DNA of 64,000 nucleotides, from positions 42,998 to 106,997 of the forward strand of contig CAZMBE010000006.1 of assembly GCA_964564625.1 (NCBI GenBank), given 5' to 3'. Numbering within the stretch: the stretch's first letter is position 1; every line of letters begins with the position of its first letter. Source of the stretch: an uncultured Syntrophaceae bacterium (GTDB lineage: Bacteria; Desulfobacterota; Syntrophia; Syntrophales; UBA2185). The notes under the pieces are model-generated. The model was not told where the DNA came from and did not search any database. It worked only from the letters and a program-made list of their open reading frames with translations. Made by a program: the position numbers and the translations under genes. Below, in pieces: positions 1 through 64,000 of this stretch.

Positions 1-2
1 CG

Positions 3-158
3 TGGGGTCTCGCCGGTTTTGCCGGTCCCTGGGTCGGCGGCTATCTGAAGGATACGACGGGTTCATATTATGCGCCGTTCCTTATCGCGGCGGCGTTCTG
101 CGCCCTTGGAACGGTAATTCTTTTCACGACGAAACCGCCGGAGAAGAAACACGCATAG
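3..158 (+). CDS. 3' end of a membrane transporter gene (MFS-like C-terminus); the 5' part lies outside the window
   Basis: Frame 3 is open from the window edge to TAG 156-158. It reads [51 protein letters not shown], a terminal TM helix plus charged tail. A hairpin terminator follows. Confidence 0.45.
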
Positions 159-195
159 TTTCTGGGTAACGATCTCAGGAAGATTTTATGTTCAT

Positions 196-230
196 GGCGC
201 CCCGGGATATTCCCGGGGCGCCTTTTTATT
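196..230. terminator. Bidirectional rho-independent terminator between convergent genes
   Basis: GGCGCCCCGGG-atatt-CCCGGGGCGCC forms a perfect 11-bp stem (196-222), followed by TTTTTATTT. Confidence 0.8.
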
Positions 231-2940
231 TACCAGCCTTCATTCGTCTTCGCAAATGCACCTTGAGTATCTCCATTGATGCAAAGACGACCATACCGAA
301 TGCCAGGATCATCCCGATTGTCTGAAACGTCGGCATGGTTACGCCAAAGGCGTCTCGAACGGTGGAAATCTGAAGGACGGCAGCGGTCAGTATAAACTGA
401 GAGATGACGGCAATAGTCAGCCACATATGGGGCGGCGCCTGGAAGACGCTGTAGCGCATGGAACGGAAGTTGAGTGCGATGATGAGTTCGATGATGATGA
501 ACAGAAAAAATATCTCTGTCCGCGCATAGGTGATGTCGATCAGATCATGGAAGAAGAGAAGAAAGAAAAAGGGGATTTCGATCAGGAACGCCATGGCAAT
601 GAACACCTTGACGTCCCATGAGAAGACACTCTCTCTCGGATCGCGGGGAGGCCGCTGCATGATGTCGGGATCGGGAGGCGAAATGCCGAGGGCAAGGGCC
701 GGCAATCCATCGGTGACGAGGTTGATGTACAGAATTGCCGCAGGCAGCAGGGGGAGATACTCAGCTCCCATGACGAGGACAACCCCGCCTATCACAACGA
801 CTTCCGTGATGTTACACCGGAGGAGAAAGGTCAGATATTTCTTGATATTATCGTAAATCCAGCGCCCCCGTTCGATGGCGCTGACGATTGTCGCAAAGTT
901 GTCATCGCTCAATACCATATCGGCGGACTCTTTCGCGACTTCCGTACCGGTAATCCCCATGGCGATACCGATGTCCGCCTGCTTCAGGGCCGGTGCGTCG
1001 TTCACCCCATCGCCCGTCATGGCAACGACTTCCCCCTGTTTTTTCCATGCCTTCACGATCTTGAGTTTATCCATGGGTGAGACACGGGCGTACACACTTA
1101 CCGTATCGACGATCTTTTCGAATTCATCATCAGACATCTTCTCAAGTTCTTCACCGGTTAACACCCGATCGCCCTCGGTATAAAAACCAATCTCTTTCGC
1201 GATTGCCACCGCCGTCAGTTTGTGATCGCCGGTGATCATTACCGGCTTGATGTGCACCTCCTTGCAGATGCGCGTTGCCTCGATTGCTTCCTCACGCGGC
1301 GGGTCCATCATGCCAACAAGTCCGAGAAACGTGAAGCCCCGTTCAATGGCATCCTCGTCGCAGGCCGCCCCATCGGGAACCATACGATACGCGATGCCGA
1401 GGACGCGGAGGGCGTCCTTTGCCATTGTCTCGTTCGCCATGAAAACAGCGTTACGCTCACCCATGCCGATTGGTTTTGCGACTCCTCCATGCATAACATT
1501 GGAGCAACGCTCAAGAACAACTTCCGGGGCGCCTTTCATGAACGCCATCAGCGTGCTGTCCTTCATCCTGTGGATCGTCGTCATGCGCTTCCGTTCAGAG
1601 CTGAAAGGTACCTCCTCGATGCGTTCGTTTTCGAGACGCAAATCGCTCTGGCGCATGCTGGCCTTTTCTGCAGCAACGATGAGGGCTCCCTCCGTAGGAT
1701 CGCCTTTAATTATCCATTTCCCGTCCTGATTTTCGAGGACTGCGTCATTGCAAAGGACGCCGGCATGCAGCAAGAGTCGCAGTGATGGTATTGTATCGGG
1801 AGCGACCTGCAGGGCGTTTCGATCCTTGAAATGACCTTCCGGTACATAGCCGGAGCCGGAAATGTCAAAGAATGTGTTGTCTGTGAAGATTTGCCTGACA
1901 GTCATTTCCCCTTTGGTAAGTGTCCCGGTCTTGTCGGAACAAATGACCGTTGTGCAGCCGAGTGTTTCGACTGCAGGCATCTTCCGAACAAGGGCGTTTC
2001 GCTTTGCCATCTGGTGCATGCCGATAGCGAGTGCACCGGTCACAATTGCCGCGAGAGCCTCGGGCACGGCGGCAACAGCGAGGGATACCGCAAACATCAC
2101 CATTGCGACGAGGAAGGAGAAATCGATCACGCCGGTGAACGCCTCGCGTGTAATACTGACTGCCGCAACCAGAAAGCAGATGGCGAATGAAATGATGCCG
2201 AGCCATTTGCCGATCTCTTCCGTCCGTTTTTCAAGAGGTGTCTTTTCCGTCTCGATGCCGGCCACCTCTTCGGCAATTTTGCCGAACTCTGTCTGCATAG
2301 CCGTTGCCGTAACGACCGCCTTCGCCCTTCCATAGCTGACCGTCGTTCCGGCAAAGACCATGTTTTTGCGGTCGCCGACGGAAACGTGCTCTGGCAGGCA
2401 AGTACAATGTTTGCCCACAGGCATTGATTCCCCCGTCAGCGGCGCCTCGTCGCACTTGAACGAAAATGCTTCAATCAGCCGCGCATCCGCAGGTACGCGG
2501 TCTCCCGCTTCGAGGAGAAGAATATCCCCAGGAACAAGCTCTTTGGACGGCGCCTCGATTACTCTACCGTCACGGAGGACGGTTATTGTAGGCGAGAGCA
2601 TATTTTTCAGCGCTTCCAGGGCCCGTTCTGCCCTATATTCCTGGGAAAAGCCGAGGATGGCGCAGAAAATGACGATTATAAAGATGAGGGCTGCGTCGAA
2701 ATGCTCGCCGACCAAAGCCGAAAGCACCGTTGCAACGAGGAGGATAATGATGAGAAGATTCTTGAACTGGTTCAGAAAGAGCGCCAATGGAGATACCCCC
2801 TTCTCTTGCCTCAGTTCGTTGAAACCATATGTTTTAATTCTCTCTGCAGCAACGTCCGTAGCAAGCCCCCGATGTATGTCCGTTTCGAGAAGCTCCAGTA
2901 CTCTCTCAGTGTCCAGAGCGTGCCATATTTTTCCGGTCAT
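226..2940 (-). CDS. Cation-transporting P-type ATPase, type II (Ca2+-ATPase-like)
   Basis: 904 aa. Motifs present: TGES (LTGESMPV), phosphorylation site [21 protein letters not shown] and [11 protein letters not shown]. Multiple hydrophobic TM segments at both ends. Confidence 0.93.
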
Positions 2941-3131
2941 AAAATCCCTCTGAGTGATTTTTTATGTAACCGTCAGGGCGTCTTTATTATCATAACACCA
3001 AGAACGAATCCATATAATTGAGGTTTGTTTTTTGATTGATTATGTAATAGTATTTTAACCTCTTTAGCTTTGTCATTGACTGGGTGTTTCATAAACCGAT
3101 TATTCCTTATCAACAATTATAGGGGGGTAGT

Positions 3132-3287
3132 ATGGATACGTTCACTTTTGGCATAACCATGACTATTGTCGGCATGGGGAGCACACTCCTTAGTCTCTGG
3201 TTCCTGACCCTGATCATCAATCTGCTGAAACGCATATTTCCGTACCAGGAATCAAACAATGAGAAAAAAAAGGAGGCCAAATCATGA
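3132..3287 (+). CDS. Small OadG-like gamma subunit of a Na+-translocating decarboxylase (51 aa, below the ORF-track cutoff)
   Basis: The ATG at 3132 is preceded by AGGGGGG. The product MDTFTFGITMTIVGMGSTLLSLWFLTLIINLLKRIFPYQESNNEKKKEAKS has a single N-terminal TM helix and a charged tail. Its stop overlaps the next start (ATGA at 3284-3287). Confidence 0.6.
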   Translation: MDTFTFGITMTIVGMGSTLLSLWFLTLIINLLKRIFPYQESNNEKKKEAKS

Positions 3288-4423
3288 TGTCAGCATTCCA
3301 ATCCGGTTTAAGTAGCCTGGTAATGGGGTTCGGCCTTTTGACCATTGAAAACATCATTATGATGGCGGTCGGCTGCGCACTCCTTTATCTGGGAATCAAA
3401 AAGAATTACGAACCACTTCTCCTCGTTCCTATTGGGTTCGGAGCTTTACTGGTGAACATTCCCCTGGCAGGCATGATGGCGCCGGATGGCCTGCTCCGGC
3501 ATTTTTATGATGCCGGCGTCATGACGGAGATATTTCCCTGCCTGATCTTTATCGGCATCGGCGCAATGACGGATTTTGGCCCTCTCCTGGAAAATCCGAA
3601 GATTCTCCTCCTGGGGGCGGCAGGGCAGTTCGGGATATTTCTGACACTCGCGTTGGCCCTGCTGTTAGGATTTTCACAGCTCGATGCGGTAGCCATAGGA
3701 ATTATAGGGGCCTGCGACGGTCCAACGTCTATCTATGTGACGTCGAAGTATGCACCTCATCTGCTGGGGGCGGTATCCGTAGCAGCATATGGATATATGT
3801 CCCTGGTGCCCCTCATTCAGCCACCCATCATGCGCATTCTCACGACGGATAAGGAAAGGAAGGTGAGAATGGAGTACCCGAAAAAATCCGCTTCCCCGGC
3901 GCTCAAGATTCTTTTCCCCGTGGTCGTCACAATTGTGACCTGCCTGATCGCCCCCATGGGGACGCCACTCATGGGAATGATCATGCTGGGGAATCTCATG
4001 AGGGAATCCGGCGCGGTAAGCCGCCTTACCAAGGCTTCGGAAAACGAGATTGCGAATGTGGTGACTCTCCTCCTTGGGCTTTCCATCGGCGCTACAATGG
4101 AGGGTGCCGCATTTCTCAAACCACAAACCCTTCTCATCCTCAGTCTCGGTTTTATTGCCATCTGCCTCGATACAGTTGCAGGGGTACTCTTCGGGAAACT
4201 CATGTGCCTGTTAACGAAGGGCAAGATTAACCCGCTTATCGGGGCGGCAGGTATCTCGGCATACCCCATGGCGGCGCGCGTAGTCCAGGCCGAAGGCCGT
4301 AAATATGATGAGAATAACTGGCTTTTGATGCACGCAGTCGGCGCGAATACGGGCGGCCAGATCGGGTCAGTCATGGCTGCCGGAATCATGCTCTCTGTAT
4401 TGAAGGGAATGGGAATCGGTTAG
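3284..4423 (+). CDS. Na+-translocating decarboxylase beta subunit (OadB/MmdB/GcdB family)
   Basis: 379 aa polytopic membrane protein with family-typical stretches (GACDGPTSIY, AAGISAYPMAARV, ANTGGQIGS). Translationally coupled to the OadG-like ORF. Confidence 0.88.
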   Translation: MMSAFQSGLSSLVMGFGLLTIENIIMMAVGCALLYLGIKKNYEPLLLVPIGFGALLVNIPLAGMMAPDGLLRHFYDAGVMTEIFPCLIFIGIGAMTDFGPLLENPKILLLGAAGQFGIFLTLALALLLGFSQLDAVAIGIIGACDGPTSIYVTSKYAPHLLGAVSVAAYGYMSLVPLIQPPIMRILTTDKERKVRMEYPKKSASPALKILFPVVVTIVTCLIAPMGTPLMGMIMLGNLMRESGAVSRLTKASENEIANVVTLLLGLSIGATMEGAAFLKPQTLLILSLGFIAICLDTVAGVLFGKLMCLLTKGKINPLIGAAGISAYPMAARVVQAEGRKYDENNWLLMHAVGANTGGQIGSVMAAGIMLSVLKGMGIG

Positions 4424-4592
4424 TCGTGAGCCGGGATTTGGCAGGGTTAGTTATTTCGTATGCCCTGATTGACAGGTTTTTTGAAAAGTGCGGAGGGTTC
4501 AATATCATAATGAAGTTAAGCTTTTCATTGAGTAAAAAATACGTTATAATGAAATAAATAGGTACTTCATCACCAAGAAAGGAGGGAGTTTT

Positions 4593-4886
4593 ATGAAAGC
4601 AGCAATGGTTTTTACCGGCTCTGGACCCATTCTGATTCTGACCTCTTATCCTTCAATCGATGATCCCAATTTCATAAGTAAATTAAAGGCAAAGGGGATT
4701 AAAAAATTCATTGTTTCCGAGATTCCCATGGATCAATGTGAAAACCTCTATGGTTCCAATTACTTTGACATCGTGCGCGATCTCCGGAACGTGGATGATA
4801 TGAGGGTCTTGGATTATGATGGCCACCGCATCTTGAATAATTTTTCTTTAAAAAAGATGGGGAAGCCTTTCATCTATGAGGATTAA
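4593..4886 (+). CDS. Hypothetical small cytoplasmic protein (97 aa)
   Basis: Strong RBS (AAAGGAGGGAG) 5 nt upstream of the ATG. No recognisable motif. Confidence 0.55.
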   Translation: MKAAMVFTGSGPILILTSYPSIDDPNFISKLKAKGIKKFIVSEIPMDQCENLYGSNYFDIVRDLRNVDDMRVLDYDGHRILNNFSLKKMGKPFIYED

Positions 4887-4949
4887 TTTATCTTTTTACG
4901 TGTCATTATGAATGATGACATAACACTGCAATAAAAGGGGGGGATAATT

Positions 4950-5243
4950 ATGATAAGAGTAATGATTGAAAGACATTGCCAGCCCGGTAAAGAGAAGCAA
5001 CTCCGGGATCTGTTGCTGGAATTGAGATCTGTGGGCATGCGGCAGCATGGATACATCACCGGTGAGACGCTTCGGGAAGCGGAGAATCCCTCCGTCTTCA
5101 TGGTCATCAGCACATGGATGACCCTTGAAGCCTGGAAAGTATGGCAGACTTCCAGACAGCGCCTGATAGTTGAGGAGATGATCGATTCTCTCCTCACTGA
5201 GACAAGAAAAGTACGCGTTTTTGTTGAGTATTCAGAGGTCTGA
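4950..5243 (+). CDS. Antibiotic-biosynthesis-monooxygenase (ABM) domain protein, dimeric alpha/beta-barrel fold
   Basis: 97 aa. The pattern IRVMIERHCQPGKEKQL...FMVISTWMTLEAWKVWQTS is typical of ABM/Dabb proteins. RBS is GGGGGG. Confidence 0.7.
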   Translation: MIRVMIERHCQPGKEKQLRDLLLELRSVGMRQHGYITGETLREAENPSVFMVISTWMTLEAWKVWQTSRQRLIVEEMIDSLLTETRKVRVFVEYSEV

Positions 5244-5413
5244 TCAGTGTCCGTCTGAAAGGAAAGCTTTGCCTCTGGTCTGGCGCGGGATCGAAGCGTG
5301 CCTTGTATCTCTACGTCCTTCCTTAAGAAGGGTCAGGTGCGATACGGGAAGGAGCGCAAGGGAGAAACCCCTTAAATAAACTTTTTACAACAGTATTCGC
5401 AAAGGAGGAGAAA

Positions 5414-5698
5414 ATGGGCACATTCTTTTTGTTTGGTAAATATTCATCAGCAGCGCTGAAGGGAATGAGCGCGAACCGGACTGAGAAGGTACTGAAACTC
5501 ATCAAAAAGTTCGGAGGTGAAGTAAAATCGATTTATGCATTACTCGGAGAAGTAGACCTTGTTTTTATCCTTACCTTTCCGGATGTGGAAAAAGCGATGC
5601 AGGCATCCGTTGCCCTGACAAAACTCACGGGGATTTCCTTTACCACGCTGCCAGCCGTAACAGTGGAAGAATTTGACAAAATGATGGCAAAGGTTTGA
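5414..5698 (+). CDS. GYD domain protein
   Basis: 94 aa. The N-terminus FFLFGKYSSAALKGMSANRTEKV and the ALLGEVDLVFILTFPD core match my recollection of the GYD family. RBS is AAAGGAGGAG. Confidence 0.7.
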   Translation: MGTFFLFGKYSSAALKGMSANRTEKVLKLIKKFGGEVKSIYALLGEVDLVFILTFPDVEKAMQASVALTKLTGISFTTLPAVTVEEFDKMMAKV

Positions 5699-5859
5699 GA
5701 TTATTTGCCACGGAGGGGGTAACGGGTTCCCTCTTTTGCAATAGGGAATCACCATGGATTGTATAACGAATGTAGAGAATTTATAATGGTTTGAAGGTTA
5801 TCGTTAATACTAAACGGGGTGTGCAGATTAAAACGTTGTAGAGGAAAGGAGGGGTTATT

Positions 5860-6069
5860 ATGTCAGTGTATAGTATTATCGAACTCGTAGGATCAAGTCC
5901 AACATCGTGGGAAGATGCTACTCGACATGCCTTGGCAACCGCGTCCAAAACGCTCGAAGATCTTAGAATTGCAGAGGTTGTAAAACAGGATGTAACTGTT
6001 GATAATGGGAAAATAACATCGTTTCGGGTAAGACTTAATATCTCGTTTAAGTATCATGAACGTGTGTAA
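5860..6069 (+). CDS. Dodecin-family flavin-binding protein
   Basis: 69 aa. VYSIIELVGSSPTSWEDATRHALATASKTLEDLRIAEVV... matches the dodecin signature. RBS is GGAAAGGAGGGG. Confidence 0.75.
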   Translation: MSVYSIIELVGSSPTSWEDATRHALATASKTLEDLRIAEVVKQDVTVDNGKITSFRVRLNISFKYHERV

Positions 6070-6088
6070 AATTTTTCTTGGGTTGATG

Positions 6089-6112
6089 TTCCCCGCAGCA
6101 CGCTGCGGGGAA
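6089..6112 (+). terminator. Stem-loop downstream of the dodecin gene (probable terminator, no U-tract)
   Basis: TTCCCCGCAG-cacg-CTGCGGGGAA stem-loop, 20 nt after the stop codon. Confidence 0.4.
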
Positions 6113-6547
6113 TGAAACCTGAGACTCTTCGACGTCACGGGGTCACTTCGACTAAGTCCTTTTTCTGCGGCTCTGCCTTGAAAAAAGCAAAGTTTCATTG
6201 AATCCGGAGGCGAGCGAAGGGGGTACATTATTATTCCTTGCGGATCGAAAACTTTTCGTAATTTGATGCGGAGAGCTTCAACAAGAAATCATTTTCGCTT
6301 TGAACTACCCATGTCCTGCCTGAAGCACCAATCTATAATTTTCTATCAGAAAATAGTTGACATAAAAGCTTTTGGATGATAGGAAGGACACGCAAAAAAA
6401 CCGATTCGCCCACCAATATTGAGACCTTTGAATAACGGTAAATTTGCCGAATAGACTGCAATGTATTAAAAATTTATGTATTAACTGTCAGCGGAAGGGT
6501 TTTCTATTCAAGGGTTTCCTATTGATTATATCTTCAGGAGGTAGATT

Positions 6548-8227
6548 ATGTTTGATGTAAAGGAGTTGGAAAAGATCAAAGCCGGGAAACAGAAATGGGC
6601 GGGAGGGCCTCTGGCGAAGACCTTGAGTAAAGCCCCGGAAAAAAAGGCTTTCACCACATGGTCCGGCATCCCTGTCGAGACTCTCTATACCCCGGCGGAA
6701 GTTGCCGGTATAGACTACGAGAGCAAAATCGGCTATCCCGGTATGTATCCGTATACCCGTGGTGTTCAGCCGAACATGTTTCGGGGCAGGTTCTGGACCA
6801 TGCGTCAGTATGCCGGATTCGGCAGCGCCAAAGAGACGAATGCCCGCTACCGCTACCTGTTAGGTCAGGGGCAGACGGGATTGAGTGTGGCCTTTCATCT
6901 TCCCACCCAGGCAGGTTATGACAGTGACCATCCCCTCTCCATGGGCGAGGTAGGAAAGGTCGGCGCGGCCATAGACCATATCGGCGATATGCGCATTCTG
7001 TTTGACAAGATTCCTCTGGAAAAGGTCACCACGTCCATGACCGTCAATGCGGCAGCGACGGCGCTTCTGGGCATGTACCTGTCCGTTGCCGAAGAACAGG
7101 GTGCGAAGTACGATCAGTTGGGTGGAACCATACAGAATGATGTTTTGAAAGAAATCATCTGTCGTGGCCAGTATATCTATCCCCCCAAGCCGACCATGCG
7201 CCTCACCGTCGATCTGATCGAGTTCTGCCAGAAATATGTTCCCCGGTGGAACAGCATCAGTATCAGCGGGTATCACATCCGCGAATCAGGTTCCACTGCG
7301 GCTCAGGAAATAGCGTTCACCATCGCGGATGGAATCGCGTATGCTGAAGCCTGCGCAGCAAGAGGGATCCCAGTCGATAGTTTTGCACCGCGTCTCTCCT
7401 TCTTCTTTAATGCCTTCACCGATGTTCTGGAAGAGGTAGCAAAATTCCGCGCCGCGAGACGCGTATGGGCAAAAATCATGAAGGAGAGGTTCAAGGCCAC
7501 AGATCCCCGGTCCATGATGCTCCGTTACCATGTGCAGACCGGTGGTGTTACCCTGACGGCACAGCAGCCGTTGAACAACATCGTAAGAGTTGCCTTGCAG
7601 ACACTCGCCACCGCATTAGGCGGGAACCAGTCCCTCCATACAAATTCGTATGATGAGGCCCTGTGTCTCCCCACCCAGGGGGCAGTGACCGTCGCCCTCA
7701 GGACCCAGCAGATTATCGCCGAGGAGAGCGGCGCCTGTGTGACCGTCGATCCTCTGGCCGGTTCTTACTATGTAGAGTACCTGACCGACAAGATCGAGGC
7801 GGAAGTCGAAGATTACATCAAGAAGATTGACGCCATGGGTGGAACCCTGACGGCCATCGAGCAGGGTTATATTCAGAAGGAAATTCAGAACAGTGCGTAT
7901 CTGTTCCAGAAGTCGATTGATTCCGGTGAGCGGGCATATGTCGGCGTGAACAAATATACCATGGAAGAACCCCCCGTAACGGATCTCCTGAGAGTGGATA
8001 TGAAGGTTGGCGAAGAAAAGGCCAAGGAACTCAAGGAATGGCGAGCCAAGCGCGATAATGCCGCCTGGAAAAAGGCCCTGGATAAACTGCGTGATGTATC
8101 AAAGACAGATACAAACGTAATGCCAGCTGTTATTGAGGCAGTAAAGGCCGGGGCTACCGTCGGCGAAGTCTGTGACGTGTGGCGTGATGTATTCGGGCAG
8201 TATCGACCCAAGGAATTTATTTCATAA
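6548..8227 (+). CDS. B12-dependent acyl-CoA mutase, large (substrate-binding TIM-barrel) subunit, methylmalonyl-CoA mutase family
   Basis: 559 aa. Contains YPYTRG, FWTMRQYAGFG, GLSVAFHLPTQAGYDSDHP and GGTIQNDVLKE. RBS is AGGAGG. Confidence 0.92.
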   Translation: MFDVKELEKIKAGKQKWAGGPLAKTLSKAPEKKAFTTWSGIPVETLYTPAEVAGIDYESKIGYPGMYPYTRGVQPNMFRGRFWTMRQYAGFGSAKETNARYRYLLGQGQTGLSVAFHLPTQAGYDSDHPLSMGEVGKVGAAIDHIGDMRILFDKIPLEKVTTSMTVNAAATALLGMYLSVAEEQGAKYDQLGGTIQNDVLKEIICRGQYIYPPKPTMRLTVDLIEFCQKYVPRWNSISISGYHIRESGSTAAQEIAFTIADGIAYAEACAARGIPVDSFAPRLSFFFNAFTDVLEEVAKFRAARRVWAKIMKERFKATDPRSMMLRYHVQTGGVTLTAQQPLNNIVRVALQTLATALGGNQSLHTNSYDEALCLPTQGAVTVALRTQQIIAEESGACVTVDPLAGSYYVEYLTDKIEAEVEDYIKKIDAMGGTLTAIEQGYIQKEIQNSAYLFQKSIDSGERAYVGVNKYTMEEPPVTDLLRVDMKVGEEKAKELKEWRAKRDNAAWKKALDKLRDVSKTDTNVMPAVIEAVKAGATVGEVCDVWRDVFGQYRPKEFIS

Positions 8228-8246
8228 TGTGTGGAGGTGACTTACA

Positions 8247-8648
8247 ATGGCAGAAAAGAAGATAAAAATTATCGTTGCAAAACCCGGGTTGGACGGCCAC
8301 GATCGTGGGGCCAAACTCCTTTCCCGTATCTTTGCTGAGGCCGGTATGGAAGTCGTCTACACCGGATTAAGGCAGACACCGGAAATGATTGTCGAAGCGG
8401 CGCTTCAGGAAGATGCTGATGTGGTTGGTTTGAGCAGTCTATCAGGTGTCCATAACTACTTCTTTCCGAGGGTGGTTGATCTGCTGAAGGAAAAGAAACT
8501 TGCTAATGTCCTCGTAGTTGGAGGAGGAATCATCCCACTGGAAGACATTCCCGAATTGAAGAAGGCGGGAGTTTCCGAAATCTTCGGACCGGGAACATCG
8601 ACGGAAGTTATCGTTGATTTTATTAAATCGAACGTAAAAGCCAAGTAA
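8247..8648 (+). CDS. Acyl-CoA mutase small subunit (cobalamin-binding domain)
   Basis: 133 aa. B12-binding DxHxxG motif ([12 protein letters not shown]) plus SSLSG and GGGIIP. Starts 19 nt after the large subunit. Confidence 0.92.
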
Positions 8649-8689
8649 CGAAACGTCCGTAATGTACGGATACGCTGTAGAGATGAGCA

Positions 8690-8722
8690 GGGGAGGTTGC
8701 ATACCGCCTCCCCTGTACTATT
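8690..8722 (+). terminator. Stem-loop between the mutase small subunit and meaB (partial terminator or processing site)
   Basis: GGGGAGG (8690-8696) pairs with CCTCCCC (8707-8713), followed by TGTACTATTT. Confidence 0.35.
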
Positions 8723-8798
8723 TAACTATAAATCGACCATTAGTTGATGCGTTTTGCGATTTACTAATGTATCACTGTTCAGGATCGAATAAAAAGCT

Positions 8799-9758
8799 AT
8801 GATTATGGATTATGTAGCCGAAATCCTTCAGGGATCGCCGTTGGCAGTTTCCCGCGTCATCACTTGGCTGGAAAACGAGGATGAACGGGCCCGGGTATTA
8901 ATGAAAGAGATCTATTCTCACACCGGGAATGCGTATTTGCTGGGAGTCACCGGTTCTCCCGGTACAGGGAAGAGCACCCTTACGGACGGTCTTACCTGGC
9001 AACTGCGCAATAAAGGACTTACCGTGGGGATTGTAGCGGTTGATCCTTCAAGTCCCTTCACAGGAGGAGCCTTGTTGGGAGACCGGATAAGGATGACCCG
9101 GCACAGTGAGGATTCAGGGGTCTTCATGCGCAGCATGGCTACCCGCGGCTATCTCGGTGGGCTTGCCCAGTTTTCGAGGGGAGCGGTCAAAGTGCTTGAT
9201 GCTTCGGGGAAAGACTACGTAATCATCGAGACCGTAGGGGTAGGGCAGGACGAAGTGGACATTATGCGCGTTGCGGATACCACATGCGTCGTTCTGGTTC
9301 CCGGCCTCGGTGATGTGATTCAGAGCATGAAAGCCGGGATTATGGAAATCGCGGACATTTACGTGATCAACAAATACGATCAGCCTGGGGCGGATCAGCT
9401 GTATTCTGAGGTTCGGTTCCGGGTTGATCAGGATGCGAGTATAAAAGACCGTAGTTGGGTGCCTCCGGTTATCCGAACTGTTGCCGTCGAGGGAAAAGGC
9501 GAGGATGATCTCATAGAAGCCATAGCGGCGCATCGAACGTATCTGGAGCAGAGCGGGAAACTTCTGGAAAAACGTCGAGAAAGGACACGTGAAGAGACCC
9601 TGCAAATGATTCACCATGAACTCTTCCGTATTATCCGCGCACGACTTGCCGAAAATAGCAGAATCGAACATATGGTAGAGAAGATCATGGACCATGAGCT
9701 GAGCCCATACAATGTTGTGGAGGAAGTAGTCGGTGAGTGGCTCCCTCCAGCAAAGTAA
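8799..9758 (+). CDS. meaB: MeaB/ArgK-type G-protein chaperone of B12 mutases
   Basis: 319 aa. P-loop GVTGSPGTGKSTL, ETVGVGQ and NKYD motifs. Located next to the mutase subunits. Confidence 0.9.
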   Translation: MIMDYVAEILQGSPLAVSRVITWLENEDERARVLMKEIYSHTGNAYLLGVTGSPGTGKSTLTDGLTWQLRNKGLTVGIVAVDPSSPFTGGALLGDRIRMTRHSEDSGVFMRSMATRGYLGGLAQFSRGAVKVLDASGKDYVIIETVGVGQDEVDIMRVADTTCVVLVPGLGDVIQSMKAGIMEIADIYVINKYDQPGADQLYSEVRFRVDQDASIKDRSWVPPVIRTVAVEGKGEDDLIEAIAAHRTYLEQSGKLLEKRRERTREETLQMIHHELFRIIRARLAENSRIEHMVEKIMDHELSPYNVVEEVVGEWLPPAK

Positions 9759-9993
9759 GGCAGTTAAAGGACACTCGGCCTCGCATAACTTCAGGCGTAG
9801 TAAAGTATCATTTCGTAAAAAGCTCTCCTACTAACCACAGGAAACAGACAAGTGCGTATTTCTGAGGGTTATTTGTATTTCAATTTGCTTTCGATCATGT
9901 ATAGCCACAGAAAATTTGTTTCTTAAGATCTTTTGTGATATAAATTTAAAAGAACATATTGAATGAGATTATCAAGCTATCGGGAGATGATTC

Positions 9994-10488
9994 ATGAGAA
10001 AAGATAGCCTCGTATGTTTCCGTTTGAGTAGAAACATGCGCGAATCCTTGGCCAAAGTGGCTCAAGAGGATAAACGATCTCTTTCATCAATGATCGAGAT
10101 CATTCTATCCCTTTATCTGAAAGAGAGGAAAGCGCTTAAGGGTGTCAAGAAAGAGAAACGTCAGTACCCGAGAAAAGCCGTTTCTGTCCCCGCTTTTATT
10201 AATCAATGCAGTTCGGGGGAAACAAAGTTGCATACGGGATCAGTAACGAATATTTCCCTCGGGGGTGTACACGTATCTATTCCCCAGGATGTTGCGGATG
10301 AAATTTTAGTCGATCCGGATAAAACTAAATTTGAAATTATTTTCACGTTGCCCAATGAGAGCAGGCCCATTCGTCTAATGTGTGAACCGAGGAGAGTGGT
10401 AGATATCAAAGAAGCTCTTCATGTCGGTGCATCTTTTGTCGATGCCGATTTTAACAGCTATAAAGCACTTCATACCTACCTTACGTGA
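9994..10488 (+). CDS. Ribbon-helix-helix (CopG-like) DNA-binding domain fused to a PilZ c-di-GMP-binding domain
   Basis: 164 aa. The N-terminus VCFRLSRNMRESLAKVAQEDKRSLSSMIEIILSLYL has an RHH pattern. PilZ motifs RQYPR (RxxxR) and NISLGG ((D/N)xSxxG) are present. Confidence 0.7.
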   Translation: MRKDSLVCFRLSRNMRESLAKVAQEDKRSLSSMIEIILSLYLKERKALKGVKKEKRQYPRKAVSVPAFINQCSSGETKLHTGSVTNISLGGVHVSIPQDVADEILVDPDKTKFEIIFTLPNESRPIRLMCEPRRVVDIKEALHVGASFVDADFNSYKALHTYLT

Positions 10489-10609
10489 CAGGTCAGCGCA
10501 ACGCGCCTTATTTCTCCAAGACGTCAGAACCTTATATGACACAATGGTGAATATGTGCATTGTGTCATTCGTACCTACCCTTTTATAACCTCGCTATTGG
10601 AGATACAAG

Positions 10610-11014
10610 ATGAAACAGAGAAAATCGGTAACTGGGAAGGAAAATATAGTCAATTTCAAAGGAATCATGAACCAAAAAAAGAGAAGCGACGTGTGTGCCC
10701 TGGGGTATGACGAGTTCAAATTTGCAGTTACCCAAATCCTTCTGAGTATAGTCGAGGCCATGGGGGAGAATAATAAAAAAATAGATGAATCCTTTAAAAG
10801 GTTAATTGATCATCTTAAAATGGTCAGCGATGAATTGAAATTTATAAAAAAAGTGCTTTATATGGAAAGGATATTGAACGGTGAACACAGGGACGGACCT
10901 ATGACCATTGAGCAAAAAGCATTACTGGCAGAAGCATTTGGGTTCGAGTTCAACGAATTTGTGAAGCAGGCTACACGCAAAAGAAAAAGCCCTAAAAGTA
11001 AAAAAACATCGTAA
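10610..11014 (+). CDS. Hypothetical protein with Lys-rich C-terminus
   Basis: 134 aa ORF. The RBS is weak (TTGGAGA). No motif recognised. Confidence 0.4.
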   Translation: MKQRKSVTGKENIVNFKGIMNQKKRSDVCALGYDEFKFAVTQILLSIVEAMGENNKKIDESFKRLIDHLKMVSDELKFIKKVLYMERILNGEHRDGPMTIEQKALLAEAFGFEFNEFVKQATRKRKSPKSKKTS

Positions 11015-11107
11015 TTGGAGACAGGTTCACTAACGAGTCTTCATCGCTATGAAGGTAGCCTCCATATGTGCCCCCTTCACGAAAGAAGGTAACTGCGGCA
11101 CGAGCCT

Positions 11108-13765
11108 TTAGTTGGCCCGGGTCTGGCGATAGTACCAGTGCAATTGTCCGCGGCTGCTGTCTTCGTCAATATTCTCCTCGGCGATCATCTTTTCTCCCCG
11201 CGCAGAGGGCAATACTTCCTTGAGTTTCCATGTGTTCTCGTGGCGGCCGAATGTCCAGTATTCTTCGAAGGGTGTCACGTAGCGCTGTTCGTTCAAAATC
11301 CGCGGGCCTTTGCGCATAGCCTTTTGGGCATGTGCGCTGATACGCACAATGAATTCATCTTTTGCCGGATTGGCAAAATTTCTCACCAGGATCAGCTCTA
11401 CTTTGCGAACGCAAAAGTTTCGATACTCCACGGTAATCCCGTCCATTTTCCATTGCCCGATCTGCGTGCGCAGGTTCTGTGCCACATCCTTAAAGAGGTC
11501 GCTTTCCGGCACCTGCGCCGGTTCTCCCGACTCCTGCACGAGAAAGACATTTAAAAATACCTGTCGCGCCCTCTCCAGCATTTTCGTGCGGTCCCAGATT
11601 TTGTCCGTTTGGACAAGGAAGCTCAAAAGACGGTCTATCCGTGTGGATTTTTCTCCGACACCCTTCTCAAGCCAGGGCCCCGCCGCACCCGTTATTGTCG
11701 CCGTTTCTCCGTAAATATTTTGGATAGTCTGGTCGGTAAACATCTCTGCAAAGTTCTCATCCTTCAGAATATCAGATTCTCCGGCCTGTTCGATCTCTCG
11801 GAGCAGCCAGGTATTTCCTGAACGGTGGAATGTCCAGAATTCCTGAAACCGCGCAGGGCTTTGGTCGCCTCTTAAAAATTTATTTGTATGGTCATCCACA
11901 TAGTAATCCCGCGCAGAGGCGGTTATGAGTGCGGTAAATTCACGCTGGTCGGGCTTTTCCGTGTAGCGGACATTCACCAGATCCACCCGCTCGACGTGAA
12001 GGTTCTCGATCCGGTTGATCTCATGGTTACGAACCAGTCCCTGGAGCTGCGATGTGTGCTGGAGGAAGAGATCGTCTGTGAGGAGTGGCTTCATCGGTCC
12101 ATAATCACGTTTCTCCCAGCATTCCTGCAGTGTACGAAATGTGGATTCGGTAAGTCTTAGCAATTCTTTTGGCGATAATAAAGGATCCTGCGTGCTTAAG
12201 AAATCCAGCAGCTTTTCCGTGCGGGAGCTTTTGGAGCCTACTTCCTCTGGGCTGTAAAGGAAATCCAAATTTTCGCTTTTCGAGGACCTGCGCCGTGTTG
12301 ACATAGAAGACCAGATCACAAGACCTATGCAGACAGTCCAGAAGATAATTACCCCGATTATTTCCACGGCGTCGCCGGGTGATTCGCTCTGGCCTGATCG
12401 TGAACCTGATCTTGAACTCGATCCGGAGCTGGAACGGCTGGAACTCCCTCCCTTATTGTGTACCAGAAAATCCGCTGCGAGAAACGTATGCGGCTGATCC
12501 ACACTGACGTTGTAAACTAACTCATCCCGTTCGCTTATTGACGTTTCGAGAACCGAAGCCTTCTTCAGCGTGTCGTCACTCCACGCAAGCACGGAGTGTC
12601 CGGGACGGAGCTTCCCCGCTTCGAGGAATGTGCCGTCAGGCAGACCAAGGGGGTGGTCCCGGGTCGTGCGGAGGACGCCGCGATCCGTCTTCACCACAAA
12701 GGTACGGGAATGTGTTGCGAAGATCTTTTTCACCCTTGCGTTCATCATGCGTTGCGCTGTATCAATTGCCTGCACGGTAGCGCCCGCGGAAAGCGTTTCG
12801 ATAGGAACTTGACCCGATGAAGTTCGGATCATGGTTCCGGCGGGGAAGCAACCACCGCCACCGCCTTTATTATGGACGGCGATGCCGCCAGCGAAAAAGG
12901 TGTTCGGATGATCGGTCTGAAGATTGTATACCCGAACGCGTTCGTGAACCCTCTCGAGCGAGAGGATTCTCTGTTCAGAAAGTGCCTTGCCATCCCAGGC
13001 GAAAATGGCATCACCGGTATTGAGAGCGTCTATTGTTTTAAACGTACCCTGTCCGACATAGAAGGGATGCTCAACAGTTACTTTGAGGATTCTGCGGTCT
13101 GTCTTGAGGATTACGTATTCATCAACCTTGTGACGAATGATGTGTCTCACCTTTGTGTGCACAATACGACCATCGGTCGAGTATGCGAGTAAATCATCTC
13201 CCGGACGGACATCACTGATGAGCGTTTCCGTGCCGTCGGATTTCAATATCCCGCTGTCTGGGAGAAAACAACCCTTGTTGTGAACTACCATATTGGCAGG
13301 AAAGAACGTCCCTCCCGGGATAACCAGTAAATTATGCGCAGGCTGCTGTGCCTGAACATGTTGAATTGAGTGGATAGGAACTTCTTGGAGGCGGCCGCCT
13401 CGCATGATGGTAACCATATCACCGACGTTAAGCAGCCTGGCGACGCGGTATTCACCGGGACCCACCATCACCGGGTGCTCTGAGGTGATTTTCACCGATT
13501 CTTCTCCGGCGGAAATCTTCAGATAATGATCGGTACTGACTTCGGTCAGCATCTGAACTTCTCCTGCCAGGATTTTTTCACGCGAAAAGCTCCAGACCTT
13601 GTCGCCCACGCGAAGCTTTTCAATTGCAACAATGCCTGTGGGAGTCATGACAGGAGTGCCTTTTGCCAGACAACCTCCGCCGCCGCGCGCAAAAACTGGG
13701 GTTGAAAAAAGAAAAACAAACAGTATTGCTCCTAATGCAACACTTTTTTTCATTGATCCTTCCAT
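11108..13765 (-). CDS. Membrane protein: signal peptide, 3 tandem Hint (Hedgehog/intein-like) domains, TM helix, 2 Tim44-like domains
   Basis: 885-aa ORF. The likely start is the internal ATG at 13753 (MKKSVALGAILFVFLFSTPVFA), which has GGAAGGA upstream. Three modules each start with G-C-(L/F)-x-x-G-T, contain T-x-(E/D)-H-P and end in V-H-N-K-G. A Ser/Arg-rich linker and a TM helix (AVEIIGVIIFWTVCIGLVIWS) follow. The C-terminal half holds two repeats resembling the Tim44 C-terminal domain (WTFHRSGNTWLLREI and WTFGRHENTWKLKEV). Confidence 0.8.
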   Translation of the reverse strand: MEGSMKKSVALGAILFVFLFSTPVFARGGGGCLAKGTPVMTPTGIVAIEKLRVGDKVWSFSREKILAGEVQMLTEVSTDHYLKISAGEESVKITSEHPVMVGPGEYRVARLLNVGDMVTIMRGGRLQEVPIHSIQHVQAQQPAHNLLVIPGGTFFPANMVVHNKGCFLPDSGILKSDGTETLISDVRPGDDLLAYSTDGRIVHTKVRHIIRHKVDEYVILKTDRRILKVTVEHPFYVGQGTFKTIDALNTGDAIFAWDGKALSEQRILSLERVHERVRVYNLQTDHPNTFFAGGIAVHNKGGGGGCFPAGTMIRTSSGQVPIETLSAGATVQAIDTAQRMMNARVKKIFATHSRTFVVKTDRGVLRTTRDHPLGLPDGTFLEAGKLRPGHSVLAWSDDTLKKASVLETSISERDELVYNVSVDQPHTFLAADFLVHNKGGSSSRSSSGSSSRSGSRSGQSESPGDAVEIIGVIIFWTVCIGLVIWSSMSTRRRSSKSENLDFLYSPEEVGSKSSRTEKLLDFLSTQDPLLSPKELLRLTESTFRTLQECWEKRDYGPMKPLLTDDLFLQHTSQLQGLVRNHEINRIENLHVERVDLVNVRYTEKPDQREFTALITASARDYYVDDHTNKFLRGDQSPARFQEFWTFHRSGNTWLLREIEQAGESDILKDENFAEMFTDQTIQNIYGETATITGAAGPWLEKGVGEKSTRIDRLLSFLVQTDKIWDRTKMLERARQVFLNVFLVQESGEPAQVPESDLFKDVAQNLRTQIGQWKMDGITVEYRNFCVRKVELILVRNFANPAKDEFIVRISAHAQKAMRKGPRILNEQRYVTPFEEYWTFGRHENTWKLKEVLPSARGEKMIAEENIDEDSSRGQLHWYYRQTRAN

Positions 13766-13867
13766 CAGTTCGCAAACCGGGTAGTGCCCCGGCCTCCAGA
13801 ATAAAGCTTTGTGAGGGAGTTAATGAGTCAGGAATACCTCTTTCGATATGCTTCAAATTGGCCGGTC

Positions 13868-14137
13868 TTAATGAAGCGCCGCGATGATGCCGCCAAGCAC
13901 TGCGGCGCCAATGACAATGCTCAGTCCGAGAATGCAGGCTCCCACTATCCTGCCGTAGTATTCTGCCACGGCGGCGTTACCGCGGGCGATTTCCCTTCCC
14001 TCATCGATGTTCGGAGTCAACCTTTCCATCAGCTTCGGTACAACACTTGACGCCAGAAGGACCAGCGCCATGCCGATGAGACCACCCACCAGAGAAAAGA
14101 GCATGGACCATCCAATATCACTCACTGTCTGTATCAT
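13868..14137 (-). CDS. DUF350-family small integral membrane protein
   Basis: 89 aa with hydrophobic helices separated by IDEGREIARGNAAVAEYYG, as I recall for DUF350. Confidence 0.65.
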   Translation of the reverse strand: MIQTVSDIGWSMLFSLVGGLIGMALVLLASSVVPKLMERLTPNIDEGREIARGNAAVAEYYGRIVGACILGLSIVIGAAVLGGIIAALH

Positions 14138-14199
14138 AGAACCCCCTTTCTTGTACGGGATCAGGATATACCATCACCGTAATCAACAGCATGGCTTGA

Positions 14200-14757
14200 T
14201 TAAAACTTGACTTGCGGAACCTCGCGGTCCCCGGCCGCTTCCATTTGAAAAAAAGGTTCTGCCTGAAAGGTATACATACTGGCAATTATGTTCCCGGGGA
14301 ACATTTCCACCTTGTTTTTATACCGCATGGCAGCATCGTTATAATACTGGCGGGAAAACCCGATCTTGTTCTCCGTCGCAGCCAATTCCTCCTGCAGTGC
14401 TATGAAATTCTCATTCGCTTTCAGGTTGGGGTATGCCTCGGCCAGGGCAAAGAGAGACCGCAAAGTCCGGGTTAAAGCGTTTTCGGCCTTGGCCCGCTCT
14501 GCGACGTTTCCCAGAGACGTTACTGCCTCCTGCCGTGCCTTGATGACCGCATCCAATGTCTGTCTCTCGTGGGCGGCGTACCCCTTAACAGATTCAATGA
14601 TATTTGGAATCAGATCATGACGCCGCTTGAGTTGCACATCAATCGAGCTCCAGGCATTTTTTACTTCATTGCGGGCGCGAACGAGGCCGTTGTAAAGGCT
14701 GATGATAAAGATACCACACACTGCGACAATGCCCAAAAAAACTAGAATCGATACCAT
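14200..14757 (-). CDS. lemA: LemA family protein
   Basis: 185 aa. N-terminal TM helix followed by YNGLVRARNEVKNAWSSIDVQLKRRHDLIPN...YYNDAAMRYKNKVEMFPGNI, the classic LemA signature. RBS is AAAGGAGGAG. Confidence 0.9.
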   Translation of the reverse strand: MVSILVFLGIVAVCGIFIISLYNGLVRARNEVKNAWSSIDVQLKRRHDLIPNIIESVKGYAAHERQTLDAVIKARQEAVTSLGNVAERAKAENALTRTLRSLFALAEAYPNLKANENFIALQEELAATENKIGFSRQYYNDAAMRYKNKVEMFPGNIIASMYTFQAEPFFQMEAAGDREVPQVKF

Positions 14758-14792
14758 TTCTCCTCCTTTATCATACCAAGGTAATGGGATAC

Positions 14793-14821
14793 ACTATAAG
14801 GAAAACAGACATGACCGTCAA
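14793..14821 (-). promoter_or_regulatory. Sigma-70-type promoter of the lemA operon
   Basis: The minus strand reads TTGACG (14821-14816), 17 nt, TATAGT (14798-14793), about 35 nt upstream of the lemA ATG. Confidence 0.6.
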
Positions 14822-14943
14822 GGAAAAATGGGCATAACGCTTTGCTTTCAAAGAATAATTAACGGTGAGAAGCCAGTTTTCAATCAACGTACCTTTGATG
14901 AATAATAATTCTTATATTTGTGAACTCCGTCGATACTTTACAG

Positions 14944-14971
14944 TTGACAAATTATGGTTTTCTACTATAAT
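14944..14971 (+). promoter_or_regulatory. Near-consensus sigma-70 promoter, about 340 nt upstream of the Cache-domain gene
   Basis: TTGACA (14944-14949), 16 nt, TATAAT (14966-14971). Confidence 0.55.
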
Positions 14972-15310
14972 TATAATAACATTACGTGTTCTTATGCTAT
15001 TCATATCATCTGTTCCGGATGTATCAGGCTCCTTCTGTGATCCAGTTACGTCTTGACTGTCAAACTGTCGATACAATGTTAATAAAAGGCTTTCCTATTT
15101 TCTGGTTAAGAAGGATAGAAAGTCCGGGAGAAAGCAAAGTACGACATATACGCTACGCGGAACGTTTATAATCTCCCGCAATGTAGTAAAACAAAGGCAC
15201 AAAATTTTTGTAACAATACCCTGGGATAGTGTCGGTATTGCCAAACAAAAGCTGATGTATCAGTAACAAAGTTTGCGGATCCTTTTAAAAGAAAGAAAAG
15301 GAGGTGCATT

Positions 15311-15745
15311 ATGCTTAAACAGTTTAAAGAAAATGCCCAGGAATGGGTGGAAAAGGCGATAGTGTATTATAAGAATTCCGGCAAGAAAATTGCTTTAGCT
15401 GAGTATTCAAATCCCACAGGACAGTTTGTCCAAGGCGAACTGTATATTTTTGTGTTGAGCCCCAAAGGGACTATGCTCGCACACGGAGTCAATGAAAGAT
15501 TTGTGGGGCAGGAGTTTGCCGATCTCAAAGACGCTGATGGAAAGCATTTCGTCAAGGAAATTCTTGAAACCGCCAACACACAAGGCAGTGGCTGGGTAAC
15601 TTACAAATGGCATCACCCAACGATAAAAGAGGTGCTCCCTAAGTACCTGTATTTTAAGAAAGTTGATGATTTGATCATTTGCAGTGGCATCTACCAGGTG
15701 GAACCGCAAACCTATATCTCTCAACCGGTTAAGCCGGAGAGCTGA
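15311..15745 (+). CDS. Stand-alone single-Cache (sCache_2-like) sensor domain protein
   Basis: 144 aa. YIFVLSPKGTMLAHGVNERFVGQEF...GSGWVTYKWHHP...KYLYFKKV is a typical Cache_2 pattern. RBS is AAAGGAGG. No signal peptide is evident. Confidence 0.7.
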   Translation: MLKQFKENAQEWVEKAIVYYKNSGKKIALAEYSNPTGQFVQGELYIFVLSPKGTMLAHGVNERFVGQEFADLKDADGKHFVKEILETANTQGSGWVTYKWHHPTIKEVLPKYLYFKKVDDLIICSGIYQVEPQTYISQPVKPES

Positions 15746-16104
15746 TTGTCTGGCGGATGTCTGTAAATGCAACACATGAACCGCATATACTGACACTATC
15801 CCGGAAACAGTGAAAAATGATGCAATGAACACCGTCGCAAGTATGCAGTAAATTGGAAGAACTAAACCTTTGCGCGATAGTCTTCATGCCCGTCTTTTTT
15901 TGATCAAGATAAGCTATTGTGTATTCGCCGTAGATGCCTTAATGGCGATTGTCGAGCACACCGAATCCCGTTACAAGCTCTTGTGCCGTACCGTCTCTAT
16001 GAGCCGGAGGATATTTCAATCGCAGGGGATTGCAGTACGGGAAGTTGAGAGATCAAATGTTGCAGGCCTTCCCTGGTATCAATGAAAGGGCATCATTTTT
16101 TTCC

Positions 16105-16133
16105 TTGACAATAGAACTATCGTTCTATAATAT
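16105..16133 (+). promoter_or_regulatory. Sigma-70 promoter overlapped by a LexA-type SOS box (GAAC-N4-GTTC)
   Basis: TTGACA at 16105-16110. Palindrome AGAACTATCGTTCT at 16113-16126. -10 element TATAAT/TAATAT at 16126-16133. dinB lies downstream. Confidence 0.6.
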
Positions 16134-16267
16134 AGCATTATGGTAAAGAAGCGCACAGCTCAAAGAGCGGTAAGACACATAAGCAATTTTCTTTGGGGGA
16201 ATCAACGAATGCCTTCCCATCGAGAAAAGTTAGATCTTCTCAATGCCCGATTGAAAGGAGAAAAAAC

Positions 16268-16501
16268 ATGCGGAGTATAGCACCACATTCATCACGGCTT
16301 ATATGGCGGCCACGAGCGGCTACCTATGGAATGTATTCTCAGCAAGGCGCAGCAATTCGTTTCCGTTATTTCGTAGAAGGCACGAATTGGGACGACGTGC
16401 TTCTTCATCGCGTAAAATGGTTTGACAAGCTGTGCATTGGTTGTATCATTTTTTCTGTTCTTTACTTTATTCCTGTACTTATCGTATCCATGTTAAAATA
16501 A
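16268..16501 (+). CDS. Small hypothetical protein with C-terminal membrane anchor (77 aa)
   Basis: ATG at 16268 is preceded by GAAAGGAG. The C-terminus is LCIGCIIFSVLYFIPVLIVSML. It lies between the SOS-box promoter and dinB. The track's longer 16193 start lacks an RBS. Confidence 0.35.
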   Translation: MRSIAPHSSRLIWRPRAATYGMYSQQGAAIRFRYFVEGTNWDDVLLHRVKWFDKLCIGCIIFSVLYFIPVLIVSMLK

Positions 16502-16534
16502 CTCATCTACTATTCAGAAACCGGTACTGCCATC

Positions 16535-17572
16535 TTGATGGATTCCCCGAAAAGAAGAATTCTGCATATTGACATGGATGCTTTTTTCGCCGCGGTTGAA
16601 GAGAAACGGCGGCCTGAAATTATCGGCAAACCTGTTATTATTGGAGGCAGGGGAGATCCTTCCAGGAGAGGCGTCGTATCTACGGCAAATTATGAAGCGA
16701 GAAAATATGGTATTCATTCAGCCATGCCATTGAAGACAGCCTATAGACTCTGTCCACACGCTATTTTCCTCCCCGTTGACTATGAAACGTACTTAGCCGC
16801 TTCCCAAGCATTCAAGAGGGTTCTCGCAGACATCTGTCCTAATATGGAAAGCGGGGGCATTGATGAAGCCTATCTTGATATTTCTGCCAGCAATGATTCA
16901 TCAGAAAACATTGCCCACGGTATCAAACTTGGCATTCGAGACAACACAGGTCTCACATGTTCAATAGGAATAGCACCGAACAAGCTTCTTGCTAAGATTG
17001 CTTCTGACATGAAGAAGCCCGATGGACTGACAATTCTTGGGAAAGAAGACGTTAAAGATACAATATGGCCCCTTCCTGTCAGGAAGTTGTACGGTGTTGG
17101 ACCGAAGACCGAAGCGCGGCTGAAGGAGATTAGTATAACTACGATAGGTCAAATCGCCGGCATTTCCCAGGAGCGGCTCATCATGGAATTTGGCAATTCG
17201 TACGGCAGGTATCTCTACTATGCTTCCAGAGGGTTGGATGATAGTCCCGTGATAACACACTGGGAGCCTAAGTCAATCAGCAGGGAGACCACTTTTCAGA
17301 CTGACGTCAAAGATTGGCAGGCGATTGCAAAGACGCTTGCTGCGTTGACCAAGGAAGTCATCTCTGACATGGTGGGAAGTGGATACAAAGCCAGGACCTT
17401 CACGATTAAAGTGAGATTCAGCGATTTCCAGACCTTGACAAGAGCAACGACGCTTCATGATTTCGTCGATTCCGAAGAAGAAGTAAGGAAAGCAGTTTTC
17501 CGCTGCCTGAAAAAAGTCAATCTGGATAAGAGGGTGAGGCTCCTCGGCGTAAGGGCCAGTAATTTTAGTTGA
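16535..17572 (+). CDS. dinB: DNA polymerase IV (Y-family)
   Basis: 345 aa. ILHIDMDAFFAAVEE, SIDEAYLDIS-like (GIDEAYLDIS) and GIAPNKLLAKIASD motifs. Confidence 0.95.
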   Translation: MMDSPKRRILHIDMDAFFAAVEEKRRPEIIGKPVIIGGRGDPSRRGVVSTANYEARKYGIHSAMPLKTAYRLCPHAIFLPVDYETYLAASQAFKRVLADICPNMESGGIDEAYLDISASNDSSENIAHGIKLGIRDNTGLTCSIGIAPNKLLAKIASDMKKPDGLTILGKEDVKDTIWPLPVRKLYGVGPKTEARLKEISITTIGQIAGISQERLIMEFGNSYGRYLYYASRGLDDSPVITHWEPKSISRETTFQTDVKDWQAIAKTLAALTKEVISDMVGSGYKARTFTIKVRFSDFQTLTRATTLHDFVDSEEEVRKAVFRCLKKVNLDKRVRLLGVRASNFS

Positions 17573-17827
17573 TAAAGTTTATTGCCTCCTGCCAATCATT
17601 CTGGCTTTCTATTTATAAATAAAATTCTGAATGCGGGAAAGGAGTGAGTGAAGATTACCAATTGAACTTTTGAAGATATCTTCAATTTATAGTAAAAGCT
17701 TCCGGGAAATTCTTTTCATGATTTCATCAACTTGAAATAATCGATTCAAAAAGAGAATAGAACCGTCTTGAATATAGCATGTTTGGGCGACACCTGTCGG
17801 ACAGTTCCTGCTTATGACACGTATGAC

Positions 17828-18199
17828 TTACTGATAGTGCATCTTCGTCTTGCTCGATGTCTGGCATTTGATATCGCAAACCACATTCTTCTTGAAGTGG
17901 ATATCGACCAAGGTGGTTTCCGATTTCCACTCGGAACCGACACCTACGAGAGAGGTGAAAACACCCGCTCCCGTTATATTCTTATCCATATAGGCATACT
18001 TCCATATCTCGATTTCGTTCTTGGCGTCGTATTCCGTATCTATTGGCTCGCTGCATACTCGCATGACATCTTCCTTGGTCGATTTTCCTATTATTATATT
18101 CTGCTTTACCGCTTCCACATCAATTCTTTTTCCCGCCGTCGCACACGATAGAATGAATATGGACAAAACAATAACAATTGGAAGCCTCTTGTACATCAT
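17828..18199 (-). CDS. Hypothetical lipoprotein
   Basis: 123 aa. Signal peptide with lipobox (FILSC). RBS is GGAGGAGGG. Confidence 0.6.
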   Translation of the reverse strand: MMYKRLPIVIVLSIFILSCATAGKRIDVEAVKQNIIIGKSTKEDVMRVCSEPIDTEYDAKNEIEIWKYAYMDKNITGAGVFTSLVGVGSEWKSETTLVDIHFKKNVVCDIKCQTSSKTKMHYQ

Positions 18200-18283
18200 G
18201 GTTTCCCTCCTCCAATGGTCTTTTCTTCCCGCCTAACCCATGAGATGCATCTCACATGAGCCATGACCTTTAGTTTCCCGCCC

Positions 18284-18478
18284 CTACTCATATAAATCCT
18301 GGTGCTTCAAATGAATGGGGGGCATTTTCTCAGGGACCTGGGTAATGCATTCTTTATATAGTTGCTTGACCTTTCCGTCCTCTCCATATCGATATTCCTC
18401 GTAACATTTCTGAACGGTCACGGGAGCACAGGAACCAAAAAACAGGACACACAACAGTAGAATACAACATCGTTTCAT
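18284..18478 (-). CDS. Small hypothetical lipoprotein (64 aa)
   Basis: Internal ATG at 18478 (MKRCCILLLCVLFFGSC lipobox), preceded by AAGGAGAA. The track's longer start has no RBS. Confidence 0.5.
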   Translation of the reverse strand: MKRCCILLLCVLFFGSCAPVTVQKCYEEYRYGEDGKVKQLYKECITQVPEKMPPIHLKHQDLYE

Positions 18479-18638
18479 CAGACATTTCTCCTTATATAGT
18501 TTATTGGATGCATCGATGGACAACAACACTACTGAAAACGTAAAAAAATACCCGTTCTGTTTTTACATTTTTTGCACTGCCACGAAAGAACTGTCTCATT
18601 CATCGACAAGATTCATTCCTTCAACGGCTATATCAACG

Positions 18639-20042
18639 TCATTGGCCGATACTTAATGCCGGGTCAAACTTACCCGATACGGTTGGTGACTGTGCATTGC
18701 CTGTCTCCCTCCTGACCTGTTCGGACAGATAGGGGATCAGCTCTCCCAGGGTGACATGGCTATCCTTGTTATAGTCTGCATCGCCATTGAGACCCTTGAG
18801 GAGGAAATATGTGAAGACGCCGTGACCTCCACCCCACTGCTGACCTTCCTGGGAAAACTGTCGCTCATCTGACGCGCTGATGACGGCGATGCCATCACCG
18901 ATCTTGGAGAGATTCTGGATGCCAGAACTTATGGGATTGATAGTGATGCCTCTCGTGGCGCGTCTGGCGACGTCGAAAGACTGTCCAATGCCTCCAGAAT
19001 GGCACGCGTCTGCGATCACCACAACTTTCCGTGCCTTAATAAAACGTTTCAGGGCTGTTTCAATATCCCACATCGGGAATCCCGTTGTGGCCACATCATC
19101 ATATTGGGCATCATAGGGCAGGAGAAAAAGATTTTGAGGGTAATCGGGGGACTGGGGGCTGCCGTGTCCGGCAAAATATATCATGACCGTATCTTCTTCG
19201 AGGGCTTGTCCTAACCAGTTAAAGAGGGCATTCCTGATATTTTGTGCCGTTGCCTTCGAATCAAGGAAAATCTTAACTCTGGATGGCGCATATCTCCCTC
19301 CTTTTTGTGAAACCAGCCACTTGTTGAATGCCCGTGCATCAGCGGCGGAGTATCGCAAGCCGGCAATCCGCGAGTCTTGGTACTTGGAGATTCCGATGAT
19401 GACGGCCCATTTTTGCCCTTGCACGGGGAGATATCCTGCATCTCTCTTGCCTGCTTTTCCCTGGGTGGGTTCGGCTGACGAGACCTTTACCTGCGTTTCC
19501 ATGTGGTCTATGCCCGTGTCCACAAGGGCAACCTCAACATCAACAAAGCCGTCATTGTCCGCGGTGGCTCCATAAAGTTCATTTATCCTGAAATAGAGAG
19601 TTCCCTCTTCCTTTGGTACGAGTCGATACTCGTAGCCGATGCCGAACGGCTCACCGTTCTCACCGATCTTACCGATCAAGGCGCCGGCACTCCATTTTTT
19701 CACGATGACAAACATTTCCGGGCAGATTGTACTGTGCGTCTCGACTCCGGACGGGCTTGTCCATCCGCATAAAATGCCGGCATGCCACCGACCTCGGGCA
19801 GAAATCTGATATGATGAGTTTTTTTGAACAATCACGCCGGAATTTTTCCATTCATTAGCCTTTGCATACACACGTGAGGACTTCTTCTGGATTTTCTGGT
19901 CCAGCGTGAACTGATCGACCTTTTCTGTGTACTTGAGCCCAGTGCATCCTGCCAGGATCATCAAGAACACATGAACTATAATTAGCGATTTCAAATTTGC
20001 CTGAAAATTCATGAAAGATTCCTCGAACGGCATCTCCAGCAA
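18639..20042 (-). CDS. Lipoprotein with LecA/PA-IL-like lectin domain fused to a caspase-family (peptidase C14) domain
   Basis: 467 aa. Lipobox ILAGC. The lectin-like region (ARGRWHAGILCGWTSPSG...GALIGKIGENGEPFGIG...LYFRINELYGATADNDGFVDVEV) resembles P. aeruginosa LecA. The caspase dyad is YFAGHGSP and VVVIADACHSGG. The real start may be the MNFQ Met at 20012. Confidence 0.8.
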   Translation of the reverse strand: MLEMPFEESFMNFQANLKSLIIVHVFLMILAGCTGLKYTEKVDQFTLDQKIQKKSSRVYAKANEWKNSGVIVQKNSSYQISARGRWHAGILCGWTSPSGVETHSTICPEMFVIVKKWSAGALIGKIGENGEPFGIGYEYRLVPKEEGTLYFRINELYGATADNDGFVDVEVALVDTGIDHMETQVKVSSAEPTQGKAGKRDAGYLPVQGQKWAVIIGISKYQDSRIAGLRYSAADARAFNKWLVSQKGGRYAPSRVKIFLDSKATAQNIRNALFNWLGQALEEDTVMIYFAGHGSPQSPDYPQNLFLLPYDAQYDDVATTGFPMWDIETALKRFIKARKVVVIADACHSGGIGQSFDVARRATRGITINPISSGIQNLSKIGDGIAVISASDERQFSQEGQQWGGGHGVFTYFLLKGLNGDADYNKDSHVTLGELIPYLSEQVRRETGNAQSPTVSGKFDPALSIGQ

Positions 20043-20330
20043 ATAAAAACCCGCTCTCTTCTGAGATACGGAGTTTCAATAATCTTTTCATGGCACCAAC
20101 ATTACCAACAAGTTCTGATTCATTGTTAACCTTTTGACGAAGCCCTATGGGCAAATGCTTCTTTTTCTGCTCCAAATTCTACGAAAAGTCAAGAGACAAA
20201 TTTCTTTGATAACCACTTGAAGGGATACATATCTGTCAGAATAACCAGATGCCTGGCTGCAGGTAGGAGTCAGTTGATTTTATCCTTTCAGAAATTTCGC
20301 GAGATGGTCACCAGAAGAATTGTTCCATCT

Positions 20331-20406
20331 TGGTCTCCGTCCCCGGATTCAAAATGGGGGATGGGCTGTGGCGCAGCTCGCCAGCATCGCTACGAACCCG
20401 ACGGAG
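20331..20406 (-). pseudogene. Degenerate 76-nt tRNA-like element (tRNA remnant or pseudogene)
   Basis: The minus strand reads CTCCGTC...TTTGAATCCGGG-GACGGAG-A-CCA. There is a perfect 7-bp acceptor stem at exactly tRNA spacing, discriminator A, an encoded CCA and a T-loop-like TTTGAAT. U8, the D stem, the full T stem and a 7-nt anticodon loop are missing. Confidence 0.35.
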
Positions 20407-20611
20407 CCCTATCGGATCAGCTCTTCCGTGTGGACGATCTTACAGGTCTTTTTACACATTTCCAAAAGAATCCATAATGATAAATTTGAATAGCATTATG
20501 ACTTGGATTGTGCTATTTGCACACCTGCCGCAGGACAGATGTTTTTTTGTGATCTTGGCTGAACGGGAGAAAACAAACGATGCAAGTGCACAAAAAGATA
20601 AAGGCACATAA

Positions 20612-20638
20612 GCCTCTTCAAATAGAGGCATTTTTTTT
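20612..20638 (+). terminator. Rho-independent terminator-like hairpin immediately upstream of the 20669 gene
   Basis: GCCTCT-tcaaat-AGAGGC followed by A and T8 (20631-20638). Confidence 0.5.
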
Positions 20639-20668
20639 GCGAAACATTTTCACAATAAGGAGGCAACT

Positions 20669-21061
20669 ATGATGTTCGTAGGCAAGAGAATGGTGTCATT
20701 TCTCACCGTGGTGTGCCTGCTGTGTGCCGCCTCAATCGCCCATGCGGATGCAGCCGCCGTAGCCAGGAGTATTGCCGAGTTCAAGGTGGCCTCCCAGGAG
20801 TTGGTCAGGCTGTATACGGGTGCCAGGGACGAAGCGTCAGCAAAGGCCACGGAGGCACAGATCAATGCGGCATCCAAGCGGCAGAAAGCGGCCGAGAGTT
20901 CATTGAACGCGGCGATACAGAAACTTGATCCCAATAAACAGGGAAGTGGCAAGATGATTGAAAAGGTGTTCATGGAGATGCAGGCTGCCAACGAAGCTGT
21001 TTCGGCAGCACATTTAAAGGCCATGGAAAATCAGGCGGTCGCCAAGGCACAGAAAAAGTAG
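20669..21061 (+). CDS. Secreted Ala/Lys-rich helical hypothetical protein
   Basis: 130 aa. RBS is AAGGAGG. Signal peptide VSFLTVVCLLCAASIAHA. Low-complexity helical sequence follows. Confidence 0.6.
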   Translation: MMFVGKRMVSFLTVVCLLCAASIAHADAAAVARSIAEFKVASQELVRLYTGARDEASAKATEAQINAASKRQKAAESSLNAAIQKLDPNKQGSGKMIEKVFMEMQAANEAVSAAHLKAMENQAVAKAQKK

Positions 21062-21168
21062 CTCTCTAGACAATATGCACCAGCGGTCGGCAACGTGCAA
21101 TAAGGAAACGATATGAACCGCAGTTGCCGTTCTTAACCGAATAACAATTTTGCTCGAAAGGAGCTGAC

Positions 21169-23391
21169 ATGAATCGATTTGATTACAACACGTGCGGTGA
21201 TATACTGTATTACCTGACATGGTGCCTCCGCTCAGTAATGATCATTGCCGTTGTCATGATGGGGTCTATTGAGTATGCAGAAGGAGCTCTGCAGTCTGCT
21301 CTTTCTTCCGGCGATCTTCAAAAAGTGTCGTCGTGGATTGCAAATGAAACCTCCCATCACCACCAGCCATACTGCTGGAAGCGAAGTTACGGCCGCGGTG
21401 TGGGAAAGCCGATGAAGTGCAAGGCAGGGGAAGCGTATGATGCCGGTTTGTGCTACACCCCGTGCCAGCCGGGTTACAAAGGTGTGGGCCCCGTGTGCTG
21501 GCAGAGTTGCGCGTCAGGGTTCAGGGACGATGGCGCTTTCTGTGCCAAACCGAAACCGTACGGCCGCGGCGTTGGCTACCCCTGGAAATTTGGCGATAAG
21601 GCGTTCAGTTTAAATGGTGCGCGCGCGCGGTGTGCGAAAGCCCACCCGCAGGGCTGTGAAAAAAACGGGGAGATCATTTATCCCAAGTGCAAAGAGGGAT
21701 TCCATCCGGTAGGGTGCTGCATTTGCTCGCCCGACTGTCCCCCGGGCCAGAGCGATATCGGCGTTTCCTGTGCAAAAAAAAGTTACGGGCGTGGCGTAGG
21801 CAGACCTGTGTCAACATGCCCGGCCGGGAAGGATAAAGATGCACTGCTGTGCTACACTCAATGCAAGAGCGGATATCACGGCGTAGGTCCGGTCTGCTGG
21901 CAGCATTGCCCTTCCGGGCGAGTCGATTGCGGCGCCGGGTGCTCGACCAGTAAAAAATCCTGCGTGAAGGATACCGCCAAAATGGTCTATTCGCCGATAG
22001 CAGCCGCGGGGCAAACCGCTGCCTTGATCGTGTCTGGCGGTACGAGCTCGGCCGCGACCGGAGCCGCCGGAGCTGCCAAAGCTGCCTCCAAGTATGCAAA
22101 GCTCAAGAAATTGTGGGAGAAGACCAAAGGTGCCAGGGAACTTGTCAAAGACGCCAAGAGAGCCGGTACGGTTGGCTATGAAACGTATAACACGACCAGT
22201 TTGTGGCTTAATGAATTTGTCGGCGATTTTGAACACATGACCACAAAAAGTGTTGTCAGTGAATTGGAAAGGCGTTTTAAGGGCGACGCGCTGCTCTGGG
22301 TCAAGCGGCAGTATGCGATGAACCACCTGACATTGATGTTAAAGGCTGACGGCATCGACACTGCCGAAAGTGTGTTGACAGCGGTTTCTGCATTTGATCC
22401 GACAGGAATAACAGGAGTCATCGACGCGTATGCAAATCCTAAATGCGCAACCGCTGAGCCCTTCCCGGTGGTTACATTGCTGCCCCCATATGGGCCGCCA
22501 CTGCCCGCCCCTCCTCTGGCAGGGGGTCTCTATACCCTTGCGGCCCGTCATAGCAACAAGTGTCTTGACGTAGCCGAAGCAAGCGGCAAGAGCGGTGCCG
22601 ATGCCCAGCAATGGGATTGCAACAACGGAAACAACCAGAAATGGAACCTTGTTTCCAAGGGGGGAGACATCTATACACTCGCGGCGTTGCATAGCGGCAA
22701 GTGTCTTGACGTAGCCGGCTCGCGTACTGACAACGGTGCCAATATCCTCCAGTGGGATTGCACCAGCAAAGATAACCAGAGCTGGCGGATCACCAAAGGA
22801 GCAGACGGTTCTTACCGCCTCACTGCACGTCATAGTAACAAGTGCCTCGACGTGTCCGGCGCAAGCGGCAACAACGGCGCCGATGTCATTCAATGGGATT
22901 GCCACAGCGGAAACAACCAGAAATGGAATATTAGTCCATCAGCACCAGCCGCCCCGCCTCTTGCGGATGGGTTTTACACCCTCACGGTCCGTCATAGCGG
23001 CAAGTGTCTCGACGTGTCCGGCGCGAGTCGAAACAATGGAGCCAATGTTCTCCAATGGGATTGCCACAGTGGAAGCAACCAGAAGTGGCGCCTTGTTTGC
23101 AGAGGGGGAGATTCCTGCACGCTCTCGGCGTTACATAGCGGCAAGTGTCTCGACGTATCCGGCTCAAGCGTCAACAACGGCGCCAATGTCCTCCAGTGGG
23201 ATTGCCATGGCAAAGATAACCAGACCTGGCGGATCACCAGAGAAGGAGACGGTTATTTCCGTATCACCGCCCGTCATAGCGGCAAGTGTCTCGACGTGTC
23301 CGGCGCGAGCGTCAACAGCGGCGCCAATGCTCTCCAATGGGATTGCCACAACGGAAACAACCAGAAATGGAAGCTTAACAGGACCAATTAG
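21169..23391 (+). CDS. Secreted or anchored protein: Cys-rich repeat region, Ala/Gly-rich central region, two ricin-B-type beta-trefoil lectin domains
   Basis: 740 aa. RBS is AAAGGAG. YGRGVG...C..C..GY.GVGPVCWQ.C motifs are repeated in aa ~60-265. Six (QxW)-type subrepeats (ARHSxKCLDVxGxSxxNGAxxxQWDCxxGxNQKW) form two trefoils. Confidence 0.8.
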   Translation: MNRFDYNTCGDILYYLTWCLRSVMIIAVVMMGSIEYAEGALQSALSSGDLQKVSSWIANETSHHHQPYCWKRSYGRGVGKPMKCKAGEAYDAGLCYTPCQPGYKGVGPVCWQSCASGFRDDGAFCAKPKPYGRGVGYPWKFGDKAFSLNGARARCAKAHPQGCEKNGEIIYPKCKEGFHPVGCCICSPDCPPGQSDIGVSCAKKSYGRGVGRPVSTCPAGKDKDALLCYTQCKSGYHGVGPVCWQHCPSGRVDCGAGCSTSKKSCVKDTAKMVYSPIAAAGQTAALIVSGGTSSAATGAAGAAKAASKYAKLKKLWEKTKGARELVKDAKRAGTVGYETYNTTSLWLNEFVGDFEHMTTKSVVSELERRFKGDALLWVKRQYAMNHLTLMLKADGIDTAESVLTAVSAFDPTGITGVIDAYANPKCATAEPFPVVTLLPPYGPPLPAPPLAGGLYTLAARHSNKCLDVAEASGKSGADAQQWDCNNGNNQKWNLVSKGGDIYTLAALHSGKCLDVAGSRTDNGANILQWDCTSKDNQSWRITKGADGSYRLTARHSNKCLDVSGASGNNGADVIQWDCHSGNNQKWNISPSAPAAPPLADGFYTLTVRHSGKCLDVSGASRNNGANVLQWDCHSGSNQKWRLVCRGGDSCTLSALHSGKCLDVSGSSVNNGANVLQWDCHGKDNQTWRITREGDGYFRITARHSGKCLDVSGASVNSGANALQWDCHNGNNQKWKLNRTN
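22520..23388 (+). repeat. Six tandem ~135-140-nt coding repeats (ricin beta-trefoil subdomains) with high nucleotide identity
   Basis: Strings such as CGTCATAGCGGCAAGTGTCTCGACGT and CAATGGGATTGCCACA recur at regular spacing. The repeats create long spurious antisense ORFs in the track. Confidence 0.85.
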
Positions 23392-23517
23392 TTCAGTTTT
23401 ATCAGTCCCTGCGGTCGACGATAAAGTGAAATGGAAGGCCCATTCCGGGGCATAAGGTAATTGTGCTAAGGAGTTTCCAGATTCCGGTAAAGAAATTGGG
23501 GCTGATGATAGATCTTT

Positions 23518-23720
23518 TTGGTCGATGTGACTGTCAGGACGATCCTTCTCTCTTCGGACGGAAGGAACATCCGCATAGTTCAGCCAACTAAGGATCTGTT
23601 ACGAAGCAACAATGACAATATGACGCGTAGATTTGGGTCATATCAACGAAACTGGTTATGCATCCATGAACATCACAATGGATCGTTATGGTCATTTGTT
23701 CAATGACCTGGATTTTACAA
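23518..23720 (+). pseudogene. C-terminal remnant of a tyrosine recombinase (phage-type integrase), frameshifted
   Basis: Two frames carry ...ILLSSDGRNIRIVQ... and LGHINETGYASMNITMDRYGHLF, the integrase box II with the catalytic Tyr. No upstream catalytic domain is present. It abuts the 3' end of tRNA-Leu. Confidence 0.6.
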
Positions 23721-23835
23721 AGCGACAAGTCGATATCCTTGAAACTTCCTTCCAGTCCGTTAGAAATCGGTTAGAAAAGGGCAAAAAAGAAGGGGTTGAA
23801 GCACATGAACACTTCGCTAACCCCTTGAATTTCCA

Positions 23836-23922
23836 TGGTGCCGAAGCCCGGACTTGAACCGGGACGGAGTTGCCCCCACTAGACCCTGAACCTAGCGCGT
23901 CTACCAATTCCGCCACTTCGGC
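23836..23922 (-). tRNA. tRNA-Leu (anticodon CAG), CCA encoded
   Basis: 87 nt. Acceptor GCCGAAG/CTTCGGC, anticodon stem CTAGG/TCTAG with loop TTCAGGG, long variable arm, T arm CCCGG-TTCAAGT-CCGGG, then ACCA. Confidence 0.93.
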
Positions 23923-24043
23923 ACTGTGCCATTAACGTTGGTTGTCTACACTGAGACGGAGATCATTGTCAAGAAAAAATGGACTTGAAATTAACTCCAT
24001 TAATGCTATGTTAACGCGGTAATTCGGAAGGGCGTATCGCAGG

Positions 24044-24976
24044 ATGAAAGTTATTAGAGGTTTAGAGGAAATACCGCAGGAATTCCGGGATGCCCATATA
24101 ACAATAGGCAATTACGACGGCGTCCACCTTGGTCACATCCCTATTCTTAAAAAAATTATCGAGGAAGCCCATAGGGAAAACCGGAAGGCTCTCGTGATAA
24201 CTTTTGACCCGCACCCGAAAAAGGTGCTGCATCCGGATATCAGCCCTTTTTATTTGATTACTACTCTCGAAGAGAAAATACAGCTTCTCGAGGATGTAGG
24301 AATCGATGGCGTCATCCTTATCCCCTTTAACCTCGAATTTTCTAAAATAAGTGCCGAAGCATTTGTAAATCATATTCTCTGGCATAAACTTCATATCAGG
24401 AAAATCTTCGTCGGTCATGACTATTCCTTTGGTAAAAATAAAGTGGGGAACGCAACATTTCTTACCAATAAAGGGAAAAAGCTTGGTTTTGAGGTTGATG
24501 TTTTCAGTGCGGTAAAATTCGGTGATGAGACAATAAGCAGTACCCGCTTGAGATACGCCATTCTTAACGGGAATATAAAGATGGCGATGCGCCTTTTGGG
24601 AAGGCCATACAATGTCAGCGGTATAGTGATCCCGGGTAAAAGTCGGGGCAGCACCCTTGGAATTCCGACGGCGAATATGAAACCGGACAAAGAACTTATT
24701 CCTGCCGAAGGCGTGTATGCCGTCATTGTCCTTCTGGAGGGTAACCGTTACCAGGGCGTCTTGAACATAGGATATAATCCTACCTTCTCTGATAGTGAGC
24801 GTTCTATAGAGGTGTTTATCCTTGATTTCAGCGGAAACATCTATGGGAAAAGATTAAGCGTGTTTTTCATCGACAGAATCAGAGATGAAATCAAGTTCGA
24901 TACCCCGGAACAGTTGGTGGGGCAAATCAGGAAAGACATCGATCAGGCACTGATAATACTGAAGCCGTATTTTTGA
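24044..24976 (+). CDS. ribF: Bifunctional riboflavin kinase / FMN adenylyltransferase
   Basis: 310 aa. N-terminal ITIGNYDGVHLGH nucleotidyltransferase motif. The C-terminal riboflavin kinase region has GIPTAN and the PTFS-type pattern. Confidence 0.92.
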   Translation: MKVIRGLEEIPQEFRDAHITIGNYDGVHLGHIPILKKIIEEAHRENRKALVITFDPHPKKVLHPDISPFYLITTLEEKIQLLEDVGIDGVILIPFNLEFSKISAEAFVNHILWHKLHIRKIFVGHDYSFGKNKVGNATFLTNKGKKLGFEVDVFSAVKFGDETISSTRLRYAILNGNIKMAMRLLGRPYNVSGIVIPGKSRGSTLGIPTANMKPDKELIPAEGVYAVIVLLEGNRYQGVLNIGYNPTFSDSERSIEVFILDFSGNIYGKRLSVFFIDRIRDEIKFDTPEQLVGQIRKDIDQALIILKPYF

Positions 24977-25039
24977 TAATAGATTTCTCAGTCACTCCGT
25001 TTAAATTTTGCAAACATCAATTAGTTTTTCCCTTCCATC

Positions 25040-25744
25040 ATGAAGATTCAACAACTCCACCACTGGGATGTCACATACAGAGAAGCAGTCAGTATTCAGC
25101 ATGGCCTCAAAGAAAAACTGGTTCTCCATGATGAGAATTTTCCTGAACAGATTACCACCATCGCCGGCGCTGATATATCCTATTCAAAGCAGAGTGACCT
25201 GTTTTTTGCAGCCGCAGTTCTGCTGGCCTACCCGGCTATGGAAATCATAGAAGAGACCTGCGTCACCAAAAGGACACCCTTTCCGTACGTCCCGGGGCTT
25301 CTCAGTTTCCGGGAAGGTCCGGCTGTTCTGGAAGCCTTTGTGAAGCTCCAGAGTGTCCCCGATGTCGTTATTTTTGATGGCCAGGGAATTGCCCATCCGC
25401 GGGGCATGGGCCTCGCATCACACATGGGGTTGTTTTTGGACGTGCCTTCCATCGGCTGTGCCAAAAAAAGGCTCGTGGGTGTGCATGGCGAAGTTGGCCA
25501 TGTGGTTGGAGATTACGCGGATCTCCTTCTTGACGATCACGTGGTGGGAGCTGCTGTCCGTACCAAGAACAAGGTAAAACCGGTATTCATATCACCGGGG
25601 CATAAAATCGGAACGCGAAGAGCGATTGAGGTGGTTCTTTCCTGCTGCAGGGGCTATAGACTTCCTGAACCGGTCAGACAGGCGCATATGACTGTAAACA
25701 GAAAGCGCCTGGAGGGTGTCAGTCTTGATGATTTTATTACATAG
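25040..25744 (+). CDS. nfi: Endonuclease V
   Basis: 234 aa. IAGADISY, PYVPGLLSFREGP, FDGQGIAHPRGMGLASHMG and IGCAKK motifs. Confidence 0.9.
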   Translation: MKIQQLHHWDVTYREAVSIQHGLKEKLVLHDENFPEQITTIAGADISYSKQSDLFFAAAVLLAYPAMEIIEETCVTKRTPFPYVPGLLSFREGPAVLEAFVKLQSVPDVVIFDGQGIAHPRGMGLASHMGLFLDVPSIGCAKKRLVGVHGEVGHVVGDYADLLLDDHVVGAAVRTKNKVKPVFISPGHKIGTRRAIEVVLSCCRGYRLPEPVRQAHMTVNRKRLEGVSLDDFIT

Positions 25745-25890
25745 CAGAAAACTGGATTTGAATAGATGAAGCCGGGAAAATTATACGACGAGGTAAGGCG
25801 CACGAGTTGTGAGGAATGAGTCCTACACTTACCTGCGTCGCAGTGATCATGGGAGATGCATACGATAGCTACGGACTTTTTTTGGGGCCG

Positions 25891-26805
25891 TCAATTCTTG
25901 CTGAAATAGACTTCGTGTATGTAACTTTCCGCGTAGCTATTGGTCTTTTGTGTGTTGATATGAAACTGAACGCCGTGGGTTATTCCCGGGGGGTAGCTGC
26001 TTTTAACATCTTTAAGGAGCTTTTTGTAATCCTCGTATATATTTCTCTTTTCCGTATACCATTGTCCCAATGTATCTGTGTTATTCCTCACCACGACGTA
26101 CCTCAATTTCCCTCCACCTATCTGTGTACTTCTTCCCGTCCAGTCTTTGGGGGCCTCGTTGTCCCAGATGTAACCCAGGACGGGGGTGTTTAATGCCTCG
26201 GGAAATCCCGTAGGAGTAAACGCGACATAGATCTGAATCGCCTGATCATCCTTGTCGGATTTTCTCACATCACCGCCATCAGGAAGTTTGTCAACTTTCC
26301 ACTTCCAGTTTATGTAAGGGTATTCTTTGATATCAACCTTTATGCCCCTCTTCACGCCGAAGGATGATGCGTTGCTGCTCTGTATGTGAAGATAATAGGT
26401 ATCCGACCCTTTTTCAAGTTTAAGAGAAGGTGTGCCTTTCTTTCTGTCCAGCGTCCAGCCCGCGGGAGCGCCTTCCTGCATCTGGGGAGAATCAAATCCT
26501 GCGACGAGAACAATATCCTTTCCTGCCGGTGCTGGTGGTCTGGCAGGGGCTTCCGGAGCAACAGCCGGGGCACGGGGAGCGGAAGATGGCGCCGGCCTGA
26601 CCGGTTTTGCGGAAGGAATGGCTTTGTCTGGTGAAGTTTTTGGTTTTTCCGCAATAACAGCGGGTGTTTCCGGAGGTGGCGGCGTTGCAGGGATTGAGGC
26701 CTTGATGCCAGATTTTTTCGGCTCTTCGCCCTTTGTACAACCTCCTCCGGTAATAAGTGTTGCAACGAGTAACAATGACACAATAAAAGTAAAAAATCTC
26801 TTCAT
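25891..26805 (-). CDS. Lipoprotein with Pro/Ala-rich linker and DUF3047-like C-terminal domain
   Basis: 304 aa. Lipobox ITGGGC, a ~90-aa Pro-rich spacer and a C-terminal beta-rich domain (WTLDRKKGTPSLKLE...YINWKWKVDKLP...DDQAIQIYVAF). Confidence 0.6.
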   Translation of the reverse strand: MKRFFTFIVSLLLVATLITGGGCTKGEEPKKSGIKASIPATPPPPETPAVIAEKPKTSPDKAIPSAKPVRPAPSSAPRAPAVAPEAPARPPAPAGKDIVLVAGFDSPQMQEGAPAGWTLDRKKGTPSLKLEKGSDTYYLHIQSSNASSFGVKRGIKVDIKEYPYINWKWKVDKLPDGGDVRKSDKDDQAIQIYVAFTPTGFPEALNTPVLGYIWDNEAPKDWTGRSTQIGGGKLRYVVVRNNTDTLGQWYTEKRNIYEDYKKLLKDVKSSYPPGITHGVQFHINTQKTNSYAESYIHEVYFSKN

Positions 26806-26812
26806 GAATACA

Positions 26813-27385
26813 TCAAGTTGCCGCTTCTCTATGCTGTGTGTAGAGATCCATAATCTCCGATCTCGTCAATACAGCATCGATACGGTCAACAAATTTCTTT
26901 ATATTTTCCCTGCCGCCTTCTTGTCTATCAATGAGGGCAATCACGCGATCAATTATTAAGCCTGCCTCTTTCGCAATTTCTATTGCGGTTATTGTTGAAC
27001 CTCCTGTTGTGATCACGTCGTCAATGATAACGACCCGTTCGCCTGGCATGACATTCCCTTCAATGGGGCTTTTTGTGCCATGACTTTTGACATCCTTTCT
27101 CACCACAAAGGATTTAATCGGTTTATTCTTCTGATAGGAAACAAGAGAAAGGGCATTGGCGATGGGGTCCGCGCCGAGGGTAAGGCCGCCCGCGGCCGTT
27201 ACATCCGCATCATGAAGCATGTCAAAGAGAATATTCCCGATGAGATACATCCCTTCAGGGTCCAGGGTTGTTGATTTGCAGTTGAAATAGTAGTTGCTTG
27301 TTTTTCCGGAAGCCAGCGTAAAAGGCGGGTCATCTCTGTACTGAAAGGACTTTTTCAAAATTATTTCTGCAAGCCTTCGTTTCAT
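26813..27385 (-). CDS. pyrE: Orotate phosphoribosyltransferase
   Basis: 190 aa. PRPP-binding motif VVIIDDVITTGGS. Family-typical N-terminus (FTLASGKTSNYYF). Confidence 0.9.
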   Translation of the reverse strand: MKRRLAEIILKKSFQYRDDPPFTLASGKTSNYYFNCKSTTLDPEGMYLIGNILFDMLHDADVTAAGGLTLGADPIANALSLVSYQKNKPIKSFVVRKDVKSHGTKSPIEGNVMPGERVVIIDDVITTGGSTITAIEIAKEAGLIIDRVIALIDRQEGGRENIKKFVDRIDAVLTRSEIMDLYTQHREAAT

Positions 27386-27501
27386 ATGTCATAAAATATT
27401 TGCGATAGTTTCTGGGCACGGCTTACTACCCTATAATACAGTATTTGTCTACTTATTTTCTTGGGAGCTTTCAGGTGACAGCTTTTTAGGCAGATTAAGA
27501 A

Positions 27502-29913
27502 CTATTTCTTGGATTTGAGCACCTTATCAATTACCCGTACCGCTTCCACACCATCCTTCGCGTATAATGCTCCAACAGAGGCGGCATAGGTTTTTGTAAC
27601 CACGGCCCCTCCTAAAATAAACGGACATGAATAACCCTTATTTCTTGCCAGCTCAATGATTTCCTTCATGTTTACCATGGTCGTAGTCATGAGAGCGGAG
27701 AGACCCACAATATCCGGTTGATCATTCTTTATGGCCTTAATGATGGCTTCGGGCGGTACGTCTTTGCCGAGATCGATAATTCTGTAGCCATGATTTTTAA
27801 GCATCAGGGCGATAATATTTTTGCCGATGTCATGGATATCTCCTTTCACTGTAGCAAGAATAATGATCCCCTTCCAGGCCCGGGCAGTTTTGTCATGTTG
27901 CAGCCTTGGTTCCAGATGACCGAGGGCGGCCTTCATTGCTTCGGAGCTGGCAATCAACTGTGGCAGAAAATATTTCCTCTGGTCAAAAAGCTCTCCCACC
28001 CGGACAATGGCCGGTATCATACAAACATCGACAAGGGCTGAAGGAGACGTTCCCGATGCGATAGCACTTTCGACCAAGTCGATAATGCCGTCTCGATTTC
28101 CCTCCAGGATGCCTTGGGATACCTGCTTGTCCGGCGAAACGAATTCTTTGGGAGGAAGGGTTTTCTCCAGTGCAGGGTGATCGGAGAAATGCCGGATATA
28201 CGAAGCAGCGTTCCTGTCTTTCTGCATGAACACATTGCCTGCCATTGTAATATTCATCAGATCCCTGTCGGCAGGATTGGCGATCGCCATGGTTAACCCG
28301 GAAGCCTGCGCCATAGAGAGGAATGCGGCGTTCAGCCATTTTCGTTCCGGCATGCCGAATGACACATTGGAGAGGCCTAAAATCGTTCTGCATTTGAAGT
28401 GATCCTTGCACCACTCTACAGTTTTCAGCGCCTCGAGAGCAGCGTTGGGTTTGGAGGCCACGGTCATGACCAAACCATCCGTGATGATGTCGTCTTTGGA
28501 AAAGCCGAAGCCTTTCGCGGTCCGGAATATTTCCCTGATGATTTGTTTGCGCCTGGCCGCTGTTTCCGGGATCTCGCTGTTTGTTATGGGTAAAAGGATA
28601 AACATGGCGCCATATTTTCTGGCGATGGGGAGCAGCGTTTCCAATTTTTGCGATTCGCCTGAAATGGAATTTATCAGGGCACGGCCGGGATAGATTCTGA
28701 GGGCTGCGACTATCGTTTCTATATTTGGGGAATCAATGACGAGGGGCAAGTTTGTGCTTGTGGACAGAAGATGAAGAACCTTTTTTATCGTAGTGACTTC
28801 ATTAACGCCATGGGCGCCGACATTCACATCGAGGAGATCAGCCCCCTGCTTTTCCTGTTCTTTCGCCATTTGCCTGACAAGGGCCATTTTGCCTTCAAGA
28901 AGTTCCTGCTGCAGGATCTTCTTCCCCGTTGGATTGATTCTCTCGCCGACTACGAATAATGGACTGTCATGCTCAAATATCTTGAAGCCTCTGGCGGAAC
29001 TGACAGCGCTCAGGGATTTCCTCACGGGCATCACCGCGGGTGCGCGGGCCACGTTTTTCTTTAATAACCTGATATATTCGGGAGCAGTCCCACAGCAACC
29101 GCCTATGAGGTTCACCCCGACGGCCACAAACTTCTTCCCGAAGGAGGCGAATTCCCCGGGTCCCATATCGAAGACCGTTTTTTTGCCTGTCAGCCGTGGC
29201 ATACCCGCGTTCGGTTTCGCGACAATGGGGACTGTGGCATAGGGTTTCATGGCGTCAATAAAATTTATCATCGTATCGGGCCCTGTGGAACAGTTGCACC
29301 CCACGGCATCCGCTCCCAGACTCTGCAAGGTGATAAGGGCGCTCACCGGGTCCGTACCGCTGAGGGTATACCCGTTTGTTTCATAGGTCATTGTGACTAT
29401 GGTGAAATGGCCCGTAATTTCCTTCACGGCAAGGAGTGCTGCCCGCGCCTCCTGGATATCCATCATGGTTTCGATAGCAAAAAGATCAACACCGCCATCA
29501 AGAAGTCCCGTTACCTGTTCCTTGAAAATTTCGACGGCCTCATCAAATAAGAGGTCGCCGAAGGGCTCAATAAAATGTCCCGTCGGGCCTATGTTGCCGG
29601 CAACGAGAACGCCTTTCCCCACGGCGCGTTTCGCGAGAAGGGCAAGCTGTGTATTGATATCCCTTGTGTTATCGATTCCATACTCACTGAGCTTCACACG
29701 GTTTGCGCCAAAGGTAAAGGTAAACACAATATCCGAACCTGCTTTTTGGTACGCAGCGTGTATCTTTTGCAGGGCATCCGGATTCTTTACACACCACATC
29801 TCCGGACATACGCCTGCCGGCATACCCCGCGCGTGAAGCTCTGTTCCTGTGGCACCGTCGAGTATGAGGACTCTTTTATGCAAGAGGTTTATGATCTTAC
29901 GTTTTGGATTCAT
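27502..29913 (-). CDS. metH: Cobalamin-dependent methionine synthase core (Hcy-binding, pterin-binding and B12-binding modules) lacking the AdoMet activation domain
   Basis: 803 aa. N-terminal homocysteine S-methyltransferase region (GGCCGT), a pterin-binding barrel and a C-terminal B12 domain with DIHDIGKNI (DxHxxG). The protein ends right after the B12 domain. Confidence 0.88.
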   Translation of the reverse strand: MNPKRKIINLLHKRVLILDGATGTELHARGMPAGVCPEMWCVKNPDALQKIHAAYQKAGSDIVFTFTFGANRVKLSEYGIDNTRDINTQLALLAKRAVGKGVLVAGNIGPTGHFIEPFGDLLFDEAVEIFKEQVTGLLDGGVDLFAIETMMDIQEARAALLAVKEITGHFTIVTMTYETNGYTLSGTDPVSALITLQSLGADAVGCNCSTGPDTMINFIDAMKPYATVPIVAKPNAGMPRLTGKKTVFDMGPGEFASFGKKFVAVGVNLIGGCCGTAPEYIRLLKKNVARAPAVMPVRKSLSAVSSARGFKIFEHDSPLFVVGERINPTGKKILQQELLEGKMALVRQMAKEQEKQGADLLDVNVGAHGVNEVTTIKKVLHLLSTSTNLPLVIDSPNIETIVAALRIYPGRALINSISGESQKLETLLPIARKYGAMFILLPITNSEIPETAARRKQIIREIFRTAKGFGFSKDDIITDGLVMTVASKPNAALEALKTVEWCKDHFKCRTILGLSNVSFGMPERKWLNAAFLSMAQASGLTMAIANPADRDLMNITMAGNVFMQKDRNAASYIRHFSDHPALEKTLPPKEFVSPDKQVSQGILEGNRDGIIDLVESAIASGTSPSALVDVCMIPAIVRVGELFDQRKYFLPQLIASSEAMKAALGHLEPRLQHDKTARAWKGIIILATVKGDIHDIGKNIIALMLKNHGYRIIDLGKDVPPEAIIKAIKNDQPDIVGLSALMTTTMVNMKEIIELARNKGYSCPFILGGAVVTKTYAASVGALYAKDGVEAVRVIDKVLKSKK

Positions 29914-30046
29914 GGCCTTTCATTTCACAACCCTTTCCTGTGTGTGTTTTCGTGGCTGTGAACTATAATAATCAGGTTTCTCTCTTGTCAAGAGCAAAGC
30001 AAGTTCCCCTATGATAAGTGTAACTCTGAATCCGACCTTACCATTT

Positions 30047-30757
30047 TCAGGAAGCTGTATCGAGTATTTTGGCGGTAATTTCGTTTCCCTCAAATATCTT
30101 GTCGATTGCATCGGAAAGGGCCGTATTGATTTGCTCTTCGAGTCTTTCTTCAGAAAACAGGATGTGCTCAAGGCTGACTGAACTCTTGGCTGACACCTTG
30201 TAGAAGATCTTGCCTGCCTGTGTGTTGGCGAGAAATACGGTGATCTTTGCCTGCGCCCTGTATTTCTTAATAGTCACTTTATCATCGCAAATGACTTCCA
30301 ATTCGTCAATACTTCCACCGATGAGGATGGGCGACCATTCCTTGCGGATGCTCTCCTCTTTGAGATTCCATCGTGGTACATCGGGGGAAACCTGATAACC
30401 GGCCTTCAGCAATACGTCTTTCATCGCCGATGCCACGACCATAGGGGGTTTCACGTATTTGGGAAGCACGGGGATGTTCTGTCTGCCAGATTTAATGACC
30501 CGTCCGATAACCATTGTATCGCTGACTGTGCGAAGATCTTCAAAGGCGGCAACGGTGATCTTGATTTTTTTTTCAGGAGCTTCTATTTCCCGTGCGGGCT
30601 TGGTGGGAGTGTATTTCATGTCCACGCTGTACAAGGCGGGAGCGCAGCCCCATAGTATGGCAAACGCCAGTGCTGCAACAACAAATCCCAGTTTTTCTCT
30701 CGCAACACGCCATGTCATATGCCGGCGATTATTGTTTCGGGGTTGTATATGATTCAT
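30047..30757 (-). CDS. Hypothetical lipoprotein
   Basis: 236 aa. Lipobox AILWGC after a basic N-terminus. The start may be the internal MTWRV Met. Confidence 0.55.
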   Translation of the reverse strand: MNHIQPRNNNRRHMTWRVAREKLGFVVAALAFAILWGCAPALYSVDMKYTPTKPAREIEAPEKKIKITVAAFEDLRTVSDTMVIGRVIKSGRQNIPVLPKYVKPPMVVASAMKDVLLKAGYQVSPDVPRWNLKEESIRKEWSPILIGGSIDELEVICDDKVTIKKYRAQAKITVFLANTQAGKIFYKVSAKSSVSLEHILFSEERLEEQINTALSDAIDKIFEGNEITAKILDTAS

Positions 30758-30957
30758 TATTTTCCTCCTGTCATACGTGAAAATAACCCTTCTATGTGTG
30801 TAGCAATGAATGCCTTTCGGGTAGGGGAAGTATGGGGTAAGAGAAAATGTATGTCAATACATTTCATGCAGTCTATCAAAAAAGGGTTCACAATTTTTCG
30901 TATAGGATAACGGCACCGCGGGGATAGGTATTGAGTGGCATCTCATCTATTGCACGC

Positions 30958-31782
30958 TTACACTATTGAGGGCGGCATATTTTCAAATACCCGGCCATCG
31001 GGCATGTACTCGACGATCTTGCCATTTTCCTCTCTCATGACGGTGAGAATTGCGTTAATCTTCTTCTTTTCCGCCGCGCTGATTGCTTCGGCGATCGTTG
31101 TGTAATTGGCAAGTTCTTCGATTGTTACGAGGGTAGGGACAACCATGTTGAATTTGTGCCGATTGTAGCCCTCAAGGATCTCCCATGGTGTAAGCCAGGC
31201 ATGTCTCGTCAGTTCAATGCCGTTATGGATAGCCTTCTGGTGTGCGGGAGCTTCGGCGATAAAAAAGCGCACGTCATATCGGAGAGATAATAACTCGGGA
31301 GTGATCCAGTGAGAAAAATAATGGAGGCGATCTGCAGCGAGAGTCAGTCCCTCGTTCTCGAGGATCGCTTTCAAGGTAATTTCACCTGTCTGAAGTTGTT
31401 TACGGTACGTGCGGAATCGCTGCCGGATATCTTCCGGATCGAATGAAATGATTGTTGTATCGCTGTGATACGCCAGCAACAGTCCAACCTCTTCGAAAGT
31501 TTCCCGTATCCCCGCCACCCACGCACCTAATGCTTTGTCCTTTGATGACATATCGTGGAAAACGGTCTGTGCCTGTGTCAGAGTGATGCCGGTACAAAGG
31601 GCTTCCATTTCAGGAAGGCAGTCTTCCTGATCCAGGCATCCTCCGGGGAATACATAGGATCCGGGGACAAATTTACTGCTTGGATGCCGCAATACCATTA
31701 ACACTTCAAAACTTCCCGCATCTTTTCTGAGAGATGGCCGTAGGAGAATGATTGTCGCTGCATCCTGTGGTGTAACAGGCAT
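30958..31782 (-). CDS. NUDIX hydrolase family protein
   Basis: 274 aa. Nudix-box-like GGCLDQEDCLPEMEALCTG...IRETFEEVGLLLA. Confidence 0.75.
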   Translation of the reverse strand: MPVTPQDAATIILLRPSLRKDAGSFEVLMVLRHPSSKFVPGSYVFPGGCLDQEDCLPEMEALCTGITLTQAQTVFHDMSSKDKALGAWVAGIRETFEEVGLLLAYHSDTTIISFDPEDIRQRFRTYRKQLQTGEITLKAILENEGLTLAADRLHYFSHWITPELLSLRYDVRFFIAEAPAHQKAIHNGIELTRHAWLTPWEILEGYNRHKFNMVVPTLVTIEELANYTTIAEAISAAEKKKINAILTVMREENGKIVEYMPDGRVFENMPPSIV

Positions 31783-32002
31783 TTTTCACACCTTACGATA
31801 TTTTTTATCGCATATACATGTCATGGTAGCGCAACAGACTTGACTATGTAAACAATCATCTGTAAGAAATTATATCTGATGTGGAAAAGAAAAGAAACTG
31901 AAAACAGGTTTTTCTCTGGGTGTGGCAAATTTTTTAGATAGTTATGGACGGGCTGTCACCTGACCCAGTGCTGAAGCATCCGAAAGTCTTGCCTGAAACG
32001 GG

Positions 32003-32626
32003 TCATTCCTGTTGAATTCCAGTGATAGCTGTAACGGATTTCTCCGGGATGAGCATGCAGGTTTCCGTGATCTGGATGCCTATTTTTTCAAGCTGGAGCA
32101 GAACATGTATCATCTTTTGGGTTTCCAGCAGCAGATCACCATAGCCTGCGGAATAGCGATTCTTCAGTAATCTTCTTTTTTCCCTGAGCAAGGTCCGGTT
32201 GAAATAGTCCATTATCCAGGTAAGCGAGGCATCAACCATTTCACTTGCTGTAGCATCGAACACGAGGGCACGTGTCAGATTGTTTTCGGTAACATCGTGC
32301 TCAATGGCCTTCATGATGCCGCTGCCCGCGGTGGCTCCCATGAGGACGAGTTCATGACAATGTTCCAGGAGCTTAGCCAGTTGCTGACTTTTGAACATTG
32401 CAGCTTGAGTAAGAATAATCTCGGCGTCTTTTATTTCCTGAACGGGAAGGCGCAAGGCGGCGCCTTTTAATTGAATCAGGGATTGGGCATCCCGGATATA
32501 CCGCTCTATCTCTTCTTGCTGGGTGTGAGATATGTCTGTTACGCCCTTAGTGAATCCCAGCCGTCTGAATATCTCTTTGCGGGGCGCGGGGATGGATATG
32601 GATTCGAAAAAAAGGACAGGCTTCAT
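32003..32626 (-). CDS. Stand-alone methionine synthase (MetH) activation-domain protein
   Basis: 207 aa. C-terminal RYSAGYGD...GIQITETCMLIPEKSVTAITGI matches the MetH reactivation module (RxxPGYP...LTES.AM.P..SV). Its start overlaps the leuD stop (ATGA at 32623-32626). Confidence 0.7.
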   Translation of the reverse strand: MKPVLFFESISIPAPRKEIFRRLGFTKGVTDISHTQQEEIERYIRDAQSLIQLKGAALRLPVQEIKDAEIILTQAAMFKSQQLAKLLEHCHELVLMGATAGSGIMKAIEHDVTENNLTRALVFDATASEMVDASLTWIMDYFNRTLLREKRRLLKNRYSAGYGDLLLETQKMIHVLLQLEKIGIQITETCMLIPEKSVTAITGIQQE

Positions 32627-33123
32627 ACCTTTTGCTTCGCCAGGTGTTTCATCAAACCGCCGTCTTGTATGAGTTCCTGCATGAACGGTGGTATAGGGTT
32701 AATCTGAAGCGGCGCTATACAGGAGTCTTTTATCCGGATAGTCCCGTTGTTGCCGTCCACCTCGATTTCCTGACTGTTCGACACCTTGTCCAGCAAATCT
32801 TTCGACTCAAAAATAGGGAGCCCTATGTTGAAGGCATTCCGATAAAATATGCGGGCAAAACTCTTGGCGATCACGCAGGAGATGCCGGCGGCTTTGATCG
32901 CGATTGGTGCATGTTCCCGCGATGAACCGCAGCCAAAATTTTCTCCTGCTACAATTATATCGCCAGGGCGTATTTTTTTTACAAACTCCGGATCTGCATC
33001 TTCCATACAGTGGGCGGCCAGATACTCGGGGTCAGATGTCGTTAAATAGCGGGCCGGGATAATCGCATCGGTATCTATATTATCTCCAAACTTCCAGACT
33101 TTTCCCTTGAAATTCATTATCAT
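32623..33123 (-). CDS. leuD: 3-isopropylmalate dehydratase small subunit (short, type-2 form)
   Basis: The start is trimmed to MIMNFKGKVWKFGDNIDTDAIIPARYL (ATG at 33123, GGGAG RBS). The 243-aa track ORF's N-terminal extension overlaps leuC. GCGSSREHA motif present. Confidence 0.88.
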   Translation of the reverse strand: MIMNFKGKVWKFGDNIDTDAIIPARYLTTSDPEYLAAHCMEDADPEFVKKIRPGDIIVAGENFGCGSSREHAPIAIKAAGISCVIAKSFARIFYRNAFNIGLPIFESKDLLDKVSNSQEIEVDGNNGTIRIKDSCIAPLQINPIPPFMQELIQDGGLMKHLAKQKV

Positions 33124-33139
33124 TATACTCCCTGTTCCC

Positions 33140-34399
33140 TCACAATTCCCCGGGACCGGCAATCCGCCCCAATACCGCCGAGGCCGCGGCAATGGCCGGA
33201 CTGGCAAGGTATACCTCGCTCCCGGTATGTCCCATGCGGCCGACGAAGTTCCTGTTTGTCGTGGAAACGGCCTTTTCACCGTCCGCGAGGATCCCCATAT
33301 GGCCGCCAAGACAGGCGCCGCACGTGGGTGGACTGACGACGGCATTTGCATCAATGAATATTTCTATAAGGCCTTCTTTGAGAGCCATTTTGTATATTTC
33401 CTGTGTGGCGGGTACAATAATCAAACGTATGAAAGGCGCTGCCTTTCTTTTTTTGAGAATGCCGGCTGCTACGCGGAGATCTTCGATCCGGCCGTTTGTG
33501 CATGATCCGATAATGACCTGATCAATTTTAAGATCCCCCACCTGGCTGATTCCCCTTACATTGGAGGGAATATGGGGATACGCTACCTGTGGTTCTATTT
33601 TGCCGACATCGATGTCGATCACAGAGTCATAGGCGGCATCCGGATCAGAGTCGTACAGGATGTATGGCCTTTTTGTCCTCTCCGCAACATATGTCTTCGT
33701 GATATCATCGGGGATGAAAATGCCATTCTTTGCTCCCGCCTCGATGACCATGTTGGCGATGGTCAACCGGTCGGCCATGCCCAGCTTCCCGACTGTTTCT
33801 CCGGTAAACTCCATAGCCTTGTACCGCGCCCCGTCGACACCGATCAAACCGATGATATAGAGTATCAGGTCTTTCCCGGAAACCCACTTTTGCATTGTGC
33901 CGTGAAAAACGATTTTTATCGTCTCCGGAACCCTGAACCAAACCGTGCCGGTCAACATGGCAGCGGCCAGATCGGTACTGCCGACACCGGTGGCAAAGGC
34001 TCCCAGAGCCCCGTACGTACACGTATGACTGTCGGCGCCAATGACCAGGTCTCCGGGGATCACAATACCCTGTTCGGGAAGGAGCGCGTGTTCAATGCCC
34101 GCCCTGCCGACCTCATAATAGTGGGTGATTTCCTGTTCCCGGGCAAATTCTCTCAAGAACTTACATTGCTGGGCCGAATCGATGTCTTTGTTGGGTGTAA
34201 AGTGATCGGGGACGAGGACTACCTTGTCCCGGTCAAATACCTTTACACCTCCGGCCTTTCTGAATTCTTTGATAGCGATAGGCGCCGTTATATCATTCCC
34301 GAGGGCGATATCCACTTTCGCGTTTATCAGCATCCCGGGCTGTACCTCTTTGAGATCTGTATGGTGACACAGTATCTTCTCTGTAATGGTCATGCCCAC
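33140..34399 (-). CDS. leuC: 3-isopropylmalate dehydratase large subunit (aconitase family, type 2)
   Basis: 419 aa. IGADSHT, GSCTNGR and CGACLG Fe-S ligand motifs. Confidence 0.92.
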
Positions 34400-34455
34400 G
34401 TCTTCGATTCTCCACTTTGCGATATGCTTGTATTCCCTTACACTATAATCATTCT

Positions 34456-36003
34456 TTACACAATCTTAACCTTCTTCACATCCCCTTTGATGAACTCGAG
34501 GCGGTTCAACGCGTTGATATATGCCTTTGCGGAAGCGACAATGACATCAGGATCAGCGCCGCGTCCCGCCACGGAGTGTCCGTTATATTTAAGTTGAACC
34601 ATAACCTCTCCAAGAGCGTCAGTTCCTCCGGTAACTGCCGTAACGACATACTTCAGCAGGTTATAATTGGTATTCGTAATTTTCCTTATTGCCGCGAAGG
34701 TCGCATCCACTGGCCCGACACCAAACCCGGCATCCTGGATGGTCTTTCCGTCAACCTCCAGTTGCATGGTCGCTGTCGGTACCGCCACGTTGCCGCTTAT
34801 TACATTAAGATACACAAGTTTGTACCGTTCGTCGATTTTGTAGACTTCTTCATACACAATAGCTTCCAAATCTTCGTCGAAAATCTCTTTTTTCACATCG
34901 GCCAATTCCTTGAATCGAATAAATACCTTTTTCAGGTCAACAGAGGTCAGTTTATAGCCCATTTTCTTGAGATGTTCGGACACTGCATGACGGCCAGAAT
35001 GTTTCCCGAGAACCAGGTGGGTTCCGGAAATGCCGACGGATTGAGGAGTCATAATCTCGTAGGTGATCTTTTCCTTGATCAGACCGTCCTGATGGATGCC
35101 TGACTCATGGGCAAAGGCGTTCGCCCCGACAATCGCCTTGTTGGGCTGAACAGCTATACCTGTAATATGGGTGAGAAGTCTCGACGATTGGTAGATATGT
35201 TCTGTTTTGATTCCCGTGCGAAATCCAAAAAAATCCTTCCTTGTTTCCAGGGCCATCACCACTTCTTCCATAGCGGCGTTGCCGGCCCTTTCACCGATGC
35301 CGTTTATGGTGCATTCCACCTGCCGTGCCCCGTGTTTCACGGCCGCCAGCGAATTTGCCACCGCAAGGCCAAGATCGTTGTGACAGTGCACAGAAATAAC
35401 GGTCTTATGGATATTTTTTACCTTTTCAAACAAATAGGCGATCAAGTTACCAAATTCATCAGGCATGATATAACCCACGGTATCAGGGATGTTCACAGTT
35501 GTGGCACCGGACGCGATCACTGCTTCCACTATATCACACAGGTAGTCCCAATCCGTCCTGGTGGCATCCATAGGTGAGAACTCAACGTTCTGCGTAAACG
35601 CGCACGCATGCGCGACGGCGGCACAGGCCTCTTTAAGAACCTGAGCCCGTGTTTTTTTAAGCTGATACTTCAGGTGGATATCGGATGTTGAGATAAAGGT
35701 ATGGATCCGCGGCTGCGCCGCCTCTTGAACGGCCTCCCATGCGCGGTCGATATCGGTGAGATTAGCTCTCGCAAGGGCGGCTATCTGCGGTTCTCGCACC
35801 TCCCTGGCAATCTGCTGAACGGACAAAAAGTCTCCTTCCGAAGCAACGGGAAAACCCGCCTCAATGATGTCCACACCCAGTCGTTCAAGCTGCAGGGCGA
35901 CCCTCAGTTTTTCGTCAGAGTTCATGCTCGCTCCCGGAGACTGTTCTCCATCCCTGAGTGTCGTATCAAATATAAATACTCTTTCCTTTTTTTTCGATTC
36001 CAT
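34456..36003 (-). CDS. leuA: 2-isopropylmalate synthase
   Basis: Start at [24 protein letters not shown] (ATG at 36003, AAGGAGG RBS). HCHNDLG motif and a C-terminal LeuA dimerisation/regulatory domain. The track's 36024 start lies inside the upstream terminator's T-tract. Confidence 0.93.
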
Positions 36004-36023
36004 CGTTTCCTCCTTTTCTTGCA

Positions 36024-36066
36024 AAAATAAAAAAGGCCATGGGCTTTTTTGAGCCCATGGCCTTTA
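36024..36066 (-). terminator. Rho-independent terminator directly upstream of leuA (candidate attenuator)
   Basis: The minus strand reads AAAGGCCATGGGC-tcaaaaaa-GCCCATGGCCTTT followed by TTTATTTTT. It ends about 20 nt before the leuA RBS. Confidence 0.75.
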
Positions 36067-36088
36067 GGTACTTGTTTTTAAAATTGGG

Positions 36089-36208
36089 TTACGGATTACC
36101 TAAAAACGTCGGGCGCCTGGTATGCAGTAAAAGGCTAAGAAGGGCGAGGCCCAGCAGGGTAACCATGCTTGTCAAATTCACTGTTGCCTTTTTCATGCCA
36201 AACGTCAT
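36089..36208 (-). CDS. Candidate Leu-rich leader peptide of the leu operon (39 aa)
   Basis: The minus-strand ORF encodes MTFGMKKATVNLTSMVTLLGLALLSLLLHTRRPTFLGNP. Eight of 11 consecutive codons are Leu. Its stop is 23 nt upstream of the terminator hairpin. Confidence 0.4.
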   Translation of the reverse strand: MTFGMKKATVNLTSMVTLLGLALLSLLLHTRRPTFLGNP

Positions 36209-36348
36209 TTTCAGAAAATCCTTATAAATATTTTCGGAAAATAAACTAAAACAGTTTCTCTGTCAAGATTTATTTTGTTGTACGAATAGATGAATCCATA
36301 GAAGCATGGAGCCGGGCTTTAATTCCTTACACCGAATCGTTCTCCGGT

Positions 36349-39300
36349 CTACCGGGCAACCAAATGAAATCTCACCGTCGACTGGAGACCCGCCTCATCT
36401 AAAGCTCTTATAAAGATGGCATGACGGCCGGGGGGTAACTTTATCTTCGCTTCCCAGAATGATGATCCACTGGCGGTATTGAACATCCCGTCCTCGCCCA
36501 CGCGGAATTCCACACGCTGTATCCCCACGGAGTCCTTTACAAACCCGAGGATACTGATATTCTGTCCCGATGGTACCGGTTGATCTTCGGCGTGTGAAGA
36601 AATGAAAATCCTCGGCGGATCGAGCAAATCTTTCCCGTCAGAAGGCAAGAAATCTAAAAATCCCAAAGTCCCTGCAACGGTAGGGCCGATATCAACCATT
36701 TCCACGGCAGACCTGACGGTATGGCGGCGTCCCCCAGGCGGGTTCAGTATGAGGAGGGGTACATGGTCTTCCAGGCGTTCCCCCCTCCCATGCTGACCAA
36801 GATATATGCTGCCCCAAGGGGCGAAATAATAAGGACTCTTTGCTTCAATGAACAAATCTCCCGACCGGTTTGATCCGGAAAGCCCCACGGTACGCAACAC
36901 AATGCGTTCCGAGCTCTCTTCAGCCAGTCGCATTATGGTGGGAGCACCGTCACCTCGCTCCATCATGTACACAACTGGCTCATTTCCCGGTGTTTTAGCG
37001 CCGATAAAAAAAATCCGTGATACATACGGCTCTTTAATAATGAGAGCCGCCACTGCTTCAAGGTCGGCCTGTGAGGGCAGGGACTTCCAGTCGGCTCCAG
37101 GCGTGCGGATCGAGACAAGGGCCGCATTACCGTTCGAGTTTGCCATGGTGGCCACGCCAAAGTCGGTTGCATGCCTGTCGAGGTGACCCTCCGAATCCAA
37201 TGGCGGACGGTACGGGCTTTCCGCAAAGGCACGGTAGACTTTTTCAGCATCGATGGCGTACTCGTCCCTTCCTATGGTGTCTGCCTGTCCGTGATCGGAG
37301 ACGAGGAAGATCACTGTTTCATCGAGGAGACCTCGTACTTCGAGGGCTTTCACGAGATCTCCGATCAGAGGGTCGATCTTCTCTGCAACGTACTTCGCCT
37401 GCCGATCATCGGGACCTCCGGCGGGACCGGGGCCATGGGCATGAGACCACCCATCCAAACCGGATAGCCATATTGCCATGAGTTCCGGCGCATCGTCGCT
37501 CTTGATCATCTCCACAGACTTTTTCATGGCGGACTTATCCAGCAATGCGTATGAGTTCACAAAAGGCAGGATATTCAGGCTTACAATCGCGTCGACAAGA
37601 TCCGGATTGACAACTTTGTCCGCGCCTCGCCTTACCGGATCAAATACGACAGCGGTGAGGGCCTTTCTCCCTCGCTTTGCCTCCGCTTCCTTGAATGCTT
37701 CGTAAATAGTCCGGACATCAGAAGACATATCCACATCGTGAATCGGGGGGCCACCGAACGACCAGGAGCGGCCGAGACCGGGATCCTCCTCGGTGCCATA
37801 CTTGACATACTCACGCGATCGCTTATAGAGAGGTTTGTCTTCTTCGATGCTGCGGTCAAACCATTCATTGCCTGTGATCATGTGCCGACCTGGATACACT
37901 CCTGTGAATATTGTCGTGTGGTTGGGTAAGGTGAGAGAAGGGAGGGTAGCGAGGCATTTCTCGAAGCGAACCACGCCCCGTTCCCGGATGAGGCGGCTCA
38001 GGTTGGGAAGCTTTCCCTGATCGAGGGGGTAATATGCCGATTCATCTCTCAATGCATCCACCACCACTACAATGGCACGAGCCCTGATATCGAGACGTTT
38101 CCTGAGAAGCCGAAACGCCTGAAGAGCCTCAGATCCGGTTATCGGATCGAGTGGTTTAAAGGTTGGGACTTCACCGGGGGCGGGCTCAAAGAGGCCGAGA
38201 CCCCTCGCGAGATCCGCCGCGCTCTGGTACCAGGCGTCGGCCCTGACATCATTGAATCGGGGGGTTTTGCCGAGAAGCTTGGTCGGCAGGGTCGGATCCC
38301 TTGTGACCCTGGTGAGCACATCCTCGAGGATCACGACAAATTCCGCACGACTGACGACAGCGGTGGGACGGAACGTTTGATCAGGGAATGGCTCAAGCCC
38401 CCGTATTCCCATGACAAGGACACGGTTGATGTCCTCTCGATGGGGGCTTTCGGCAATATCTATGACAACCGGAGGGGTTCCGGGTTTTTCTATTGTCGGT
38501 TGCCATGTGGGAGAACCCTGGAGTGCGCGGAGGCGATCCACTCTGAGTTCTTGAATCAGCAGTGTTGCAACCTCCCCCCTGTTCACCTGGAGCATGAGTC
38601 CCAGTTTCTTGCCCGGTTCACTGCGCGGGGCGTATGAGTGGACTGCCCGGATCCGCTCGACTTGCATTTCGATGTCTTTCCCCGGGAGAGCCCCTTTCAT
38701 CCTCGCGCGTTCAAACGCCTCGAGGGAGCGGGAAAACAGGAGACCACGCTGAAAAATTTCGCCGAGTCTGAGGAGGCTCTCCTGGTCTTCAGCGCCGGCC
38801 AGTTCGAGAAGCGCCCACTCTCGTTCGGCAATGTCGAAACCATAGGAAGGAAGCTCGCCGCGGACACTCCCCTCAGCGAGAATCGTAATTGTTGCGCGGG
38901 CAACCAGGATTCGCTCTTCCTGAGAACCGGAGCGGATCATAGCCTGGCGGATTTCGGAAAGCGCCCGTGAGGTATTCCCGGTTTTTGAGAGTGCCTTGGC
39001 AAGTCCAAGTCTGGCTTCCGTGGATTCCTCGTTTTTTTGCACTGCCGACTGGTATTCGGAAAGAGCCTTCTCGAATTGAGCATTCGCGAACAATCGGTTT
39101 CCGGACTCGATCAGACTCTGGACATCCTTATCCGATACTCCTGGAGAGGTCTTTCGTCCCGCCTCCCGGTAAAATTTGATAGTCTTTTTGAGATCAAGGT
39201 ACTCCGGACTAAACCCGAAATCCTTCATCTCTGCGAGGGCCATGTCTTCGGACCACCCTTGCACCTGCATGCGGTAGACCGCTGCCATTATCCCGGTCCG

Positions 39301-39741
39301 CTCTTCTCCATAACGGCAATGAAAGAACACCGGTTTTGCGGAAGGGTCTGTGGCAATTTCGAGAAAACGAAGTATCGTTTCGCGTTTTAGCGTGTCAAAT
39401 ATGGGGAGTGGAATGTGTTCAATCCGGAACCCGAGTTCCTGTGCCGTCTTTTCGTAGGGAACCTCATCTCTCAGACAGATGAGGGTCTTTATGCGTTCCC
39501 GCGCTAATGCCCGCAGTCCATCCTCTGTGGGAGAAGCGCCCCGGTACACATCGGTATCCATGCGGGCAAATCGATCGATGCCGTCAACCTTGATACGTTC
39601 GGCCTTTGCGGGTGGATGCGGTACCAATGGCGCCTTGGCTGCCGCAACGCCAAAACAGCCTATCATACAAAGCATTGAAACAGTGAACCCAAGCACTATG
39701 GATCCGCCTCGCGTAGATTTTTTTGAACCTGAGTGTATCAT
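36349..39741 (-). CDS. Large exported multidomain protein: CX5R dual-specificity/tyrosine phosphatase, TPR-like region, SLH-like repeats, alkaline-phosphatase-superfamily (NPP/phosphodiesterase) domain and a C-terminal Ig-like domain
   Basis: 1130 aa. N-terminal hydrophobic signal or anchor. VFFHCRYGEERTG (HCX5R). FNDVRADAWYQSAADLARGLGLF and VVSRAEFVVILEDVL are SLH-like. VVVDALRDE, LPSLTLPNHTTIFTGVYPGRH and LVSDHGQ are AlkP/NPP core motifs. Confidence 0.75.
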   Translation of the reverse strand: MIHSGSKKSTRGGSIVLGFTVSMLCMIGCFGVAAAKAPLVPHPPAKAERIKVDGIDRFARMDTDVYRGASPTEDGLRALARERIKTLICLRDEVPYEKTAQELGFRIEHIPLPIFDTLKRETILRFLEIATDPSAKPVFFHCRYGEERTGIMAAVYRMQVQGWSEDMALAEMKDFGFSPEYLDLKKTIKFYREAGRKTSPGVSDKDVQSLIESGNRLFANAQFEKALSEYQSAVQKNEESTEARLGLAKALSKTGNTSRALSEIRQAMIRSGSQEERILVARATITILAEGSVRGELPSYGFDIAEREWALLELAGAEDQESLLRLGEIFQRGLLFSRSLEAFERARMKGALPGKDIEMQVERIRAVHSYAPRSEPGKKLGLMLQVNRGEVATLLIQELRVDRLRALQGSPTWQPTIEKPGTPPVVIDIAESPHREDINRVLVMGIRGLEPFPDQTFRPTAVVSRAEFVVILEDVLTRVTRDPTLPTKLLGKTPRFNDVRADAWYQSAADLARGLGLFEPAPGEVPTFKPLDPITGSEALQAFRLLRKRLDIRARAIVVVVDALRDESAYYPLDQGKLPNLSRLIRERGVVRFEKCLATLPSLTLPNHTTIFTGVYPGRHMITGNEWFDRSIEEDKPLYKRSREYVKYGTEEDPGLGRSWSFGGPPIHDVDMSSDVRTIYEAFKEAEAKRGRKALTAVVFDPVRRGADKVVNPDLVDAIVSLNILPFVNSYALLDKSAMKKSVEMIKSDDAPELMAIWLSGLDGWSHAHGPGPAGGPDDRQAKYVAEKIDPLIGDLVKALEVRGLLDETVIFLVSDHGQADTIGRDEYAIDAEKVYRAFAESPYRPPLDSEGHLDRHATDFGVATMANSNGNAALVSIRTPGADWKSLPSQADLEAVAALIIKEPYVSRIFFIGAKTPGNEPVVYMMERGDGAPTIMRLAEESSERIVLRTVGLSGSNRSGDLFIEAKSPYYFAPWGSIYLGQHGRGERLEDHVPLLILNPPGGRRHTVRSAVEMVDIGPTVAGTLGFLDFLPSDGKDLLDPPRIFISSHAEDQPVPSGQNISILGFVKDSVGIQRVEFRVGEDGMFNTASGSSFWEAKIKLPPGRHAIFIRALDEAGLQSTVRFHLVAR

Positions 39742-40017
39742 CCCCTTGCCTCCTCAGCTCATGGATTGTTCCGACATCGGCTATCGTCAACTTTATTTTC
39801 ATTACCGATCCCTGCAATTGCATCCGAACCGGTTCCTGCATTTTTTACCACAATTTGTGGTAAATTAGTATAGAAATGAACCTTTCTTTGGCGGCTCACT
39901 TCCATATCTGGTCCAGGTAACATGGGATACTCTTTTGCTTAACAATAAATTTATCTTGTATTTCCTCGAGAAAATACTTACTGTCTACATTGAATATAAG
40001 AAAAGGGAGGGAATTGC

Positions 40018-41322
40018 ATGGAAACACACCTTGATCCGAAACTTCCACTTTTGCAGGATGCCGACGTGGAGAACAAGATAGTCCTCCTTCGTGTTGACCA
40101 TAATGTGGTCAAGAAAGGAGCCATTGAAGACCCGTTCAGGATAGATCAGACTATTGGAACTATATTCAATATCGTCGAAAGGGGCGGCAGACCGATCATT
40201 ATGACGCATATAGGAAGGCCCCGGGACAAAACAGGCAAAATTAAAGTAGACAAATCAACGTCGGTGGAACCCATCGCAGAATATCTGGAGCGTAAACTGC
40301 ATACAAAGATCTACTGTCCCAGCTTCAGACCGGAAGGTGATGAAGGAATAAAAAGCATCGACACCTCGATAAATCTTGCTGTAAAAAATCTGAGAGAAAA
40401 GAAGATAGGCGCCATTTACCTCCCGAATACGAGATGGTTCCATGGCGAAGAGTCGAAAACAGAGTTCAGTGAAGATTTTGCACGCCAACTGGCCGGCTTG
40501 GCTGAAGTCTTTGTGAATGATGCCTTCGGCTCCTGGCAGCCGCATGTTTCCACCTATCACATCACGAAGTACCTCCCGTCGTTTGCAGGGTATCTCATGC
40601 AAAAGGAGATACAGAATCTTTCACAGGTTCTGCAGCCAGAAAGGCCGTTCATTTCTGTCGTGGCAGGCGCAAAATACAATACGAAAATAGGGCCCCTTAA
40701 TGAAATCTATAAAAAAGTGGATAAACTGATTCTTGGCGGGATCATTTACAACACCTACCTGTGCGCAAAGTATGATGTATCGATACGCGGTATTGAACCG
40801 GAAGATGTCGCAGCTGCGGGAAATCTTGTAGAGATGGATAAAACGCAGCACAAGATACTGGAACTTCCTTATGTGTATGAATCGGATACCATGGAAGGGA
40901 AGATAGAGGGGAAATACAGGGTCCGGTCGATACAGGAATTTAAAAAAGGCGCAAAACTTCCGTATATCCTGGATATAGCAAAAGAGTCGTTCGAAGATCC
41001 GGAGATATCGGAAACGCTGAATTCGGCAAGAACCATTTTTGTCAATGCAGTCATGGGATACACACCGCATTTTACGGAAGGCTCCGCTGCCCTGGACAGC
41101 AAAATCGATCAGAATGCAGCGGCAAATAAACTCTATGGAGGCGGGGATACGCTTCAGGAATTCAAAAATCTGTGCCCCGGTCTCTACCTATCCACGATCG
41201 ATAATTCGAAATACTATTTTTTTACGGGCGGCGGCACAGTGTTGAAAGCCATTGAGGAGGGAACTCCTTACGGCCTTGAGGCGGTGAAAGCGCTTATTGA
41301 CAACGGCGGGAAAGCTCCGTGA
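40018..41322 (+). CDS. Phosphoglycerate kinase family protein (divergent, 434 aa)
   Basis: VLLRVDHNV...IIMTHIGRP, FVNDAFGS, LGGIIYNTYL and FFTGGGTVLKAIEEG match the PGK fold. The canonical AHRAH(A)S segment is replaced by SWQPHVS. Confidence 0.7.
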   Translation: METHLDPKLPLLQDADVENKIVLLRVDHNVVKKGAIEDPFRIDQTIGTIFNIVERGGRPIIMTHIGRPRDKTGKIKVDKSTSVEPIAEYLERKLHTKIYCPSFRPEGDEGIKSIDTSINLAVKNLREKKIGAIYLPNTRWFHGEESKTEFSEDFARQLAGLAEVFVNDAFGSWQPHVSTYHITKYLPSFAGYLMQKEIQNLSQVLQPERPFISVVAGAKYNTKIGPLNEIYKKVDKLILGGIIYNTYLCAKYDVSIRGIEPEDVAAAGNLVEMDKTQHKILELPYVYESDTMEGKIEGKYRVRSIQEFKKGAKLPYILDIAKESFEDPEISETLNSARTIFVNAVMGYTPHFTEGSAALDSKIDQNAAANKLYGGGDTLQEFKNLCPGLYLSTIDNSKYYFFTGGGTVLKAIEEGTPYGLEAVKALIDNGGKAP

Positions 41323-41490
41323 CGTTCATGGAACTAATTCCATGGTGATTGGAATTAGTTTTGAGATAGCGTGATATCTTCTGCCAATCGGATCCAGGAA
41401 TACAGGCTCCGCCCGTAACTATAATCCATGAAGGACTTTGTACCCAGTGTGTCTGTGGGCTGATTCGCGGTTACTTTTTATCTGATTCCA

Positions 41491-42552
41491 TCACAGTCTC
41501 AACATAGAAAGATCCACATCGTCAATTCTGTCCGGTTGCCATCTCGGCTGATCATCCCTGTCGATAAGACGGGCCCGGATGCCTTCAAAAAAGTCCCCAT
41601 GCTTTATGATAAATTGCATTGCCCGGAAGTCTGACTCATACACCTTGTTCATGGGGAGATGCTCATTATGGCGCAATAGCTTCAAGGTCAGCACCAGCGC
41701 TGTCGGTGATCTTTCTGAAAGTCCCGAAAAGATTGCCTCACAGGGAGACAGATGGATGCGGCACGCGTGAAGAGATGCGATGATCTCCCGGAGTGATGAT
41801 TGTCCCGCAAAATGTTCCGCCATCCACTGGTCAACATCCGGTTTTGGCGCGATGTTTCTGTTAAAATATATACTAACCTCCCTCATCAACAGTGGCAATA
41901 GCTCTTTTGCGCTTGTCGCTTCTTTTATTCGGAATGTTTCAATGGTTTTTATCAGATCATGGACATTTTCCGATCTCGTCAGATGGGTAGCAAATCTCAG
42001 GCGGACGCACTCACTGCCCCGCATCTCAAAACTTGTTAGTCCCAGATATTCCGGATAACCAGGGGGACATTTGCCGAACATCCATCCGGTTGCACCCACA
42101 TCGGGGAAATATCCGATTCTTGTTTCCGGCATGGCCATACGGGTATTTTCCGTGGCGATAACCCAGTCTGCGCCGGATGCAATGCCAAGCCCCCCTCCCA
42201 TTGTGACGCCGTCAGCGATGACTATCACCGGCTTGGGGTAGCGGTGAATCATCAGATCAAGTTCGTATTCTTCCAGAAAAAACTGATTCACTTCTTCCAT
42301 GGCGTTGTTCTGAATGCACCAGGCCACACGCTTCATATCCCCTCCCGCGCAGAATCCCCGATGGCCCATACCGTAAAATAGAACCGACTTGCATTCGTCA
42401 TCCGTGAGCGCTTTTTTCAAATACCCGGAAACAAGACGGATCATTTCGAGGTTGAGGCTGTTCAATGCCTCTTGGCGATTGAGAATAATCGACATCCCTG
42501 CATCATGGCGAATGGATATGACAGGGGAATTTTCAAGGTCATTATTGTGCAT
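41491..42552 (-). CDS. Enoyl-CoA hydratase/isomerase superfamily protein, 3-hydroxyisobutyryl-CoA hydrolase-like (ECH_2)
   Basis: 353 aa. FCAGGDMK oxyanion-hole region and GVTMGGGLGIA. The long C-terminal helical extension is typical of the hydrolase subgroup. Confidence 0.8.
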   Translation of the reverse strand: MHNNDLENSPVISIRHDAGMSIILNRQEALNSLNLEMIRLVSGYLKKALTDDECKSVLFYGMGHRGFCAGGDMKRVAWCIQNNAMEEVNQFFLEEYELDLMIHRYPKPVIVIADGVTMGGGLGIASGADWVIATENTRMAMPETRIGYFPDVGATGWMFGKCPPGYPEYLGLTSFEMRGSECVRLRFATHLTRSENVHDLIKTIETFRIKEATSAKELLPLLMREVSIYFNRNIAPKPDVDQWMAEHFAGQSSLREIIASLHACRIHLSPCEAIFSGLSERSPTALVLTLKLLRHNEHLPMNKVYESDFRAMQFIIKHGDFFEGIRARLIDRDDQPRWQPDRIDDVDLSMLRL

Positions 42553-42690
42553 CAGTCTTACCGGCTCTTACATACAAGAGAAGAGCTGTTCAGGAATGTG
42601 GAAAAGGAAAAAATTCACTGCTGGTTTGTCATGCCGCAACGGTATCAGGAAAGCAGAATGAACCTGTTTACCATAAGGACGATTTGGTAA

Positions 42691-42915
42691 TTACCGGGAC
42701 ATTTCCGCGAGCACTTCTTCAACCTGTTTGCCTGACATAACACCCATATCCAATAATATCTCTCCTATCATGCTGTGGCGTCCTTCTTTAATTTCCTTTT
42801 TTACCTGCAGCATAAGGGCCGTGATGAGTTCATCGTCGGAGATGAATCCCTTTTCTATGGCGATAAGCCCGAAGCGCTTTTTATTATGTGCCAATGTATC
42901 CAGTTCTTTTATCAT
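42691..42915 (-). CDS. Stand-alone MshEN/T2SSE_N-like small protein (candidate c-di-GMP binder)
   Basis: 74 aa. RFGLIAIEKGFISDDELITALMLQ fits the 24-residue MshEN motif RLGxx(LVI)(LVI)xxG(LVI)(LVI)xxxxLxxxLxxQ. A second, weaker copy is MIGEILLDMGVMSGKQVEEVLAEM. Confidence 0.55.
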   Translation of the reverse strand: MIKELDTLAHNKKRFGLIAIEKGFISDDELITALMLQVKKEIKEGRHSMIGEILLDMGVMSGKQVEEVLAEMSR

Positions 42916-42991
42916 AAATTTTCTCCATATAATGTTATAGAGTAGTGATCATCACTGGAAAGATGGGGGTACCGTCTTTTTTCGCGGTAAT

Positions 42992-43339
42992 TTATGCCCT
43001 GATCATGATTAAAAGCATTTTAAATCTCTTCATGGCTTTCAGGGCGTGTGGTTCGTGCGCGGGCATGATGATCATTTCACTTTCCTTCACCTGGTGTGGT
43101 TTCCCGGATATATGGATTTCAGCCTCTCCATCTAAAATATACACGAGCGCATCGAAAGGTGCGATGTGTTCACTTAAGCCCTGCCCTTCATCAAAAGCAA
43201 AAATGGTCACGGTGCCCGTTTTTTTACCAACGATTTCCCGGCTTACAATTGCGCCGTCTTGATATCTGATAGAATCCCGTAACTGAAATGCCTGCGACGG
43301 AGATACTTTCGTCGTGCCTTGCGTGTCTTTAGCTGTCAT
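42992..43339 (-). CDS. Cupin domain protein
   Basis: 115 aa. Cupin motifs GLSEHIAPFDALVYILDGEAEI and MPAHEPHALKA. Confidence 0.8.
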   Translation of the reverse strand: MTAKDTQGTTKVSPSQAFQLRDSIRYQDGAIVSREIVGKKTGTVTIFAFDEGQGLSEHIAPFDALVYILDGEAEIHISGKPHQVKESEMIIMPAHEPHALKAMKRFKMLLIMIRA

Positions 43340-43602
43340 TTTTCATACTCCTTTTACTATACGTACAAAGTTCACATGAGGTAGTAGTAAAAACTGCATA
43401 CTTGCCGAGGTTCTTTGCAAGGGTAAGTCGAAACCCTGTGGAACGCAAAGGGGAAACAACGTGAGGAACTCATTCAATATCATTATAGTATGAGATCACT
43501 TCATATTACCCGTAATGCCTGATCAGATTATCCAAAACCTTCGCAGTTTTCTACAACCAAGCTTGCCCCGAGGCACCAATTGACCAATGTATAAAATAAT
43601 TT

Positions 43603-43644
43603 TTGACCTAAGTCAAAGATATCAGTATTATCAAATACTATATT
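43603..43644 (+). promoter_or_regulatory. FNR/CRP-family binding palindrome plus -10 box (class II-type promoter) upstream of fprA
   Basis: TTGAC-ctaa-GTCAA at 43603-43616. TATATT at 43639-43644. This places the palindrome centre near -41.5. Confidence 0.5.
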
Positions 43645-43797
43645 GAGGTCCTCCTGTGCAAGCGAATGTAGAGAGCAAAGCAGACGGGAAGGAAAGGGCA
43701 GTATCTATATTACTCCAAAGGGATAAGAGAGTAATACAGAAAGACCTCATTGATGAAAAGAAATGAAAATAAATTCTTTAGAAGAAAGGAGTTCAAC

Positions 43798-44988
43798 ATG
43801 AAATTACATATTAAAAACAACGTATCATGGGTCGGCAAGATCGATTGGGAACTCAGAAAATTTCACGGGGATGAATATTCAACACACCGTGGATCAACCT
43901 ATAATTCATACCTGATCGAGGAAGAAAAGGTTGTTGTGATTGACACAGTATGGGCTCCCTTTGCCAAGGAGTATGTTGCAAAGCTTGAAAAGATTATCGA
44001 CTTGAAGAAAATCGACTATGTCATCGCAAACCACGCGGAAATAGATCATAGCGGCTCCTTGCCGGAGCTCATGAGCCGCATTCCCGATACACCGATATAT
44101 TGTACCGCAAATGGTGTAAAATCCCTGAAAGGGCACTACCACCAGGACTGGAATTTTCAACAGGTTAAAACAGGGGATCGTTTGAGTCTTGGGAAAAAAG
44201 AATTGATATTTATAGAGGCGCCAATGCTTCACTGGCCCGACACCATGTTTTGTTATCTGACTGGCGATAATATTTTGTTCAGTAACGATGCCTTCGGCCA
44301 GCACTACGCGACGGAATTCATGTTCAATGATCTCGTCGACCAGGCGGAATTGATGGCGGAATGCGTAAAGTACTACGCGAATATCCTGACGCCGTTCAGT
44401 CAGTTGGTCGACAAAAAAATCAAGGAGGTTTTATCATTCAAACTGCCCGTTGATGTTATCTGTACAAGCCATGGAGTCATCTGGCGGGATAATCCGGTTC
44501 AAATTGTTGAGCAGTATGTGAAATGGGCGAACAGCTATAAGGAAAACCAGATTACCATCGCATACGACAGCATGTGGAACGGGACCCGTGTCATGGCGGA
44601 GAATATTGCTCACGGGATTAAACAATCCGATGAGAAAGTAAATGTGAAACTGTACAATATCGCAAAAGCGGATAAGAACGATGTGATCACGGAGATATTT
44701 AAATCCAAAGCCATTCTTGTCGGTTCGCCGACCATCAACAGGGGCATTCTGACGGGTGTCGCCAGCGTTCTCGAAGAAATAAAGGGATTGAGATTCCAAG
44801 ACAAAAAAGCGGCTGCCTTCGGCTGTTACGGATGGAGCGGAGAATCCGTAAAGATCATTTCACAGGACCTCGCAGCCGCGGGTTTCCAGGTCGTTAATGA
44901 GGGGATCAGGGCTATGTGGAACCCGGATGCCAAGAGCATTGAAGAGTGTATTGAATATGGCAGGAAGGCAGCCGAACTTTTTAACTAA
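43798..44988 (+). CDS. fprA: A-type flavoprotein (FprA / flavodiiron protein: metallo-beta-lactamase plus flavodoxin domains)
   Basis: Start at MKLHIKNNVSWVG (ATG at 43798, AAGGAG RBS). Di-iron ligand motif NHAEIDHSG. C-terminal flavodoxin module (ILVGSPTINRG, FGCYGWSGE). Confidence 0.9.
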   Translation: MKLHIKNNVSWVGKIDWELRKFHGDEYSTHRGSTYNSYLIEEEKVVVIDTVWAPFAKEYVAKLEKIIDLKKIDYVIANHAEIDHSGSLPELMSRIPDTPIYCTANGVKSLKGHYHQDWNFQQVKTGDRLSLGKKELIFIEAPMLHWPDTMFCYLTGDNILFSNDAFGQHYATEFMFNDLVDQAELMAECVKYYANILTPFSQLVDKKIKEVLSFKLPVDVICTSHGVIWRDNPVQIVEQYVKWANSYKENQITIAYDSMWNGTRVMAENIAHGIKQSDEKVNVKLYNIAKADKNDVITEIFKSKAILVGSPTINRGILTGVASVLEEIKGLRFQDKKAAAFGCYGWSGESVKIISQDLAAAGFQVVNEGIRAMWNPDAKSIEECIEYGRKAAELFN

Positions 44989-45052
44989 CTAATCTGTCTT
45001 TTGACGTCACATTTTTGGATCAATTTCCGGCCTGGCGAATTTCCATAATCCC

Positions 45053-45072
45053 CGCCCCTTGGGCGGGGACTT
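45053..45072 (+). terminator. Stem-loop downstream of fprA (probable terminator, no U-tract)
   Basis: CCCCGCC-cctt-GGCGGGG hairpin about 65 nt after the stop. Confidence 0.35.
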
Positions 45073-45135
45073 TCATCCCCTGTAGAAAAATTCAAGTTAC
45101 ATCTTGCGCAGACGCGAAAATCGTTGTTTGTTCAC

Positions 45136-45164
45136 TTGACAAATTATGAGCCTATGCTTATAAA
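45136..45164 (+). promoter_or_regulatory. Sigma-70-type promoter of the DUF134 cluster
   Basis: TTGACA (45136-45141), 17 nt, TATAAA (45159-45164). The ATG is at 45189. Confidence 0.55.
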
Positions 45165-45188
45165 TATCGCTATAGAAAGGGAATCATC

Positions 45189-45605
45189 ATGGCAAGACCG
45201 AGGAATTGCAGGAGAGTGGCGTGTCTCCCCGAAAGCCGGTATTTCAAGCCAAGAGGAATCCCTCTTTCCGCTCTTGAGGAGATAAATTTAACGATTGATG
45301 AATTCGAAGCTATTCGTTTAGCCGATCTCGAGGGCCTGTACCAGGAGCAGGCTGCGGAAAGAATGAACATCTCCCGGCAGACATTCGGAAGGATTATCGG
45401 TTCCGCGCATAGAAAGTTGGCGGAGGTATTGGTTGCAGGAAAAGCGCTAAAGATAGAAGGAGGTGATTTTGAGGTAGACGAGGTGAGAAAATTTACATGC
45501 TACGACTGTCAACATTCATGGGAACTTCCTCATGGGACAGGCAGGCCTGGGAACTGCCCTTCCTGTCAGAGTGTAACGATACATAGAGCGGAAGAAAACA
45601 GATGA
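45189..45605 (+). CDS. DUF134 (UPF0251) family predicted DNA-binding protein with C-terminal zinc ribbon
   Basis: 138 aa. MARPRNCRRV...YFKPRGIP...LTIDEFEAIRLADLEGLYQEQAAERMNISRQTFGRI is the DUF134 signature. The C-terminus has CYDC...CPSC. Confidence 0.8.
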   Translation: MARPRNCRRVACLPESRYFKPRGIPLSALEEINLTIDEFEAIRLADLEGLYQEQAAERMNISRQTFGRIIGSAHRKLAEVLVAGKALKIEGGDFEVDEVRKFTCYDCQHSWELPHGTGRPGNCPSCQSVTIHRAEENR

Positions 45606-45713
45606 TGTGCTATTGATGGACGCAGAGGCACAAGGCAGGGCTTCGGGTGTCGCGGAATGCGGCAAAAATAACGTCAAAGAAAATACTATTTTATTTGAAA
45701 TGGAGATTGAATT

Positions 45714-46085
45714 GTGAAGGTATGTTTTCCAGTTTATAAAGATGAAGGCGTCAACAGTACTGTATATGATCATTTTGGTTCCTCGCCAGAATTTATCATT
45801 GTTAATACGGAACTCCAGACTGTGATCACTATTGATAACAACGATCTTGACCATGTCCATGGGGCGTGCAATCCCGTAATGGCCGTGGGAGGAAATAAGA
45901 TTGACGCGGTTGTTGTCGGTGGGATCGGCGCGGGGGCTCTGATGAAACTCAATGCGGACGGGATTAAAGTATATAAAGCAGTCAAAGAGACAGTAAAAGA
46001 AAACCTGGATCTTCTGAAAGACAACAGACTTCCCGAACTGGCTTTGCGTCAGACATGCGGAGGTCATCAGGGATGCTGCCATTAA
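45714..46085 (+). CDS. NifB/NifX-type (dinitrogenase Fe-Mo cofactor-binding fold) domain protein
   Basis: 123 aa with a GTG start. HFGSSPEFIIV...VVGGIGAGALMKLNADGIKVY pattern. Confidence 0.75.
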   Translation: MKVCFPVYKDEGVNSTVYDHFGSSPEFIIVNTELQTVITIDNNDLDHVHGACNPVMAVGGNKIDAVVVGGIGAGALMKLNADGIKVYKAVKETVKENLDLLKDNRLPELALRQTCGGHQGCCH

Positions 46086-46099
46086 AGGAGAATAAAAAA

Positions 46100-46978
46100 A
46101 TGGATTGTGAACAACACAATAAAGGGAAAAACCATGGTTGTCAGGGGCAGCACAAGGATCCTGATAGAAAATTGAAGGACTTTACCGAGGATTTCACTCT
46201 GGTAAATCGTCTGGCCAAGATCGATCACAAGATTATGGTCCTCTCCGGGAAGGGCGGAGTCGGCAAGAGTACCGTGGCGGTGAATATTGCCGTCGCACTG
46301 GCCCTTGCGGGGAAACAGGTGGGAATTCTGGATGTCGACTTTCATGGCCCTAGCATACCTACCCTGCTGAAGCTCAACGGGAACCCAGTGAAAGCGGGCG
46401 ATGACGGTATTGAACCCGTGGATTTTGTGGAAGGCATTAAAGTAATGTCCATAGGATTTTTCATGCCGGAGCAGGACAGGGCAGTGATCTGGAGAGGCCC
46501 CATGAAGATCAGCGTCATAAAACAGCTTTTGGCGGAGGTAAGCTGGGGTCATCTGGATTACCTTGTGATTGACTTTCCCCCAGGTACCGGGGATGAACCC
46601 CTTTCCGTGGCTCAACTGATTCCTGACGCCGATGGCGCCGTTATTGTAACCACCCCCCAGGATCTATCCCTTGTCGACGTGCGAAAATCGATTGACTTCT
46701 GCAAACAGCTGAAACTTCCTGTTTTGGGAGTGATAGAAAACATGAGCGGCCTCGTCTGCCCTCATTGCAGTCAGGTGATTGATGTTTTCAAACGAGGAGG
46801 CGGAGAAAAAATGGCCGGCGAGATGGGTGTACCATTTTTGGGCCGTATTCCTATAGAACCATTGATTGTGGAGGCCTCTGACAATGGGAAGCCTTTCCTC
46901 TATCATTATGGGAAAACGCCGGCCGCCGAGGCTTTTGCCGGAGCCATTAAACCGATCCTGGGAATGGTTGCCAAATAG
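46100..46978 (+). CDS. Mrp/NBP35 (ApbC) family Fe-S cluster carrier ATPase
   Basis: Start at MDCEQHNK (ATG at 46100, AAAGGAG RBS). Deviant Walker A SGKGGVGKST, DFPPGTGD and the CPHC motif. Confidence 0.88.
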   Translation: MDCEQHNKGKNHGCQGQHKDPDRKLKDFTEDFTLVNRLAKIDHKIMVLSGKGGVGKSTVAVNIAVALALAGKQVGILDVDFHGPSIPTLLKLNGNPVKAGDDGIEPVDFVEGIKVMSIGFFMPEQDRAVIWRGPMKISVIKQLLAEVSWGHLDYLVIDFPPGTGDEPLSVAQLIPDADGAVIVTTPQDLSLVDVRKSIDFCKQLKLPVLGVIENMSGLVCPHCSQVIDVFKRGGGEKMAGEMGVPFLGRIPIEPLIVEASDNGKPFLYHYGKTPAAEAFAGAIKPILGMVAK

Positions 46979-47263
46979 AGAGACCTTTTCCGATACATTA
47001 CCGCATCGCTGATGCTACTCAAATGACATAACAATAGTTGTGCAAACAGGCAAGATATTGTTGGTTTGGGCAGTGATGTAGGGATTATCGTCAAGATCGA
47101 TACATGAATGGACAAACGCTGACAAAAGAAGAAGGATAGCAGTCCTCAGAGGGTCCGATGCCGTCCTTAAGACGGCGCATTAGCCTGGCTTTATCCGCGG
47201 GGAGCATAGGGAAGGTTTCAATACAATCAATAATTATCTCCATCAAATCGAAGGAGGTGAACA

Positions 47264-47839
47264 ATGTCACAGGTAAAAGGCCTTCTGCGGCAAGTTGATG
47301 AGGCGGAATCAGAAACCTTAAAACGTATCTCCACAGCATGGAGAAACAACGCTTTCGACGACATGAACCTCCTGCGCACCTTTGCCCTGCGGCAGGGCGT
47401 GCTGGACATCTTTCTTGGTTTCATGCGCTACATCTACTCCAAGTCCACTGTGGAGCCGGAACTTATCGAAATGGCCCGCATCAAGTCGGCCTGGCTCGCC
47501 GGGTGCCGCCACTGAGGAACAGTTCGGTCTGCTTCGGTGAAGCAGATGGGATTGAGCGAAGACAAGGTTGAGAAGATCCGCGATTACAAGAATTCCGACC
47601 TGTCCGAACGTGAGAAAGCTGCTCTCCGGCTGACTGAAATTATCGCTTCGGAGCCCCACACTCTTGATGATGCATTCTTCGCTGAATTGAAGAAACACTT
47701 CAGCGATGAGCAGCTCCTTGACCTGGGAGTAGCCGTGGGGCTGCTGAACGGGCTGCATCGATTTCTAGAGACCTTCGGCGTTCTTCCTGACAGCTACGAT
47801 GAAGGCGCTTCATGTGAAGTGCCACAGCGAGGAAAATGA
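47264..47839 (+). CDS. AhpD-like / carboxymuconolactone decarboxylase family protein, probable selenoprotein (in-frame TGA at 47513-47515 read as Sec)
   Basis: Track ORFs 47264-47515 and 47537-47839 share one frame, separated by a single TGA. Read through, the sequence is E-x11-C-R-H-U, the AhpD E-x11-CxxC motif with Sec in place of the second Cys. A hairpin lies 15 nt downstream. RBS is GAAGGAGG. Confidence 0.7.
47527..47547 (+). promoter_or_regulatory. Candidate bacterial SECIS hairpin
   Basis: CTGCTTC-ggt-GAAGCAG (47529-47545) can be extended by T-A and G-T pairs. GGU is in the apical loop. It begins about 15 nt after the UGA. Confidence 0.55.
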
Positions 47840-47989
47840 TCTTCTCCCAATGAGGCAAAAGGAGCAGTCTTTATTGATTTTCTGGGCCATATTCTCATAA
47901 GGCTCGCAGCCGACAGGAATACATTACCTTGAATTATGAGAGGTATATGATATAGAGAACATGATGATTCTGCATAGAGGTCTGCCATC

Positions 47990-49375
47990 TTGTCGGATAA
48001 AAGAAATACTGTCTGGTCTTTTTTCTCCTCCGTAAAACTGACCGTATCGCTCTTAATAGTCATCGCCTTTACCTCCATTCTCGGTACGGTAATTCCCCAG
48101 CAAGAAACAGTTGATACGTTCGTAGAACGTCTCAGCCCCGCCATGGTGTCTGTTTTGCGAACTTTGCAGTTTTTCGATATCTATCATTCCGCGTGGTTTA
48201 TGATGCTCCTCTTCCTCCTCGCCATCAATTTGATGGTCTGCTCCGCGAACCGATGGCCTTTTTCCTGGAAGCGTTTCCGGGGAATATCCGCCCCTGATAA
48301 AGAGGAAGTGTTAAAGGACCTGCCTCCGGAGCTGCTCATTCATAGTGAAGGGGTACTCTCCGAGGAAGCCTCCCGCATTGAAGGTGTCTTGAAGAAGCTC
48401 TATGGAAGGGTGCGGCGTAAGGATACAGATAGCGGGGTATTTTTCACAGGAGAGAAGGGAAATGCATCATACCTTGGTGTGTATTTAATCCATCTCAGTA
48501 TCCTGGTTATCCTTGCCGGCATGATCATCGGATTTCTCTTCGGGTATGATGCATATATGGAGCTACCCGAGGGTGAATCGACAGATACAGTCATGGTCAA
48601 AAGAGGAGGAAAGTTTAAGAAACTCAACTTCACTTTACAATGTGATCGTTTTTCTGTGGAGTATTATGAAGACGGCACGCCAAAGATGTACAGATCGGAA
48701 CTCTCTTTTATAAAAAACGGCAGCATACTCCAAGAGAGTGCTGTTCTTGTCAATCATCCTGCAACTTTCGAAGGGATACGCTTTTATCAGGCAAGTTACG
48801 GTACTGTCTCTTCCGGTATTGCCCTCATTCTTGTCGGTAAAGGACATAATCAGAGAATAATAAAAGTTGCGGAGGGGACTGAGTTTGACCTTCCGGGTAA
48901 GGATGGGAAAGCGAAAATACTTCGCATGGAGGAAAATTTCATGCGTATGGGGCCGGCAGTCAAGATTCAAATTACATCATCAACACAAAATGTTCAATTC
49001 TGGGTTTTTCAAAACATTGAAGAGATTGAAGTGGCCGATCCTGGCCTGAGGCAGCGTGTACCGATATTTAATCCTGGCTTTATCCCCCCATACGTTTTTT
49101 CCCTTGTGGCGTTTCAACCAAAGCACTACATAGGTCTGCAGGTAAATTATGATCCCGGTGTTCCCATAGTTATCTGCGGATCTTGTTTTCTCGTTGCCGG
49201 TTTCCTCGTCGTCTTTTTTTATGCCCATCGCCAGGTATGGGTTGGAATCACTAATGAAGGAGCAAACACCCGTATTAGTGTCTCCGGAAAGACCAACAAG
49301 GATTCCGCCGGCCTTGCCCGCGAGATATCCCGACTGATTAAAGAGATAGAAAAAACCGGAGCACGCAGTGCATGA
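47990..49375 (+). CDS. resB: Cytochrome c biogenesis protein ResB/Ccs1 (system II)
   Basis: 461 aa with a TTG start. The N-terminus WSFFSSVKLTVSLLIVIAFTSILGTVIPQ is typical of ResB, with a large periplasmic domain. Its stop overlaps the ccsA start. Confidence 0.85.
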   Translation: MSDKRNTVWSFFSSVKLTVSLLIVIAFTSILGTVIPQQETVDTFVERLSPAMVSVLRTLQFFDIYHSAWFMMLLFLLAINLMVCSANRWPFSWKRFRGISAPDKEEVLKDLPPELLIHSEGVLSEEASRIEGVLKKLYGRVRRKDTDSGVFFTGEKGNASYLGVYLIHLSILVILAGMIIGFLFGYDAYMELPEGESTDTVMVKRGGKFKKLNFTLQCDRFSVEYYEDGTPKMYRSELSFIKNGSILQESAVLVNHPATFEGIRFYQASYGTVSSGIALILVGKGHNQRIIKVAEGTEFDLPGKDGKAKILRMEENFMRMGPAVKIQITSSTQNVQFWVFQNIEEIEVADPGLRQRVPIFNPGFIPPYVFSLVAFQPKHYIGLQVNYDPGVPIVICGSCFLVAGFLVVFFYAHRQVWVGITNEGANTRISVSGKTNKDSAGLAREISRLIKEIEKTGARSA

Positions 49376-50220
49376 TCAACACAACCATTCTTAGCTGGGT
49401 AACTTACGTATACTTTGCCGCCTTTGTGTTGTACTTCATGCGGATGATCAGAGGCACGGATATATGGGGGCGCATGGCCTCTATTGCCGCCGTTTTCGGC
49501 CTTGTTGCCCATTCTGCCGGGCTGATCATGCGGTGGATCGAATCATATGCCATGGGAATCGGCCACGCCCCTCTTTCTAATTTTTATGAATCGTTGATTT
49601 TTTTTGCGTGGACAATCGTGCTTCTTTCCCTGATTTTTGAATGGCGCATCAAACATAAAGGTCTTGGCGTATTTGTGCTCCCCCTTGCATTTCTTGCCAT
49701 GGCATTCGCGTCTCTCTCTCCAAATATCAATAGCAGAATCCAGCCGCTCATCCCGGCACTCCAGAGCAACTGGCTGACAAGCCATGTCATGACCTGCTTC
49801 ATGGGATACGGGGCCTTTGCCATCGCCTTCGGGTTGGCGTGCATGCACTTTGCGAAGAATTTCACTCTCAACGCAACGGATTCTCAGAGTTCGTTACTGA
49901 GGTTCCTGCCATCACATGAGGGTATCGACGAGCTCATCTACCATAGTGTTGCCCTGGGATTTGTTTTTCTCTCCCTGGGCATCATTACCGGTTCTGTCTG
50001 GGCCCACTACGCGTGGGGATCATACTGGAGCTGGGATCCAAAAGAGACCTGGTCATTGATTACGTGGCTGATTTATGCCGCCATGCTGCATTCACGCTTT
50101 GTGCGGGGCTGGCGGGGAACAAGGATGGCTCTTATGGCCATTATTGGTTTTGCGGCGGTGCTGTTCACCTATCTGGGAGTAAACTATCTCCCCGGTCTCC
50201 ACAGCTACTTGCAATCTTAA
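49372..50220 (+). CDS. ccsA: Cytochrome c biogenesis protein CcsA/ResC (heme handling, WWD motif)
   Basis: 282 aa. WGSYWSWDPKETWSLITW tryptophan-rich motif. Polytopic membrane protein. Confidence 0.9.
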   Translation: MINTTILSWVTYVYFAAFVLYFMRMIRGTDIWGRMASIAAVFGLVAHSAGLIMRWIESYAMGIGHAPLSNFYESLIFFAWTIVLLSLIFEWRIKHKGLGVFVLPLAFLAMAFASLSPNINSRIQPLIPALQSNWLTSHVMTCFMGYGAFAIAFGLACMHFAKNFTLNATDSQSSLLRFLPSHEGIDELIYHSVALGFVFLSLGIITGSVWAHYAWGSYWSWDPKETWSLITWLIYAAMLHSRFVRGWRGTRMALMAIIGFAAVLFTYLGVNYLPGLHSYLQS

Positions 50221-50394
50221 AAATATTCTGTAACGCCTCTTTCCATGAAGTAATTCCCTGTCAAGCATTCACATTATTATCAAAAATATCAATGCCATTA
50301 TTGTTGTTGTGTCTTTCATTGACGCACAAGGCTAATGTGCGCTATTATTACTCGCAGAAAAAACTAAGAAAATACTACGAGAAAGGAGGTACCT

Positions 50395-50919
50395 ATGGAA
50401 CAAGAAGAAAGAAAAGGCTGGAACCCATATATTGCCGGTGCCCTGACCGGGCTTTTGCTCGTATTTTCTGTCTGGTTTACCGGTAAGTATGTAGGGGCTT
50501 CAACGACATTTGTCCGATCAGCAGGCTACATCGAGAGGTTCTTTAGTGCGGACAGGGTAGCCAAGATGGCGTACTTCCAAAAGGAAGTCCCGAAGATCGA
50601 CTGGCAGTTTCTCTTTGTCATAGGCATCTTCATCGGCGCCCTCATTTCCTCGACAACATCCCAATCCTTCCGTTGGCAAGCCGTACCTACCCGCTGGGAA
50701 GGTCGTTTTGGACCGTCTGTTCCAAAACGCGCCCTCGCCGCCTTTATCGGTGGCGCCGTGGCCATGTTCGGAGCCCGTCTCGCCGATGGTTGACCGAGCG
50801 GACATGGGCTGAGCGGTTCGCTTCAGTTAGCTGTCAGCGGGTATATTTCTCTGATCTGTTTCTTTGTCGGCGGGATTATTGTCGCTCGCCTTCTTTACCG
50901 GGGAGGGATCAAGCCATGA
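50395..50919 (+). CDS. YeeE/YedE-family sulfur-compound transporter, first half-protein, probable selenoprotein (in-frame TGA at 50791-50793 read as Sec)
   Basis: Reading through the TGA gives FGARLADG-U-PSGHGLSG...LLYRGGIKP, ending at TGA 50917-50919, which overlaps the next ATG. The family motif is G-C-(T/P)-S-G-H-G, so Sec replaces the conserved Cys. A hairpin lies 17 nt downstream. RBS is AAAGGAGG. Confidence 0.65.
50808..50827 (+). promoter_or_regulatory. Candidate bacterial SECIS hairpin
   Basis: GCTGAGCG-gtt-CGCT(T)CAGT forms an 8-bp stem with one bulged U and GGUU at the apex. Confidence 0.45.
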
Positions 50920-51443
50920 ACGAACTTATCTATGGATTCATTACCGGGATCATTTTCGGTTTTCTCCTTCAGAAAGGGCGGGTAATCCGTTATGATAAGC
51001 AGATTGGCGCCCTGCTCCTGAAGGACATGACGATTGTCAAATTCATGCTGTCCACGATTCTTGTAGCCATGGTGGGGGTCTATTTGCTCGTCGATCTGGG
51101 TCTGGCGAAACTCTCCCTGAAGGCCACGATCTTCGGGGGAAATATAGTCGGCGGTTTGATTTTCGGCTTCGGGTGGGGGATTCTCGGCTATTGCCCCGGC
51201 ACCCAGATGGGCGGTCTCGGTGAGGGAAGATGGGACACTCTCTGGGGAATCATCGGCATGCTTGTCGGAGCAGCGCTCTTTGCCGAGATGTATCCCACTT
51301 TGAAGGCTACTGTCCTGATGTGGGGAGATTTCGGCAGGATTACGATCCCACAGATCCTCGGCATTAATCACTGGCCGGTCATCGGGGTCATGGTTGTGCT
51401 TGGAGTAATTTTAATGCGGTGGTTCGAGAAAAAAGGTTTGTGA
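50916..51443 (+). CDS. YeeE/YedE-family transporter, second half-protein
   Basis: Start at MNELIYGFITGIIFGFLLQKG (ATG at 50916, ATGA overlap). GWGILGYCPGT motif. The track's 50673 start is an out-of-context extension across the upstream gene. Confidence 0.8.
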   Translation: MNELIYGFITGIIFGFLLQKGRVIRYDKQIGALLLKDMTIVKFMLSTILVAMVGVYLLVDLGLAKLSLKATIFGGNIVGGLIFGFGWGILGYCPGTQMGGLGEGRWDTLWGIIGMLVGAALFAEMYPTLKATVLMWGDFGRITIPQILGINHWPVIGVMVVLGVILMRWFEKKGL

Positions 51444-51508
51444 TGTAAAATGGTTACGTAATGGTATTTCTTTGAAATAATCATATAAGATACTACCAAG
51501 AGGTAAAT

Positions 51509-51754
51509 ATGTCTGACCAAATCATATCGGCCCGTGAAATATCTGATCTGCTCAAATATGATAAAAGAAATGTTCTAGATGAATTAATTTCCAGTGCCCG
51601 TAAAACTATTTTAGCAGGTTATAAAGTTATTATTCGTGAAACATATCAGAACGCACCCCCTCAAGACTTAAAGACGTTTACAACCGTAGGAGAAATTGAT
51701 GCGTGGGTAGAGGATATTGATTTACTTGATGATATAAATGCAATAAAAAGATAA
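51509..51754 (+). CDS. Hypothetical small acidic protein (81 aa)
   Basis: ORF with RBS AGAGG in an AT-rich stretch. No motif recognised. Confidence 0.4.
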   Translation: MSDQIISAREISDLLKYDKRNVLDELISSARKTILAGYKVIIRETYQNAPPQDLKTFTTVGEIDAWVEDIDLLDDINAIKR

Positions 51755-52007
51755 TATTTTATTGGAGAAAAAATCTCCTCAAGGAAGAGAATAAATGGCA
51801 TGCGTTTCGTGCCGCTGATAATTGGCCGGCTATGTTTGATTGATTGAGCATATTCGGCCTTTTCCCGTTATTCTATTCAGGCGCTGGTTATGTTATCAGA
51901 AGCCATGATGTTTTTTCTCAGGATATATACACATTGACCGGTGAACGATACGGGTCAATTCGATTAACCAATTCAAAGAAATAACAGAAAAGCAACCGTA
52001 ACCTTAC

Positions 52008-53282
52008 ATGAGCATTTCAATAATTACCCTTGCCGTAGTTTTTCTTCTTATAGCCATACGACAAATCGGAAGCGCCAGACTCAAGATATGGCAGATAATG
52101 CTTGGCGGCGCAGTCATTGTAATCCTTACAGGAGAGATTACTCCACGTGCAGCGTTTCATGCGATTAATGTTGATGTGATTTTCTTTCTTTTTGGAATGT
52201 TTATAATCGGTCAGGCTATAGAAGACTCAGGGTACTTAACCCATATCTGCCATAAGTTCTTTGGAAAGGTGAAGTCAGTAGACAAATTAGTTCTTGCAAT
52301 CCTTTTCACAATGGGGATTGGCTCTGCAGTCCTTATGAACGATACGATTGCAATAATCGGCACATCTATCGTGATTCTTCTTGCAAAAAGAAACAATATC
52401 TCTGCAAAGCTTCTTTTGCTTTGCCTTGCTTTTGCAGTCACCATTGGAAGCGTAATGAGCCCTATCGGAAACCCGCAGAATCTTCTTGTTGCAACGGGCG
52501 GTAATATAGGAAATCCTTTTATCACTTTCTTAACATATCTGTTTATTCCAACAGTAATAAATCTTCTGTTCACATATGTTCTCCTTAAGTTATTTTATAA
52601 AGAAGAATTCAACATAACGAATCTCCGAACCAACAGTGAACATATAAAACACGTAAGGCTCTCAAAAGTTGCAAGAATATCCTTACTCCTTGTTATTTGC
52701 TTAATTGTGGCTAAAGTTGCCCTTGTATTCGTGAATTTCTTTGTAACTGTTGATTTTGACTTTAAGCTTACCTATATTGCCCTTATTGGCTGTTCGCCGA
52801 TATTAATCTATCGGTTCATGTCAAAGAAGAAAAAGTACAGGTTTCATATCCTGAGAAAAATAGACTGGTGCACGCTCATCTTCTTTGCATCAATGTTTGT
52901 CCTTATGGAAAGTGTATGGCAGACGGGTTTTTTCCAAAATCTGATATCGGTCCTTTCTCTTGACATGACAAGCATTGTGGTCATTATGATAATTTCAGTC
53001 ATTGTAAGTCAGCTTATATCAAATGTGCCGATGGTTGCGCTGTTTTTGCCGCTCATTATCTCTGCAGGCGCAGGAAGTAAAGAATTAATGGCGCTCGCGG
53101 CCGGCTCTACCATTGCAGGAAATCTTTTCATTCTTGGCGCAGCCAGCAACATAATAATAATCCAGCACGCAGAGAAAGAAAATCAGGGTGAAAGTATCAC
53201 CTTTCTTGAATTCGCAAGAGTCGGAATACCCTTAACAATAATTAACATGTCAGTGTATTTGTTCTTTTTTTGGATACTATAA
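52008..53282 (+). CDS. ArsB/NhaD-superfamily anion/ion permease
   Basis: 424 aa polytopic protein. Repeated GSxxSPIGNPQNL / GNLFILGAASNIII hairpin motifs are typical of the ArsB/NhaD/CitMHS fold. Codon usage is visibly more AT-rich than the neighbours. Confidence 0.7.
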   Translation: MSISIITLAVVFLLIAIRQIGSARLKIWQIMLGGAVIVILTGEITPRAAFHAINVDVIFFLFGMFIIGQAIEDSGYLTHICHKFFGKVKSVDKLVLAILFTMGIGSAVLMNDTIAIIGTSIVILLAKRNNISAKLLLLCLAFAVTIGSVMSPIGNPQNLLVATGGNIGNPFITFLTYLFIPTVINLLFTYVLLKLFYKEEFNITNLRTNSEHIKHVRLSKVARISLLLVICLIVAKVALVFVNFFVTVDFDFKLTYIALIGCSPILIYRFMSKKKKYRFHILRKIDWCTLIFFASMFVLMESVWQTGFFQNLISVLSLDMTSIVVIMIISVIVSQLISNVPMVALFLPLIISAGAGSKELMALAAGSTIAGNLFILGAASNIIIIQHAEKENQGESITFLEFARVGIPLTIINMSVYLFFFWIL

Positions 53283-53587
53283 CCTAAACCCGCTTGTTCG
53301 TGTTGTCTTTTCATTTTCTTGACTCCTCGATCTTGTAAAGCGGACAGAGTAACGACTTGATGTCTGCGTTTCCCGCCGCCGATTGTCGTCCACGGAATCT
53401 TCAGCCTTCGGATTAGTATCGCTCTGTAGAGGATTATTTTGAAAACTGTGCCGGGATCTATGACAAGCATTTCTCCAGGCACTGCGGAATCTGGCGGTTC
53501 TATGTCGAGCGCATGATATGCCGATATCTTGATGCAGCCTGCCCCGTACTTGCCACGGGAGCTATCTGCACAACGGCTTTGCCTCAT
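53183..53587 (-). CDS. Doubtful hypothetical ORF downstream of nifS
   Basis: 134-aa ORF with no clear RBS. Its 3' 100 nt overlap the permease gene on the opposite strand. No family recognised. Confidence 0.2.
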   Translation of the reverse strand: MRQSRCADSSRGKYGAGCIKISAYHALDIEPPDSAVPGEMLVIDPGTVFKIILYRAILIRRLKIPWTTIGGGKRRHQVVTLSALQDRGVKKMKRQHEQAGLGYSIQKKNKYTDMLIIVKGIPTLANSRKVILSP

Positions 53588-53641
53588 CTCAATAACATCA
53601 TGGGCACTGATATGAGACGAAAACCTTACGCGCCCCCTCCG

Positions 53642-54817
53642 TTACATATTCTTGATGCTCGATATTTTTCTGAGTTGGGTGGTAATTTCAATCAGAGTTT
53701 CTATTACGTAATCAATCTCTTCACCTGTATTGTCCTTTCCGAGGGAGAACCGTATCGTGCCCTGGGCTGTGAGGGCAGGTATACCCATCGCAAGGAGGAC
53801 ATGAGAAGGTTCCGGGGACTCCGTAGAGCAGGCAGAGCCCGAAGAGGCGCAAATCCCCTTCAAATCCAAATGGAGGAGAATAGATTCCCCTTCAATGAAT
53901 TGAAAACTCATACTGCTCGTATTGGGAACCCGTGGAGCCTGTATCCCGTTTATCTGGACACCGTCGATTTTTTCCAGGATGACGGACTCAAAGCGCTGCC
54001 TGAGGTCCGATATCCTTTGCGATGAAGCATTCAGGTTTTGTGTGGCTATGGAAAGCGCCTCCGCCAAGCCGACAATCCCGGGAATATTTTCCGTCCCCGC
54101 CCGAAGGTTGAGTTCATGATGTCCGCCTGTCTGAATCGGCGCGATCGGCGTGCCTTTTCTCACGTAAAGGGCGCCGATGCCCTTGGGGCCATGGAATTTG
54201 TGTCCTGAAACGGAAAGAAGATCAACACAGAGATCATCGACGTGAACAGGTATTTTACCGGTGGCCTGAACGGCGTCAGTGTGAAAAATAATTCCCTCAC
54301 GCTTGGCGAGGGTGCCCACTTCGGAGATCGGTTGGATAACGCCTGTTTCATTATTGGCGGCCATGATGCTGATGAGAATCGTTTTCCTGTCAATACGCCT
54401 GCGCACATCATCGGGATTGATCCGGCCGTTCGAATCCACAGGGAGGCAGGTTACACGGAATCCTTCTTTTTCCAGATCCCCGCATGTTCTCAGTACCGCG
54501 TGATGTTCAATACGGGAGGTGATGATGTGGTTGCCCTTTTCCCTCAGTGCGCGCGCCATGCCCCGTATGGCAAGATTGTCCGACTCTGTTCCCCCGCCGG
54601 TAAAAATGATTTCGTCAGCGGTTGCCCCTAAGCATGCGGCAACCTTTTCTCGGGAGTTTTCCAGGGCGGTCTTTGCTTCTCTCCCCAGCCGGTACGGACT
54701 TGAGGCGTTTCCATACTGTTCCCTCAGGTAAGGTTCCATAGCCTGGAAGACATCGGGATGGAGTGATGTCGTGGCATTGTGATCCAAGTATATCATGGCA
54801 GTCTTTTTGTTCCTCAA
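53642..54817 (-). CDS. nifS: Cysteine desulfurase (NifS/IscS class I)
   Basis: 391 aa. PLP-Lys motif SGHKFHGPKG and catalytic loop SSGSACS. Its start overlaps the stop of the upstream scaffold gene. Confidence 0.92.
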   Translation of the reverse strand: MRNKKTAMIYLDHNATTSLHPDVFQAMEPYLREQYGNASSPYRLGREAKTALENSREKVAACLGATADEIIFTGGGTESDNLAIRGMARALREKGNHIITSRIEHHAVLRTCGDLEKEGFRVTCLPVDSNGRINPDDVRRRIDRKTILISIMAANNETGVIQPISEVGTLAKREGIIFHTDAVQATGKIPVHVDDLCVDLLSVSGHKFHGPKGIGALYVRKGTPIAPIQTGGHHELNLRAGTENIPGIVGLAEALSIATQNLNASSQRISDLRQRFESVILEKIDGVQINGIQAPRVPNTSSMSFQFIEGESILLHLDLKGICASSGSACSTESPEPSHVLLAMGIPALTAQGTIRFSLGKDNTGEEIDYVIETLIEITTQLRKISSIKNM

Positions 54818-55281
54818 TCAGGTCTTCGTGATACCCGCTTCTTTTCATAGTCATCAATCGCGGCTAAAAGTGCGTTAATCCCCATGAGGGAGCAATGCCG
54901 TTTATTTTCGGGAATGCCCCCCAGGGCGAGAACCACGTCGTCGTCCGTGAGATTTTTTGCGTCCGCGATTGTTTTTCCCAACGCCAGCGTGGTGGCCATG
55001 CTGCTTGTCGCGATGGCGCCGGGACAGCCGAAGGACTGGAATTTGATATCGGAGATTCGATTCTCTTTCACCTTAATCCAGAGTTTCATCTGGTCACCAC
55101 AGGAAGGGTCGCCAATCAGGGCATAGCCGTCCGCGTCGGATATTTCCCCCACATTCCGGGGGTTTGTAAAGTGATCTATGATAATCTCGGTATAAAAAAG
55201 CACAGGGCCTTTGTGCGCTTGCGGTTCTTCTTCCGGTTGCTTTTTGTATAGATCTCTCCAGTCATTTGATTTCTTAACCAT
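54814..55281 (-). CDS. NifU/IscU-type Fe-S cluster scaffold (N-terminal domain type)
   Basis: 155 aa. Three ligand Cys in GDPSCGD, FGCPGAIA and KRHCS. Confidence 0.88.
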   Translation of the reverse strand: MVKKSNDWRDLYKKQPEEEPQAHKGPVLFYTEIIIDHFTNPRNVGEISDADGYALIGDPSCGDQMKLWIKVKENRISDIKFQSFGCPGAIATSSMATTLALGKTIADAKNLTDDDVVLALGGIPENKRHCSLMGINALLAAIDDYEKKRVSRRPD

Positions 55282-55496
55282 TTCTGTATTACCTTCTCTA
55301 TTTCCCTAACTATTTATATCCATATAGCTTTTTCTGACAGAAGCCAGAATTGATGCGTAAATATAGGCCAAGGATACGCATGTGTCAAGAGAAGATGAAA
55401 AAATGAAGAGGGAGTGCGGTGTCGATAATTCGGTTTGCGACTATTTTTCCGTTTTGTATATTGGATCACTCCGAAACGTGAAGTACGTGTGGTGGC

Positions 55497-55547
55497 AAAG
55501 AAAAAAGTGATCCCCCGGAAGGCGGAGGTTCTTCCTCCCGGGGGATC
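55497..55547 (-). terminator. Rho-independent terminator of the ZraP-like gene
   Basis: GATCCCCCGG (55508-55517) pairs with CCGGGGGATC (55538-55547). On the minus strand it is followed by ACTTTTTTCTTT. Confidence 0.8.
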
Positions 55548-55562
55548 TGTTAAAAGGAATGG

Positions 55563-56081
55563 TTACCAGTTACCTCTCATCATGCCGTGGCCACCACCAT
55601 GATAGCCATGGCCTCTACCGTAAAATCCTTCACCGCCTCTCATACCTTGGCCATACCCGCGTCCCGGTCTAAATGTTTTCAATTGCTCCTGCTGCTCAGG
55701 AGTCAGTACTTTGAGTACGTTAAGTCTGTGGACGGTCCTTTTATCCTGCATCTGATCCCGGATGGTCCTGATCTCTTTCTGCATCGCCAGTATCTTTTCC
55801 TGATCGGGGTTCTGCTTCAGCCAGAGCAGTCTCAATTCGCCCCGCTTGCTTAACATCTTATCCTGAAGGGGCTTTACATCCTTAAGATGGGCTTCACGAA
55901 GGGCGTTGACTTTCGCTGTCTGTTCTGCAGTCAGGTTAAGTCCGGACAGCGCCGTCACATCCCCGCCGTAACAGTGTCCCCCACCGTGCCCTCTGCCCCA
56001 TCCCGGACCGAAAGCGAATGCGGAGGCCGCAAAAGCAGTCACAGCAACCACTGTGACGAATGTCATTACTAATTTTTTCAT
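55563..56081 (-). CDS. Periplasmic Spy/CpxP/ZraP-family protein (LTxxQ motifs, Gly/His-rich termini)
   Basis: The start is trimmed to MKKLVMTFVTVVAVTAFAASAFA (ATG at 56081, AAGGAG RBS), because a sigma-54 promoter lies inside the longer track ORF. LTAEQTAKV and LTPEQQEQL motifs. GHGGGHCYGG and GHGYHGGGHG tracts. Confidence 0.8.
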   Translation of the reverse strand: MKKLVMTFVTVVAVTAFAASAFAFGPGWGRGHGGGHCYGGDVTALSGLNLTAEQTAKVNALREAHLKDVKPLQDKMLSKRGELRLLWLKQNPDQEKILAMQKEIRTIRDQMQDKRTVHRLNVLKVLTPEQQEQLKTFRPGRGYGQGMRGGEGFYGRGHGYHGGGHGMMRGNW

Positions 56082-56125
56082 GGTTTTATTCTCCTTTGAG
56101 TTTTTTCTTTTTAATTGTGTAGAGA

Positions 56126-56140
56126 GCAAGCGCCGTGCCA
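56126..56140 (-). promoter_or_regulatory. Sigma-54 (-24/-12) promoter
   Basis: The minus strand reads TGGCACGGCGCTTGC, a perfect TGGCAC-N5-TTGC, about 45 nt upstream of the ZraP-like ATG. Confidence 0.8.
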
Positions 56141-56237
56141 CATGGCCAGAGTGTAACGTAACATACTTACTTTGCTTGGTTATTTACGAAATATCCCCCA
56201 CGAGTGACCAGTGTATAGAGATGTGGGGAAGAAAAAT

Positions 56238-58076
56238 ATGGATAATAAGTATCCAATTGTGGTATCCAATTGTCTAAAAAGTATCCAGGCACCTATGAAG
56301 AACACAGAACACAGAAGCAGGAAAAAATTCTGGGCTGGCATTTCACCCTGGTTTATCATTGGGGCGGTCGTTATTTTAGTGCCTATCTTCATTATGATGG
56401 CCCTGGAGAATATTGGCAAACAAAAGGACTACACTACTCAGCTTCTGATCGAAAAAGGAGAAGCCCTCATCAGGTCGTTTGAGGCAGGTGCGCGAACGGG
56501 TATCGGAATGCGCTGGAGCAGCTTTCAGCTCCAGAAACTATTGATTGAAACGGCGGAGCAGGAGGGTGTAGACCACATAATACTCACGGGTACCGACGGC
56601 ACGATCATCGCCGACAGCGACCCCTCGATGATAGGTGAGAGGTACGGTGTGGATCTTGAGCTTGTTCGTATATCCGGATTGAAGAAAGCAGAATGGCGCC
56701 AGGTCCCCAACCTTGAAGGCGCCGACACATTTGAAGTATACCGCCGGTTTGCTCCGACAGAGACATTCGCTCAGGAATTTTTCCGTATGCTGAAGTCTGA
56801 GCGCAGATCCTCTGAATCAGGTACTCCGGGTACAGGCATTCAATCACCCGGTTTGGTCATATTTGTGGGCATGGATATGGGGCCCATTGACGCATTGAGA
56901 AAACAGGACAGGGAACATACGATCTGGATGTCCGTCATTTTTGTTTTGATAGGGATATCGGGCATAATCTCCCTGATCCTCGCCCAGAGTTACCGCTCAG
57001 CAAAGATATCTCTATCACGCATAAAGGCCTTCTCGGACAGCCTGGTGGAAAACATGCCGATTGGCCTCATTGCCATTAACGATCGGGATGAAATCATTTC
57101 CCTTAACCAGACCGCGGAATCCGTGTTCGGATACTCCATCCGGGACATTTCCGGCAGAAAGGCCGGGGATATTCTGCCTGAGCCCTGTAAAACGCTTCTT
57201 GAATCCCTCAAAACCGAAAAAAAAGTGATCGAAAAGGAGATAGAGTGCCCGGTAAAAGATGGGACGATCGTTCCCCTGGAAGTAATAGCGACAGTGTTGG
57301 AAGAGGGTACGGGTGATTTTCTTGGGTATGTGATTCTGTTCAGGGATATTACAGAGATCCTTCACCTCAAAAAAGAGATGGAAAGGAGCCGGCGCCTCGC
57401 GTCCCTCGGAAGCCTTGCCGCCGGTGTGGCCCATGAAATAAGGAATCCGCTGAGTTCCATTAAAGGCTTCGCTACTTTTTTCAAGGAGAGGTATCACAAC
57501 AATCCGGAAGATCGCAAGACCGCTGAAATCATGGTACAGGAAGTGGAACGCCTGAACCGGGTCATCAGTCAACTTCTCGAGTTCGCGAGACCGATTGATA
57601 TGAACAGGCGTTGGAATTCCATTCAGGAAATAATCCGGCATACACTGAAGATGATCGAAGGCGAGGCAGGAGAGAAGAAGATTTCACTCCATGCAGATAT
57701 CCCCGCCAAGCCAGGAAATATTTTCATCGATGCGGATAAAATCACGCAGGTGATGCTGAACCTCTACCTGAACGCGATCAGCGCAATGGAGAGCGGGGGT
57801 ACCCTCGGCGTGGCCCTTTCCCTGTCTGGCGACCGGATGGTACAGATTGATGTGTCCGATACGGGAGCGGGAATTGATGAGGAGGATCTGCTCCGTATCT
57901 TCGATCCGTACTTCACGACGAAACCCTCGGGGACGGGGCTTGGCCTCGCCATCGTTTACAGGATCATTGAAGCCCATGGCGGGGAGATCAGGGTAGAGAG
58001 CGAACGGGGAAAGGGAACAAAGGTAACCGTTCTTCTTCCGGTCGGTCCGGCCACTGCGGTTTCAAATCAAACGTAA
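56238..58076 (+). CDS. Sensor histidine kinase (two TM helices flanking a periplasmic domain, then PAS, HisKA and HATPase_c); ZraS/HydH-like
   Basis: H-box HEIRNPLSSI. N, G1 and G2 boxes (LNLYLNAI, DTGAGI, GTGLGLAIV). The start is uncertain: GTG 56211, ATG 56238 or ATG 56295. Confidence 0.85.
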   Translation: MDNKYPIVVSNCLKSIQAPMKNTEHRSRKKFWAGISPWFIIGAVVILVPIFIMMALENIGKQKDYTTQLLIEKGEALIRSFEAGARTGIGMRWSSFQLQKLLIETAEQEGVDHIILTGTDGTIIADSDPSMIGERYGVDLELVRISGLKKAEWRQVPNLEGADTFEVYRRFAPTETFAQEFFRMLKSERRSSESGTPGTGIQSPGLVIFVGMDMGPIDALRKQDREHTIWMSVIFVLIGISGIISLILAQSYRSAKISLSRIKAFSDSLVENMPIGLIAINDRDEIISLNQTAESVFGYSIRDISGRKAGDILPEPCKTLLESLKTEKKVIEKEIECPVKDGTIVPLEVIATVLEEGTGDFLGYVILFRDITEILHLKKEMERSRRLASLGSLAAGVAHEIRNPLSSIKGFATFFKERYHNNPEDRKTAEIMVQEVERLNRVISQLLEFARPIDMNRRWNSIQEIIRHTLKMIEGEAGEKKISLHADIPAKPGNIFIDADKITQVMLNLYLNAISAMESGGTLGVALSLSGDRMVQIDVSDTGAGIDEEDLLRIFDPYFTTKPSGTGLGLAIVYRIIEAHGGEIRVESERGKGTKVTVLLPVGPATAVSNQT

Positions 58077-58102
58077 TCGCGTGAAGGAGTAACATACTGC
58101 CC

Positions 58103-59467
58103 ATGAAAGAAAAAAATACCATCCTGGTGGCGGATGATGACCTTGCCCATCGTACCATGCTGCGGACGCTTCTCGGCGGCTGGGGATATGAGGTCGCTGA
58201 AGCCGATGACGGCCAGAGCGCCGTAGAGGCTGTTCACAAAAGACCCTTCGACCTGATTCTCATGGATATCCGTATGATCAGGGTTTCCGGGCTGGAGGCC
58301 CTGGTGGAGATCAAGCGTTTCAATCCCGCCATTCCTGTGGTCATCATGACGGCCTATGCGTCGGTAGAAACGGCGGTGAAGGCGCTGAAAGAAGGAGCCT
58401 ACGACTACCTCACCAAACCTCTCGACTTCGACGAACTGAAGATCATCATGGAACGGGCAATGGAGCATAGGCGTCTGCAGGAGGAAAACCGCTATCTCCG
58501 GGAGAGCCTTGCCTCGCAGTTCGATCGGCGGAACCTCATCGGGCAGAGCGGTCCCATGACGAGGCTGATGGAAACCGTTACCCAGGTTGCGCCTTCTGAA
58601 GCAACCGTATTGATAACCGGTGAATCCGGAACGGGAAAGGAAATGATCGCGGGTGCCATCCACTTCAACAGCCGGCGGAAGGATGGTCCCTTTGTGAAGA
58701 TAAACTGTGCCGCTATTACAGAGACGCTCCTGGAGTCGGAACTTTTCGGTCATGAGAAGGGAGCTTTTACCGGCGCTGAAAGGCGCAAAGAGGGGAAATT
58801 CCGGCAGGCTGACAGGGGGAGCATCTTCCTGGACGAAGTAAGTGAAATGTCTCTTGCCATGCAGGTCAAACTCTTAAGGGTGCTCCAGGAGAGGGAGATC
58901 GTGAGGGTCGGCGGCGAGGAAGTGATCAAGATTGACGTGCGGGTTATTGCCGCGACCAACAAGGAACTGGTCCGTGAGATCCATGCGGGCCGTTTCCGGG
59001 AAGACCTTTATTACCGTCTCAACGTGGTGACTCTCCATGTGCCTCCTCTCAGGGAGCGGAGGGAAGACATACCTCTCATCGCCCAGCACTTTTTAACTCT
59101 CTTTGCGGAAAAGAATCACAAAAATATCAAAGGATTTACTCCCCGGGCCATGGATCGGTTGCTGAAATACAGCTGGCCGGGAAATGTGCGGGAACTCATG
59201 AACGCTGTTGAACGGGGTGTGGTGCTTTCACGGTCGGAGTACCTGGACGAAGAAGAATTTTCTCTCATACTCCAGGATCAGCCGCGGTCGATAGAAACGC
59301 CGGCTCCACAAGCCACAACTTCAGCCCCTTCCCTTGATGCAGTTGAGAAGGAAACGATCCTGAGGGCTTTGGAAACATCGGGAGGGAATAAGAGCGAAGC
59401 CGCGAGGCGTCTCGGCATCACCCGACGTACCCTGCACCTCAAGCTGAAAAAATACGGTATGATGTGA
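58103..59467 (+). CDS. Sigma-54-dependent response regulator (REC, AAA+ and Fis-type HTH domains), NtrC/ZraR family
   Basis: 454 aa. Receiver Asp (LILMDIRM), GESGTGKE Walker A, GAFTGA sigma-54 contact loop and a C-terminal HTH (AARRLGITRRTL). Confidence 0.93.
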   Translation: MKEKNTILVADDDLAHRTMLRTLLGGWGYEVAEADDGQSAVEAVHKRPFDLILMDIRMIRVSGLEALVEIKRFNPAIPVVIMTAYASVETAVKALKEGAYDYLTKPLDFDELKIIMERAMEHRRLQEENRYLRESLASQFDRRNLIGQSGPMTRLMETVTQVAPSEATVLITGESGTGKEMIAGAIHFNSRRKDGPFVKINCAAITETLLESELFGHEKGAFTGAERRKEGKFRQADRGSIFLDEVSEMSLAMQVKLLRVLQEREIVRVGGEEVIKIDVRVIAATNKELVREIHAGRFREDLYYRLNVVTLHVPPLRERREDIPLIAQHFLTLFAEKNHKNIKGFTPRAMDRLLKYSWPGNVRELMNAVERGVVLSRSEYLDEEEFSLILQDQPRSIETPAPQATTSAPSLDAVEKETILRALETSGGNKSEAARRLGITRRTLHLKLKKYGMM

Positions 59468-59600
59468 AACGAAAGGCATCGCGAGGTGAAGACCGGCCTT
59501 TCTAAAGCAAGTCACAAAACGGGGTGGCCAGCATTCAGAGGTATTGTGTGCTCACATGAAATGATGTGAAGCGCGATTGTATGTGAAAACGTGATGAATG

Positions 59601-59637
59601 AAAAGAGGGCGCTGATCTAATGGCAACGCCCTCTTGT
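59601..59637. terminator. Hairpin between convergent genes (probable bidirectional terminator)
   Basis: AGAGGGCG (59604-59611) pairs with CGCCCTCT (59627-59634). T-rich flank on the minus strand. Confidence 0.45.
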
Positions 59638-59673
59638 GTCGTAAGACACTTGGAATAATAGCTCCCGTGTGCG

Positions 59674-60864
59674 TTATCTGCCGCTCTTGAAATCGTCTCT
59701 CAGAAGCTCCCTCGTAATGATCATCCTTCTGATCTCGGATGTACCGGCGCCGATCTCCCAGAGCTTCTGATCCAGGAAATGCCGGGTAACCGCGTATTCC
59801 GTGCAGTAGCCGTAACCGCCGAAGATCTGGACCGCGTCGAGGCCTATTTTGGTTCCCATCTCACCGCAGAAGAGAAGCGCTGCGGCGGCCATTCGGTCAA
59901 GGTCCGTGCCTTTTCCGCCGACCTTGTCCTCAAGGGAGTCGTAATACGCGGCGGCGCTGTACGCCATCCATTTGGAGGCGAGATAGCCTGTATACATATT
60001 GGCCAGCTTCTCCTGGATTGCCTGGTAAGAAGCGATGGGCTTACCGAACTGTACCCTTTCCTTGGCGTACTTGAGGGAAAGCTCGAGACAGCTCCTCTGG
60101 CTGCCGAGGGTACAGCCGCAAAGGGTGATCCGCTCCGTGCAGAGACCGCTCGTGAGGACTGCGACGCCCTTGTTCAGGCCTCCTATGAGGTTCTCCTCAG
60201 GAAGTTCCAAGTCCTCGAAGGTGACCAGCCCCGTGGGGGATGTCCTCATGCCCCATTTCTTGATTTTCTCCACGGTAACGCCCTTGACCTTATCGAATTC
60301 GAAGGAGAAAGCGGAAATGCCCTTGGCGCCCGCGGCTGGATCGGTCTTCGCGTAAAAGACCATGAAATCGGCGACGGGGGAGTTGGTGATGAAGATCTTG
60401 CTCCCGTTGATGATGTATTTGTCGCCCTTCTTTTCAGCTTTTGTCGCCATGCTCATGGCGTCGGAACCTGCATTAGGCTCCGTAATGCCGAGGCAGCCGA
60501 TCCATTCACCGGTGCACGACTTGGGAAGGACATACATCTTCTGCTCTTCCGTGGCATTTCGTCTGAAGTTGTCGAAACAAAGGGTCTGGCTTGCACCGAC
60601 GCTCATGGACAGGGCATTGCTTATCCGGGCGATCGTCTCATACACGAGAAGCGTATCTACATAGCCTAGAGCGGAACCGCCGTATTTTTCCTCGAAGACG
60701 ATCCCGTTGACACCAAGATTTCCCAGTTCCCTGAATAAGTTCGGGGGCATTTCATCTATTTCATACATATGTTCCATCTGCGGTTCCAGCCAGTTGACTG
60801 CCCACTTGTGGACGCTTTCCTCCAACCATCGCTGCTCATCTGTGAAAGTGAAATCTAACGCCAT
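59674..60864 (-). CDS. Acyl-CoA dehydrogenase
   Basis: 396 aa. All three ACAD domains are present. GLGITEPNAGSD-type motif (CLGITEPNAGSD), and the catalytic-base region has the C-terminal YEIGAGTSEI-type pattern (WEIGAGTSEI). Confidence 0.9.
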   Translation of the reverse strand: MALDFTFTDEQRWLEESVHKWAVNWLEPQMEHMYEIDEMPPNLFRELGNLGVNGIVFEEKYGGSALGYVDTLLVYETIARISNALSMSVGASQTLCFDNFRRNATEEQKMYVLPKSCTGEWIGCLGITEPNAGSDAMSMATKAEKKGDKYIINGSKIFITNSPVADFMVFYAKTDPAAGAKGISAFSFEFDKVKGVTVEKIKKWGMRTSPTGLVTFEDLELPEENLIGGLNKGVAVLTSGLCTERITLCGCTLGSQRSCLELSLKYAKERVQFGKPIASYQAIQEKLANMYTGYLASKWMAYSAAAYYDSLEDKVGGKGTDLDRMAAAALLFCGEMGTKIGLDAVQIFGGYGYCTEYAVTRHFLDQKLWEIGAGTSEIRRMIITRELLRDDFKSGR

Positions 60865-61008
60865 ACACTACCTCCTTAACTATACATTGACTTTGCTGTA
60901 CCGGCTGTGGAAACCGCACGCGAAAGTTCTTATATGACTGCTTCTATCCGGTACGCTCGCGAAACCAGGATGTTCACGGGTTCAGCGAGTCTTAGAACGC
61001 GAAACAAC

Positions 61009-62523
61009 TTATTTGGCTGACTGGTAGCCCTGATCCCAATCGAATCCGGAGAATTCGCCATGCAACCCCATCTTGTAATTTCGTCTGTCAGAATAGGAGG
61101 GATATCGCCTGGTTTTCCCTTCCACCGGCAGCATGGAGACGGGGAATTTCGGAGCCAGCAGACCGTTTTCGTGGGCCGCCTTCTCCAGCATTTCCCGGTC
61201 ATCGGGATGGGCAATGGAGATCAGCGCCGCTGCCCTTTCATAACCGCTCAATCCCCTCAAGTTCACGATGCCGTACTCCGTGCAAATGTAATTCGATAAC
61301 TGGGCCGGTACATCCACCGTTGATCCTTCGGGCAGGAAGGGAACGATCCTCGATGTGCCGTGCTTGCTCCTCGCCGTCATGGAGGCGACGCCGCGCCCTC
61401 CTTTCGACTGGGCGCAGAAGGCAACGAAATGGAAGTAACCGCCGGTACTCGAAATCGGGCGTTTTTCATAGAAACCGGAGCACTGCTGGCCGAGAAGGTC
61501 AACGGCCACGCAGTTATCAATGGCGATCATGTTGTCGAGCCTGCTGAGATTATGCAGGTTATTGGTGTAGCTGATATCGTAGACCGCCAGGTTCTGGTTC
61601 CGGTGGATTGTGTCATAGTACCACTTTACGTCCACGGGGAAGGCAAAGGTATAGACACTCTTGCCGCGGTCGGCGGGGAGGGTCTTGTACGCGTTGGTCA
61701 CCTGGCCCGATTCTATCATCTTGATGAGGCCGGCATTGAGCATCTCCGTGTGGATGCCGAGATCCTTGAATCCCGCATCGGCCATAGCGCCGACACATGC
61801 GGAGGGAAGGGAACCGATTCCGAGCTGGATGATGTCCCTGTCTCTCATGATCGTCATGATATGCTTGGCAATGGCCTCTTCCTCGGGCTTTGCCTTAATG
61901 GCCTTTTCATTGATCTGGGGCCATTTATATTTCTCGCAATCCACCTCGACCCAGTAGTCGATTTCATCGATATTGATGGTGTTGAAACGGCCGCCTTCGG
62001 CCCAGGGATAATCTGCGCGAACCTCAATGACTTTTTTCTTTGCGCACTGACTGAAGATATTGGCGTTGTTGGTGCCGTACGCGAAATTGGCAAAGCCGCG
62101 CTCATCGAAAGGCGATGCGGCATTCCACCACCAGTCAAACCCGCGGTTTTCCTTTAACGCACTGGTGAAGCGATAATGGCAGAACCACATGCCCATCGCC
62201 CATCCCCAATGAGCCCAGTCGCTCACATTATTCGTATCCCTGGCCTTGCGGTTCCAGGGGAAGAAGAAATATTCATGGATACAGTGAAATTCCTGCAGGG
62301 GGTCAACCTGTTGAAATTCGGGGTGGGGGAAGAAGCTCGCGTATAACCAGAGTTCAATGTCTTTCAGCGTGGGGCCGATCCTCTTTGCCAATTCCTTCAT
62401 ACACTCTGTTGAATCGCCTCCAACCGAACCCGGCTGGATCCAGTCTCCGGATTTGACCATATCCAGAATCTGCTGGGTCGTTCTCTTCTTATCACGAATC
62501 TTCTGTTGAATAGGTGTCGTCAT
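61009..62523 (-). CDS. Acetyl-CoA hydrolase/transferase family protein (4-hydroxybutyrate-CoA-transferase-like), divergent
   Basis: 504 aa. QLGIGSLPSA...DLGIHTEML and the C-terminal SRIVPFL pattern match the family. RBS is AAGGAGGG. Confidence 0.7.
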   Translation of the reverse strand: MTTPIQQKIRDKKRTTQQILDMVKSGDWIQPGSVGGDSTECMKELAKRIGPTLKDIELWLYASFFPHPEFQQVDPLQEFHCIHEYFFFPWNRKARDTNNVSDWAHWGWAMGMWFCHYRFTSALKENRGFDWWWNAASPFDERGFANFAYGTNNANIFSQCAKKKVIEVRADYPWAEGGRFNTINIDEIDYWVEVDCEKYKWPQINEKAIKAKPEEEAIAKHIMTIMRDRDIIQLGIGSLPSACVGAMADAGFKDLGIHTEMLNAGLIKMIESGQVTNAYKTLPADRGKSVYTFAFPVDVKWYYDTIHRNQNLAVYDISYTNNLHNLSRLDNMIAIDNCVAVDLLGQQCSGFYEKRPISSTGGYFHFVAFCAQSKGGRGVASMTARSKHGTSRIVPFLPEGSTVDVPAQLSNYICTEYGIVNLRGLSGYERAAALISIAHPDDREMLEKAAHENGLLAPKFPVSMLPVEGKTRRYPSYSDRRNYKMGLHGEFSGFDWDQGYQSAK

Positions 62524-63310
62524 AGTGATTCCCTCCTTAAATCAATGTAATTTTATTCCATCAATATGAATTTATTCAGCTATTCTGGCACACCACTTGA
62601 AGTTACAATATTTTTATCCCGCATAAATCTTTCCGAAGAAATGAATTTCTAAAATATGCAAGCTATTCGTGAGCGTTGAGAACATATTCCGCCCGCCTAC
62701 TGTGGAATTGACAAGGTTCATGGGGCGTCTGTGCATAGTTGCAACGGTATGGCAGTTCAAAATCTTGATGGTAACCCGTAAAAAATTATTCTCTTTGTCA
62801 ACGCGTTAAGCTGGGCTTTCAGTTTTTTCATCTATCGCGAATGCCATGGCATATCGCATACCATGATTGATTTTTCAAGCATAAGTAACGAAATAGGGCA
62901 ATTTTCCAGAAACGTTGCCATTTTTTTCAGGATTCAAGGGGTTGAATCGGGTGCAGGTACGATGCGAGCTATGTCTTCTCTCCCGGGTAGAAGGAAAAGA
63001 CGGTCGGAAAGGGGTTCTCTTCCAGGGCCATCATGCACGACCGGCAGGTATGTCCAGAATGGCTTTGACAGGAAGGGGCGTGATGTACCCGAAGGCAGCC
63101 CGCTTTTTGGGATGTAACGACCGTTGTATCGCAAGAACCGGGCATCTTATGAAATCGATAATGGATGTGACCTGCTATGGGAGGCCAAAAGGACAGACTG
63201 GAACAGAGCTTCGTGACAAAAACATACAGTGCCGTTTTCAGTCAGTCGTTGTAAGGAATGGTTTCCGTCATTACAATCCTTTATGATATAGTAAGGTCAA
63301 TAGTACAACC

Positions 63311-64000
63311 CTATTCTCCCAGGGCCAAGAGTGTACCTTTCAGCTCCCGCAGAGCCCTGAGCCCTTTTTTCAGCATCCCTTTATTCGGGGCCTCAGAAAT
63401 CATTTTGATCAGGAACTCAAGATGACCAATCACGGAGCGGAACTCCCGGGGACTGGCGCCGCGATCCCTGGCGTGTTGATATCCTGTAAAGATTTTCTGG
63501 CCGGCCTGATCCAGACTGTCATGGGCCAGGGCGCAAATCATGTTCGCCTCAGTTTCTACCAGGCTGTTCCAGAAATCCGGGGCGTCTTTTTCTTTTTCAG
63601 CCGCTGCCGCCCGGGCCTTATCACACCATGCATCAATCTCTGAAAGAAGTTTATCCGAAAGTATCTTGCTGCTTCCTTCACCGTACAACTCATTCAGGAT
63701 TTCAGCAACGAGCCAGTTTAGCAGGGAATAAGTGTCAAGCGTGCCCTTGCCATCCCTGAAAGCCAGTTCATGCGATTCTTTGTAGCATGCCGCCATGGAC
63801 TCCAGGGCTTTCTTTCGATCATCACCGGCGGAGATATGCGCAAGCCTTTTATAGGCGCTGCCTGACAGGCTTAGACGTTCCGGAGTAGAGGCAAAGGATC
63901 TGAGGAGTTCAAGTTCTCGGATTGCGTCTTTGATGACCTCGGCGGGCTTATTCCCAAGGGGATCTTGCCGCTGAGATTGATACAGATTTACCGCCCACCT
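63311..64000 (-). CDS. Helical-repeat hypothetical protein, 5'-truncated by the window edge
   Basis: The minus-strand frame stays open from 63796 to position 64000 (RWAVNLYQSQRQDPLGNKPAEVIKDAIRELELLRSF...), so the track's Met at 63796 is internal. All-helical, TPR-like composition. Confidence 0.55.
   Translation of the reverse strand, partial: RWAVNLYQSQRQDPLGNKPAEVIKDAIRELELLRSFASTPERLSLSGSAYKRLAHISAGDDRKKALESMAACYKESHELAFRDGKGTLDTYSLLNWLVAEILNELYGEGSSKILSDKLLSEIDAWCDKARAAAAEKEKDAPDFWNSLVETEANMICALAHDSLDQAGQKIFTGYQHARDRGASPREFRSVIGHLEFLIKMISEAPNKGMLKKGLRALRELKGTLLALGE

Follow-up and report, generated by a model that had tools for sequence, protein, structure and literature searches.

What are three consecutive Hint modules doing in a bacterial membrane protein that is predicted to expose them to the periplasm? 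The question arises from three genes in a 64,000-nt stretch of DNA (the window) from an uncultured Syntrophaceae bacterium. The original prediction described co-directional genes for LemA, a DUF350 protein and an 885-aa protein, and all three ORFs are present on the minus strand at the coordinates below, separated by intergenic gaps of 62 and 102 bp.

14793..14821, minus strand: sigma-70-like promoter match TTGACG-17-TATAGT (10/12 matches), about 36 nt upstream of the LemA start
14200..14757, minus strand: LemA family protein, 185 aa (Pfam LemA, E 1.6e-57), a clade-specific accessory gene
13868..14137, minus strand: single-repeat DUF350 membrane protein, 89 aa, two TM helices, the universal partner gene
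11108..13765, minus strand: large protein, 885 aa (probably 881 aa), signal peptide - Hint x3 - Ser/Gly/Arg tail - TM - Tim44-like x2
13688..13765, minus strand: signal peptide, aa 1-26, from hydrophobicity; helix 2-20, then a disordered stretch; predicted cleavage VFA/R
13673..13687, minus strand: RGGGG unit before Cys1 of Hint 1, aa 27-31
13277..13672, minus strand: Hint module 1, type A, aa 32-163; Cys32, T94-x-x-H97 (TSEH), H162-N163
13271..13276, minus strand: Lys-Gly linker between Hints 1 and 2, aa 164-165; K164 and G165 invariant
12869..13270, minus strand: Hint module 2, type B, aa 166-299; Cys166 (GCF junction), T230-x-x-H233 (TVEH), H298-N299
12851..12868, minus strand: KGGGGG linker, aa 300-305
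12455..12850, minus strand: Hint module 3, type C, aa 306-437; Cys306 (GCF junction), T368-x-x-H371 (TRDH), H436-N437
12368..12454, minus strand: disordered Lys-Gly-Gly and Ser/Gly/Arg-rich juxtamembrane tail, aa 438-466; pLDDT below 50
12293..12367, minus strand: TM helix, aa 467-491, the least conserved segment; basic RRR..K after the helix
11786..12250, minus strand: Tim44-like domain A, about aa 506-660; Pfam Tim44, AlphaFold2 and Foldseek to 2CW9, 3QK9 and 2FXT; predicted cytoplasmic
11210..11665, minus strand: Tim44-like domain B, about aa 701-852; second Pfam Tim44 stretch, AlphaFold2; predicted cytoplasmic

The promoter match claimed for the operon does lie at 14821-14793, but the region holds six promoter-like sites against 4.7 +/- 1.8 in shuffled sequence, which is no excess, so the match is suggestive only. 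Because a Shine-Dalgarno-like GGAAGGA precedes the second ATG of the 885-aa ORF, the real start of the large protein is probably M5 at nt 13753 (MKKSVALG...), giving 881 aa. A strong Shine-Dalgarno sequence (AAGGAGG) is found before the LemA gene, whose product scores 193.9 bits against a Pfam cut-off of 26.2; its hydrophobic residues 1-22 form an N-terminal TM helix and are followed by a predicted cytoplasmic helical domain.

The domain calls for the large protein are borne out by both profile and structure searches. Across three stretches Pfam returns PT-HINT (1.4e-24), Hint (2.4e-20), Hint_2 (8.8e-16) and Intein_splicing (7.3e-14), and Tim44 is matched above threshold in two (2.9e-24); the NCBIfam Tim44_TimA_adap match is below cut-off (49 vs 80 bits). 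In AlphaFold2 models searched with Foldseek, the Hint folds match bacterial intein-like (BIL), intein and Hedgehog structures, and the cytoplasmic half matches human and yeast Tim44 C-terminal domains. The predicted topology of a signal peptide, periplasmic Hints, one TM helix and two cytoplasmic Tim44-like domains is supported. At the signal-peptide site R27 is invariant across the family and A26 nearly so, and A/RGG is conserved in relatives both with and without Hints; RGGGG is present in 138/166 members. The juxtamembrane tail is 36% Ser and 29% Gly family-wide. Some homologues are named "polymorphic toxin-type HINT domain-containing protein" by NCBI and some YgcG by JGI.

The residues required for Hint chemistry are conserved across a census of 485 modules from 166 full-length proteins. 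Cys1 is found in 482 of the 485, the three exceptions being truncations, and is preceded by Gly-1 in every intact start (482/482). Block-B T and H (T-x-x-H) are kept in 99.8% of modules, and the C-terminal His-Asn and the Lys-Gly that follows Asn are present in all 485. The Cys, TxxH and HN residues expected in homologues are therefore essentially invariant, and because of this near-invariance, extending to Gly-1 and Lys-Gly, the modules look catalytically live. Other cysteines within the Hints are depleted about seven-fold (0.086% vs 0.58%), and the inter-Hint linkers (n=319) are all K+G(1-7) save two KGGGSG. Conservation covers the whole domain, with mean pairwise identities of 0.53-0.63 for Hints vs 0.62-0.64 for Tim44 domains.

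The array itself is variable. Members carry 1, 2, 3, 4 or 6 modules, and the distant relatives include one 5-Hint form and several Hint-less forms. The three-Hint architecture, real in the window, is therefore one version of a variable array that lies within a broader DUF350 + Tim44x2 family. Hint types are position-specific, with about 30% identity within one protein vs 50-76% at the same position between proteins, which suggests that these types are old. The six-Hint proteins are (A-B)x3 triplications whose repeat units are 79-100% identical, pointing to a recent event.

Gene neighborhoods divide the predicted trio. DUF350 lies directly upstream of the Tim44x2 protein in 52/53 informative loci from about ten phyla, whereas LemA is upstream in 23 loci, all of deltaproteobacterial type, and is absent from all Planctomycetota, Verrucomicrobiota, Lentisphaerae, Kiritimatiellia, Elusimicrobia, Nitrospirota and other loci compared. 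The conserved unit is thus DUF350 plus the Tim44x2 protein, with the Hints an add-on and not core. Of the two membrane partners proposed, DUF350 is a constant neighbor, but LemA belongs to one branch and is not a general partner. None of the outcomes named in the original prediction as refuting it was seen: profile and structure matches are significant, the catalytic residues are kept in homologues, and synteny holds in the case of DUF350. By itself, the DUF350 of the window falls below the Pfam cut-off of 26 (E 1.8e-4, 22 bits), and 36/40 orthologues match the model (best E 2.7e-8). They share a conserved loop, TPNIDExKEIxRGNxAVAEYxGR, with P42, E49, I50, R52, G53, N54, A56 and Y60 invariant. 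A TM-TM interface with DUF350 gains no support because the TM helix of the large protein is poorly conserved (0.23).

The Hint-less relatives P0317-P0320 have the layout signal peptide, RGG.. Gly/Ser tail, TM helix and Tim44x2. An 88-89-aa DUF350 is immediately upstream of P0317 and P0318, the one beside P0317 being 52% identical to that of the window, and two of the four Hint-less relatives checked (P0320 and P0344) have no adjoining DUF350. Both forms occur in one genome, where at locus L022 a single DUF350 gene is flanked by Hint-less and 2-Hint paralogues that are 74% identical once the Hints are excised in silico, an identity that takes in the A/RGGGG site and the FGG.GFGGGFHGSG tail. The Hint-less copy may be decaying and no working control, since its signal peptide is not preceded by a canonical start codon. 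The Hints are thus an insert in a Gly-rich periplasmic tail, and relatives lacking them look like the same protein with the modules removed.

The original prediction knew of no characterized system combining these parts, and a literature search agrees: no two of Tim44, DUF350, PT-HINT and LemA were found together in a paper of the library searched, and no published description of a Hint-array/Tim44/DUF350 system was found. By sequence and modeled structure, the closest relatives of the window Hints are BIL domains. The sequence-closest solved relative is the C. thermocellum BIL 2LWY (E 1.7e-11; 31% identity in structural alignment), matched best by module 3, and the structure-closest is Tetrahymena BIL2 (Foldseek E 9e-11, TM 0.81). 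Like A-type BIL and PT-HINT domains, the window Hints have a minimal fold of about 133-138 aa with Cys1, block-B T-x-x-H and C-terminal His-Asn, and, like A-type BILs, they have no Cys/Ser/Thr at +1. BIL domains lack a +1 nucleophile and yield mainly N- and C-cleaved products (PMC7664689); the same article, with its refs 11 and 16, reports that the C. thermocellum BIL ligates even though no nucleophilic side chain is available. BILs known so far occur singly, within hypervariable stretches of non-conserved secreted proteins or toxins (PMC7765530). The window family differs in having fixed-order tandem arrays of one to six diverged types, placed directly after the signal peptide, joined by Lys-Gly(n) only, with an invariant Lys at +1, and attached to a conserved membrane protein whose Tim44-like domains are cytoplasmic. 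The Tetrahymena BUBL locus (BIL2, PDB 6Y75 / 6TMM) likewise has repeated Hints per polypeptide and Gly before Cys1, and the BIL2 thioester is resolved by a lysine amine to form a Lys-epsilon isopeptide (PMC8616854). Unlike the window protein, BUBL proteins are eukaryotic and cytosolic, without a membrane anchor, DUF350 or Tim44, and their BIL domains alternate with and flank folded ubiquitin-like cargo, whereas the "cargo" here is Lys-Gly(1-7) only. The Hedgehog Hog domain shares the Hint fold (1AT0 and 6TYY are among the matches), a secreted-protein substrate and the G/CF junction of modules 2 and 3. The window protein has no sterol-recognition region, and Hog lacks both the C-terminal His-Asn, invariant in the window family, and the Asn-cyclization step predicted there.

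The cytoplasmic half also matches mitoribosomal large-subunit chains, which we take to be mL45 (mL45/Mba1). As in mitochondrial Tim44 and alphaproteobacterial TimA, its domains are predicted to be membrane-proximal on the cytoplasmic or matrix-equivalent side, but here two stand in tandem behind a TM helix, in a protein that also carries periplasmic Hints and has DUF350 as its partner; no tie to protein import or ribosomes is evident. Small membrane proteins in operons with other envelope proteins are typical of LemA-TPM(YgcG) pairs and YjfL/DUF350 operons, and YgcG-type proteins share the Gly/Ser-rich juxtamembrane tail. DUF350 occurs in PspA-associated envelope-stress operons and beside polyamine-ligase genes (PMC11237479). 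Unlike these, the window locus has no TPM domain, PspA or polyamine genes, its DUF350 belongs to a half-size subfamily (89 aa, 2 TM), and LemA is found in only one clade of the family.

On this evidence, we give about even weight to the Hints acting as self-removing (autocatalytic) periplasmic pro-modules on a DUF350-paired inner-membrane protein, a scheme in which we infer the export step, the chemistry throughout and whatever conditionality there may be. The core of this module pairs a two-helix DUF350 with a protein that crosses the membrane once, its predicted periplasmic tail short and rich in Gly and Ser and its cytoplasmic part made up of two Tim44-like domains of the membrane-binding NTF2-fold type. 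One large branch, which includes the window, carries one to six A-type BIL / PT-HINT-like Hints in the tail, directly after the signal-peptidase site and with only Lys-Gly(n) between modules. Following Sec export and signal-peptide cleavage, an N-to-S acyl shift would occur at each invariant Gly-Cys junction and the C-terminal Asn of each Hint would cyclize. Modules may then leave in either of two ways: simple cleavage at both of their ends, N- and C-terminal, or aminolysis of the Gly thioester by Lys+1, which could use its alpha-amine once Asn has cyclized (as proposed for the C. thermocellum BIL) or its epsilon-amine (as in Tetrahymena BIL2). The mature protein, [R/K]-Gly(n)-Ser/Gly tail-TM-Tim44x2, would then correspond to the Hint-less relatives. 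The predicted topology and invariant residues thus support the original idea of periplasmic thioester chemistry tied to cytoplasmic Tim44-like domains. Of its two proposed outcomes, self-cleavage is favored because Lys is invariant after every Asn and Hint-less relatives exist; ligation to an envelope nucleophile, though possible, is less favored, as only RGGGG stands upstream of the first thioester.

An alternative that we consider unlikely would make the array, in the manner of BUBL or Hedgehog, a platform for conjugation or dispensing, on which an external nucleophile (an envelope protein lysine, peptidoglycan amine, phosphatidylethanolamine or polyamine) resolves the Gly thioesters. RGGGG, Hint-KG and the like, or Lys-Gly(n) peptides, would become covalently bound to a target or be released as activated or cyclized peptides, in either case without ATP. 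The G/CF junctions are Hedgehog-like, and in [..HN]-K-G(n)-[C..] a peptide ending in Gly lies between one site for C-terminal cleavage and another for thioester formation, an arrangement formally resembling the Hint-cargo-Hint of BUBL proteins. Lys+Gly-only linkers are stricter than spacers require, the Hints are conserved over the whole domain, and DUF350 accompanies polyamine-ligase genes elsewhere. However, the "cargo" is just 2-8 residues with no ubiquitin-like or other folded domain, KG follows each Hint directly with no sterol/ligand-recognition extension, and no conserved candidate acceptor gene is seen in the neighborhoods compared; a specific peptide product fits poorly with linkers that vary freely between 1 and 7 Gly, and the Hint-less relatives represent a core functioning without Hint chemistry. 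It is quite unlikely that the Hints are a stable, unprocessed ectodomain, serving as a binding or spacer array with "catalytic" residues kept for structure. Such a role would fit the ancient, fixed module order and conservation close to that of the Tim44 domains, but exactly the reaction residues of both junctions are invariant in modules otherwise about 30% identical, all other cysteines are depleted, and the remainder of the protein stays the same whether it carries no Hint or as many as six.

Selfish or neutral intein-like inserts, persisting by clean splicing without a host role, are decidedly unlikely. The insertion point exactly inside a Gly run, the Hint-less forms and variable copy number, the recent triplication, and Lys-Gly(n) repeats that could drive recombinational gain and loss of modules all speak for them. 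Against them, no homing endonuclease is present (the sole PADLOC match, HEase, has E 0.005 and 13.7 bits, with no stretch passing alone), the modules are minimal at about 133 aa, the +1 nucleophile of canonical inteins is missing, each module type holds its own position and is orthologous from phylum to phylum, not recently spread, and purifying selection is comparable to that on the host domains. A polymorphic toxin, in which a Hint would free a C-terminal toxin, is barely credible even with PT-HINT as the top-scoring Pfam model and the NCBI name of some homologues: a TM helix and two conserved Tim44-like domains follow the Hints in place of a variable toxin tip, the C-terminus is highly conserved and not polymorphic, no defence or toxin HMM matches, and neither an immunity-like gene nor any RHS, filamentous-haemagglutinin-type or secretion-system context is seen in the neighborhood. 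The architecture effectively refutes this identity.

Self-removal, the preferred reading, must itself accommodate points against it: retaining three or four diverged Hint types in fixed order has no evident benefit, and the Gly-only linkers could be mere flexible spacers. Whole-domain conservation suggests that the Hints, released or retained, do something beyond leaving, and their removal may be conditional on redox state or metal ions. LemA would be a third, lineage-specific membrane partner in Deltaproteobacteria. All family members come from metagenomes or MAGs, with many uncultured bacteria among them.

The 885-aa product of the window joins three Hint modules to two Tim44-like domains, and both assignments, part of the original prediction, are confirmed because independent profile and structure methods agree on them. 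In Pfam, PT-HINT (PF07591) matches the protein over three stretches (E 1.4e-24, 87.3 bits against a cut-off of 27.7) and Tim44 (PF04280) over two (E 2.9e-24, 86.3 bits against 29.6), while Hint (2.4e-20), Hint_2 (8.8e-16), Intein_splicing (7.3e-14) and Vint also exceed their cut-offs. The NCBIfam models of the intein N- and C-terminal splicing regions match as well, and the Tim44/TimA adaptor models NF033779 and NF033778 stay below threshold (49.1 bits against 80 and 12.5 against 200). The parts and predicted topology of the protein were correctly read from its sequence and are as follows.

Features of the 885-aa protein (residue numbers)
1-26: signal peptide, predicted cleavage VFA|R (sequence inspection and hydrophobicity)
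Between signal peptide and Hint1: RGGGG unit (sequence inspection)
C32-N163: Hint1, with TSEH, followed by KG (sequence inspection)
C166-N299: Hint2, with TVEH, followed by KGGGGG (sequence inspection)
C306-N437: Hint3, with TRDH, followed by a Ser/Gly/Arg tail (sequence inspection)
About 467-491: TM helix, followed by RRR..K (hydrophobicity)
C-terminal half past the TM helix: predicted cytoplasmic (sequence inspection and hydrophobicity)

All three Hints have Cys1, the T-x-x-H motif and His-Asn at their end. A 69-sequence alignment served as input for an AlphaFold2 model (mean pLDDT 80.5), which contains three confident all-beta modules (pLDDT about 80-92), the TM helix at 467-491 and two alpha+beta domains, with disorder around the signal-peptide junction, in the Gly run between Hints, in the tail (439-466) and in the linkers between domains. 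In Foldseek searches against the PDB, the top match of the Hints is BIL2 from the Tetrahymena BUBL1 locus (6Y75/6TMM; E 9e-11, TM 0.81), a bacterial intein-like (BIL) domain, and further matches are the NpuDnaB intein, a Clostridium thermocellum BIL domain (2LWY) and Hedgehog (1AT0, 6TYY). TM scores of 0.76-0.86 against BIL2, NpuDnaB, 2LWY and 1AT0 place the modules in the horseshoe beta fold of Hint domains, and by sequence their best PDB match is 2LWY (E 1.7e-11). For a separate model of residues 488-885 (pLDDT 81), the best matches are the C-terminal domains of Tim44 from human and yeast (2CW9, 3QK9, 2FXT), so that fold and profile both identify this half as Tim44-like; next come tandem NTF2-like proteins and mitoribosomal large-subunit chains, which we take to be mL45.

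The large gene is the last of three co-directional open reading frames on the minus strand, all of which exist as originally described, together with a promoter-like match.

Features of the window locus
14821-14793, minus strand: promoter-like TTGACG-17-TATAGT (sequence match)
14200-14757, minus strand: LemA (open reading frame)
13868-14137, minus strand: 89-aa DUF350 protein (open reading frame)
11108-13765, minus strand: 885-aa Hint-Tim44 protein (open reading frame)

The proposed sigma-70-like promoter is present as a match, but such matches are no commoner than in shuffled sequence, and the promoter-like matches near the operon cannot be told statistically from chance by this comparison. 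The LemA and DUF350 genes are each preceded by a good Shine-Dalgarno sequence. The annotated first ATG of the large gene (window 13753-13765) has no ribosome-binding site, and since a Shine-Dalgarno-like GGAAGGA lies 4-5 nt ahead of the second ATG instead, the real start is probably M5, at nt 13753; the N-terminus read from there (MKKSVALG...) is a typical signal-peptide n-region. LemA is assigned by profile (PF04011, E 1.6e-57, 193.9 bits against a cut-off of 26.2) and by a hydrophobic N-terminal TM helix (residues 1-22). Taken alone, the window's DUF350 protein falls short of the PF03994 (DUF350/YjfL) cut-off, with 22 bits where 26 are required, over model positions 12-65 of 133.

The large protein has more than 1000 homologues at E ≤ 1e-5; a look-up of the identical protein among public assemblies gave no record. 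All named hosts are metagenome-assembled genomes (MAGs), the other homologues come from metagenome collections, and the only annotations are "polymorphic toxin-type HINT domain-containing," "TIM44-like domain-containing" and "predicted lipid-binding transport protein (Tim44 family)." Scanning a single genome from each species gave 58 loci, all from MAGs, which are deltaproteobacterial (Syntrophales, Desulfarculales, Desulfobacteraceae) or belong to Planctomycetota, Verrucomicrobiota, Lentisphaerae, Kiritimatiellia, Elusimicrobia, Nitrospirota, Acidobacteria and Auribacterota, with one gammaproteobacterium and one DPANN archaeal bin. The last of these, a DUF350 and Hint-Tim44 pair (34% identity) at 5721-8562 of locus L056, lies on a 307-kb contig binned as Candidatus Iainarchaeum; either the pair was transferred horizontally to an archaeon or the contig was misbinned.

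Partners were surveyed by tblastn with the window's LemA and DUF350 proteins as queries. Of 53 loci whose sequence extends upstream, 52 have a DUF350 homologue directly ahead of the large gene. The sole informative exception is L007 (5391-8586), where LemA ends about 98 bp ahead of the Hint-Tim44 gene, which leaves no room for DUF350. LemA, originally proposed as a general partner, occurs in only 23 loci, all of deltaproteobacterial type. The conserved unit is thus DUF350 plus the large protein, with LemA a clade-specific addition, and clustering of all flanking ORFs of the surveyed loci revealed no other universal neighbor. In 10 verrucomicrobial loci, a multi-TM protein of about 185 aa without a significant Pfam match is encoded directly downstream of the Hint-Tim44 gene (for example, L029 4359-4910, L033 8234-8791 and L046 8615-9172), and it may be the clade-specific counterpart of deltaproteobacterial LemA. 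The DUF350 partner is 89 aa long in 43 of 57 cases, with two TM helices and invariant residues in the loop TPNIDExKEIxRGNxAVAEYxGR. Since 36 of 40 partners match Pfam DUF350 at E ≤ 0.01 (best 2.7e-8), the profile evidence points to DUF350 membership at the family level, with the window protein alone below threshold; the latter looks like a member of a half-size DUF350 subfamily.

The three-Hint form was likewise taken to be the unit, a view that the family does not bear out: copy number runs from 1 to 6, and Hint-less relatives exist. An HMM made from the window's modules delimited 485 complete modules in 166 full-length relatives, of which 18 have one Hint, 35 two, 59 three, 52 four and two six; a single five-Hint protein (P0287) appeared in a separate scan of distant representatives. 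The junctions are almost invariant. Of the 485 modules, 482 (99.4%) begin with Cys, the other three being truncations, and Gly directly precedes Cys1 in 482 of 482. Every module ends in His-Asn followed by Lys-Gly (485/485 each); the +1 residue is therefore always Lys, and the C-terminal HN without Cys, Ser or Thr at +1 is that of a BIL domain. By comparison, just 17 columns of the module alignment are at least 90% conserved, including Cys1 (99.4%), the block-B Thr and His (99.8%) and HN (100%). All 319 inter-Hint linkers consist of Lys plus 1-7 residues, which are all Gly save in two KGGGSG linkers, and RGGGG stands ahead of the first Hint in 138 of the 166 proteins. Cysteines other than Cys1 make up 0.086% of Hint residues versus 0.58% in the rest of the protein, and Cys1 is the sole cysteine in 435 of 485 modules.

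The modules also fall into position-specific types: type A (CLA/E...) is always first, type B (CFLP...) second and type C (CFPA...) last, the A to B joint is exactly KG, and single-Hint proteins carry type B. Identity between modules is about 0.28-0.33 within one protein versus 0.50-0.76 at the same position in different proteins, a pattern by which the types are ancient. The six-Hint proteins P0024 and P0088 (1264-1286 aa) read (A-B)x3 with repeat units 79-100% identical within the protein, which indicates a recent tandem triplication of the A-KG-B pair, perhaps via the repeated Lys-Gly codons. In the 69-sequence alignment, the Hints come close to the Tim44 domains in conservation (0.53-0.63 versus 0.62-0.64), and the TM helix is lowest (0.23); a juxtamembrane segment, ENLD[FY]xY, is also conserved. 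Taken together, the invariant junctions, the linkers, the cysteine depletion, the module types and this conservation argue that the Hints are catalytically competent and under host-level selection, without the look of decayed, neutral or recently mobile elements. A purely selfish origin would fit the variation in copy number; the position-specific orthology and the absence of an endonuclease speak against it, and we regard it as quite improbable.

In sequence and fold, the modules have all the features of A-type BIL / PT-HINT domains, but their setting differs from those described. BIL domains usually occur singly, within a hypervariable part of a secreted protein or toxin that is not itself conserved, whereas the present modules form fixed-order tandem arrays on a conserved membrane protein. 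Class 1 inteins have Cys, Ser or Thr at +1, sit at a conserved site of a housekeeping protein and often contain a homing endonuclease; the present modules of about 133 aa have an invariant Lys at +1, no endonuclease and an insertion site in a low-complexity Gly tail, and so are not canonical inteins. The likeness to Hedgehog/Hog is confined to the G|CF junction: Hog proteins have a sterol-recognition region after the Hint and no C-terminal Asn cleavage, whereas the window modules lack such a region and end in HN followed by KG, so that they are not Hog domains. In the ciliate BUBL locus, ubiquitin-like cargo lies between the BIL modules, whereas the linkers here are K+G(1-7), apart from the two noted (n = 319), and without such cargo the array is not a BUBL array. 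The toxin function suggested by database names is effectively excluded, since the C-terminus is a conserved TM-Tim44x2 in place of a toxin tip, there is no immunity gene (most clades have no conserved downstream gene) and PADLOC found no defense-system protein, its sole match being a negligible homing endonuclease.

When the cytoplasmic half was used as query in an exhaustive search (1594 representatives at E ≤ 1e-3, 153 at E ≤ 1e-30), Hint-less proteins of about 430-510 aa were recovered, in which just 70-115 residues precede the two Tim44-like domains. Their N-termini consist of a signal peptide with predicted cleavage before RGG..., a Gly/Ser/Tyr-rich low-complexity stretch and a TM helix, as in the following three.

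N-termini of Hint-less homologues
P0317: ..ACA|RGGLLSSDSGSSGSYSG..
P0319: ..CFA|RGGSYDGGGGSGFSS..
P0320: ..TYA|RGGGGGGTGGGGGGGFGGGYSGS..

By sequence, this architecture is that of the window protein minus its Hints, and the A|RGG motif is common to both forms. The genes of P0317 and P0318 directly follow one for a DUF350 protein of 88-89 aa, which in the case of P0317 is 52% identical to the window's; P0320 and P0344 have none in that position. The relation is clearest where the two forms meet, in L022, a Brocadiia MAG locus (5692-9986), in the order Hint-less paralogue, DUF350 (7460-7732) and 2-Hint paralogue (7752-9986). Once the two Hints are excised in silico, the paralogues share 74% identity over their whole length, with signal peptide, A|RGGGG site and FGG.GFGGGFHGSG tail included. 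The frame of the Hint-less copy is open over 5692-7287 with signal peptide and tail intact, and there is no ATG, GTG or TTG before nt 6070, that is, no canonical start upstream of the signal peptide; this copy may be a duplicate in decay, or its translation may begin at a rare codon. Genuine Hint-less forms were found only among the more distant representatives. "Tim44-only" close relatives of about 400 aa were rejected as such, being truncated gene calls that start within the TM helix or a Hint. Many public "TIM44-like domain-containing" entries (about 350-550 aa; P0121-P0240) are also truncated calls of this family, even on long contigs, which suggests that the repetitive Hint/Gly region often suffers frameshifts or breaks in assembly.

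In the HINT superfamily, Cys1 and T-x-x-H form a thioester with the preceding residue, and the terminal Asn, with the penultimate His, cyclizes to cut the C-terminal junction. BIL domains, which lack a +1 nucleophile, yield mostly N- and C-cleaved products (PMC7664689; PMC7765530). The C. thermocellum BIL domain can ligate its flanks "without nucleophilic side chains," in the words of a title by Aranko et al. (2013; cited as ref. 16 in PMC7664689), and in Tetrahymena BIL2 a lysine epsilon-amine forms an isopeptide bond (PMC8616854). By analogy with these domains and from the sequence features of the array, we consider it about an even chance that the Hints are autocatalytic, self-removing pro-modules, predicted to be periplasmic. 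After export, each Hint would remove itself, either by cleavage or because the amine of the invariant Lys+1 attacks the Gly thioester, and the product would resemble the Hint-less relatives, as an [R/K]-Gly(n)-Ser/Gly tail-TM-Tim44x2 protein. BIL and intein reactions respond to Zn2+ and redox state, and since the only periplasmic thiols would be the catalytic ones, self-removal may, as speculation, be a conditional step.

Self-removal leaves unexplained why whole Hint domains in a fixed order stay under strong selection, and it is this selection that keeps two rivals alive. One is that the array is a conjugation or dispensing device of BUBL or Hedgehog type, which we regard as unlikely. A more specific reading, rather improbable and drawn by analogy with the ciliate locus, is a bacterial, periplasmic, ATP-independent ligation machine that builds Lys-Gly links or releases Lys-Gly(n) peptides. 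Each upstream Hint would free the invariant Lys amine by Asn cyclization and each downstream Hint would activate the Gly carboxyl as a thioester; Lys-Gly isopeptide or peptide links would then arise by self-ligation, with a defined Lys/Gly-rich tail as the result, or by transfer to envelope amines. Alternatively, activated or cyclic Lys-Gly(n) peptides would be released. The outcome would be sensed by a membrane complex of DUF350 and Tim44x2, possibly with LemA. The other rival, that the Hints persist as a stable ectodomain, would also make sense of the selection on whole, ordered domains, and we think it quite improbable. Tim44-type domains are membrane-binding NTF2-fold modules, of the LemA relatives found, the magnetosome-membrane protein MamQ is the best studied (NCBIfam MamQ match; literature), and DUF350 elsewhere belongs to PspA/polyamine envelope-stress operons (PMC11237479). 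A role of the DUF350 / Tim44x2 core at, or in reporting on, the inner membrane is a reasonable guess.

Known carriers of Hint/BIL chemistry are inteins, Hedgehog, polymorphic toxins and a single ubiquitin-like system of ciliates. The chemistry module is known, and it is the conserved architecture and its pairing with a DUF350 gene that are new and apparently undescribed. Targeted literature searches found no prior description of a Hint-Tim44 architecture, and no paper in the searchable library contained any two of Tim44, DUF350, PT-HINT and LemA, in keeping with the original statement that no characterized system combines these parts. The family differs from known Hint contexts in being a multi-phylum bacterial one of more than 1000 proteins, with intact modules in fixed order, Lys-Gly(n) separators, a predicted periplasmic array on a conserved Tim44-like membrane protein and a near-constant DUF350 partner; this breadth, module order, linkers and setting make it a new natural context for protein-splicing chemistry. 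The families of unknown function involved (DUF350, bacterial Tim44-like proteins and LemA) gain a concrete, testable handle: cleavage or ligation products are predicted to depend on Cys1, the terminal Asn and Lys+1, with Hint-less paralogues as natural controls. Compact, diverged and nucleophile-free, the modules could also serve as orthogonal protein-engineering tools.

Several further architectures and neighbors were seen. In four Hint-bearing homologues (P0259, P0294, P0302 and P0327), the Hints are separated from the Tim44 half by three close hydrophobic segments in place of one TM helix, which would alter the topology or add a membrane domain. A separate family of about 285-315 aa (P0358, P0367, P0370, P0372, P0374-P0378, P0381 and P0384), with a signal peptide, a conserved ..AQAGR[YF][IV]P.., a Gly-rich stretch, a TM helix and a single Tim44-like domain, appears to be another uncharacterized bacterial Tim44-like architecture. 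In the window, 9994-10488 (plus strand) encodes a small protein with an Arc-like ribbon-helix-helix motif (E 4e-5) fused to a PilZ domain (E 7e-8), which may be a c-di-GMP-responsive transcription factor; an unannotatable 134-aa ORF (10610-11014) adjoins its gene and faces the 3' end of the Hint-Tim44 gene. Divergent from the LemA promoter region, 15311-15745 (plus strand) encodes a stand-alone 144-aa protein that consists of little more than one Cache sensor domain (sCache_2/dCache_2), without an output domain.

Follow-up and report, generated by a model that had tools for sequence, protein, structure and literature searches.

Three tandem BIL-type Hint domains as the putative exported part of a conserved Tim44-like membrane protein

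Gene organisation and neighbouring genes

In the window, a 64,000 nt stretch of DNA from an uncultured Syntrophaceae bacterium (GCA_964564625.1 CAZMBE010000006.1:42998-106997), nt 11108–13765 were found by translation to form a single intact open reading frame of 885 amino acids on the minus strand (Table 1), for which full-length homologues of 48–93% identity were found. The true start is likely to be Met5, since a Shine-Dalgarno sequence (GGAAGGA) is located 5 nt upstream of its ATG (nt 13753). From the N- to the C-terminus the protein consists of a signal peptide, RGGGG, Hint 1, KG, Hint 2, KGGGGG, Hint 3, KGG with a Ser-rich linker, a transmembrane (TM) helix and two Tim44-like domains, the Hint modules occupying the N-terminal 49% and the TM helix with the two Tim44-like domains the remainder.

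Table 1. Features of the Hint-Tim44 locus, with positions counted from the first letter of the window.
Feature	Position (nt)	Strand	Description
Whole gene	11108..13765	(-)	885 aa; signal peptide, 3 Hint modules, TM helix, 2 Tim44-like domains
Sec-type signal peptide	13688..13765	(-)	aa 1-26; KK n-region, hydrophobic core, V-F-A cleavage motif, end ...TPVFA
RGGGG	13673..13687	(-)	aa 27-31; entire N-extein of Hint 1 once the signal peptide is removed
Hint module 1 (type A)	13277..13672	(-)	aa 32-163; CLAKGTPV...TSEHPV...VVHN; Cys32, T94-x-x-H97, H162-N163
Lys164-Gly165	13271..13276	(-)	sole residues between Hint 1 and Hint 2; +1/+2 of Hint 1, -2/-1 of Hint 2
Hint module 2 (type B, CFLP)	12869..13270	(-)	aa 166-299; CFLPDSGI...TVEHPF...AVHN; Cys166, T230-x-x-H233, H298-N299
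KGGGGG linker	12851..12868	(-)	Hint 2 to Hint 3; Lys then Gly
Hint module 3 (type C, CFPA)	12455..12850	(-)	aa 306-437; CFPAGTMI...TRDHPL...LVHN; Cys306, T368-x-x-H371, H436-N437
K438-G-G and tether	12371..12454	(-)	aa 438-465; Ser/Arg-rich, low complexity; pLDDT <50
Single TM helix	12293..12361	(-)	aa 469-491; AF2 helix; RRR..K next
Tim44-like / NTF2-like domain 1	11786..12250	(-)	aa 506-660; Pfam Tim44 at aa 526-660; pLDDT 80-94
Tim44-like / NTF2-like domain 2	11207..11641	(-)	aa 709-853; second Pfam Tim44 stretch; AF2 alpha+beta domain
Conserved C-terminal helix	11111..11152	(-)	...QLHWYYRQTRAN; AF2 helix aa 872-884, low pLDDT
Partner gene, DUF350-like 2-TM protein	13868..14137	(-)	89 aa; loop motif TPxxDExKEIxRGNxAVxxYxGR; weak Pfam DUF350 match
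LemA-family gene	14200..14757	(-)	first of cassette in Desulfobacterota; Pfam LemA E=1.6e-57
Promoter-like TTGACG-17-TATAGT	14793..14821	(-)	upstream of lemA; consensus scan 10/12 positions, pattern match only

The signal peptide, which has a helix at aa 4–20 in the AlphaFold2 (AF2) model, is predicted to be cleaved, and an alignment of 57 orthologues showed Ala26 and the following R27-G31 to be invariant. All 119 complete homologues have RGGGG ahead of their first Hint, while KGG and then S/G-rich residues always follow the last Hint in the homologue set. The C-terminal half was recognised by the Pfam model Tim44 (PF04280) in two stretches (E=2.4e-25, 86–90 bits against a gathering cut-off of 29.6) and by Foldseek as matching the C-terminal domains of Tim44 (3QK9 and 2CW9), and it ends in a helix where Q874, W877, Y878, R883 and A884 are invariant among the 57 orthologues. 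Given its signal peptide and stop-transfer helix, the conserved protein is predicted to cross the inner membrane once, with this half in the cytoplasm and the Hint array making up all of its exported ectodomain. In describing the modules as lacking a host protein the initial annotation misleads, the array being the putative ectodomain of an 885-aa membrane protein with two Tim44-like domains and an obligate DUF350-like partner gene.

The partner gene is located immediately upstream of the Hint-Tim44 gene in ~72 of the 74 loci with upstream DNA, representing at least 7 phyla and including the cultured Legionella massiliensis. It resembles a lone 2-TM unit from the DUF350 repeat, its match to Pfam PF03994 staying below the gathering cut-off (22 bits against 26, E=1.8e-4), and the Legionella orthologue gave the same weak match. 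A LemA gene is found upstream in Desulfobacterota loci only. The Hint-Tim44 protein may be pictured as working with the DUF350-like 2-TM protein and, in Desulfobacterota, also with LemA.

Fold and family membership of the Hint modules

The Hint modules are 132–134 aa long, each with Cys1, the block B motif TxxH and a terminal His-Asn, and in this protein each contains one Cys only. The initial annotation had described three mini-intein-sized modules with full N- and C-terminal catalytic motifs and this was confirmed by translation, Pfam and the profile match to 2LWY given below; its boundaries are right for modules 1 and 2, while module 3 ends one codon further on, at Asn437 (nt 12455) and not at aa 436 (nt 12458). 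Canonical splicing is excluded, as had been proposed, by the Lys that follows the Asn in all three modules, and the flanking peptides are indeed tiny (RGGGG, KG and KGGGGG).

When run against Pfam, the whole protein matched PT-HINT in three stretches (E=1.4e-24, 87.3 bits, cut-off 27.7) and Hint (E=2.4e-20), and there were matches to Hint_2 and Intein_splicing as well. Each module alone matches Hint-superfamily models (E 1e-9 to 6e-8); modules 2 (39.2 bits for both Hint and PT-HINT) and 3 (PT-HINT 34.2 bits) pass the PT-HINT cut-off singly and module 1 (Hint_2 33.6 bits, PT-HINT 27.5 bits) falls just below it. Module 3 could also be aligned with the solved BIL domain 2LWY (E=6e-12), and a profile built from 35 modules scored 82 bits against the same domain (E=3.7e-22), ~55 bits against inteins, 45 bits against Tetrahymena BIL2 and 36 bits against Hedgehog, the last aligning to profile positions 1–113 only and lacking the HN end, so that the Hedgehog-like character first ascribed to the modules is not the closest likeness. 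Structure prediction, which had been suggested as a check of the Hint fold, gave three all-beta domains (pLDDT ~65–90) in an AF2 model whose inter-domain geometry is unreliable (pTM 0.37), and Foldseek ranked BIL domains, mini-inteins and Hedgehog-C highest for these domains (target TM-scores 0.78–0.87). The modules thus have the all-beta horseshoe fold, block A Cys1 and block B TxxH of the Hint superfamily, and they share with A-type BIL / PT-HINT domains the terminal His-Asn, the lack of Cys, Ser or Thr at +1 and the match to a family model or solved member. From the conserved residues we infer that they are catalytically competent Hint domains of this kind.

JGI annotates the family of the cytoplasmic domains as lipid-binding, and the array lies ~30 residues from the membrane. 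Both would suit a Hedgehog-like transfer in which a nucleophile of a membrane lipid, such as the amine of PE or the hydroxyl of a hopanoid or sterol, attacks the Gly thioester, notably at the Hint nearest the membrane, and leaves the upstream fragment lipid-anchored. The structural match to Hedgehog-C (1AT0, target TM-score 0.81) and the G-CF(P) junctions, similar to the Hedgehog site, point in the same direction. We nevertheless regard such a transfer as quite improbable, as the modules end in His-Asn, which is absent from Hog, Hedgehog aligns over 1–113 only, there is neither a sterol/adduct-recognition region nor an N-terminal cargo domain to anchor, and the Tim44-like domains would be on the opposite face of the membrane.

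Relatives carry the automatic NCBI name "polymorphic toxin-type HINT domain-containing protein" and PT-HINT is the best full-length Pfam model, according to which the Hints would be pre-toxin modules releasing a C-terminal toxin. This is very hard to reconcile with a C-terminal half that consists of a conserved TM helix and two cytoplasm-facing Tim44-like domains, not a variable toxin, in a protein that is conserved and not polymorphic. Moreover, no immunity-like gene was seen downstream in the loci of the window and its relatives, the downstream neighbour being convergent and conserved in close relatives only, and PADLOC gave no hits.

Conservation, selection and copy number

In a set of 418 modules from 121 homologues, Cys1 was found in 414, the block B Thr in 415 and His in 416, and the terminal His, the terminal Asn, Lys+1 and Gly+2 in 416 each, while Gly-1 is present in 415 of 416 modules. 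Variability of the motif residues among orthologues, which the initial annotation had named as a possible refutation, was thus not seen (~99% constant). All of the 230 modules in 80 species genomes (at least 7 phyla) contain C1, HN, K+1 and G+2, although these loci were fetched by the pattern VHNKGCFL, which biases the conservation of the A-to-B junction in this count; the bias is absent from the 418-module counts and from those of representatives clustered at 50% identity (K+1 in 161/162, G-1 in 150/151). The linkers are Lys followed almost solely by Gly (KG 126, KGGG 79, KGGGGG 64 and KGG 19 junctions), the inter-Hint segments being 2–8 residues long (KG to KGGGGGGG).

Hint-fold domains without processing activity exist, and in this family surfaces outside the active site are also conserved, most in type B. 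It could hence be asked if the Hint folds only serve as a structural or binding module of the ectodomain, a spacer or ligand sensor, with the motif residues kept for folding. This is unlikely, as both catalytic centres are ~99% conserved together with Gly-1 and Lys+1, which lie outside the fold, in modules sharing 23–31% identity, a pattern expected from selection on chemistry and not on the fold alone. The Ser that replaces Cys1 in the homologue P0193, an alternative nucleophile, is a rare exception and one of few substitutions.

Comparison of the modules with those of orthologues showed that they are position-orthologous, with 62–74% identity to the same position in orthologues against 23–31% to one another. 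Module 2 is the best conserved (74%, dN/dS 0.10), the values for module 1 being a mean of 63% and dN/dS 0.32 and those for module 3 being 62% and 0.20, and the dN/dS range of 0.10–0.32 indicates purifying selection similar to that on Tim44-like domains 1 (0.11) and 2 (0.12). A recent triplication, which the initial annotation had left as one of two options, is refuted, and the order A-B-C is ancient. A relative of the protein was found in 303 species, with 1, 2, 3, 4, 5 or 6 Hints and with copy numbers that differ between syntenic relatives; forms with six Hints arose by recent duplication of the A-B pair. The type retained in single-Hint relatives is that of module 2, all complete single-Hint representatives parsed (P0195, P0199, P0203, P0233, P0236, P0238, P0249, P0250 and P0263) starting with CFL, mostly CFLP.

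Variable copy number, mini-intein size, complete splicing-type motifs and permissive Gly-rich flanks are also what would be seen if selfish mini-inteins or BILs had invaded a low-complexity linker in a membrane protein of the Tim44 family, persisting there by splicing out harmlessly. There is very little probability in this, since a +1 nucleophile and a homing endonuclease are both missing, the module types are position-orthologous in at least 7 phyla, the modules and the host domains have similarly low dN/dS, and the flanks RGGGG and KG do not vary, contrary to what a neutral insertion site would show. In addition, no family member without a Hint was recovered, all searches being Hint-anchored. 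The first proposal that these are not selfish inteins is thereby upheld. With catalytic residues ~99% conserved, position-orthologous modules and dN/dS of 0.10–0.32, the Hints are taken to serve the host and to be neither selfish inteins nor toxin-release modules, and the idea that the function lies in the Hint chemistry as such fits the conservation across phyla, the orthology and the dN/dS values.

Proposed function

We consider it probable, by a modest measure, that the BIL-type Hints of the ectodomain self-cleave in single-use steps for the benefit of the host. After the signal peptide the protein is built from a repeating unit (Arg or Lys, oligo-Gly, Hint) followed by Lys-Gly-Gly, the Ser/Gly tether, the TM helix and the Tim44-like pair. 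Sec export and signal-peptide cleavage would expose Arg27, whereupon Cys1 and the block B Thr/His of every Hint, each independently, could turn the peptide bond between Gly-1 and Cys1 into a thioester, and the terminal His-Asn could cut the Asn-Lys(+1) bond by Asn cyclisation. The expected outcome is N- and C-terminal cleavage because the +1 residue is Lys and not Cys, Ser or Thr, and BIL domains without a +1 nucleophile give mainly N- and C-cleaved products according to passages in PMC7664689 (citing Amitai 2003) and PMC7765530 (citing Dassa 2004). The ectodomain would in this way dismantle itself into free Hint domains and small Arg/Lys-oligoGly peptides, leaving a membrane protein with a short Lys-Gly-Gly-Ser tail, and some thioesters may be resolved by an amine instead. 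Each Hint would be a functional unit with the dose scaled by copy number (1–6), and the irreversible shedding or maturation of the ectodomain could link an event in the periplasm to the Tim44-like domains on the cytoplasmic side.

The invariant Lys+1, the near-all-Gly linkers and an invariant RGGGG that would be discarded are not accounted for by self-removal alone, nor is the fixed order of three anciently diverged types A, B and C. The first three of these features suit an acyl transfer resolved by an amine, similar to that of BUBL proteins, in which each Hint is a pre-charged, single-use donor of a Gly thioester in the ATP-free periplasm. Candidate amines are the epsilon-amine of Lys+1 in cis, an alpha-amine liberated when the bond upstream is cut and a Lys or other amine on another envelope molecule. 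Simple hydrolysis would not predominate, and the transfer would yield an amide or isopeptide bond, a Lys-(Gly)n tail with a branch, cyclic Lys/Arg-oligoGly peptides or covalent cross-linking. Given Lys+1 (416/418), Gly-1 (415/416), the linkers of Lys and almost only Gly and the invariant RGGGG, every N-extein would therefore start with a basic residue, its alpha-amine freed by upstream cleavage, and end in a Gly thioester. Lys+1 is also preferred by related Hints in other architectures (70/97), and Foldseek placed Tetrahymena BIL2 first (E=2e-9). The splicing of BIL2 is reported in PMC8616854 (section 2.4, citing Chiarini 2021) to need no ATP and to form an isopeptide between a Lys epsilon-amine and the Gly that ends a ubiquitin-like domain. 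Furthermore, 2LWY is a BIL reported as ligating "without nucleophilic side chains" in the title of Aranko 2013, as cited in PMC7664689. On the other hand there is no cargo, the acyl groups being peptides of 2–6 residues, so the benefit is unclear and the cost high (~130 aa per bond), and the variable linker length (KG to KGGGGGGG) makes a defined peptide product less likely. No conserved acceptor emerged, the conservation alignment of the DUF350-like partner showing no invariant Lys, and the profile match to BIL2 is weaker than that to 2LWY or inteins. As the main role such a transfer is a minority possibility, to be taken seriously but rather unlikely.

The most likely role of the Hint array is single-use self-processing of the ectodomain, which may include Lys-amine ligation as in Tetrahymena BIL2. 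Since three complete Hints with only Lys-Gly linkers form the whole presumably exported part of a widely conserved, unstudied membrane protein, the self-cleavage chemistry of these cargo-less domains itself seems to be what the cell uses.

Comparison with known systems

The bacterial Tim44-like / TimA membrane proteins (NCBIfam NF033779; COG4395) also have two Tim44-like NTF2-fold domains after a TM helix, but the present protein scores 49 bits with NF033779, below the NCBIfam cut-off of 80. Literature and database searches revealed no described Tim44-like/TimA member with Hint domains or a DUF350 partner, and no paper on the Hint-array/Tim44 architecture was found in the literature search.

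Class-1 mini-inteins (Mtu RecA, Ssp/Npu DnaB) are similar in fold, size and the four catalytic blocks. They differ from the modules described here, which have Lys at +1 in place of Cys, Ser or Thr, are not situated in a conserved site of a host enzyme, are flanked by RGGGG, KG, KGGGGG and KGG(S)n (2–6-residue Gly linkers) instead of functional exteins, and are apparently kept as host-beneficial, position-orthologous units. Hog/Hint domains of Hedgehog share the Gly-Cys-Phe(-Pro) junction, and the residues for the N-S acyl shift (Cys1 and TxxH), and 1AT0 is a structural match; Hedgehog is the weakest profile match of the groups named. Hog has no terminal His-Asn and no C-terminal cleavage, and needs a sterol-recognition region and an N-terminal signalling cargo; here, the HN end is followed by K-G(n) and the next Cys, and only 5 residues would precede Hint 1 after signal-peptide removal.

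Ciliate BUBL proteins with Tetrahymena BIL2 (6TMM/6Y75; Dassa, Yanai & Pietrokovski 2004; Chiarini 2021) likewise have several BILs per polypeptide and an N-extein ending in Gly before Cys1. BIL2 resembles the modules in structure (target TM-score 0.78–0.80) and in sequence (E=4e-6 to module 2), though its profile score places it further away than 2LWY or the RecA/RadA inteins, and for its resolution by a Lys amine the candidate nucleophile in the Hint array would be Lys+1. In BUBL, which is eukaryotic and cytoplasmic, the BILs alternate with ubiquitin-like cargo, whereas the bacterial and presumably periplasmic array has no ubiquitin-like domain and only Lys-(Gly)n between its Hints.

The closest likeness is to A-type BIL / PT-HINT domains (Amitai 2003; Dassa 2004; 2LWY from Clostridium thermocellum), which share the ~135-aa Hint fold, Cys1, TxxH, His-Asn and a non-nucleophilic +1 residue and are found in secreted bacterial proteins, 2LWY showing 31% identity in structural alignment. 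Known BILs are situated in hypervariable regions of non-conserved secreted proteins, usually before a cargo or toxin domain (PMC7765530; PMC3482391), while the Hints described here are neither in such a variable region nor ahead of a polymorphic toxin domain but stand back-to-back and cargo-less in a conserved protein, in fixed order and with invariant Gly-1, Lys+1 and Gly+2.

Domain layout and predicted structure

A single intact ORF spans all three Hint modules, and its translation, the Pfam matches and the matches of every module on its own to Hint-superfamily Pfam models all agree with the three complete-motif modules reported in the initial annotation; the module coordinates also stand, apart from module 3, which ends one codon later than first given. 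In Pfam, PT-HINT matches the whole protein in three stretches (E=1.4e-24), and Hint, Hint_2, Intein_splicing and Vint match as well. The first ATG (13765, minus strand) has no good ribosome-binding site and a GGAAGGA Shine-Dalgarno sequence is located 5 nt upstream of Met5 (ATG 13753); Met5 is probably the start codon, giving a real protein of 881 aa, and the N-termini of orthologues begin near MKK.

Features of the Hint-Tim44 gene and its neighbours (nucleotides in window coordinates, aa numbered from the first ATG)
Feature	Position	Strand	Remarks
Hint-Tim44 gene	11108..13765	-	885 aa
Signal peptide	aa 1-26	-	KK n-region, hydrophobic core, ...TPVFA
N-extein	aa 27-31	-	RGGGG
Hint module 1	aa 32-163	-	CLAKGTPV...TSEHPV...VVHN
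Linker 1-2	aa 164-165	-	KG
Hint module 2	aa 166-299	-	CFLPDSGI...TVEHPF...AVHN
Linker 2-3	aa 300-305	-	KGGGGG
Hint module 3	aa 306-437 (Asn437 = nt 12455)	-	CFPAGTMI...TRDHPL...LVHN
Tail after module 3	from aa 438	-	KGGSSSRSSS..., Ser/Arg-rich tether
TM helix	aa 469-491	-	one helix, then RRR..K stop-transfer flank
Two Tim44-like NTF2-fold domains	C-terminal half	-	Pfam Tim44, 2 stretches, E=2.4e-25
Conserved C-terminal helix	11111-11152	-	...WYYRQTRAN (QLHWYYRQTRAN)
DUF350-like gene	13868-14137	-	89 aa, 2-TM; Pfam DUF350 E=1.8e-4, below cut-off
lemA	14200-14757	-	E=1.6e-57
Arc/PilZ gene	9994-10488	+	164 aa; N-terminal Arc/ribbon-helix-helix DNA-binding motif, C-terminal PilZ domain
Convergent ORF	10610-11014	+	134 aa; no Pfam or PADLOC match

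Modelling with AlphaFold2 from a 57-sequence alignment (mean pLDDT 72, pTM 0.37) gave three separate all-beta domains, the TM helix and two alpha+beta domains, with disordered junctions and tethers. When compared with the PDB using Foldseek, the C-terminal domains resembled the Tim44 structures 3QK9 and 2CW9 while the top match of the beta domains was Tetrahymena BIL2 (6TMM/6Y75, E=2e-9, target TM-score 0.78-0.80), with further matches to the DnaB, RecA and gp41-1 mini-inteins (0.79-0.87), to the bacterial intein-like domain (BIL) 2LWY of C. thermocellum (0.85, 31% identity) and to Hedgehog-C 1AT0 (0.81); structure prediction, suggested earlier as a possible refutation, thereby came out in favour of Hint domains. 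The layout points to a type I topology with the Hints in the periplasm and the Tim44-like domains in the cytoplasm, and because of this topology the Hints would account for the whole ectodomain of what is a membrane protein and hence not be free-standing. The earlier statement that they are not inserted in any host protein had missed this host. Although it lies outside the Tim44-like domains, the extreme C-terminal helix hardly varies among 57 orthologues, and it might serve for docking or as an amphipathic membrane helix.

Relationship to other Hint domains

The modules are 23-31% identical to each other and have C1, T..HP and VHNKG in common, with exactly one Cys per module. A profile built from 35 modules and run against all PDB sequences scored highest with the BIL 2LWY (82 bits, E=3.7e-22), followed by the RecA and RadA inteins (about 55 bits), Tetrahymena BIL2 (about 45 bits) and Hedgehog (36 bits, only positions 1-113 aligned and no His-Asn end). 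The likeness to the Hedgehog autoprocessing site that had been pointed out is thus real as regards the G/CFP junction (slashes mark module boundaries), yet by profile Hedgehog is the most distant of these relatives; this ranking rejects it as the nearest one, and a Hedgehog-like transfer of lipid appears quite improbable.

A survey of 121 proteins sharing 48-93% identity with the query, which together contain 418 modules, revealed hardly any of the variation in motif residues that the initial annotation had considered as possible counter-evidence. Cys1 is present in 414 modules, the block-B Thr in 415 and the block-B His, the terminal His, the terminal Asn, Lys+1 and Gly+2 in 416 each, while Gly-1 is found in 415 of 416; conservation is accordingly about 99% at the two catalytic centres as well as at Gly-1 and Lys+1 on their flanks. 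The sequence RGGGG directly precedes the first Hint in 119/119 proteins, and in the inter-Hint linkers Lys is followed by little other than Gly (KG 126, KGGG 79, KGGGGG 64 and KGG 19). The last Hint always has KGG after it. In 80 species genomes C1, HN, K+1 and G+2 were present in 230/230 complete modules, a set in which one of the retrieval patterns, VHNKGCFL, biases the A-to-B junction (modules 1, 2 and 3 being types A, B and C), and among independent representatives clustered at 50% identity the Tim44-linked proteins have K+1 in 161/162 and G-1 in 150/151 cases. One of the few substitutions at position 1 is the Ser of the representative P0193, Ser being an alternative nucleophile. Given these catalytic centres and no cargo, Hint chemistry is probably the function, as the initial annotation had proposed, and a non-catalytic ectodomain seems improbable.

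A search of representative proteins gave 8712 matches at E<1e-3, including proteins of unrelated architecture that carry Hints of this clade back to back, for example a subtilase-PKD-4xHint protein (P0235), P0223 with five tandem Hints in 4119 aa, and P0225, whose arrayed Hints meet at direct HN/CF junctions. These three, like P0189, P0175 and P0259, are large secreted proteins with mostly Lys+1, and several such arrays stand at the very C-terminal end, leaving hardly any C-extein. Among the Hints of other architectures Lys+1 occurs in 70/97, so that tandem cargo-less spacing and Lys+1 are traits of a wider Hint clade, and Gly-1 is less common (47/98). Cargo-less tandem Hint arrays may therefore be a wider, undescribed phenomenon.

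Age of the array and selection

When compared with 3-Hint orthologues, modules 1, 2 and 3 showed mean identities of 63%, 74% and 62%, respectively, to the module at the same position and each less than 32% to modules at other positions. This position-wise orthology indicates that the A-B-C order is ancient and, with only 23-31% between the modules against 62-74% to their positional counterparts, rules out the recent triplication that had been weighed against an ancient arrangement. Close homologues have 2 (5 proteins), 3 (60), 4 (54) or 6 (2) Hints, single-Hint and 5-Hint forms being found among distant representatives; all complete single-Hint representatives start with CFL, mostly CFLP, like the type-B module. 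The six-Hint proteins (P0088, at 6001-9861 of locus L004, and P0024) are of the form (A-B)x3 and the B copies within P0088 are 92-100% identical, which indicates a very recent tandem duplication of the A-B pair. A relative syntenic with the window (P0033, at L005/L006; LemA, DUF350, PilZ, MeaB and MM-CoA mutase as shared neighbours, and in L005 also DinB) has only two Hints, A-B. P0049 is a B-C array, and in P0033 and P0049 modules were gained or lost whole and cleanly, at Gly-linker boundaries.

The dN/dS values (Nei-Gojobori, against a 79%-identical orthologue) were 0.32, 0.10 and 0.20 for Hints 1, 2 and 3 and 0.11 and 0.12 for the first and second Tim44-like domain, showing that the Hints are under purifying selection, Hint 2 as strongly as the cytoplasmic domains. 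These values, the position orthology and the invariant flanks contradict a reading of the modules as selfish inteins, which is very improbable and had already been dismissed in the initial annotation.

Distribution and gene neighbourhood

Homologue searches, all anchored on Hint-containing queries and with best-match lists filled up by the family itself, gave more than 1000 homologue clusters of the Hint-Tim44 protein and relatives in 303/185,579 species-level genomes from at least 7 phyla. The closest are MAGs of Syntrophales, Smithellaceae and Syntrophaceae, which makes a Syntrophales member the probable source of the window, and others belong to Syntrophobacterales, Desulfarculales, Nitrospirota, Planctomycetota (incl. 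Brocadiia), Verrucomicrobiota, Lentisphaerae, Kiritimatiellaeota, Acidobacteriota, Auribacterota and Gammaproteobacteria. A cultured carrier is Legionella massiliensis LegA (locus L066, NZ_CCVW01000002.1 823218-833749), with the protein WARGGGG/CFEQ...HNKG/CFLP...HNKGGG/CFPA...HNKG/GGGY.

The DUF350-like gene directly upstream is present in about 72/74 loci with upstream DNA, in every phylum sampled, and its loop motif TPxxDExKEIxRGNxAVxxYxGR is nearly invariant. In Desulfobacterota only, it is preceded by lemA, which in the window has a promoter-like element upstream (pattern match only); elsewhere the gene upstream of the pair is divergent or unrelated. What is conserved is therefore the pair of genes, LemA being a lineage-specific addition. 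The partner was also considered as a conserved Lys acceptor of a thioester, which found no support as none of its Lys residues is invariant (at position 48 there is Lys in 72/79 and Arg in the window). The LemA protein matches the magnetosome MamQ model (NCBIfam NF040966) at 72.8 bits, below the cut-off of 250; since MamQ is LemA-like this weak match is expected and is no evidence of magnetosome genes. In L. massiliensis a cation-efflux gene (CDF, zinc-transporter-type; L066 2656-3627, +) lies directly upstream of the pair in the same orientation. Zinc affects BIL2 and inteins, and a link to zinc was rejected because this neighbourhood is not conserved, other phyla having divergent or unrelated upstream genes. 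The Arc/PilZ protein, which could be a c-di-GMP-responsive regulator, adjoins the cassette only in close relatives, and only the closest relatives (loci L087 and L088) have the ORF that converges on the Hint-Tim44 gene.

NCBI automatically assigns the name 'polymorphic toxin-type HINT domain-containing protein' and JGI the name 'predicted lipid-binding transport protein (Tim44 family)', and no curated NCBIfam model matched the protein at its cut-off. A toxin-releasing Hint, as the former name implies, is very improbable in view of the conserved C-terminus, a neighbourhood with no toxin or immunity gene and a PADLOC search with no matches.

Proposed mechanism

On the established architecture, homology, conservation, selection and gene linkage the following scheme can be built. 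The protein would be exported by Sec and its signal peptide cut after the invariant Ala26, whereupon an N-S acyl shift could take place at every Gly-Cys1 bond and Asn cyclisation at every Asn-Lys bond. Characterised BILs lack a +1 nucleophile and give mainly N- and C-cleaved products, according to PMC7664689 and PMC7765530, and the most conservative prediction is consequently that the ectodomain dismantles itself, releasing free Hints and tiny Arg/Lys-oligoGly peptides and leaving a membrane protein with a short tail. We lean slightly towards this self-dismantling as an irreversible, single-use step whose dose would scale with the Hint copy number.

Self-dismantling does not explain why Lys+1 and RGGGG are invariant and why the linkers contain almost strictly Gly, features that an acyl transfer resolved by an amine, instead of simple cleavage, would require. 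Every N-extein has a basic first residue, whose alpha-amine upstream cleavage would expose, and would have a Gly thioester at its end, and Lys+1 occupies the position of the intein +1 nucleophile. The top structural match, Tetrahymena BIL2, is a precedent for Lys-amine chemistry, reported in section 2.4 of PMC8616854 to form an isopeptide bond between a Lys epsilon-amine and a C-terminal Gly without ATP, and 2LWY is the BIL that a title cited in PMC7664689 credits with ligation 'without nucleophilic side chains'. With no cargo and linkers of varying length speaking against it, we regard amine-resolved transfer as unlikely, and slightly more so its full form, a periplasmic ATP-independent device with one Gly-thioester 'shot' per Hint (1-6 per molecule), resolved by Lys+1 or an amine of the envelope or a partner. 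Its products would be isopeptide-branched or cyclised Lys/Arg-oligoGly peptides or covalent cross-links, making it a bacterial counterpart of the ciliate 'ubiquitination by protein splicing'.

Comparison with known Hint systems

To our knowledge Hint domains have three roles, as selfish inteins, toxin release modules and in Hedgehog cholesterol transfer, always acting on cargo. Here there is no cargo and the catalytic and flanking residues are nevertheless retained in at least 303 species, which argues that what serves the cell is the Hint reaction as such, or the small products of it, in a periplasm that lacks ATP. The Hint-Tim44 family offers a defined, easily tested system for the role of cargo-less Hints and a first way into DUF350, LemA and bacterial Tim44-like proteins, all of them envelope families that are poorly understood. 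Lys-directed ligation, if true, would be a natural source of compact tools for making isopeptides or cyclic peptides.

The literature searched contained nothing on tandem arrays of Hints in bacteria, on fusions of Hint to Tim44, on LemA/DUF350/Tim44 together or on the pair with the DUF350-like gene, the 'Hint repeats' in PMC3482391 being table artefacts. The domain type is known and the proteins are labelled automatically in databases; a cargo-less back-to-back array of position-orthologous BILs forming the ectodomain of a Tim44-like membrane protein that is itself conserved appears undescribed, as do its obligate DUF350-like partner and the extreme conservation of Gly-1 and Lys+1. With Cys1, TxxH and His-Asn and no +1 nucleophile the modules are by sequence A-type BIL or PT-HINT domains. 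Known BILs, however, either lie within the variable parts of secreted proteins that are not conserved or precede a toxin (PMC7765530; PMC3482391), and the Hint-Tim44 protein fits neither of these contexts.

Follow-up and report, generated by a model that had tools for sequence, protein, structure and literature searches.

Positions 47264 to 47839 of the window, by which we mean the whole 64-kb stretch of DNA analyzed here, very probably hold a single gene that encodes selenocysteine (Sec), as judged from comparative sequence data. The initial annotation had proposed one 191-aa selenoprotein rather than two genes or a pseudogene, and our results support that proposal, with a favorable outcome in each of the sequence-based checks it had suggested. 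The locus has one conserved frame with similar dN/dS on both sides of a conserved UGA, a Sec position that corresponds to Cys in homologs, a covarying structured RNA, and membership in the AhpD-like/CMD superfamily.

On the plus strand, a single frame runs from ATG 47264 to TGA 47837–39, and its sole interruption is TGA 47513–15. The layout described earlier, two ORFs (47264–47515 and 47537–47839) that share this frame and are parted by that codon alone, was re-derived from the sequence, and retranslation of the frame returned the 191-aa read-through product as claimed (...IEMARIKSAWLAGCRH-U-GTVRSASVKQMGL...). The protein has no signal peptide. A promoter and terminator scan of 46800–48100 yielded nothing above shuffle expectation. 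The features of the locus are collected in Table 1.

Table 1. Coordinates of features at the AhpD-like locus and of a probable second selenoprotein gene in the window
Feature	Position	Strand	Basis and remarks
Shine-Dalgarno AGGAGG	47252..47257	+	Read from sequence; 6 nt upstream of ATG
Probable complete selenoprotein CDS, AhpD-like/CMD superfamily, 191 aa	47264..47839	+	Frame, dN/dS, profile matches; own terminator TGA 47837–39
Glu69, counterpart of M. tuberculosis AhpD Glu118 (proton relay, E-x11-C)	47468..47470	+	Motif and alignment
Predicted redox motif Cys81-Arg-His83-Sec84 (CxxU)	47504..47515	+	Alignment; lines up with C-A-Y-C of PA0269
Putative Sec-encoding UGA	47513..47515	+	TGA in 67/67 of the clade; TGC/TGT in 34 distant homologs; Cys in P0019
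Extended candidate SECIS hairpin	47520..47554	+	MFE structure; lower stem 47520–25/47549–54, G.G mismatch, upper stem 47527–35/47539–47
Arg88, at the AhpD His137 position	47525..47527	+	Invariant Arg in clades a–c; departs from the canonical signature
7-bp candidate SECIS core helix with GGU apical loop (47536–47538)	47529..47545	+	Covariation, bSECIS criteria
Probable second selenoprotein gene, YeeE/YedE-type half-transporter	50395..50919	+	UGA 50791–50793 in ADG-U-PSG (GUxSG)

Conservation of the UGA codon

Orthologous loci were recovered from Syntrophales MAGs and from soil and sediment metagenomes (n = 67, 37–94% identity), and every one of them carries TGA at the UGA codon. These TGA loci include four Syntrophales MAG orthologs, 55 metagenome loci, L047–L050, and L106/L107, and the 55 metagenome loci were retrieved with patterns from the N-terminal part, which take no account of the Sec site. 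Recurring in 67 independent loci, the UGA pattern lies far beyond chance. The initial annotation had anticipated a Cys opposite the UGA in homologs, and the alignment places one there: in 34 more distant homologs, TGC or TGT is aligned with the UGA, and the codons counted at the Sec column are 67 TGA, 28 TGC, and 6 TGT. A full-length Cys ortholog, P0019, which has the motif CHHC, aligns without gaps with Sec clade c at 47% identity. The idea that the clade is strictly Sec-only was softened after an exhaustive search, as both P0019 and a second sequence, P0084, are Cys orthologs. In an alignment of 15 diverse family members, only two columns are invariant, that of C81 and that of Sec/Cys. Purifying selection is equally strong on the two sides of the UGA: dN/dS is about 0.07–0.10 on each side at dS of ~0.75–1.6, and the values extend over 0.08–0.14 upstream and 0.07–0.14 downstream.

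The hairpin downstream of the UGA

Downstream of the UGA, an upper stem of 9 bp, formed by GUCUGCUUC and GAAGCAGAU (47527–47535 and 47539–47547), closes a GGU loop at 47536–38. The initial annotation had placed the start of a hairpin about 15 nt after the UGA; the hairpin itself holds up as the MFE fold, and its spacing is corrected here, with the CTGCTTC arm at 13 nt and the loop at 20 nt. Over 71 nt the MFE is −24.3 kcal/mol (z = −2.6 relative to shuffles). The published model of the bacterial SECIS (bSECIS) specifies an apical loop of 3–9 nt with G in the first two loop positions, a stem of 4–16 bp, a distance of 16–37 nt from the UGA, and an MFE of ≤ −7.5 kcal/mol (PMC13188914). The window hairpin agrees with this model in four of four constraints (3-nt GGU loop, 9-bp stem, 20-nt spacing, and −10.9 kcal/mol) and also covaries, so the check for a bacterial SECIS that had been proposed for it came out in its favor.

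In the 7-bp core, 98.1% of positions are paired across 22 sequences from four lineages and compensatory changes occur at four of the seven pairs, mostly in a few deep lineages, so that they represent few independent events. Slid registers of the core are 26–66% paired with 0–1 compensatory pairs, and none of 500 shuffles reached the observed values. For the extended hairpin, 85.7% of cells are paired as opposed to 29–50% in slid registers, and conservation of the lower stem is loose. We limit the functional claim to the 7–9-bp upper stem of the candidate SECIS. Synonymous sites within the hairpin are frozen, whereas the flanking codons vary, and the 7-bp stem with its GGU triloop keeps a fixed register that is shared with Acidobacterial relatives.

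Compared with the consensus bacterial SECIS (the bSECISearch model, with Escherichia coli fdhF as paradigm), the window loop similarly begins with GG and spans 3 nt, yet it is a very small GGU triloop, replaced by GGC or GUC in some relatives, and unlike the fdhF element it has no bulged U. An Rfam gathering scan of the whole window and a permissive scan of 47450–47620 returned nothing related to SECIS elements. The only Rfam matches were a tRNA-Leu and a chance-level Hammerhead_II (E = 7.8). During translation, the hairpin at 47520–47554, and its core in particular, would work as a bacterial SECIS: it would bind SelB.GTP.Sec-tRNASec, and the UGA would be read as selenocysteine and not as a stop. 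We regard it as a clean, minimal candidate bSECIS, with a 7-bp stem, a GGU triloop at a spacing of 20 nt, and the backing of covariation.

Family membership, predicted chemistry, and gene neighborhood

The window protein belongs to the AhpD-like/CMD superfamily. Taken alone, it scores 20.2 bits against Pfam CMD (PF02627), which has a gathering score of 23; all 15 of the aligned family members match this model at E ≤ 0.01, the best at 1.3e-16. Among solved structures, a profile built from the Sec clade finds PA0269 as its best match (1.3e-15) and also matches Atu0492 (4e-14) and, much more weakly, Bmp8 (2e-8), whereas the wider family profile ranks Bmp8 at the top (1e-28) and also matches AhpD 6k40 (6e-21) and PA0269. 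The protein reaches no curated NCBIfam cutoff. It scores 44.9 bits against TIGR01926 (“peroxidase-related enzyme,” the CxxU “AhpD-like protein” family of the reviews), below the curated cutoff of 81.8, and 48.7 bits against NF053654 (“YciW-related (seleno)protein”), below the cutoff of 310. Neither NF041047 (“distant AhpD homolog”) nor NF041238 (“AhpD-related (seleno)protein”) matched it at E ≤ 0.01; NF041238 was matched only by eight other members of the alignment, all under its cutoff.

CxxU selenoproteins described as AhpD-like, CMD-like, or “distant AhpD homolog” have been on record since 2005 (Zhang, Fomenko & Gladyshev 2005, PMC1088965; Zhang & Gladyshev 2008, PMC2398784; 2026 review, PMC13188914), and the same literature confirms the earlier statement that AhpD-like selenoproteins occur in anaerobic Deltaproteobacteria. 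The window gene is thus an unannotated addition to an established class. It has in common with that class the superfamily (COG2128/PF02627), Sec at the second Cys position, a bSECIS immediately 3′, and widespread Cys homologs, but it reaches none of the class's curated models.

The proton relay of M. tuberculosis AhpD comprises Glu118, Cys130, His132, Cys133, and His137 (PMC3141380), and its second Cys (Cys133) attacks Cys61 of AhpC. The E-x11-C-x-H-[C/U] part of this arrangement is kept in the window protein (E69, C81, H83, and U84), with Sec at the Cys133 position. The initial annotation had held that the AhpD signature fits exactly; that is correct for the core, E69-x11-C81-R-H-U84, in which Sec stands for the second Cys, but not for the terminal x3-H, since residue 88, four positions after the second Cys, is Arg where AhpD has the relay residue His137. 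The clade-specific signature accordingly reads C-x-H-U-x3-R, and the proton relay departs from the canonical one. Unlike M. tuberculosis AhpD, the window protein consists of one CMD-type unit (191 aa) and carries its motif mid-chain, its gene has no adjacent ahpC, and the likeness between the two sequences is detectable by profile only. PA0269 of Pseudomonas aeruginosa (PDB 2o4d/2ijc), an AhpD-like hexamer, aligns its CAYCVNMH with CRH[U]GTVR of the window protein and shows good C-terminal conservation; it differs in having Cys for Sec and Tyr for the His inside CxxC, in retaining the +4 His, and in having no counterpart to roughly the N-terminal 45 residues of the window protein.

Judged by its homology with AhpD, the decoded product would be a cytoplasmic thiol/selenol oxidoreductase, with the active-site stretch Cys81-Arg-His83-Sec84 located where a helix begins. 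Sec84, as the counterpart of M. tuberculosis Cys133, would be the exposed attacking residue and may react with an oxidized partner, for which a peroxiredoxin sulfenate, a disulfide, and a hydroperoxide are candidates. Cys81 would then resolve the intermediate as an intramolecular selenenylsulfide, and a reductant of the cell would return it to the reduced state. In Burkholderia thailandensis AhpD, it is the first Cys that matters more, so a nucleophilic role for Sec is not guaranteed.

By analogy, we lean slightly toward an AhpD-type, peroxiredoxin-reducing function. It is also possible, if rather less probable, that the gene encodes a true selenoprotein with another job, either as a reductive dehalogenase or deselenase resembling Bmp8 or as a redox helper in metal/metalloid or Fe-S trafficking alongside its DUF134, NifX-like, and Mrp neighbors. 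The first of these options draws on the top rank of the debrominase Bmp8 (PDB 6ohi), a CMD-family, thiol-dependent reductive dehalogenase whose CxxC aligns with the broad family profile. That match, however, is driven by the distant Cys homologs, the profile restricted to the Sec clade favors PA0269-type AhpD-like proteins, and the window differs from Bmp8 in having no bmp-type gene context. The second option draws on synteny: NifX-like and DUF134 neighbors recur in the Syntrophales clade (L001, L003, L052, L055, L057, and L067), but this arrangement is limited to one order and is missing in clades b and c. The replacement of His137 by Arg and the fact that no AhpC/peroxiredoxin partner gene lies adjacent to the AhpD-like gene both fit a different job as well. 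A functional tie to the downstream ResB/CcsA genes was considered and rejected, because their adjacency is confined to the closest relative (L003/L005) and is not seen in L001/L002, and because the protein has no signal peptide.

As for the AhpD-like gene more broadly, its clade may tentatively be viewed as a distinct, uncatalogued subfamily with the signature E-x11-C-x-H-U-x3-R, an almost obligate dependence on Sec, and a rewired proton relay, although we think it likelier that this is not so. Sec use is near-obligate in the clade, with 67 TGA loci compared with few Cys forms, all of these at 47% identity or less, and the relay has an invariant Arg for the His137 equivalent while the in-motif His is retained. 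Were the subfamily distinct, its substrate or chemistry could differ from AhpC reduction, a candidate role being one linked to the DUF134, NifX-like, and Mrp metal-cofactor genes that accompany the gene in Syntrophales; it would also suggest that the Sec form and its SECIS spread jointly across phyla.

Selenium machinery and other readings of the interrupted frame

No selA, selB, selD, or selC/tRNA-Sec was found in the 64-kb window, by ORF inspection and, for tRNA-Sec, by ARAGORN. The ORFs of SelD, SelA, or SelB size proved to be a Y-family polymerase, a caspase-domain protein, and a PAS histidine kinase, and the other 20 large ORFs of the window are housekeeping genes. Three kilobases downstream of the AhpD-like gene lies a probable second selenoprotein gene, of a family catalogued as a GUxSG selenoprotein (YeeE/YedE). 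Its product matches Pfam Sulf_transp (PF04143) over residues 5–162, across the UGA (1.3e-25; 91 bits, cutoff 27), and a candidate SECIS hairpin at 50807–50828 has a GUU loop (50816–18) 22 nt after the UGA and a free energy of −8.9 kcal/mol; this evidence comes from the window copy, the corresponding stretch of L005 being masked with Ns. The published record for Syntrophus aciditrophicus lists 19 selenoproteins, SelD among them and an AhpD-like protein not. The second selenoprotein-type gene and the selenoprotein-rich S. aciditrophicus lend indirect support to the presence of Sec machinery in the host.

That the UGA instead specifies a standard amino acid, through a recoded genetic code (code 4, Trp; code 25, Gly) or SECIS-independent near-cognate read-through, is highly improbable. 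Two public proteins could be read in this way, as P0078 shows W and P0047 shows G at the Sec column. The W of P0078, however, results from applying an alternative table to a TGA codon, and the G of P0047 reflects a genuine GGA that occurs on one 923-bp contig, a rare variant or sequencing error without a change of code. Moreover, TGA terminates 13 of the 32 Pfam-supported genes of the window, the gene at 47264–47839 included, and the UGA in question sits exactly on the redox Cys and is followed by a canonical bSECIS.

We give a very slim chance to a strongly disfavored arrangement with two independent genes, in which TGA 47515 would terminate a small N-terminal protein of 83 aa, GTG 47537 would initiate another of 100 aa, and the two products might come together as the halves of a CMD domain. 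Both ORFs do appear in a mechanical ORF list, and public gene callers predict just such halves. The restart candidates, however, are lost in orthologs: L001, L057, L058, and others have GCG in place of GTG 47537, and most orthologs have AAG or CAG in place of ATG 47546, so that neither restart codon is conserved. Conservation at the protein level extends through the seven codons that separate the TGA from GTG 47537 (GT[VI]RSAS). The initial annotation had found no ribosome-binding site before the second ORF; the one candidate, GAGGA at 47514–18, overlaps the UGA and lies 18 nt from GTG 47537, so that a Shine-Dalgarno sequence at a usable distance is indeed absent. Homologs with Cys at the UGA codon are single polypeptides. 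Homologs that end at the UGA would have counted against a selenoprotein, but none does so by design: the half-length proteins in public databases all arose where a gene caller cut the frame at a TGA. A pseudogene, inactivated when the Cys codon of the active site mutated to a stop, would need just one base change (TGC to TGA; the proposal covers TGC/TGT), but it has next to no probability and is refuted by the comparative sequence data, given the retention of TGA in 67 loci down to 37% identity, the equal dN/dS downstream and upstream, and the conserved, covarying hairpin.

A single Sec-encoding gene at this locus is a sound annotation correction rather than a surprise, as gene callers routinely cut such bacterial selenoproteins in two, and it leaves current concepts unchallenged. 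By analogy, a strictly anaerobic syntroph would gain a redox-defense selenoenzyme. The natural Sec/Cys series in this family, combined with the change of the general-base His to Arg, could be used to study the effect of Sec on the catalytic requirements of AhpD-type enzymes. All of the public gene calls that we retrieved for the two probable selenoprotein genes are wrong, being halves, a false 191-aa ORF, or translations in the wrong genetic code, and through such misannotation the selenoproteome of Syntrophales and soil bacteria is under-counted.

Probable translation through the internal UGA

The AhpD-like gene starts at ATG 47264, 6 nt downstream of an AGGAGG sequence (47252-47257), and stops at TGA 47837-47839; TGA 47513-47515 is its sole in-frame interruption. 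The mechanical ORF list divides the gene into halves, 47264-47515 and 47537-47839, and direct reading and translation agree with the initial annotation that the two have a common frame and are parted solely by that TGA. Read-through gives 191 residues, including E69-MARIKSAWLAG-C81-R-H83-U84-GTV-R88-SASVKQ. The proposal of a single 191-aa selenoprotein, rather than two genes or a pseudogene, is backed by the conserved TGA, by dN/dS, and by Cys-containing homologs.

Features of the AhpD-like selenoprotein gene and its surroundings (window positions)
Feature	Position	Strand	Basis or remark
Flavodiiron-type protein	43750-44988		
DUF134	45189-45605		
NifX-like (Nitro_FeMo-Co)	45714-46085		
Mrp/NBP35 ATPase	46055-46978		
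Selenoprotein gene, AhpD-like	47264-47839	+	window 47100-48000 read, 47264-47839 translated
Hairpin lower stem	47520-47525 / 47549-47554	+	folding
Hairpin upper stem	47527-47535 / 47539-47547	+	folding
Hairpin apical loop, GGU	47536-47538	+	folding
ResB	47990-49375		
CcsA	49372-50220		
YeeE pair	50395-51443		
YeeE/YedE-type gene	50395-50919	+	good RBS, in-frame TGA 50791-50793; scan for other in-frame TGAs
Paralogous partner of YeeE-type gene	50916-51443		ATG overlaps stop of preceding gene (ATGA)
CitMHS transporter	52008-53282		

A scan of genome collections recovered four orthologs from Syntrophales/Syntrophaceae MAGs (loci L001-L004, 82-94% identity), all four with TGA at the Sec codon and with tblastn matches that continue across the stop without a break. 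Among these orthologs, Nei-Gojobori dN/dS is 0.08-0.10 upstream of the UGA and 0.07-0.08 downstream (dS ≈0.75-1.6), and this strong downstream constraint indicates that the second half is translated in the frame of the gene. A metagenome scan, whose patterns covered the N-terminal region only and were therefore blind to the Sec site, added 55 loci of 37-91% identity, every one with TGA at the Sec codon (55/55). The Sec-codon column across all homologous loci fetched for the codon tally holds 67 TGA, 28 TGC, 6 TGT, and 1 GAA. The orthologous loci with TGA at this codon (the Sec clade) comprise a Syntrophales-type subclade (a), CRH-U-GT[VI]RSAS[VA]KQ, and two soil lineages, (b) with 46% identity, CRH-U-STVRSASVMRT, and (c) with ≈40% identity, CVH-U-SLARSSSAVRR.

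Distant homologs of at most 35% identity (Terriglobales, Solirubrobacterales, and others) carry Cys opposite the UGA and so read CxxC; together with the public protein P0019, they bear out the anticipated alignment of Cys with the UGA. P0019 has the motif CHHC; it aligns without gaps to Sec clade (c) at 47% identity and shares 36% with the window protein. Another, P0084, reads CGYC-STVRS. Two further lineages (L025/L030 and L041-L044) have an independent TGA at the aligned position, and when 15 sequences from the diverse family are aligned, no columns but C81 and column 84 are invariant. When 1.84 billion representatives were searched exhaustively with HMMER, the exact C-terminal half of the window protein serving as query, the best full-length matches are Cys forms, and many top matches are proteins of 90-125 aa, with the match beginning at residue 1-15, which are C-terminal halves produced by gene callers.

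Public proteins of the family (P0001-P0007 and P0008-P0156) are almost all artefacts, among them halves that stop or begin at the UGA; P0007 is a false 191-aa ORF that enters ...GCRH from another frame context. Protein P0078 shows "CSYW", and the W codon is TGA in the underlying DNA (L106 at 1007-1519, L107 at 162-674), so this is a selenoprotein to which code 4 was applied in translation. The "CVHG" of P0047 is a genuine GGA on a single 923-bp contig. This clade-(c)-like gene (L108, 407-883; CVH-G-SLARSAS) retains a strong downstream hairpin and may reflect a recent loss of Sec, be inactive, or contain a sequencing error.

A recoded genetic code is excluded, as TGA ends 13 of 32 Pfam-supported window genes, the selenoprotein gene included. 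Decay to a pseudogene is excluded by retention of the TGA across loci, constraint after the UGA, and the Cys correspondence. Candidate restart codons for a separate second gene are not conserved: GCG replaces GTG 47537 in L001 and in several metagenome loci, and ATG 47546 is AAG or CAG in most orthologous loci. The seven residues from TGA to GTG, GT[VI]RSAS, are kept at the protein level. The unconserved restarts, the constraint after the UGA, and the single-chain Cys homologs exclude two genes.

Predicted SECIS element and Sec decoding

The hairpin noted previously after the UGA is present, with its CTGCTTC arm starting at 13 nt rather than about 15 nt and its loop at 20 nt. The region folds with an MFE of -24.3 kcal/mol over 71 nt (z = -2.6). 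The bSECIS model describes a stem of 4-16 bp with an apical loop of 3-9 nt, G within the first two loop positions, a UGA-to-loop spacing of 16-37 nt, and an MFE of at most -7.5 kcal/mol (PMC13188914). With its GGU loop, 9-bp upper stem, 20-nt spacing, and core of -10.9 kcal/mol alone, the window element agrees with the model on all four requirements.

The hairpin codons TCT GCT TCG GTG AAG CAG are invariant in clade (a) even synonymously, and flanking codons vary freely. Across 21 non-redundant sequences of clades (a) and (b), the 15-bp structure is 85.7% paired versus 29-50% in slid registers; conservation of the lower stem is loose. Inclusion of L106 and L025/L030, whose hairpins lie in register, brought the set to four lineages; 98.1% of cells in the 7-bp core were then paired, with compensatory double changes at four of seven pairs (C-G to U-A, U-A to C-G, U-A to A-U, and C-G to G-C). 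Compensatory pairs numbered 0-1 in slid registers, and none of 500 shuffles equalled the observed values. Independent covariation events are few because few deep lineages carry covariation. Several of the changes couple a synonymous 5'-arm substitution to a non-synonymous 3'-arm one (examples in clade (b) are K to M and Q to R), so the encoded peptide is shaped by the RNA structure. In clade (c) a distinct hairpin is conserved, its (C/G)GUG(C/A) loop lying 26-30 nt away from the U of the UGA; in L041-L044 the loop is GGUCG, at 20-24 nt. Read-through of the UGA independent of a SECIS would be unparsimonious against both this canonical element and the Cys correspondence at the UGA codon. Overall, the gene very probably encodes Sec.

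The 64-kb window holds one tRNA gene, tRNA-Leu, and none of selA, selB, or selD is among its 32 annotated ORFs. The closest orthologs come from Syntrophales/Syntrophaceae MAGs, and 19 selenoproteins, SelD among them, have been reported for Syntrophus aciditrophicus (PMC1794560). In the YeeE/YedE-type gene, the internal UGA lies in ADG-U-PSG; YeeE/YedE is a listed selenoprotein family with the motif GUxSG. The read-through product matches Pfam Sulf_transp across the UGA (1.3e-25, 91 bits), and a hairpin at 50807-50828 (-8.9 kcal/mol) has a GUU loop 22 nt past the UGA. This gene probably encodes a second selenoprotein, a half-transporter of the YeeE/YedE (TsuA-like) type, and with the selenoprotein-rich S. 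aciditrophicus it offers indirect support for Sec decoding here. In the closest relative, L005, ≈5309-5548 is N-masked exactly over this UGA region, and the ccsA-to-YeeE gap, 175 nt in the window, carries ≈2.4 kb of extra DNA.

Family placement and active site

Alone, the window protein scores 20.2 bits against the carboxymuconolactone decarboxylase (CMD) profile of Pfam (threshold 23), and its matches to NF053654 "YciW-related (seleno)protein" (NCBIfam) and TIGR01926 "peroxidase-related enzyme" fall well under cutoffs; assignment to any curated equivalog family is thus not secure. At the family level, CMD is matched by 15 of 15 members (best E-value 1e-16). A Sec-clade-only profile matches the AhpD-like structures PA0269/2ijc (1e-15), with CRH[U] aligned on CAYC, and Atu0492 (4e-14); the wider family profile matches the Bmp8 debrominase (1e-28) and AhpD 6k40 (6e-21). 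From these profile matches, placement in the CMD/AhpD superfamily is secure.

The AhpD relay of Mycobacterium tuberculosis comprises Glu118, Cys130, His132, Cys133, and His137 (PMC3141380). Its second, exposed Cys attacks AhpC, and in Burkholderia thailandensis AhpD the first Cys has the greater importance (PMC6626918). E69, C81, H83, and U84 of the window protein correspond to the first four relay residues, and Arg invariably takes the place of His137 in clades (a)-(c); the exact fit to E-x11-C-x-x-C-x3-H claimed by the initial annotation therefore holds through U84 and fails at the final His, which is Arg88. A selenolate is deprotonated at neutral pH. We infer that the Sec selenolate could render the His general base dispensable. 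For an AhpD-type peroxiredoxin-reducing function, the balance leans slightly in favor.

Cys184 (47813-47815), in a C-terminal E-G-x-x-C, is kept in the Syntrophales clade and L012, is missing from clades (b) and (c), and may serve as an additional thiol for resolution or interaction. The C-terminal CMD-like module also occurs in tandem, with seven stretches in P0018 (2443 aa), three in P0016 (899 aa), and two in P0009-P0011.

The CxxU AhpD-like selenoproteins were described in 2005 from 27 Sargasso Sea sequences with predicted SECIS elements (PMC1088965). AhpD-like 1 (299 sequences) and AhpD-like 2 (70) belong to the most abundant selenoprotein families of the sea, and a Geobacter "distant AhpD homolog" is known from the Deltaproteobacteria. 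Current reviews catalogue the class, as does a dedicated database. The window gene thus adds a new, hitherto unannotated member to a described class, arguably in a new subfamily with a predicted C-x-H-U-x3-R signature. The finding is modest; its worth lies in the annotation correction, a well-supported minimal SECIS, and the Sec/Cys series.

Gene neighborhood

NifX-like and/or DUF134 genes adjoin the clade (a) gene in L001, L003, L052, L055, L057, and L067, and this adjacency was not found in clade (b) or (c) loci; the ResB/CcsA adjacency is confined to the closest relative. Because no peroxiredoxin gene lies near the selenoprotein gene and its neighbors are limited to a clade or a relative, the substrate remains inferred. 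The DUF134, NifX-like, and Mrp/NBP35 trio (45189-46978) recurs beside the gene in several Syntrophales loci (L001, L003, and L057), and in the window the NifX-like and Mrp genes overlap by 31 nt. Elsewhere in the window, an 885-aa ORF (11108-13765, minus strand) has an unusual architecture of PT-HINT, Hint, and Intein_splicing with a Tim44-like domain; near it are a caspase-domain protein (18639-20042, minus strand) and a 740-aa ricin-type lectin-domain protein (21169-23391, plus strand).
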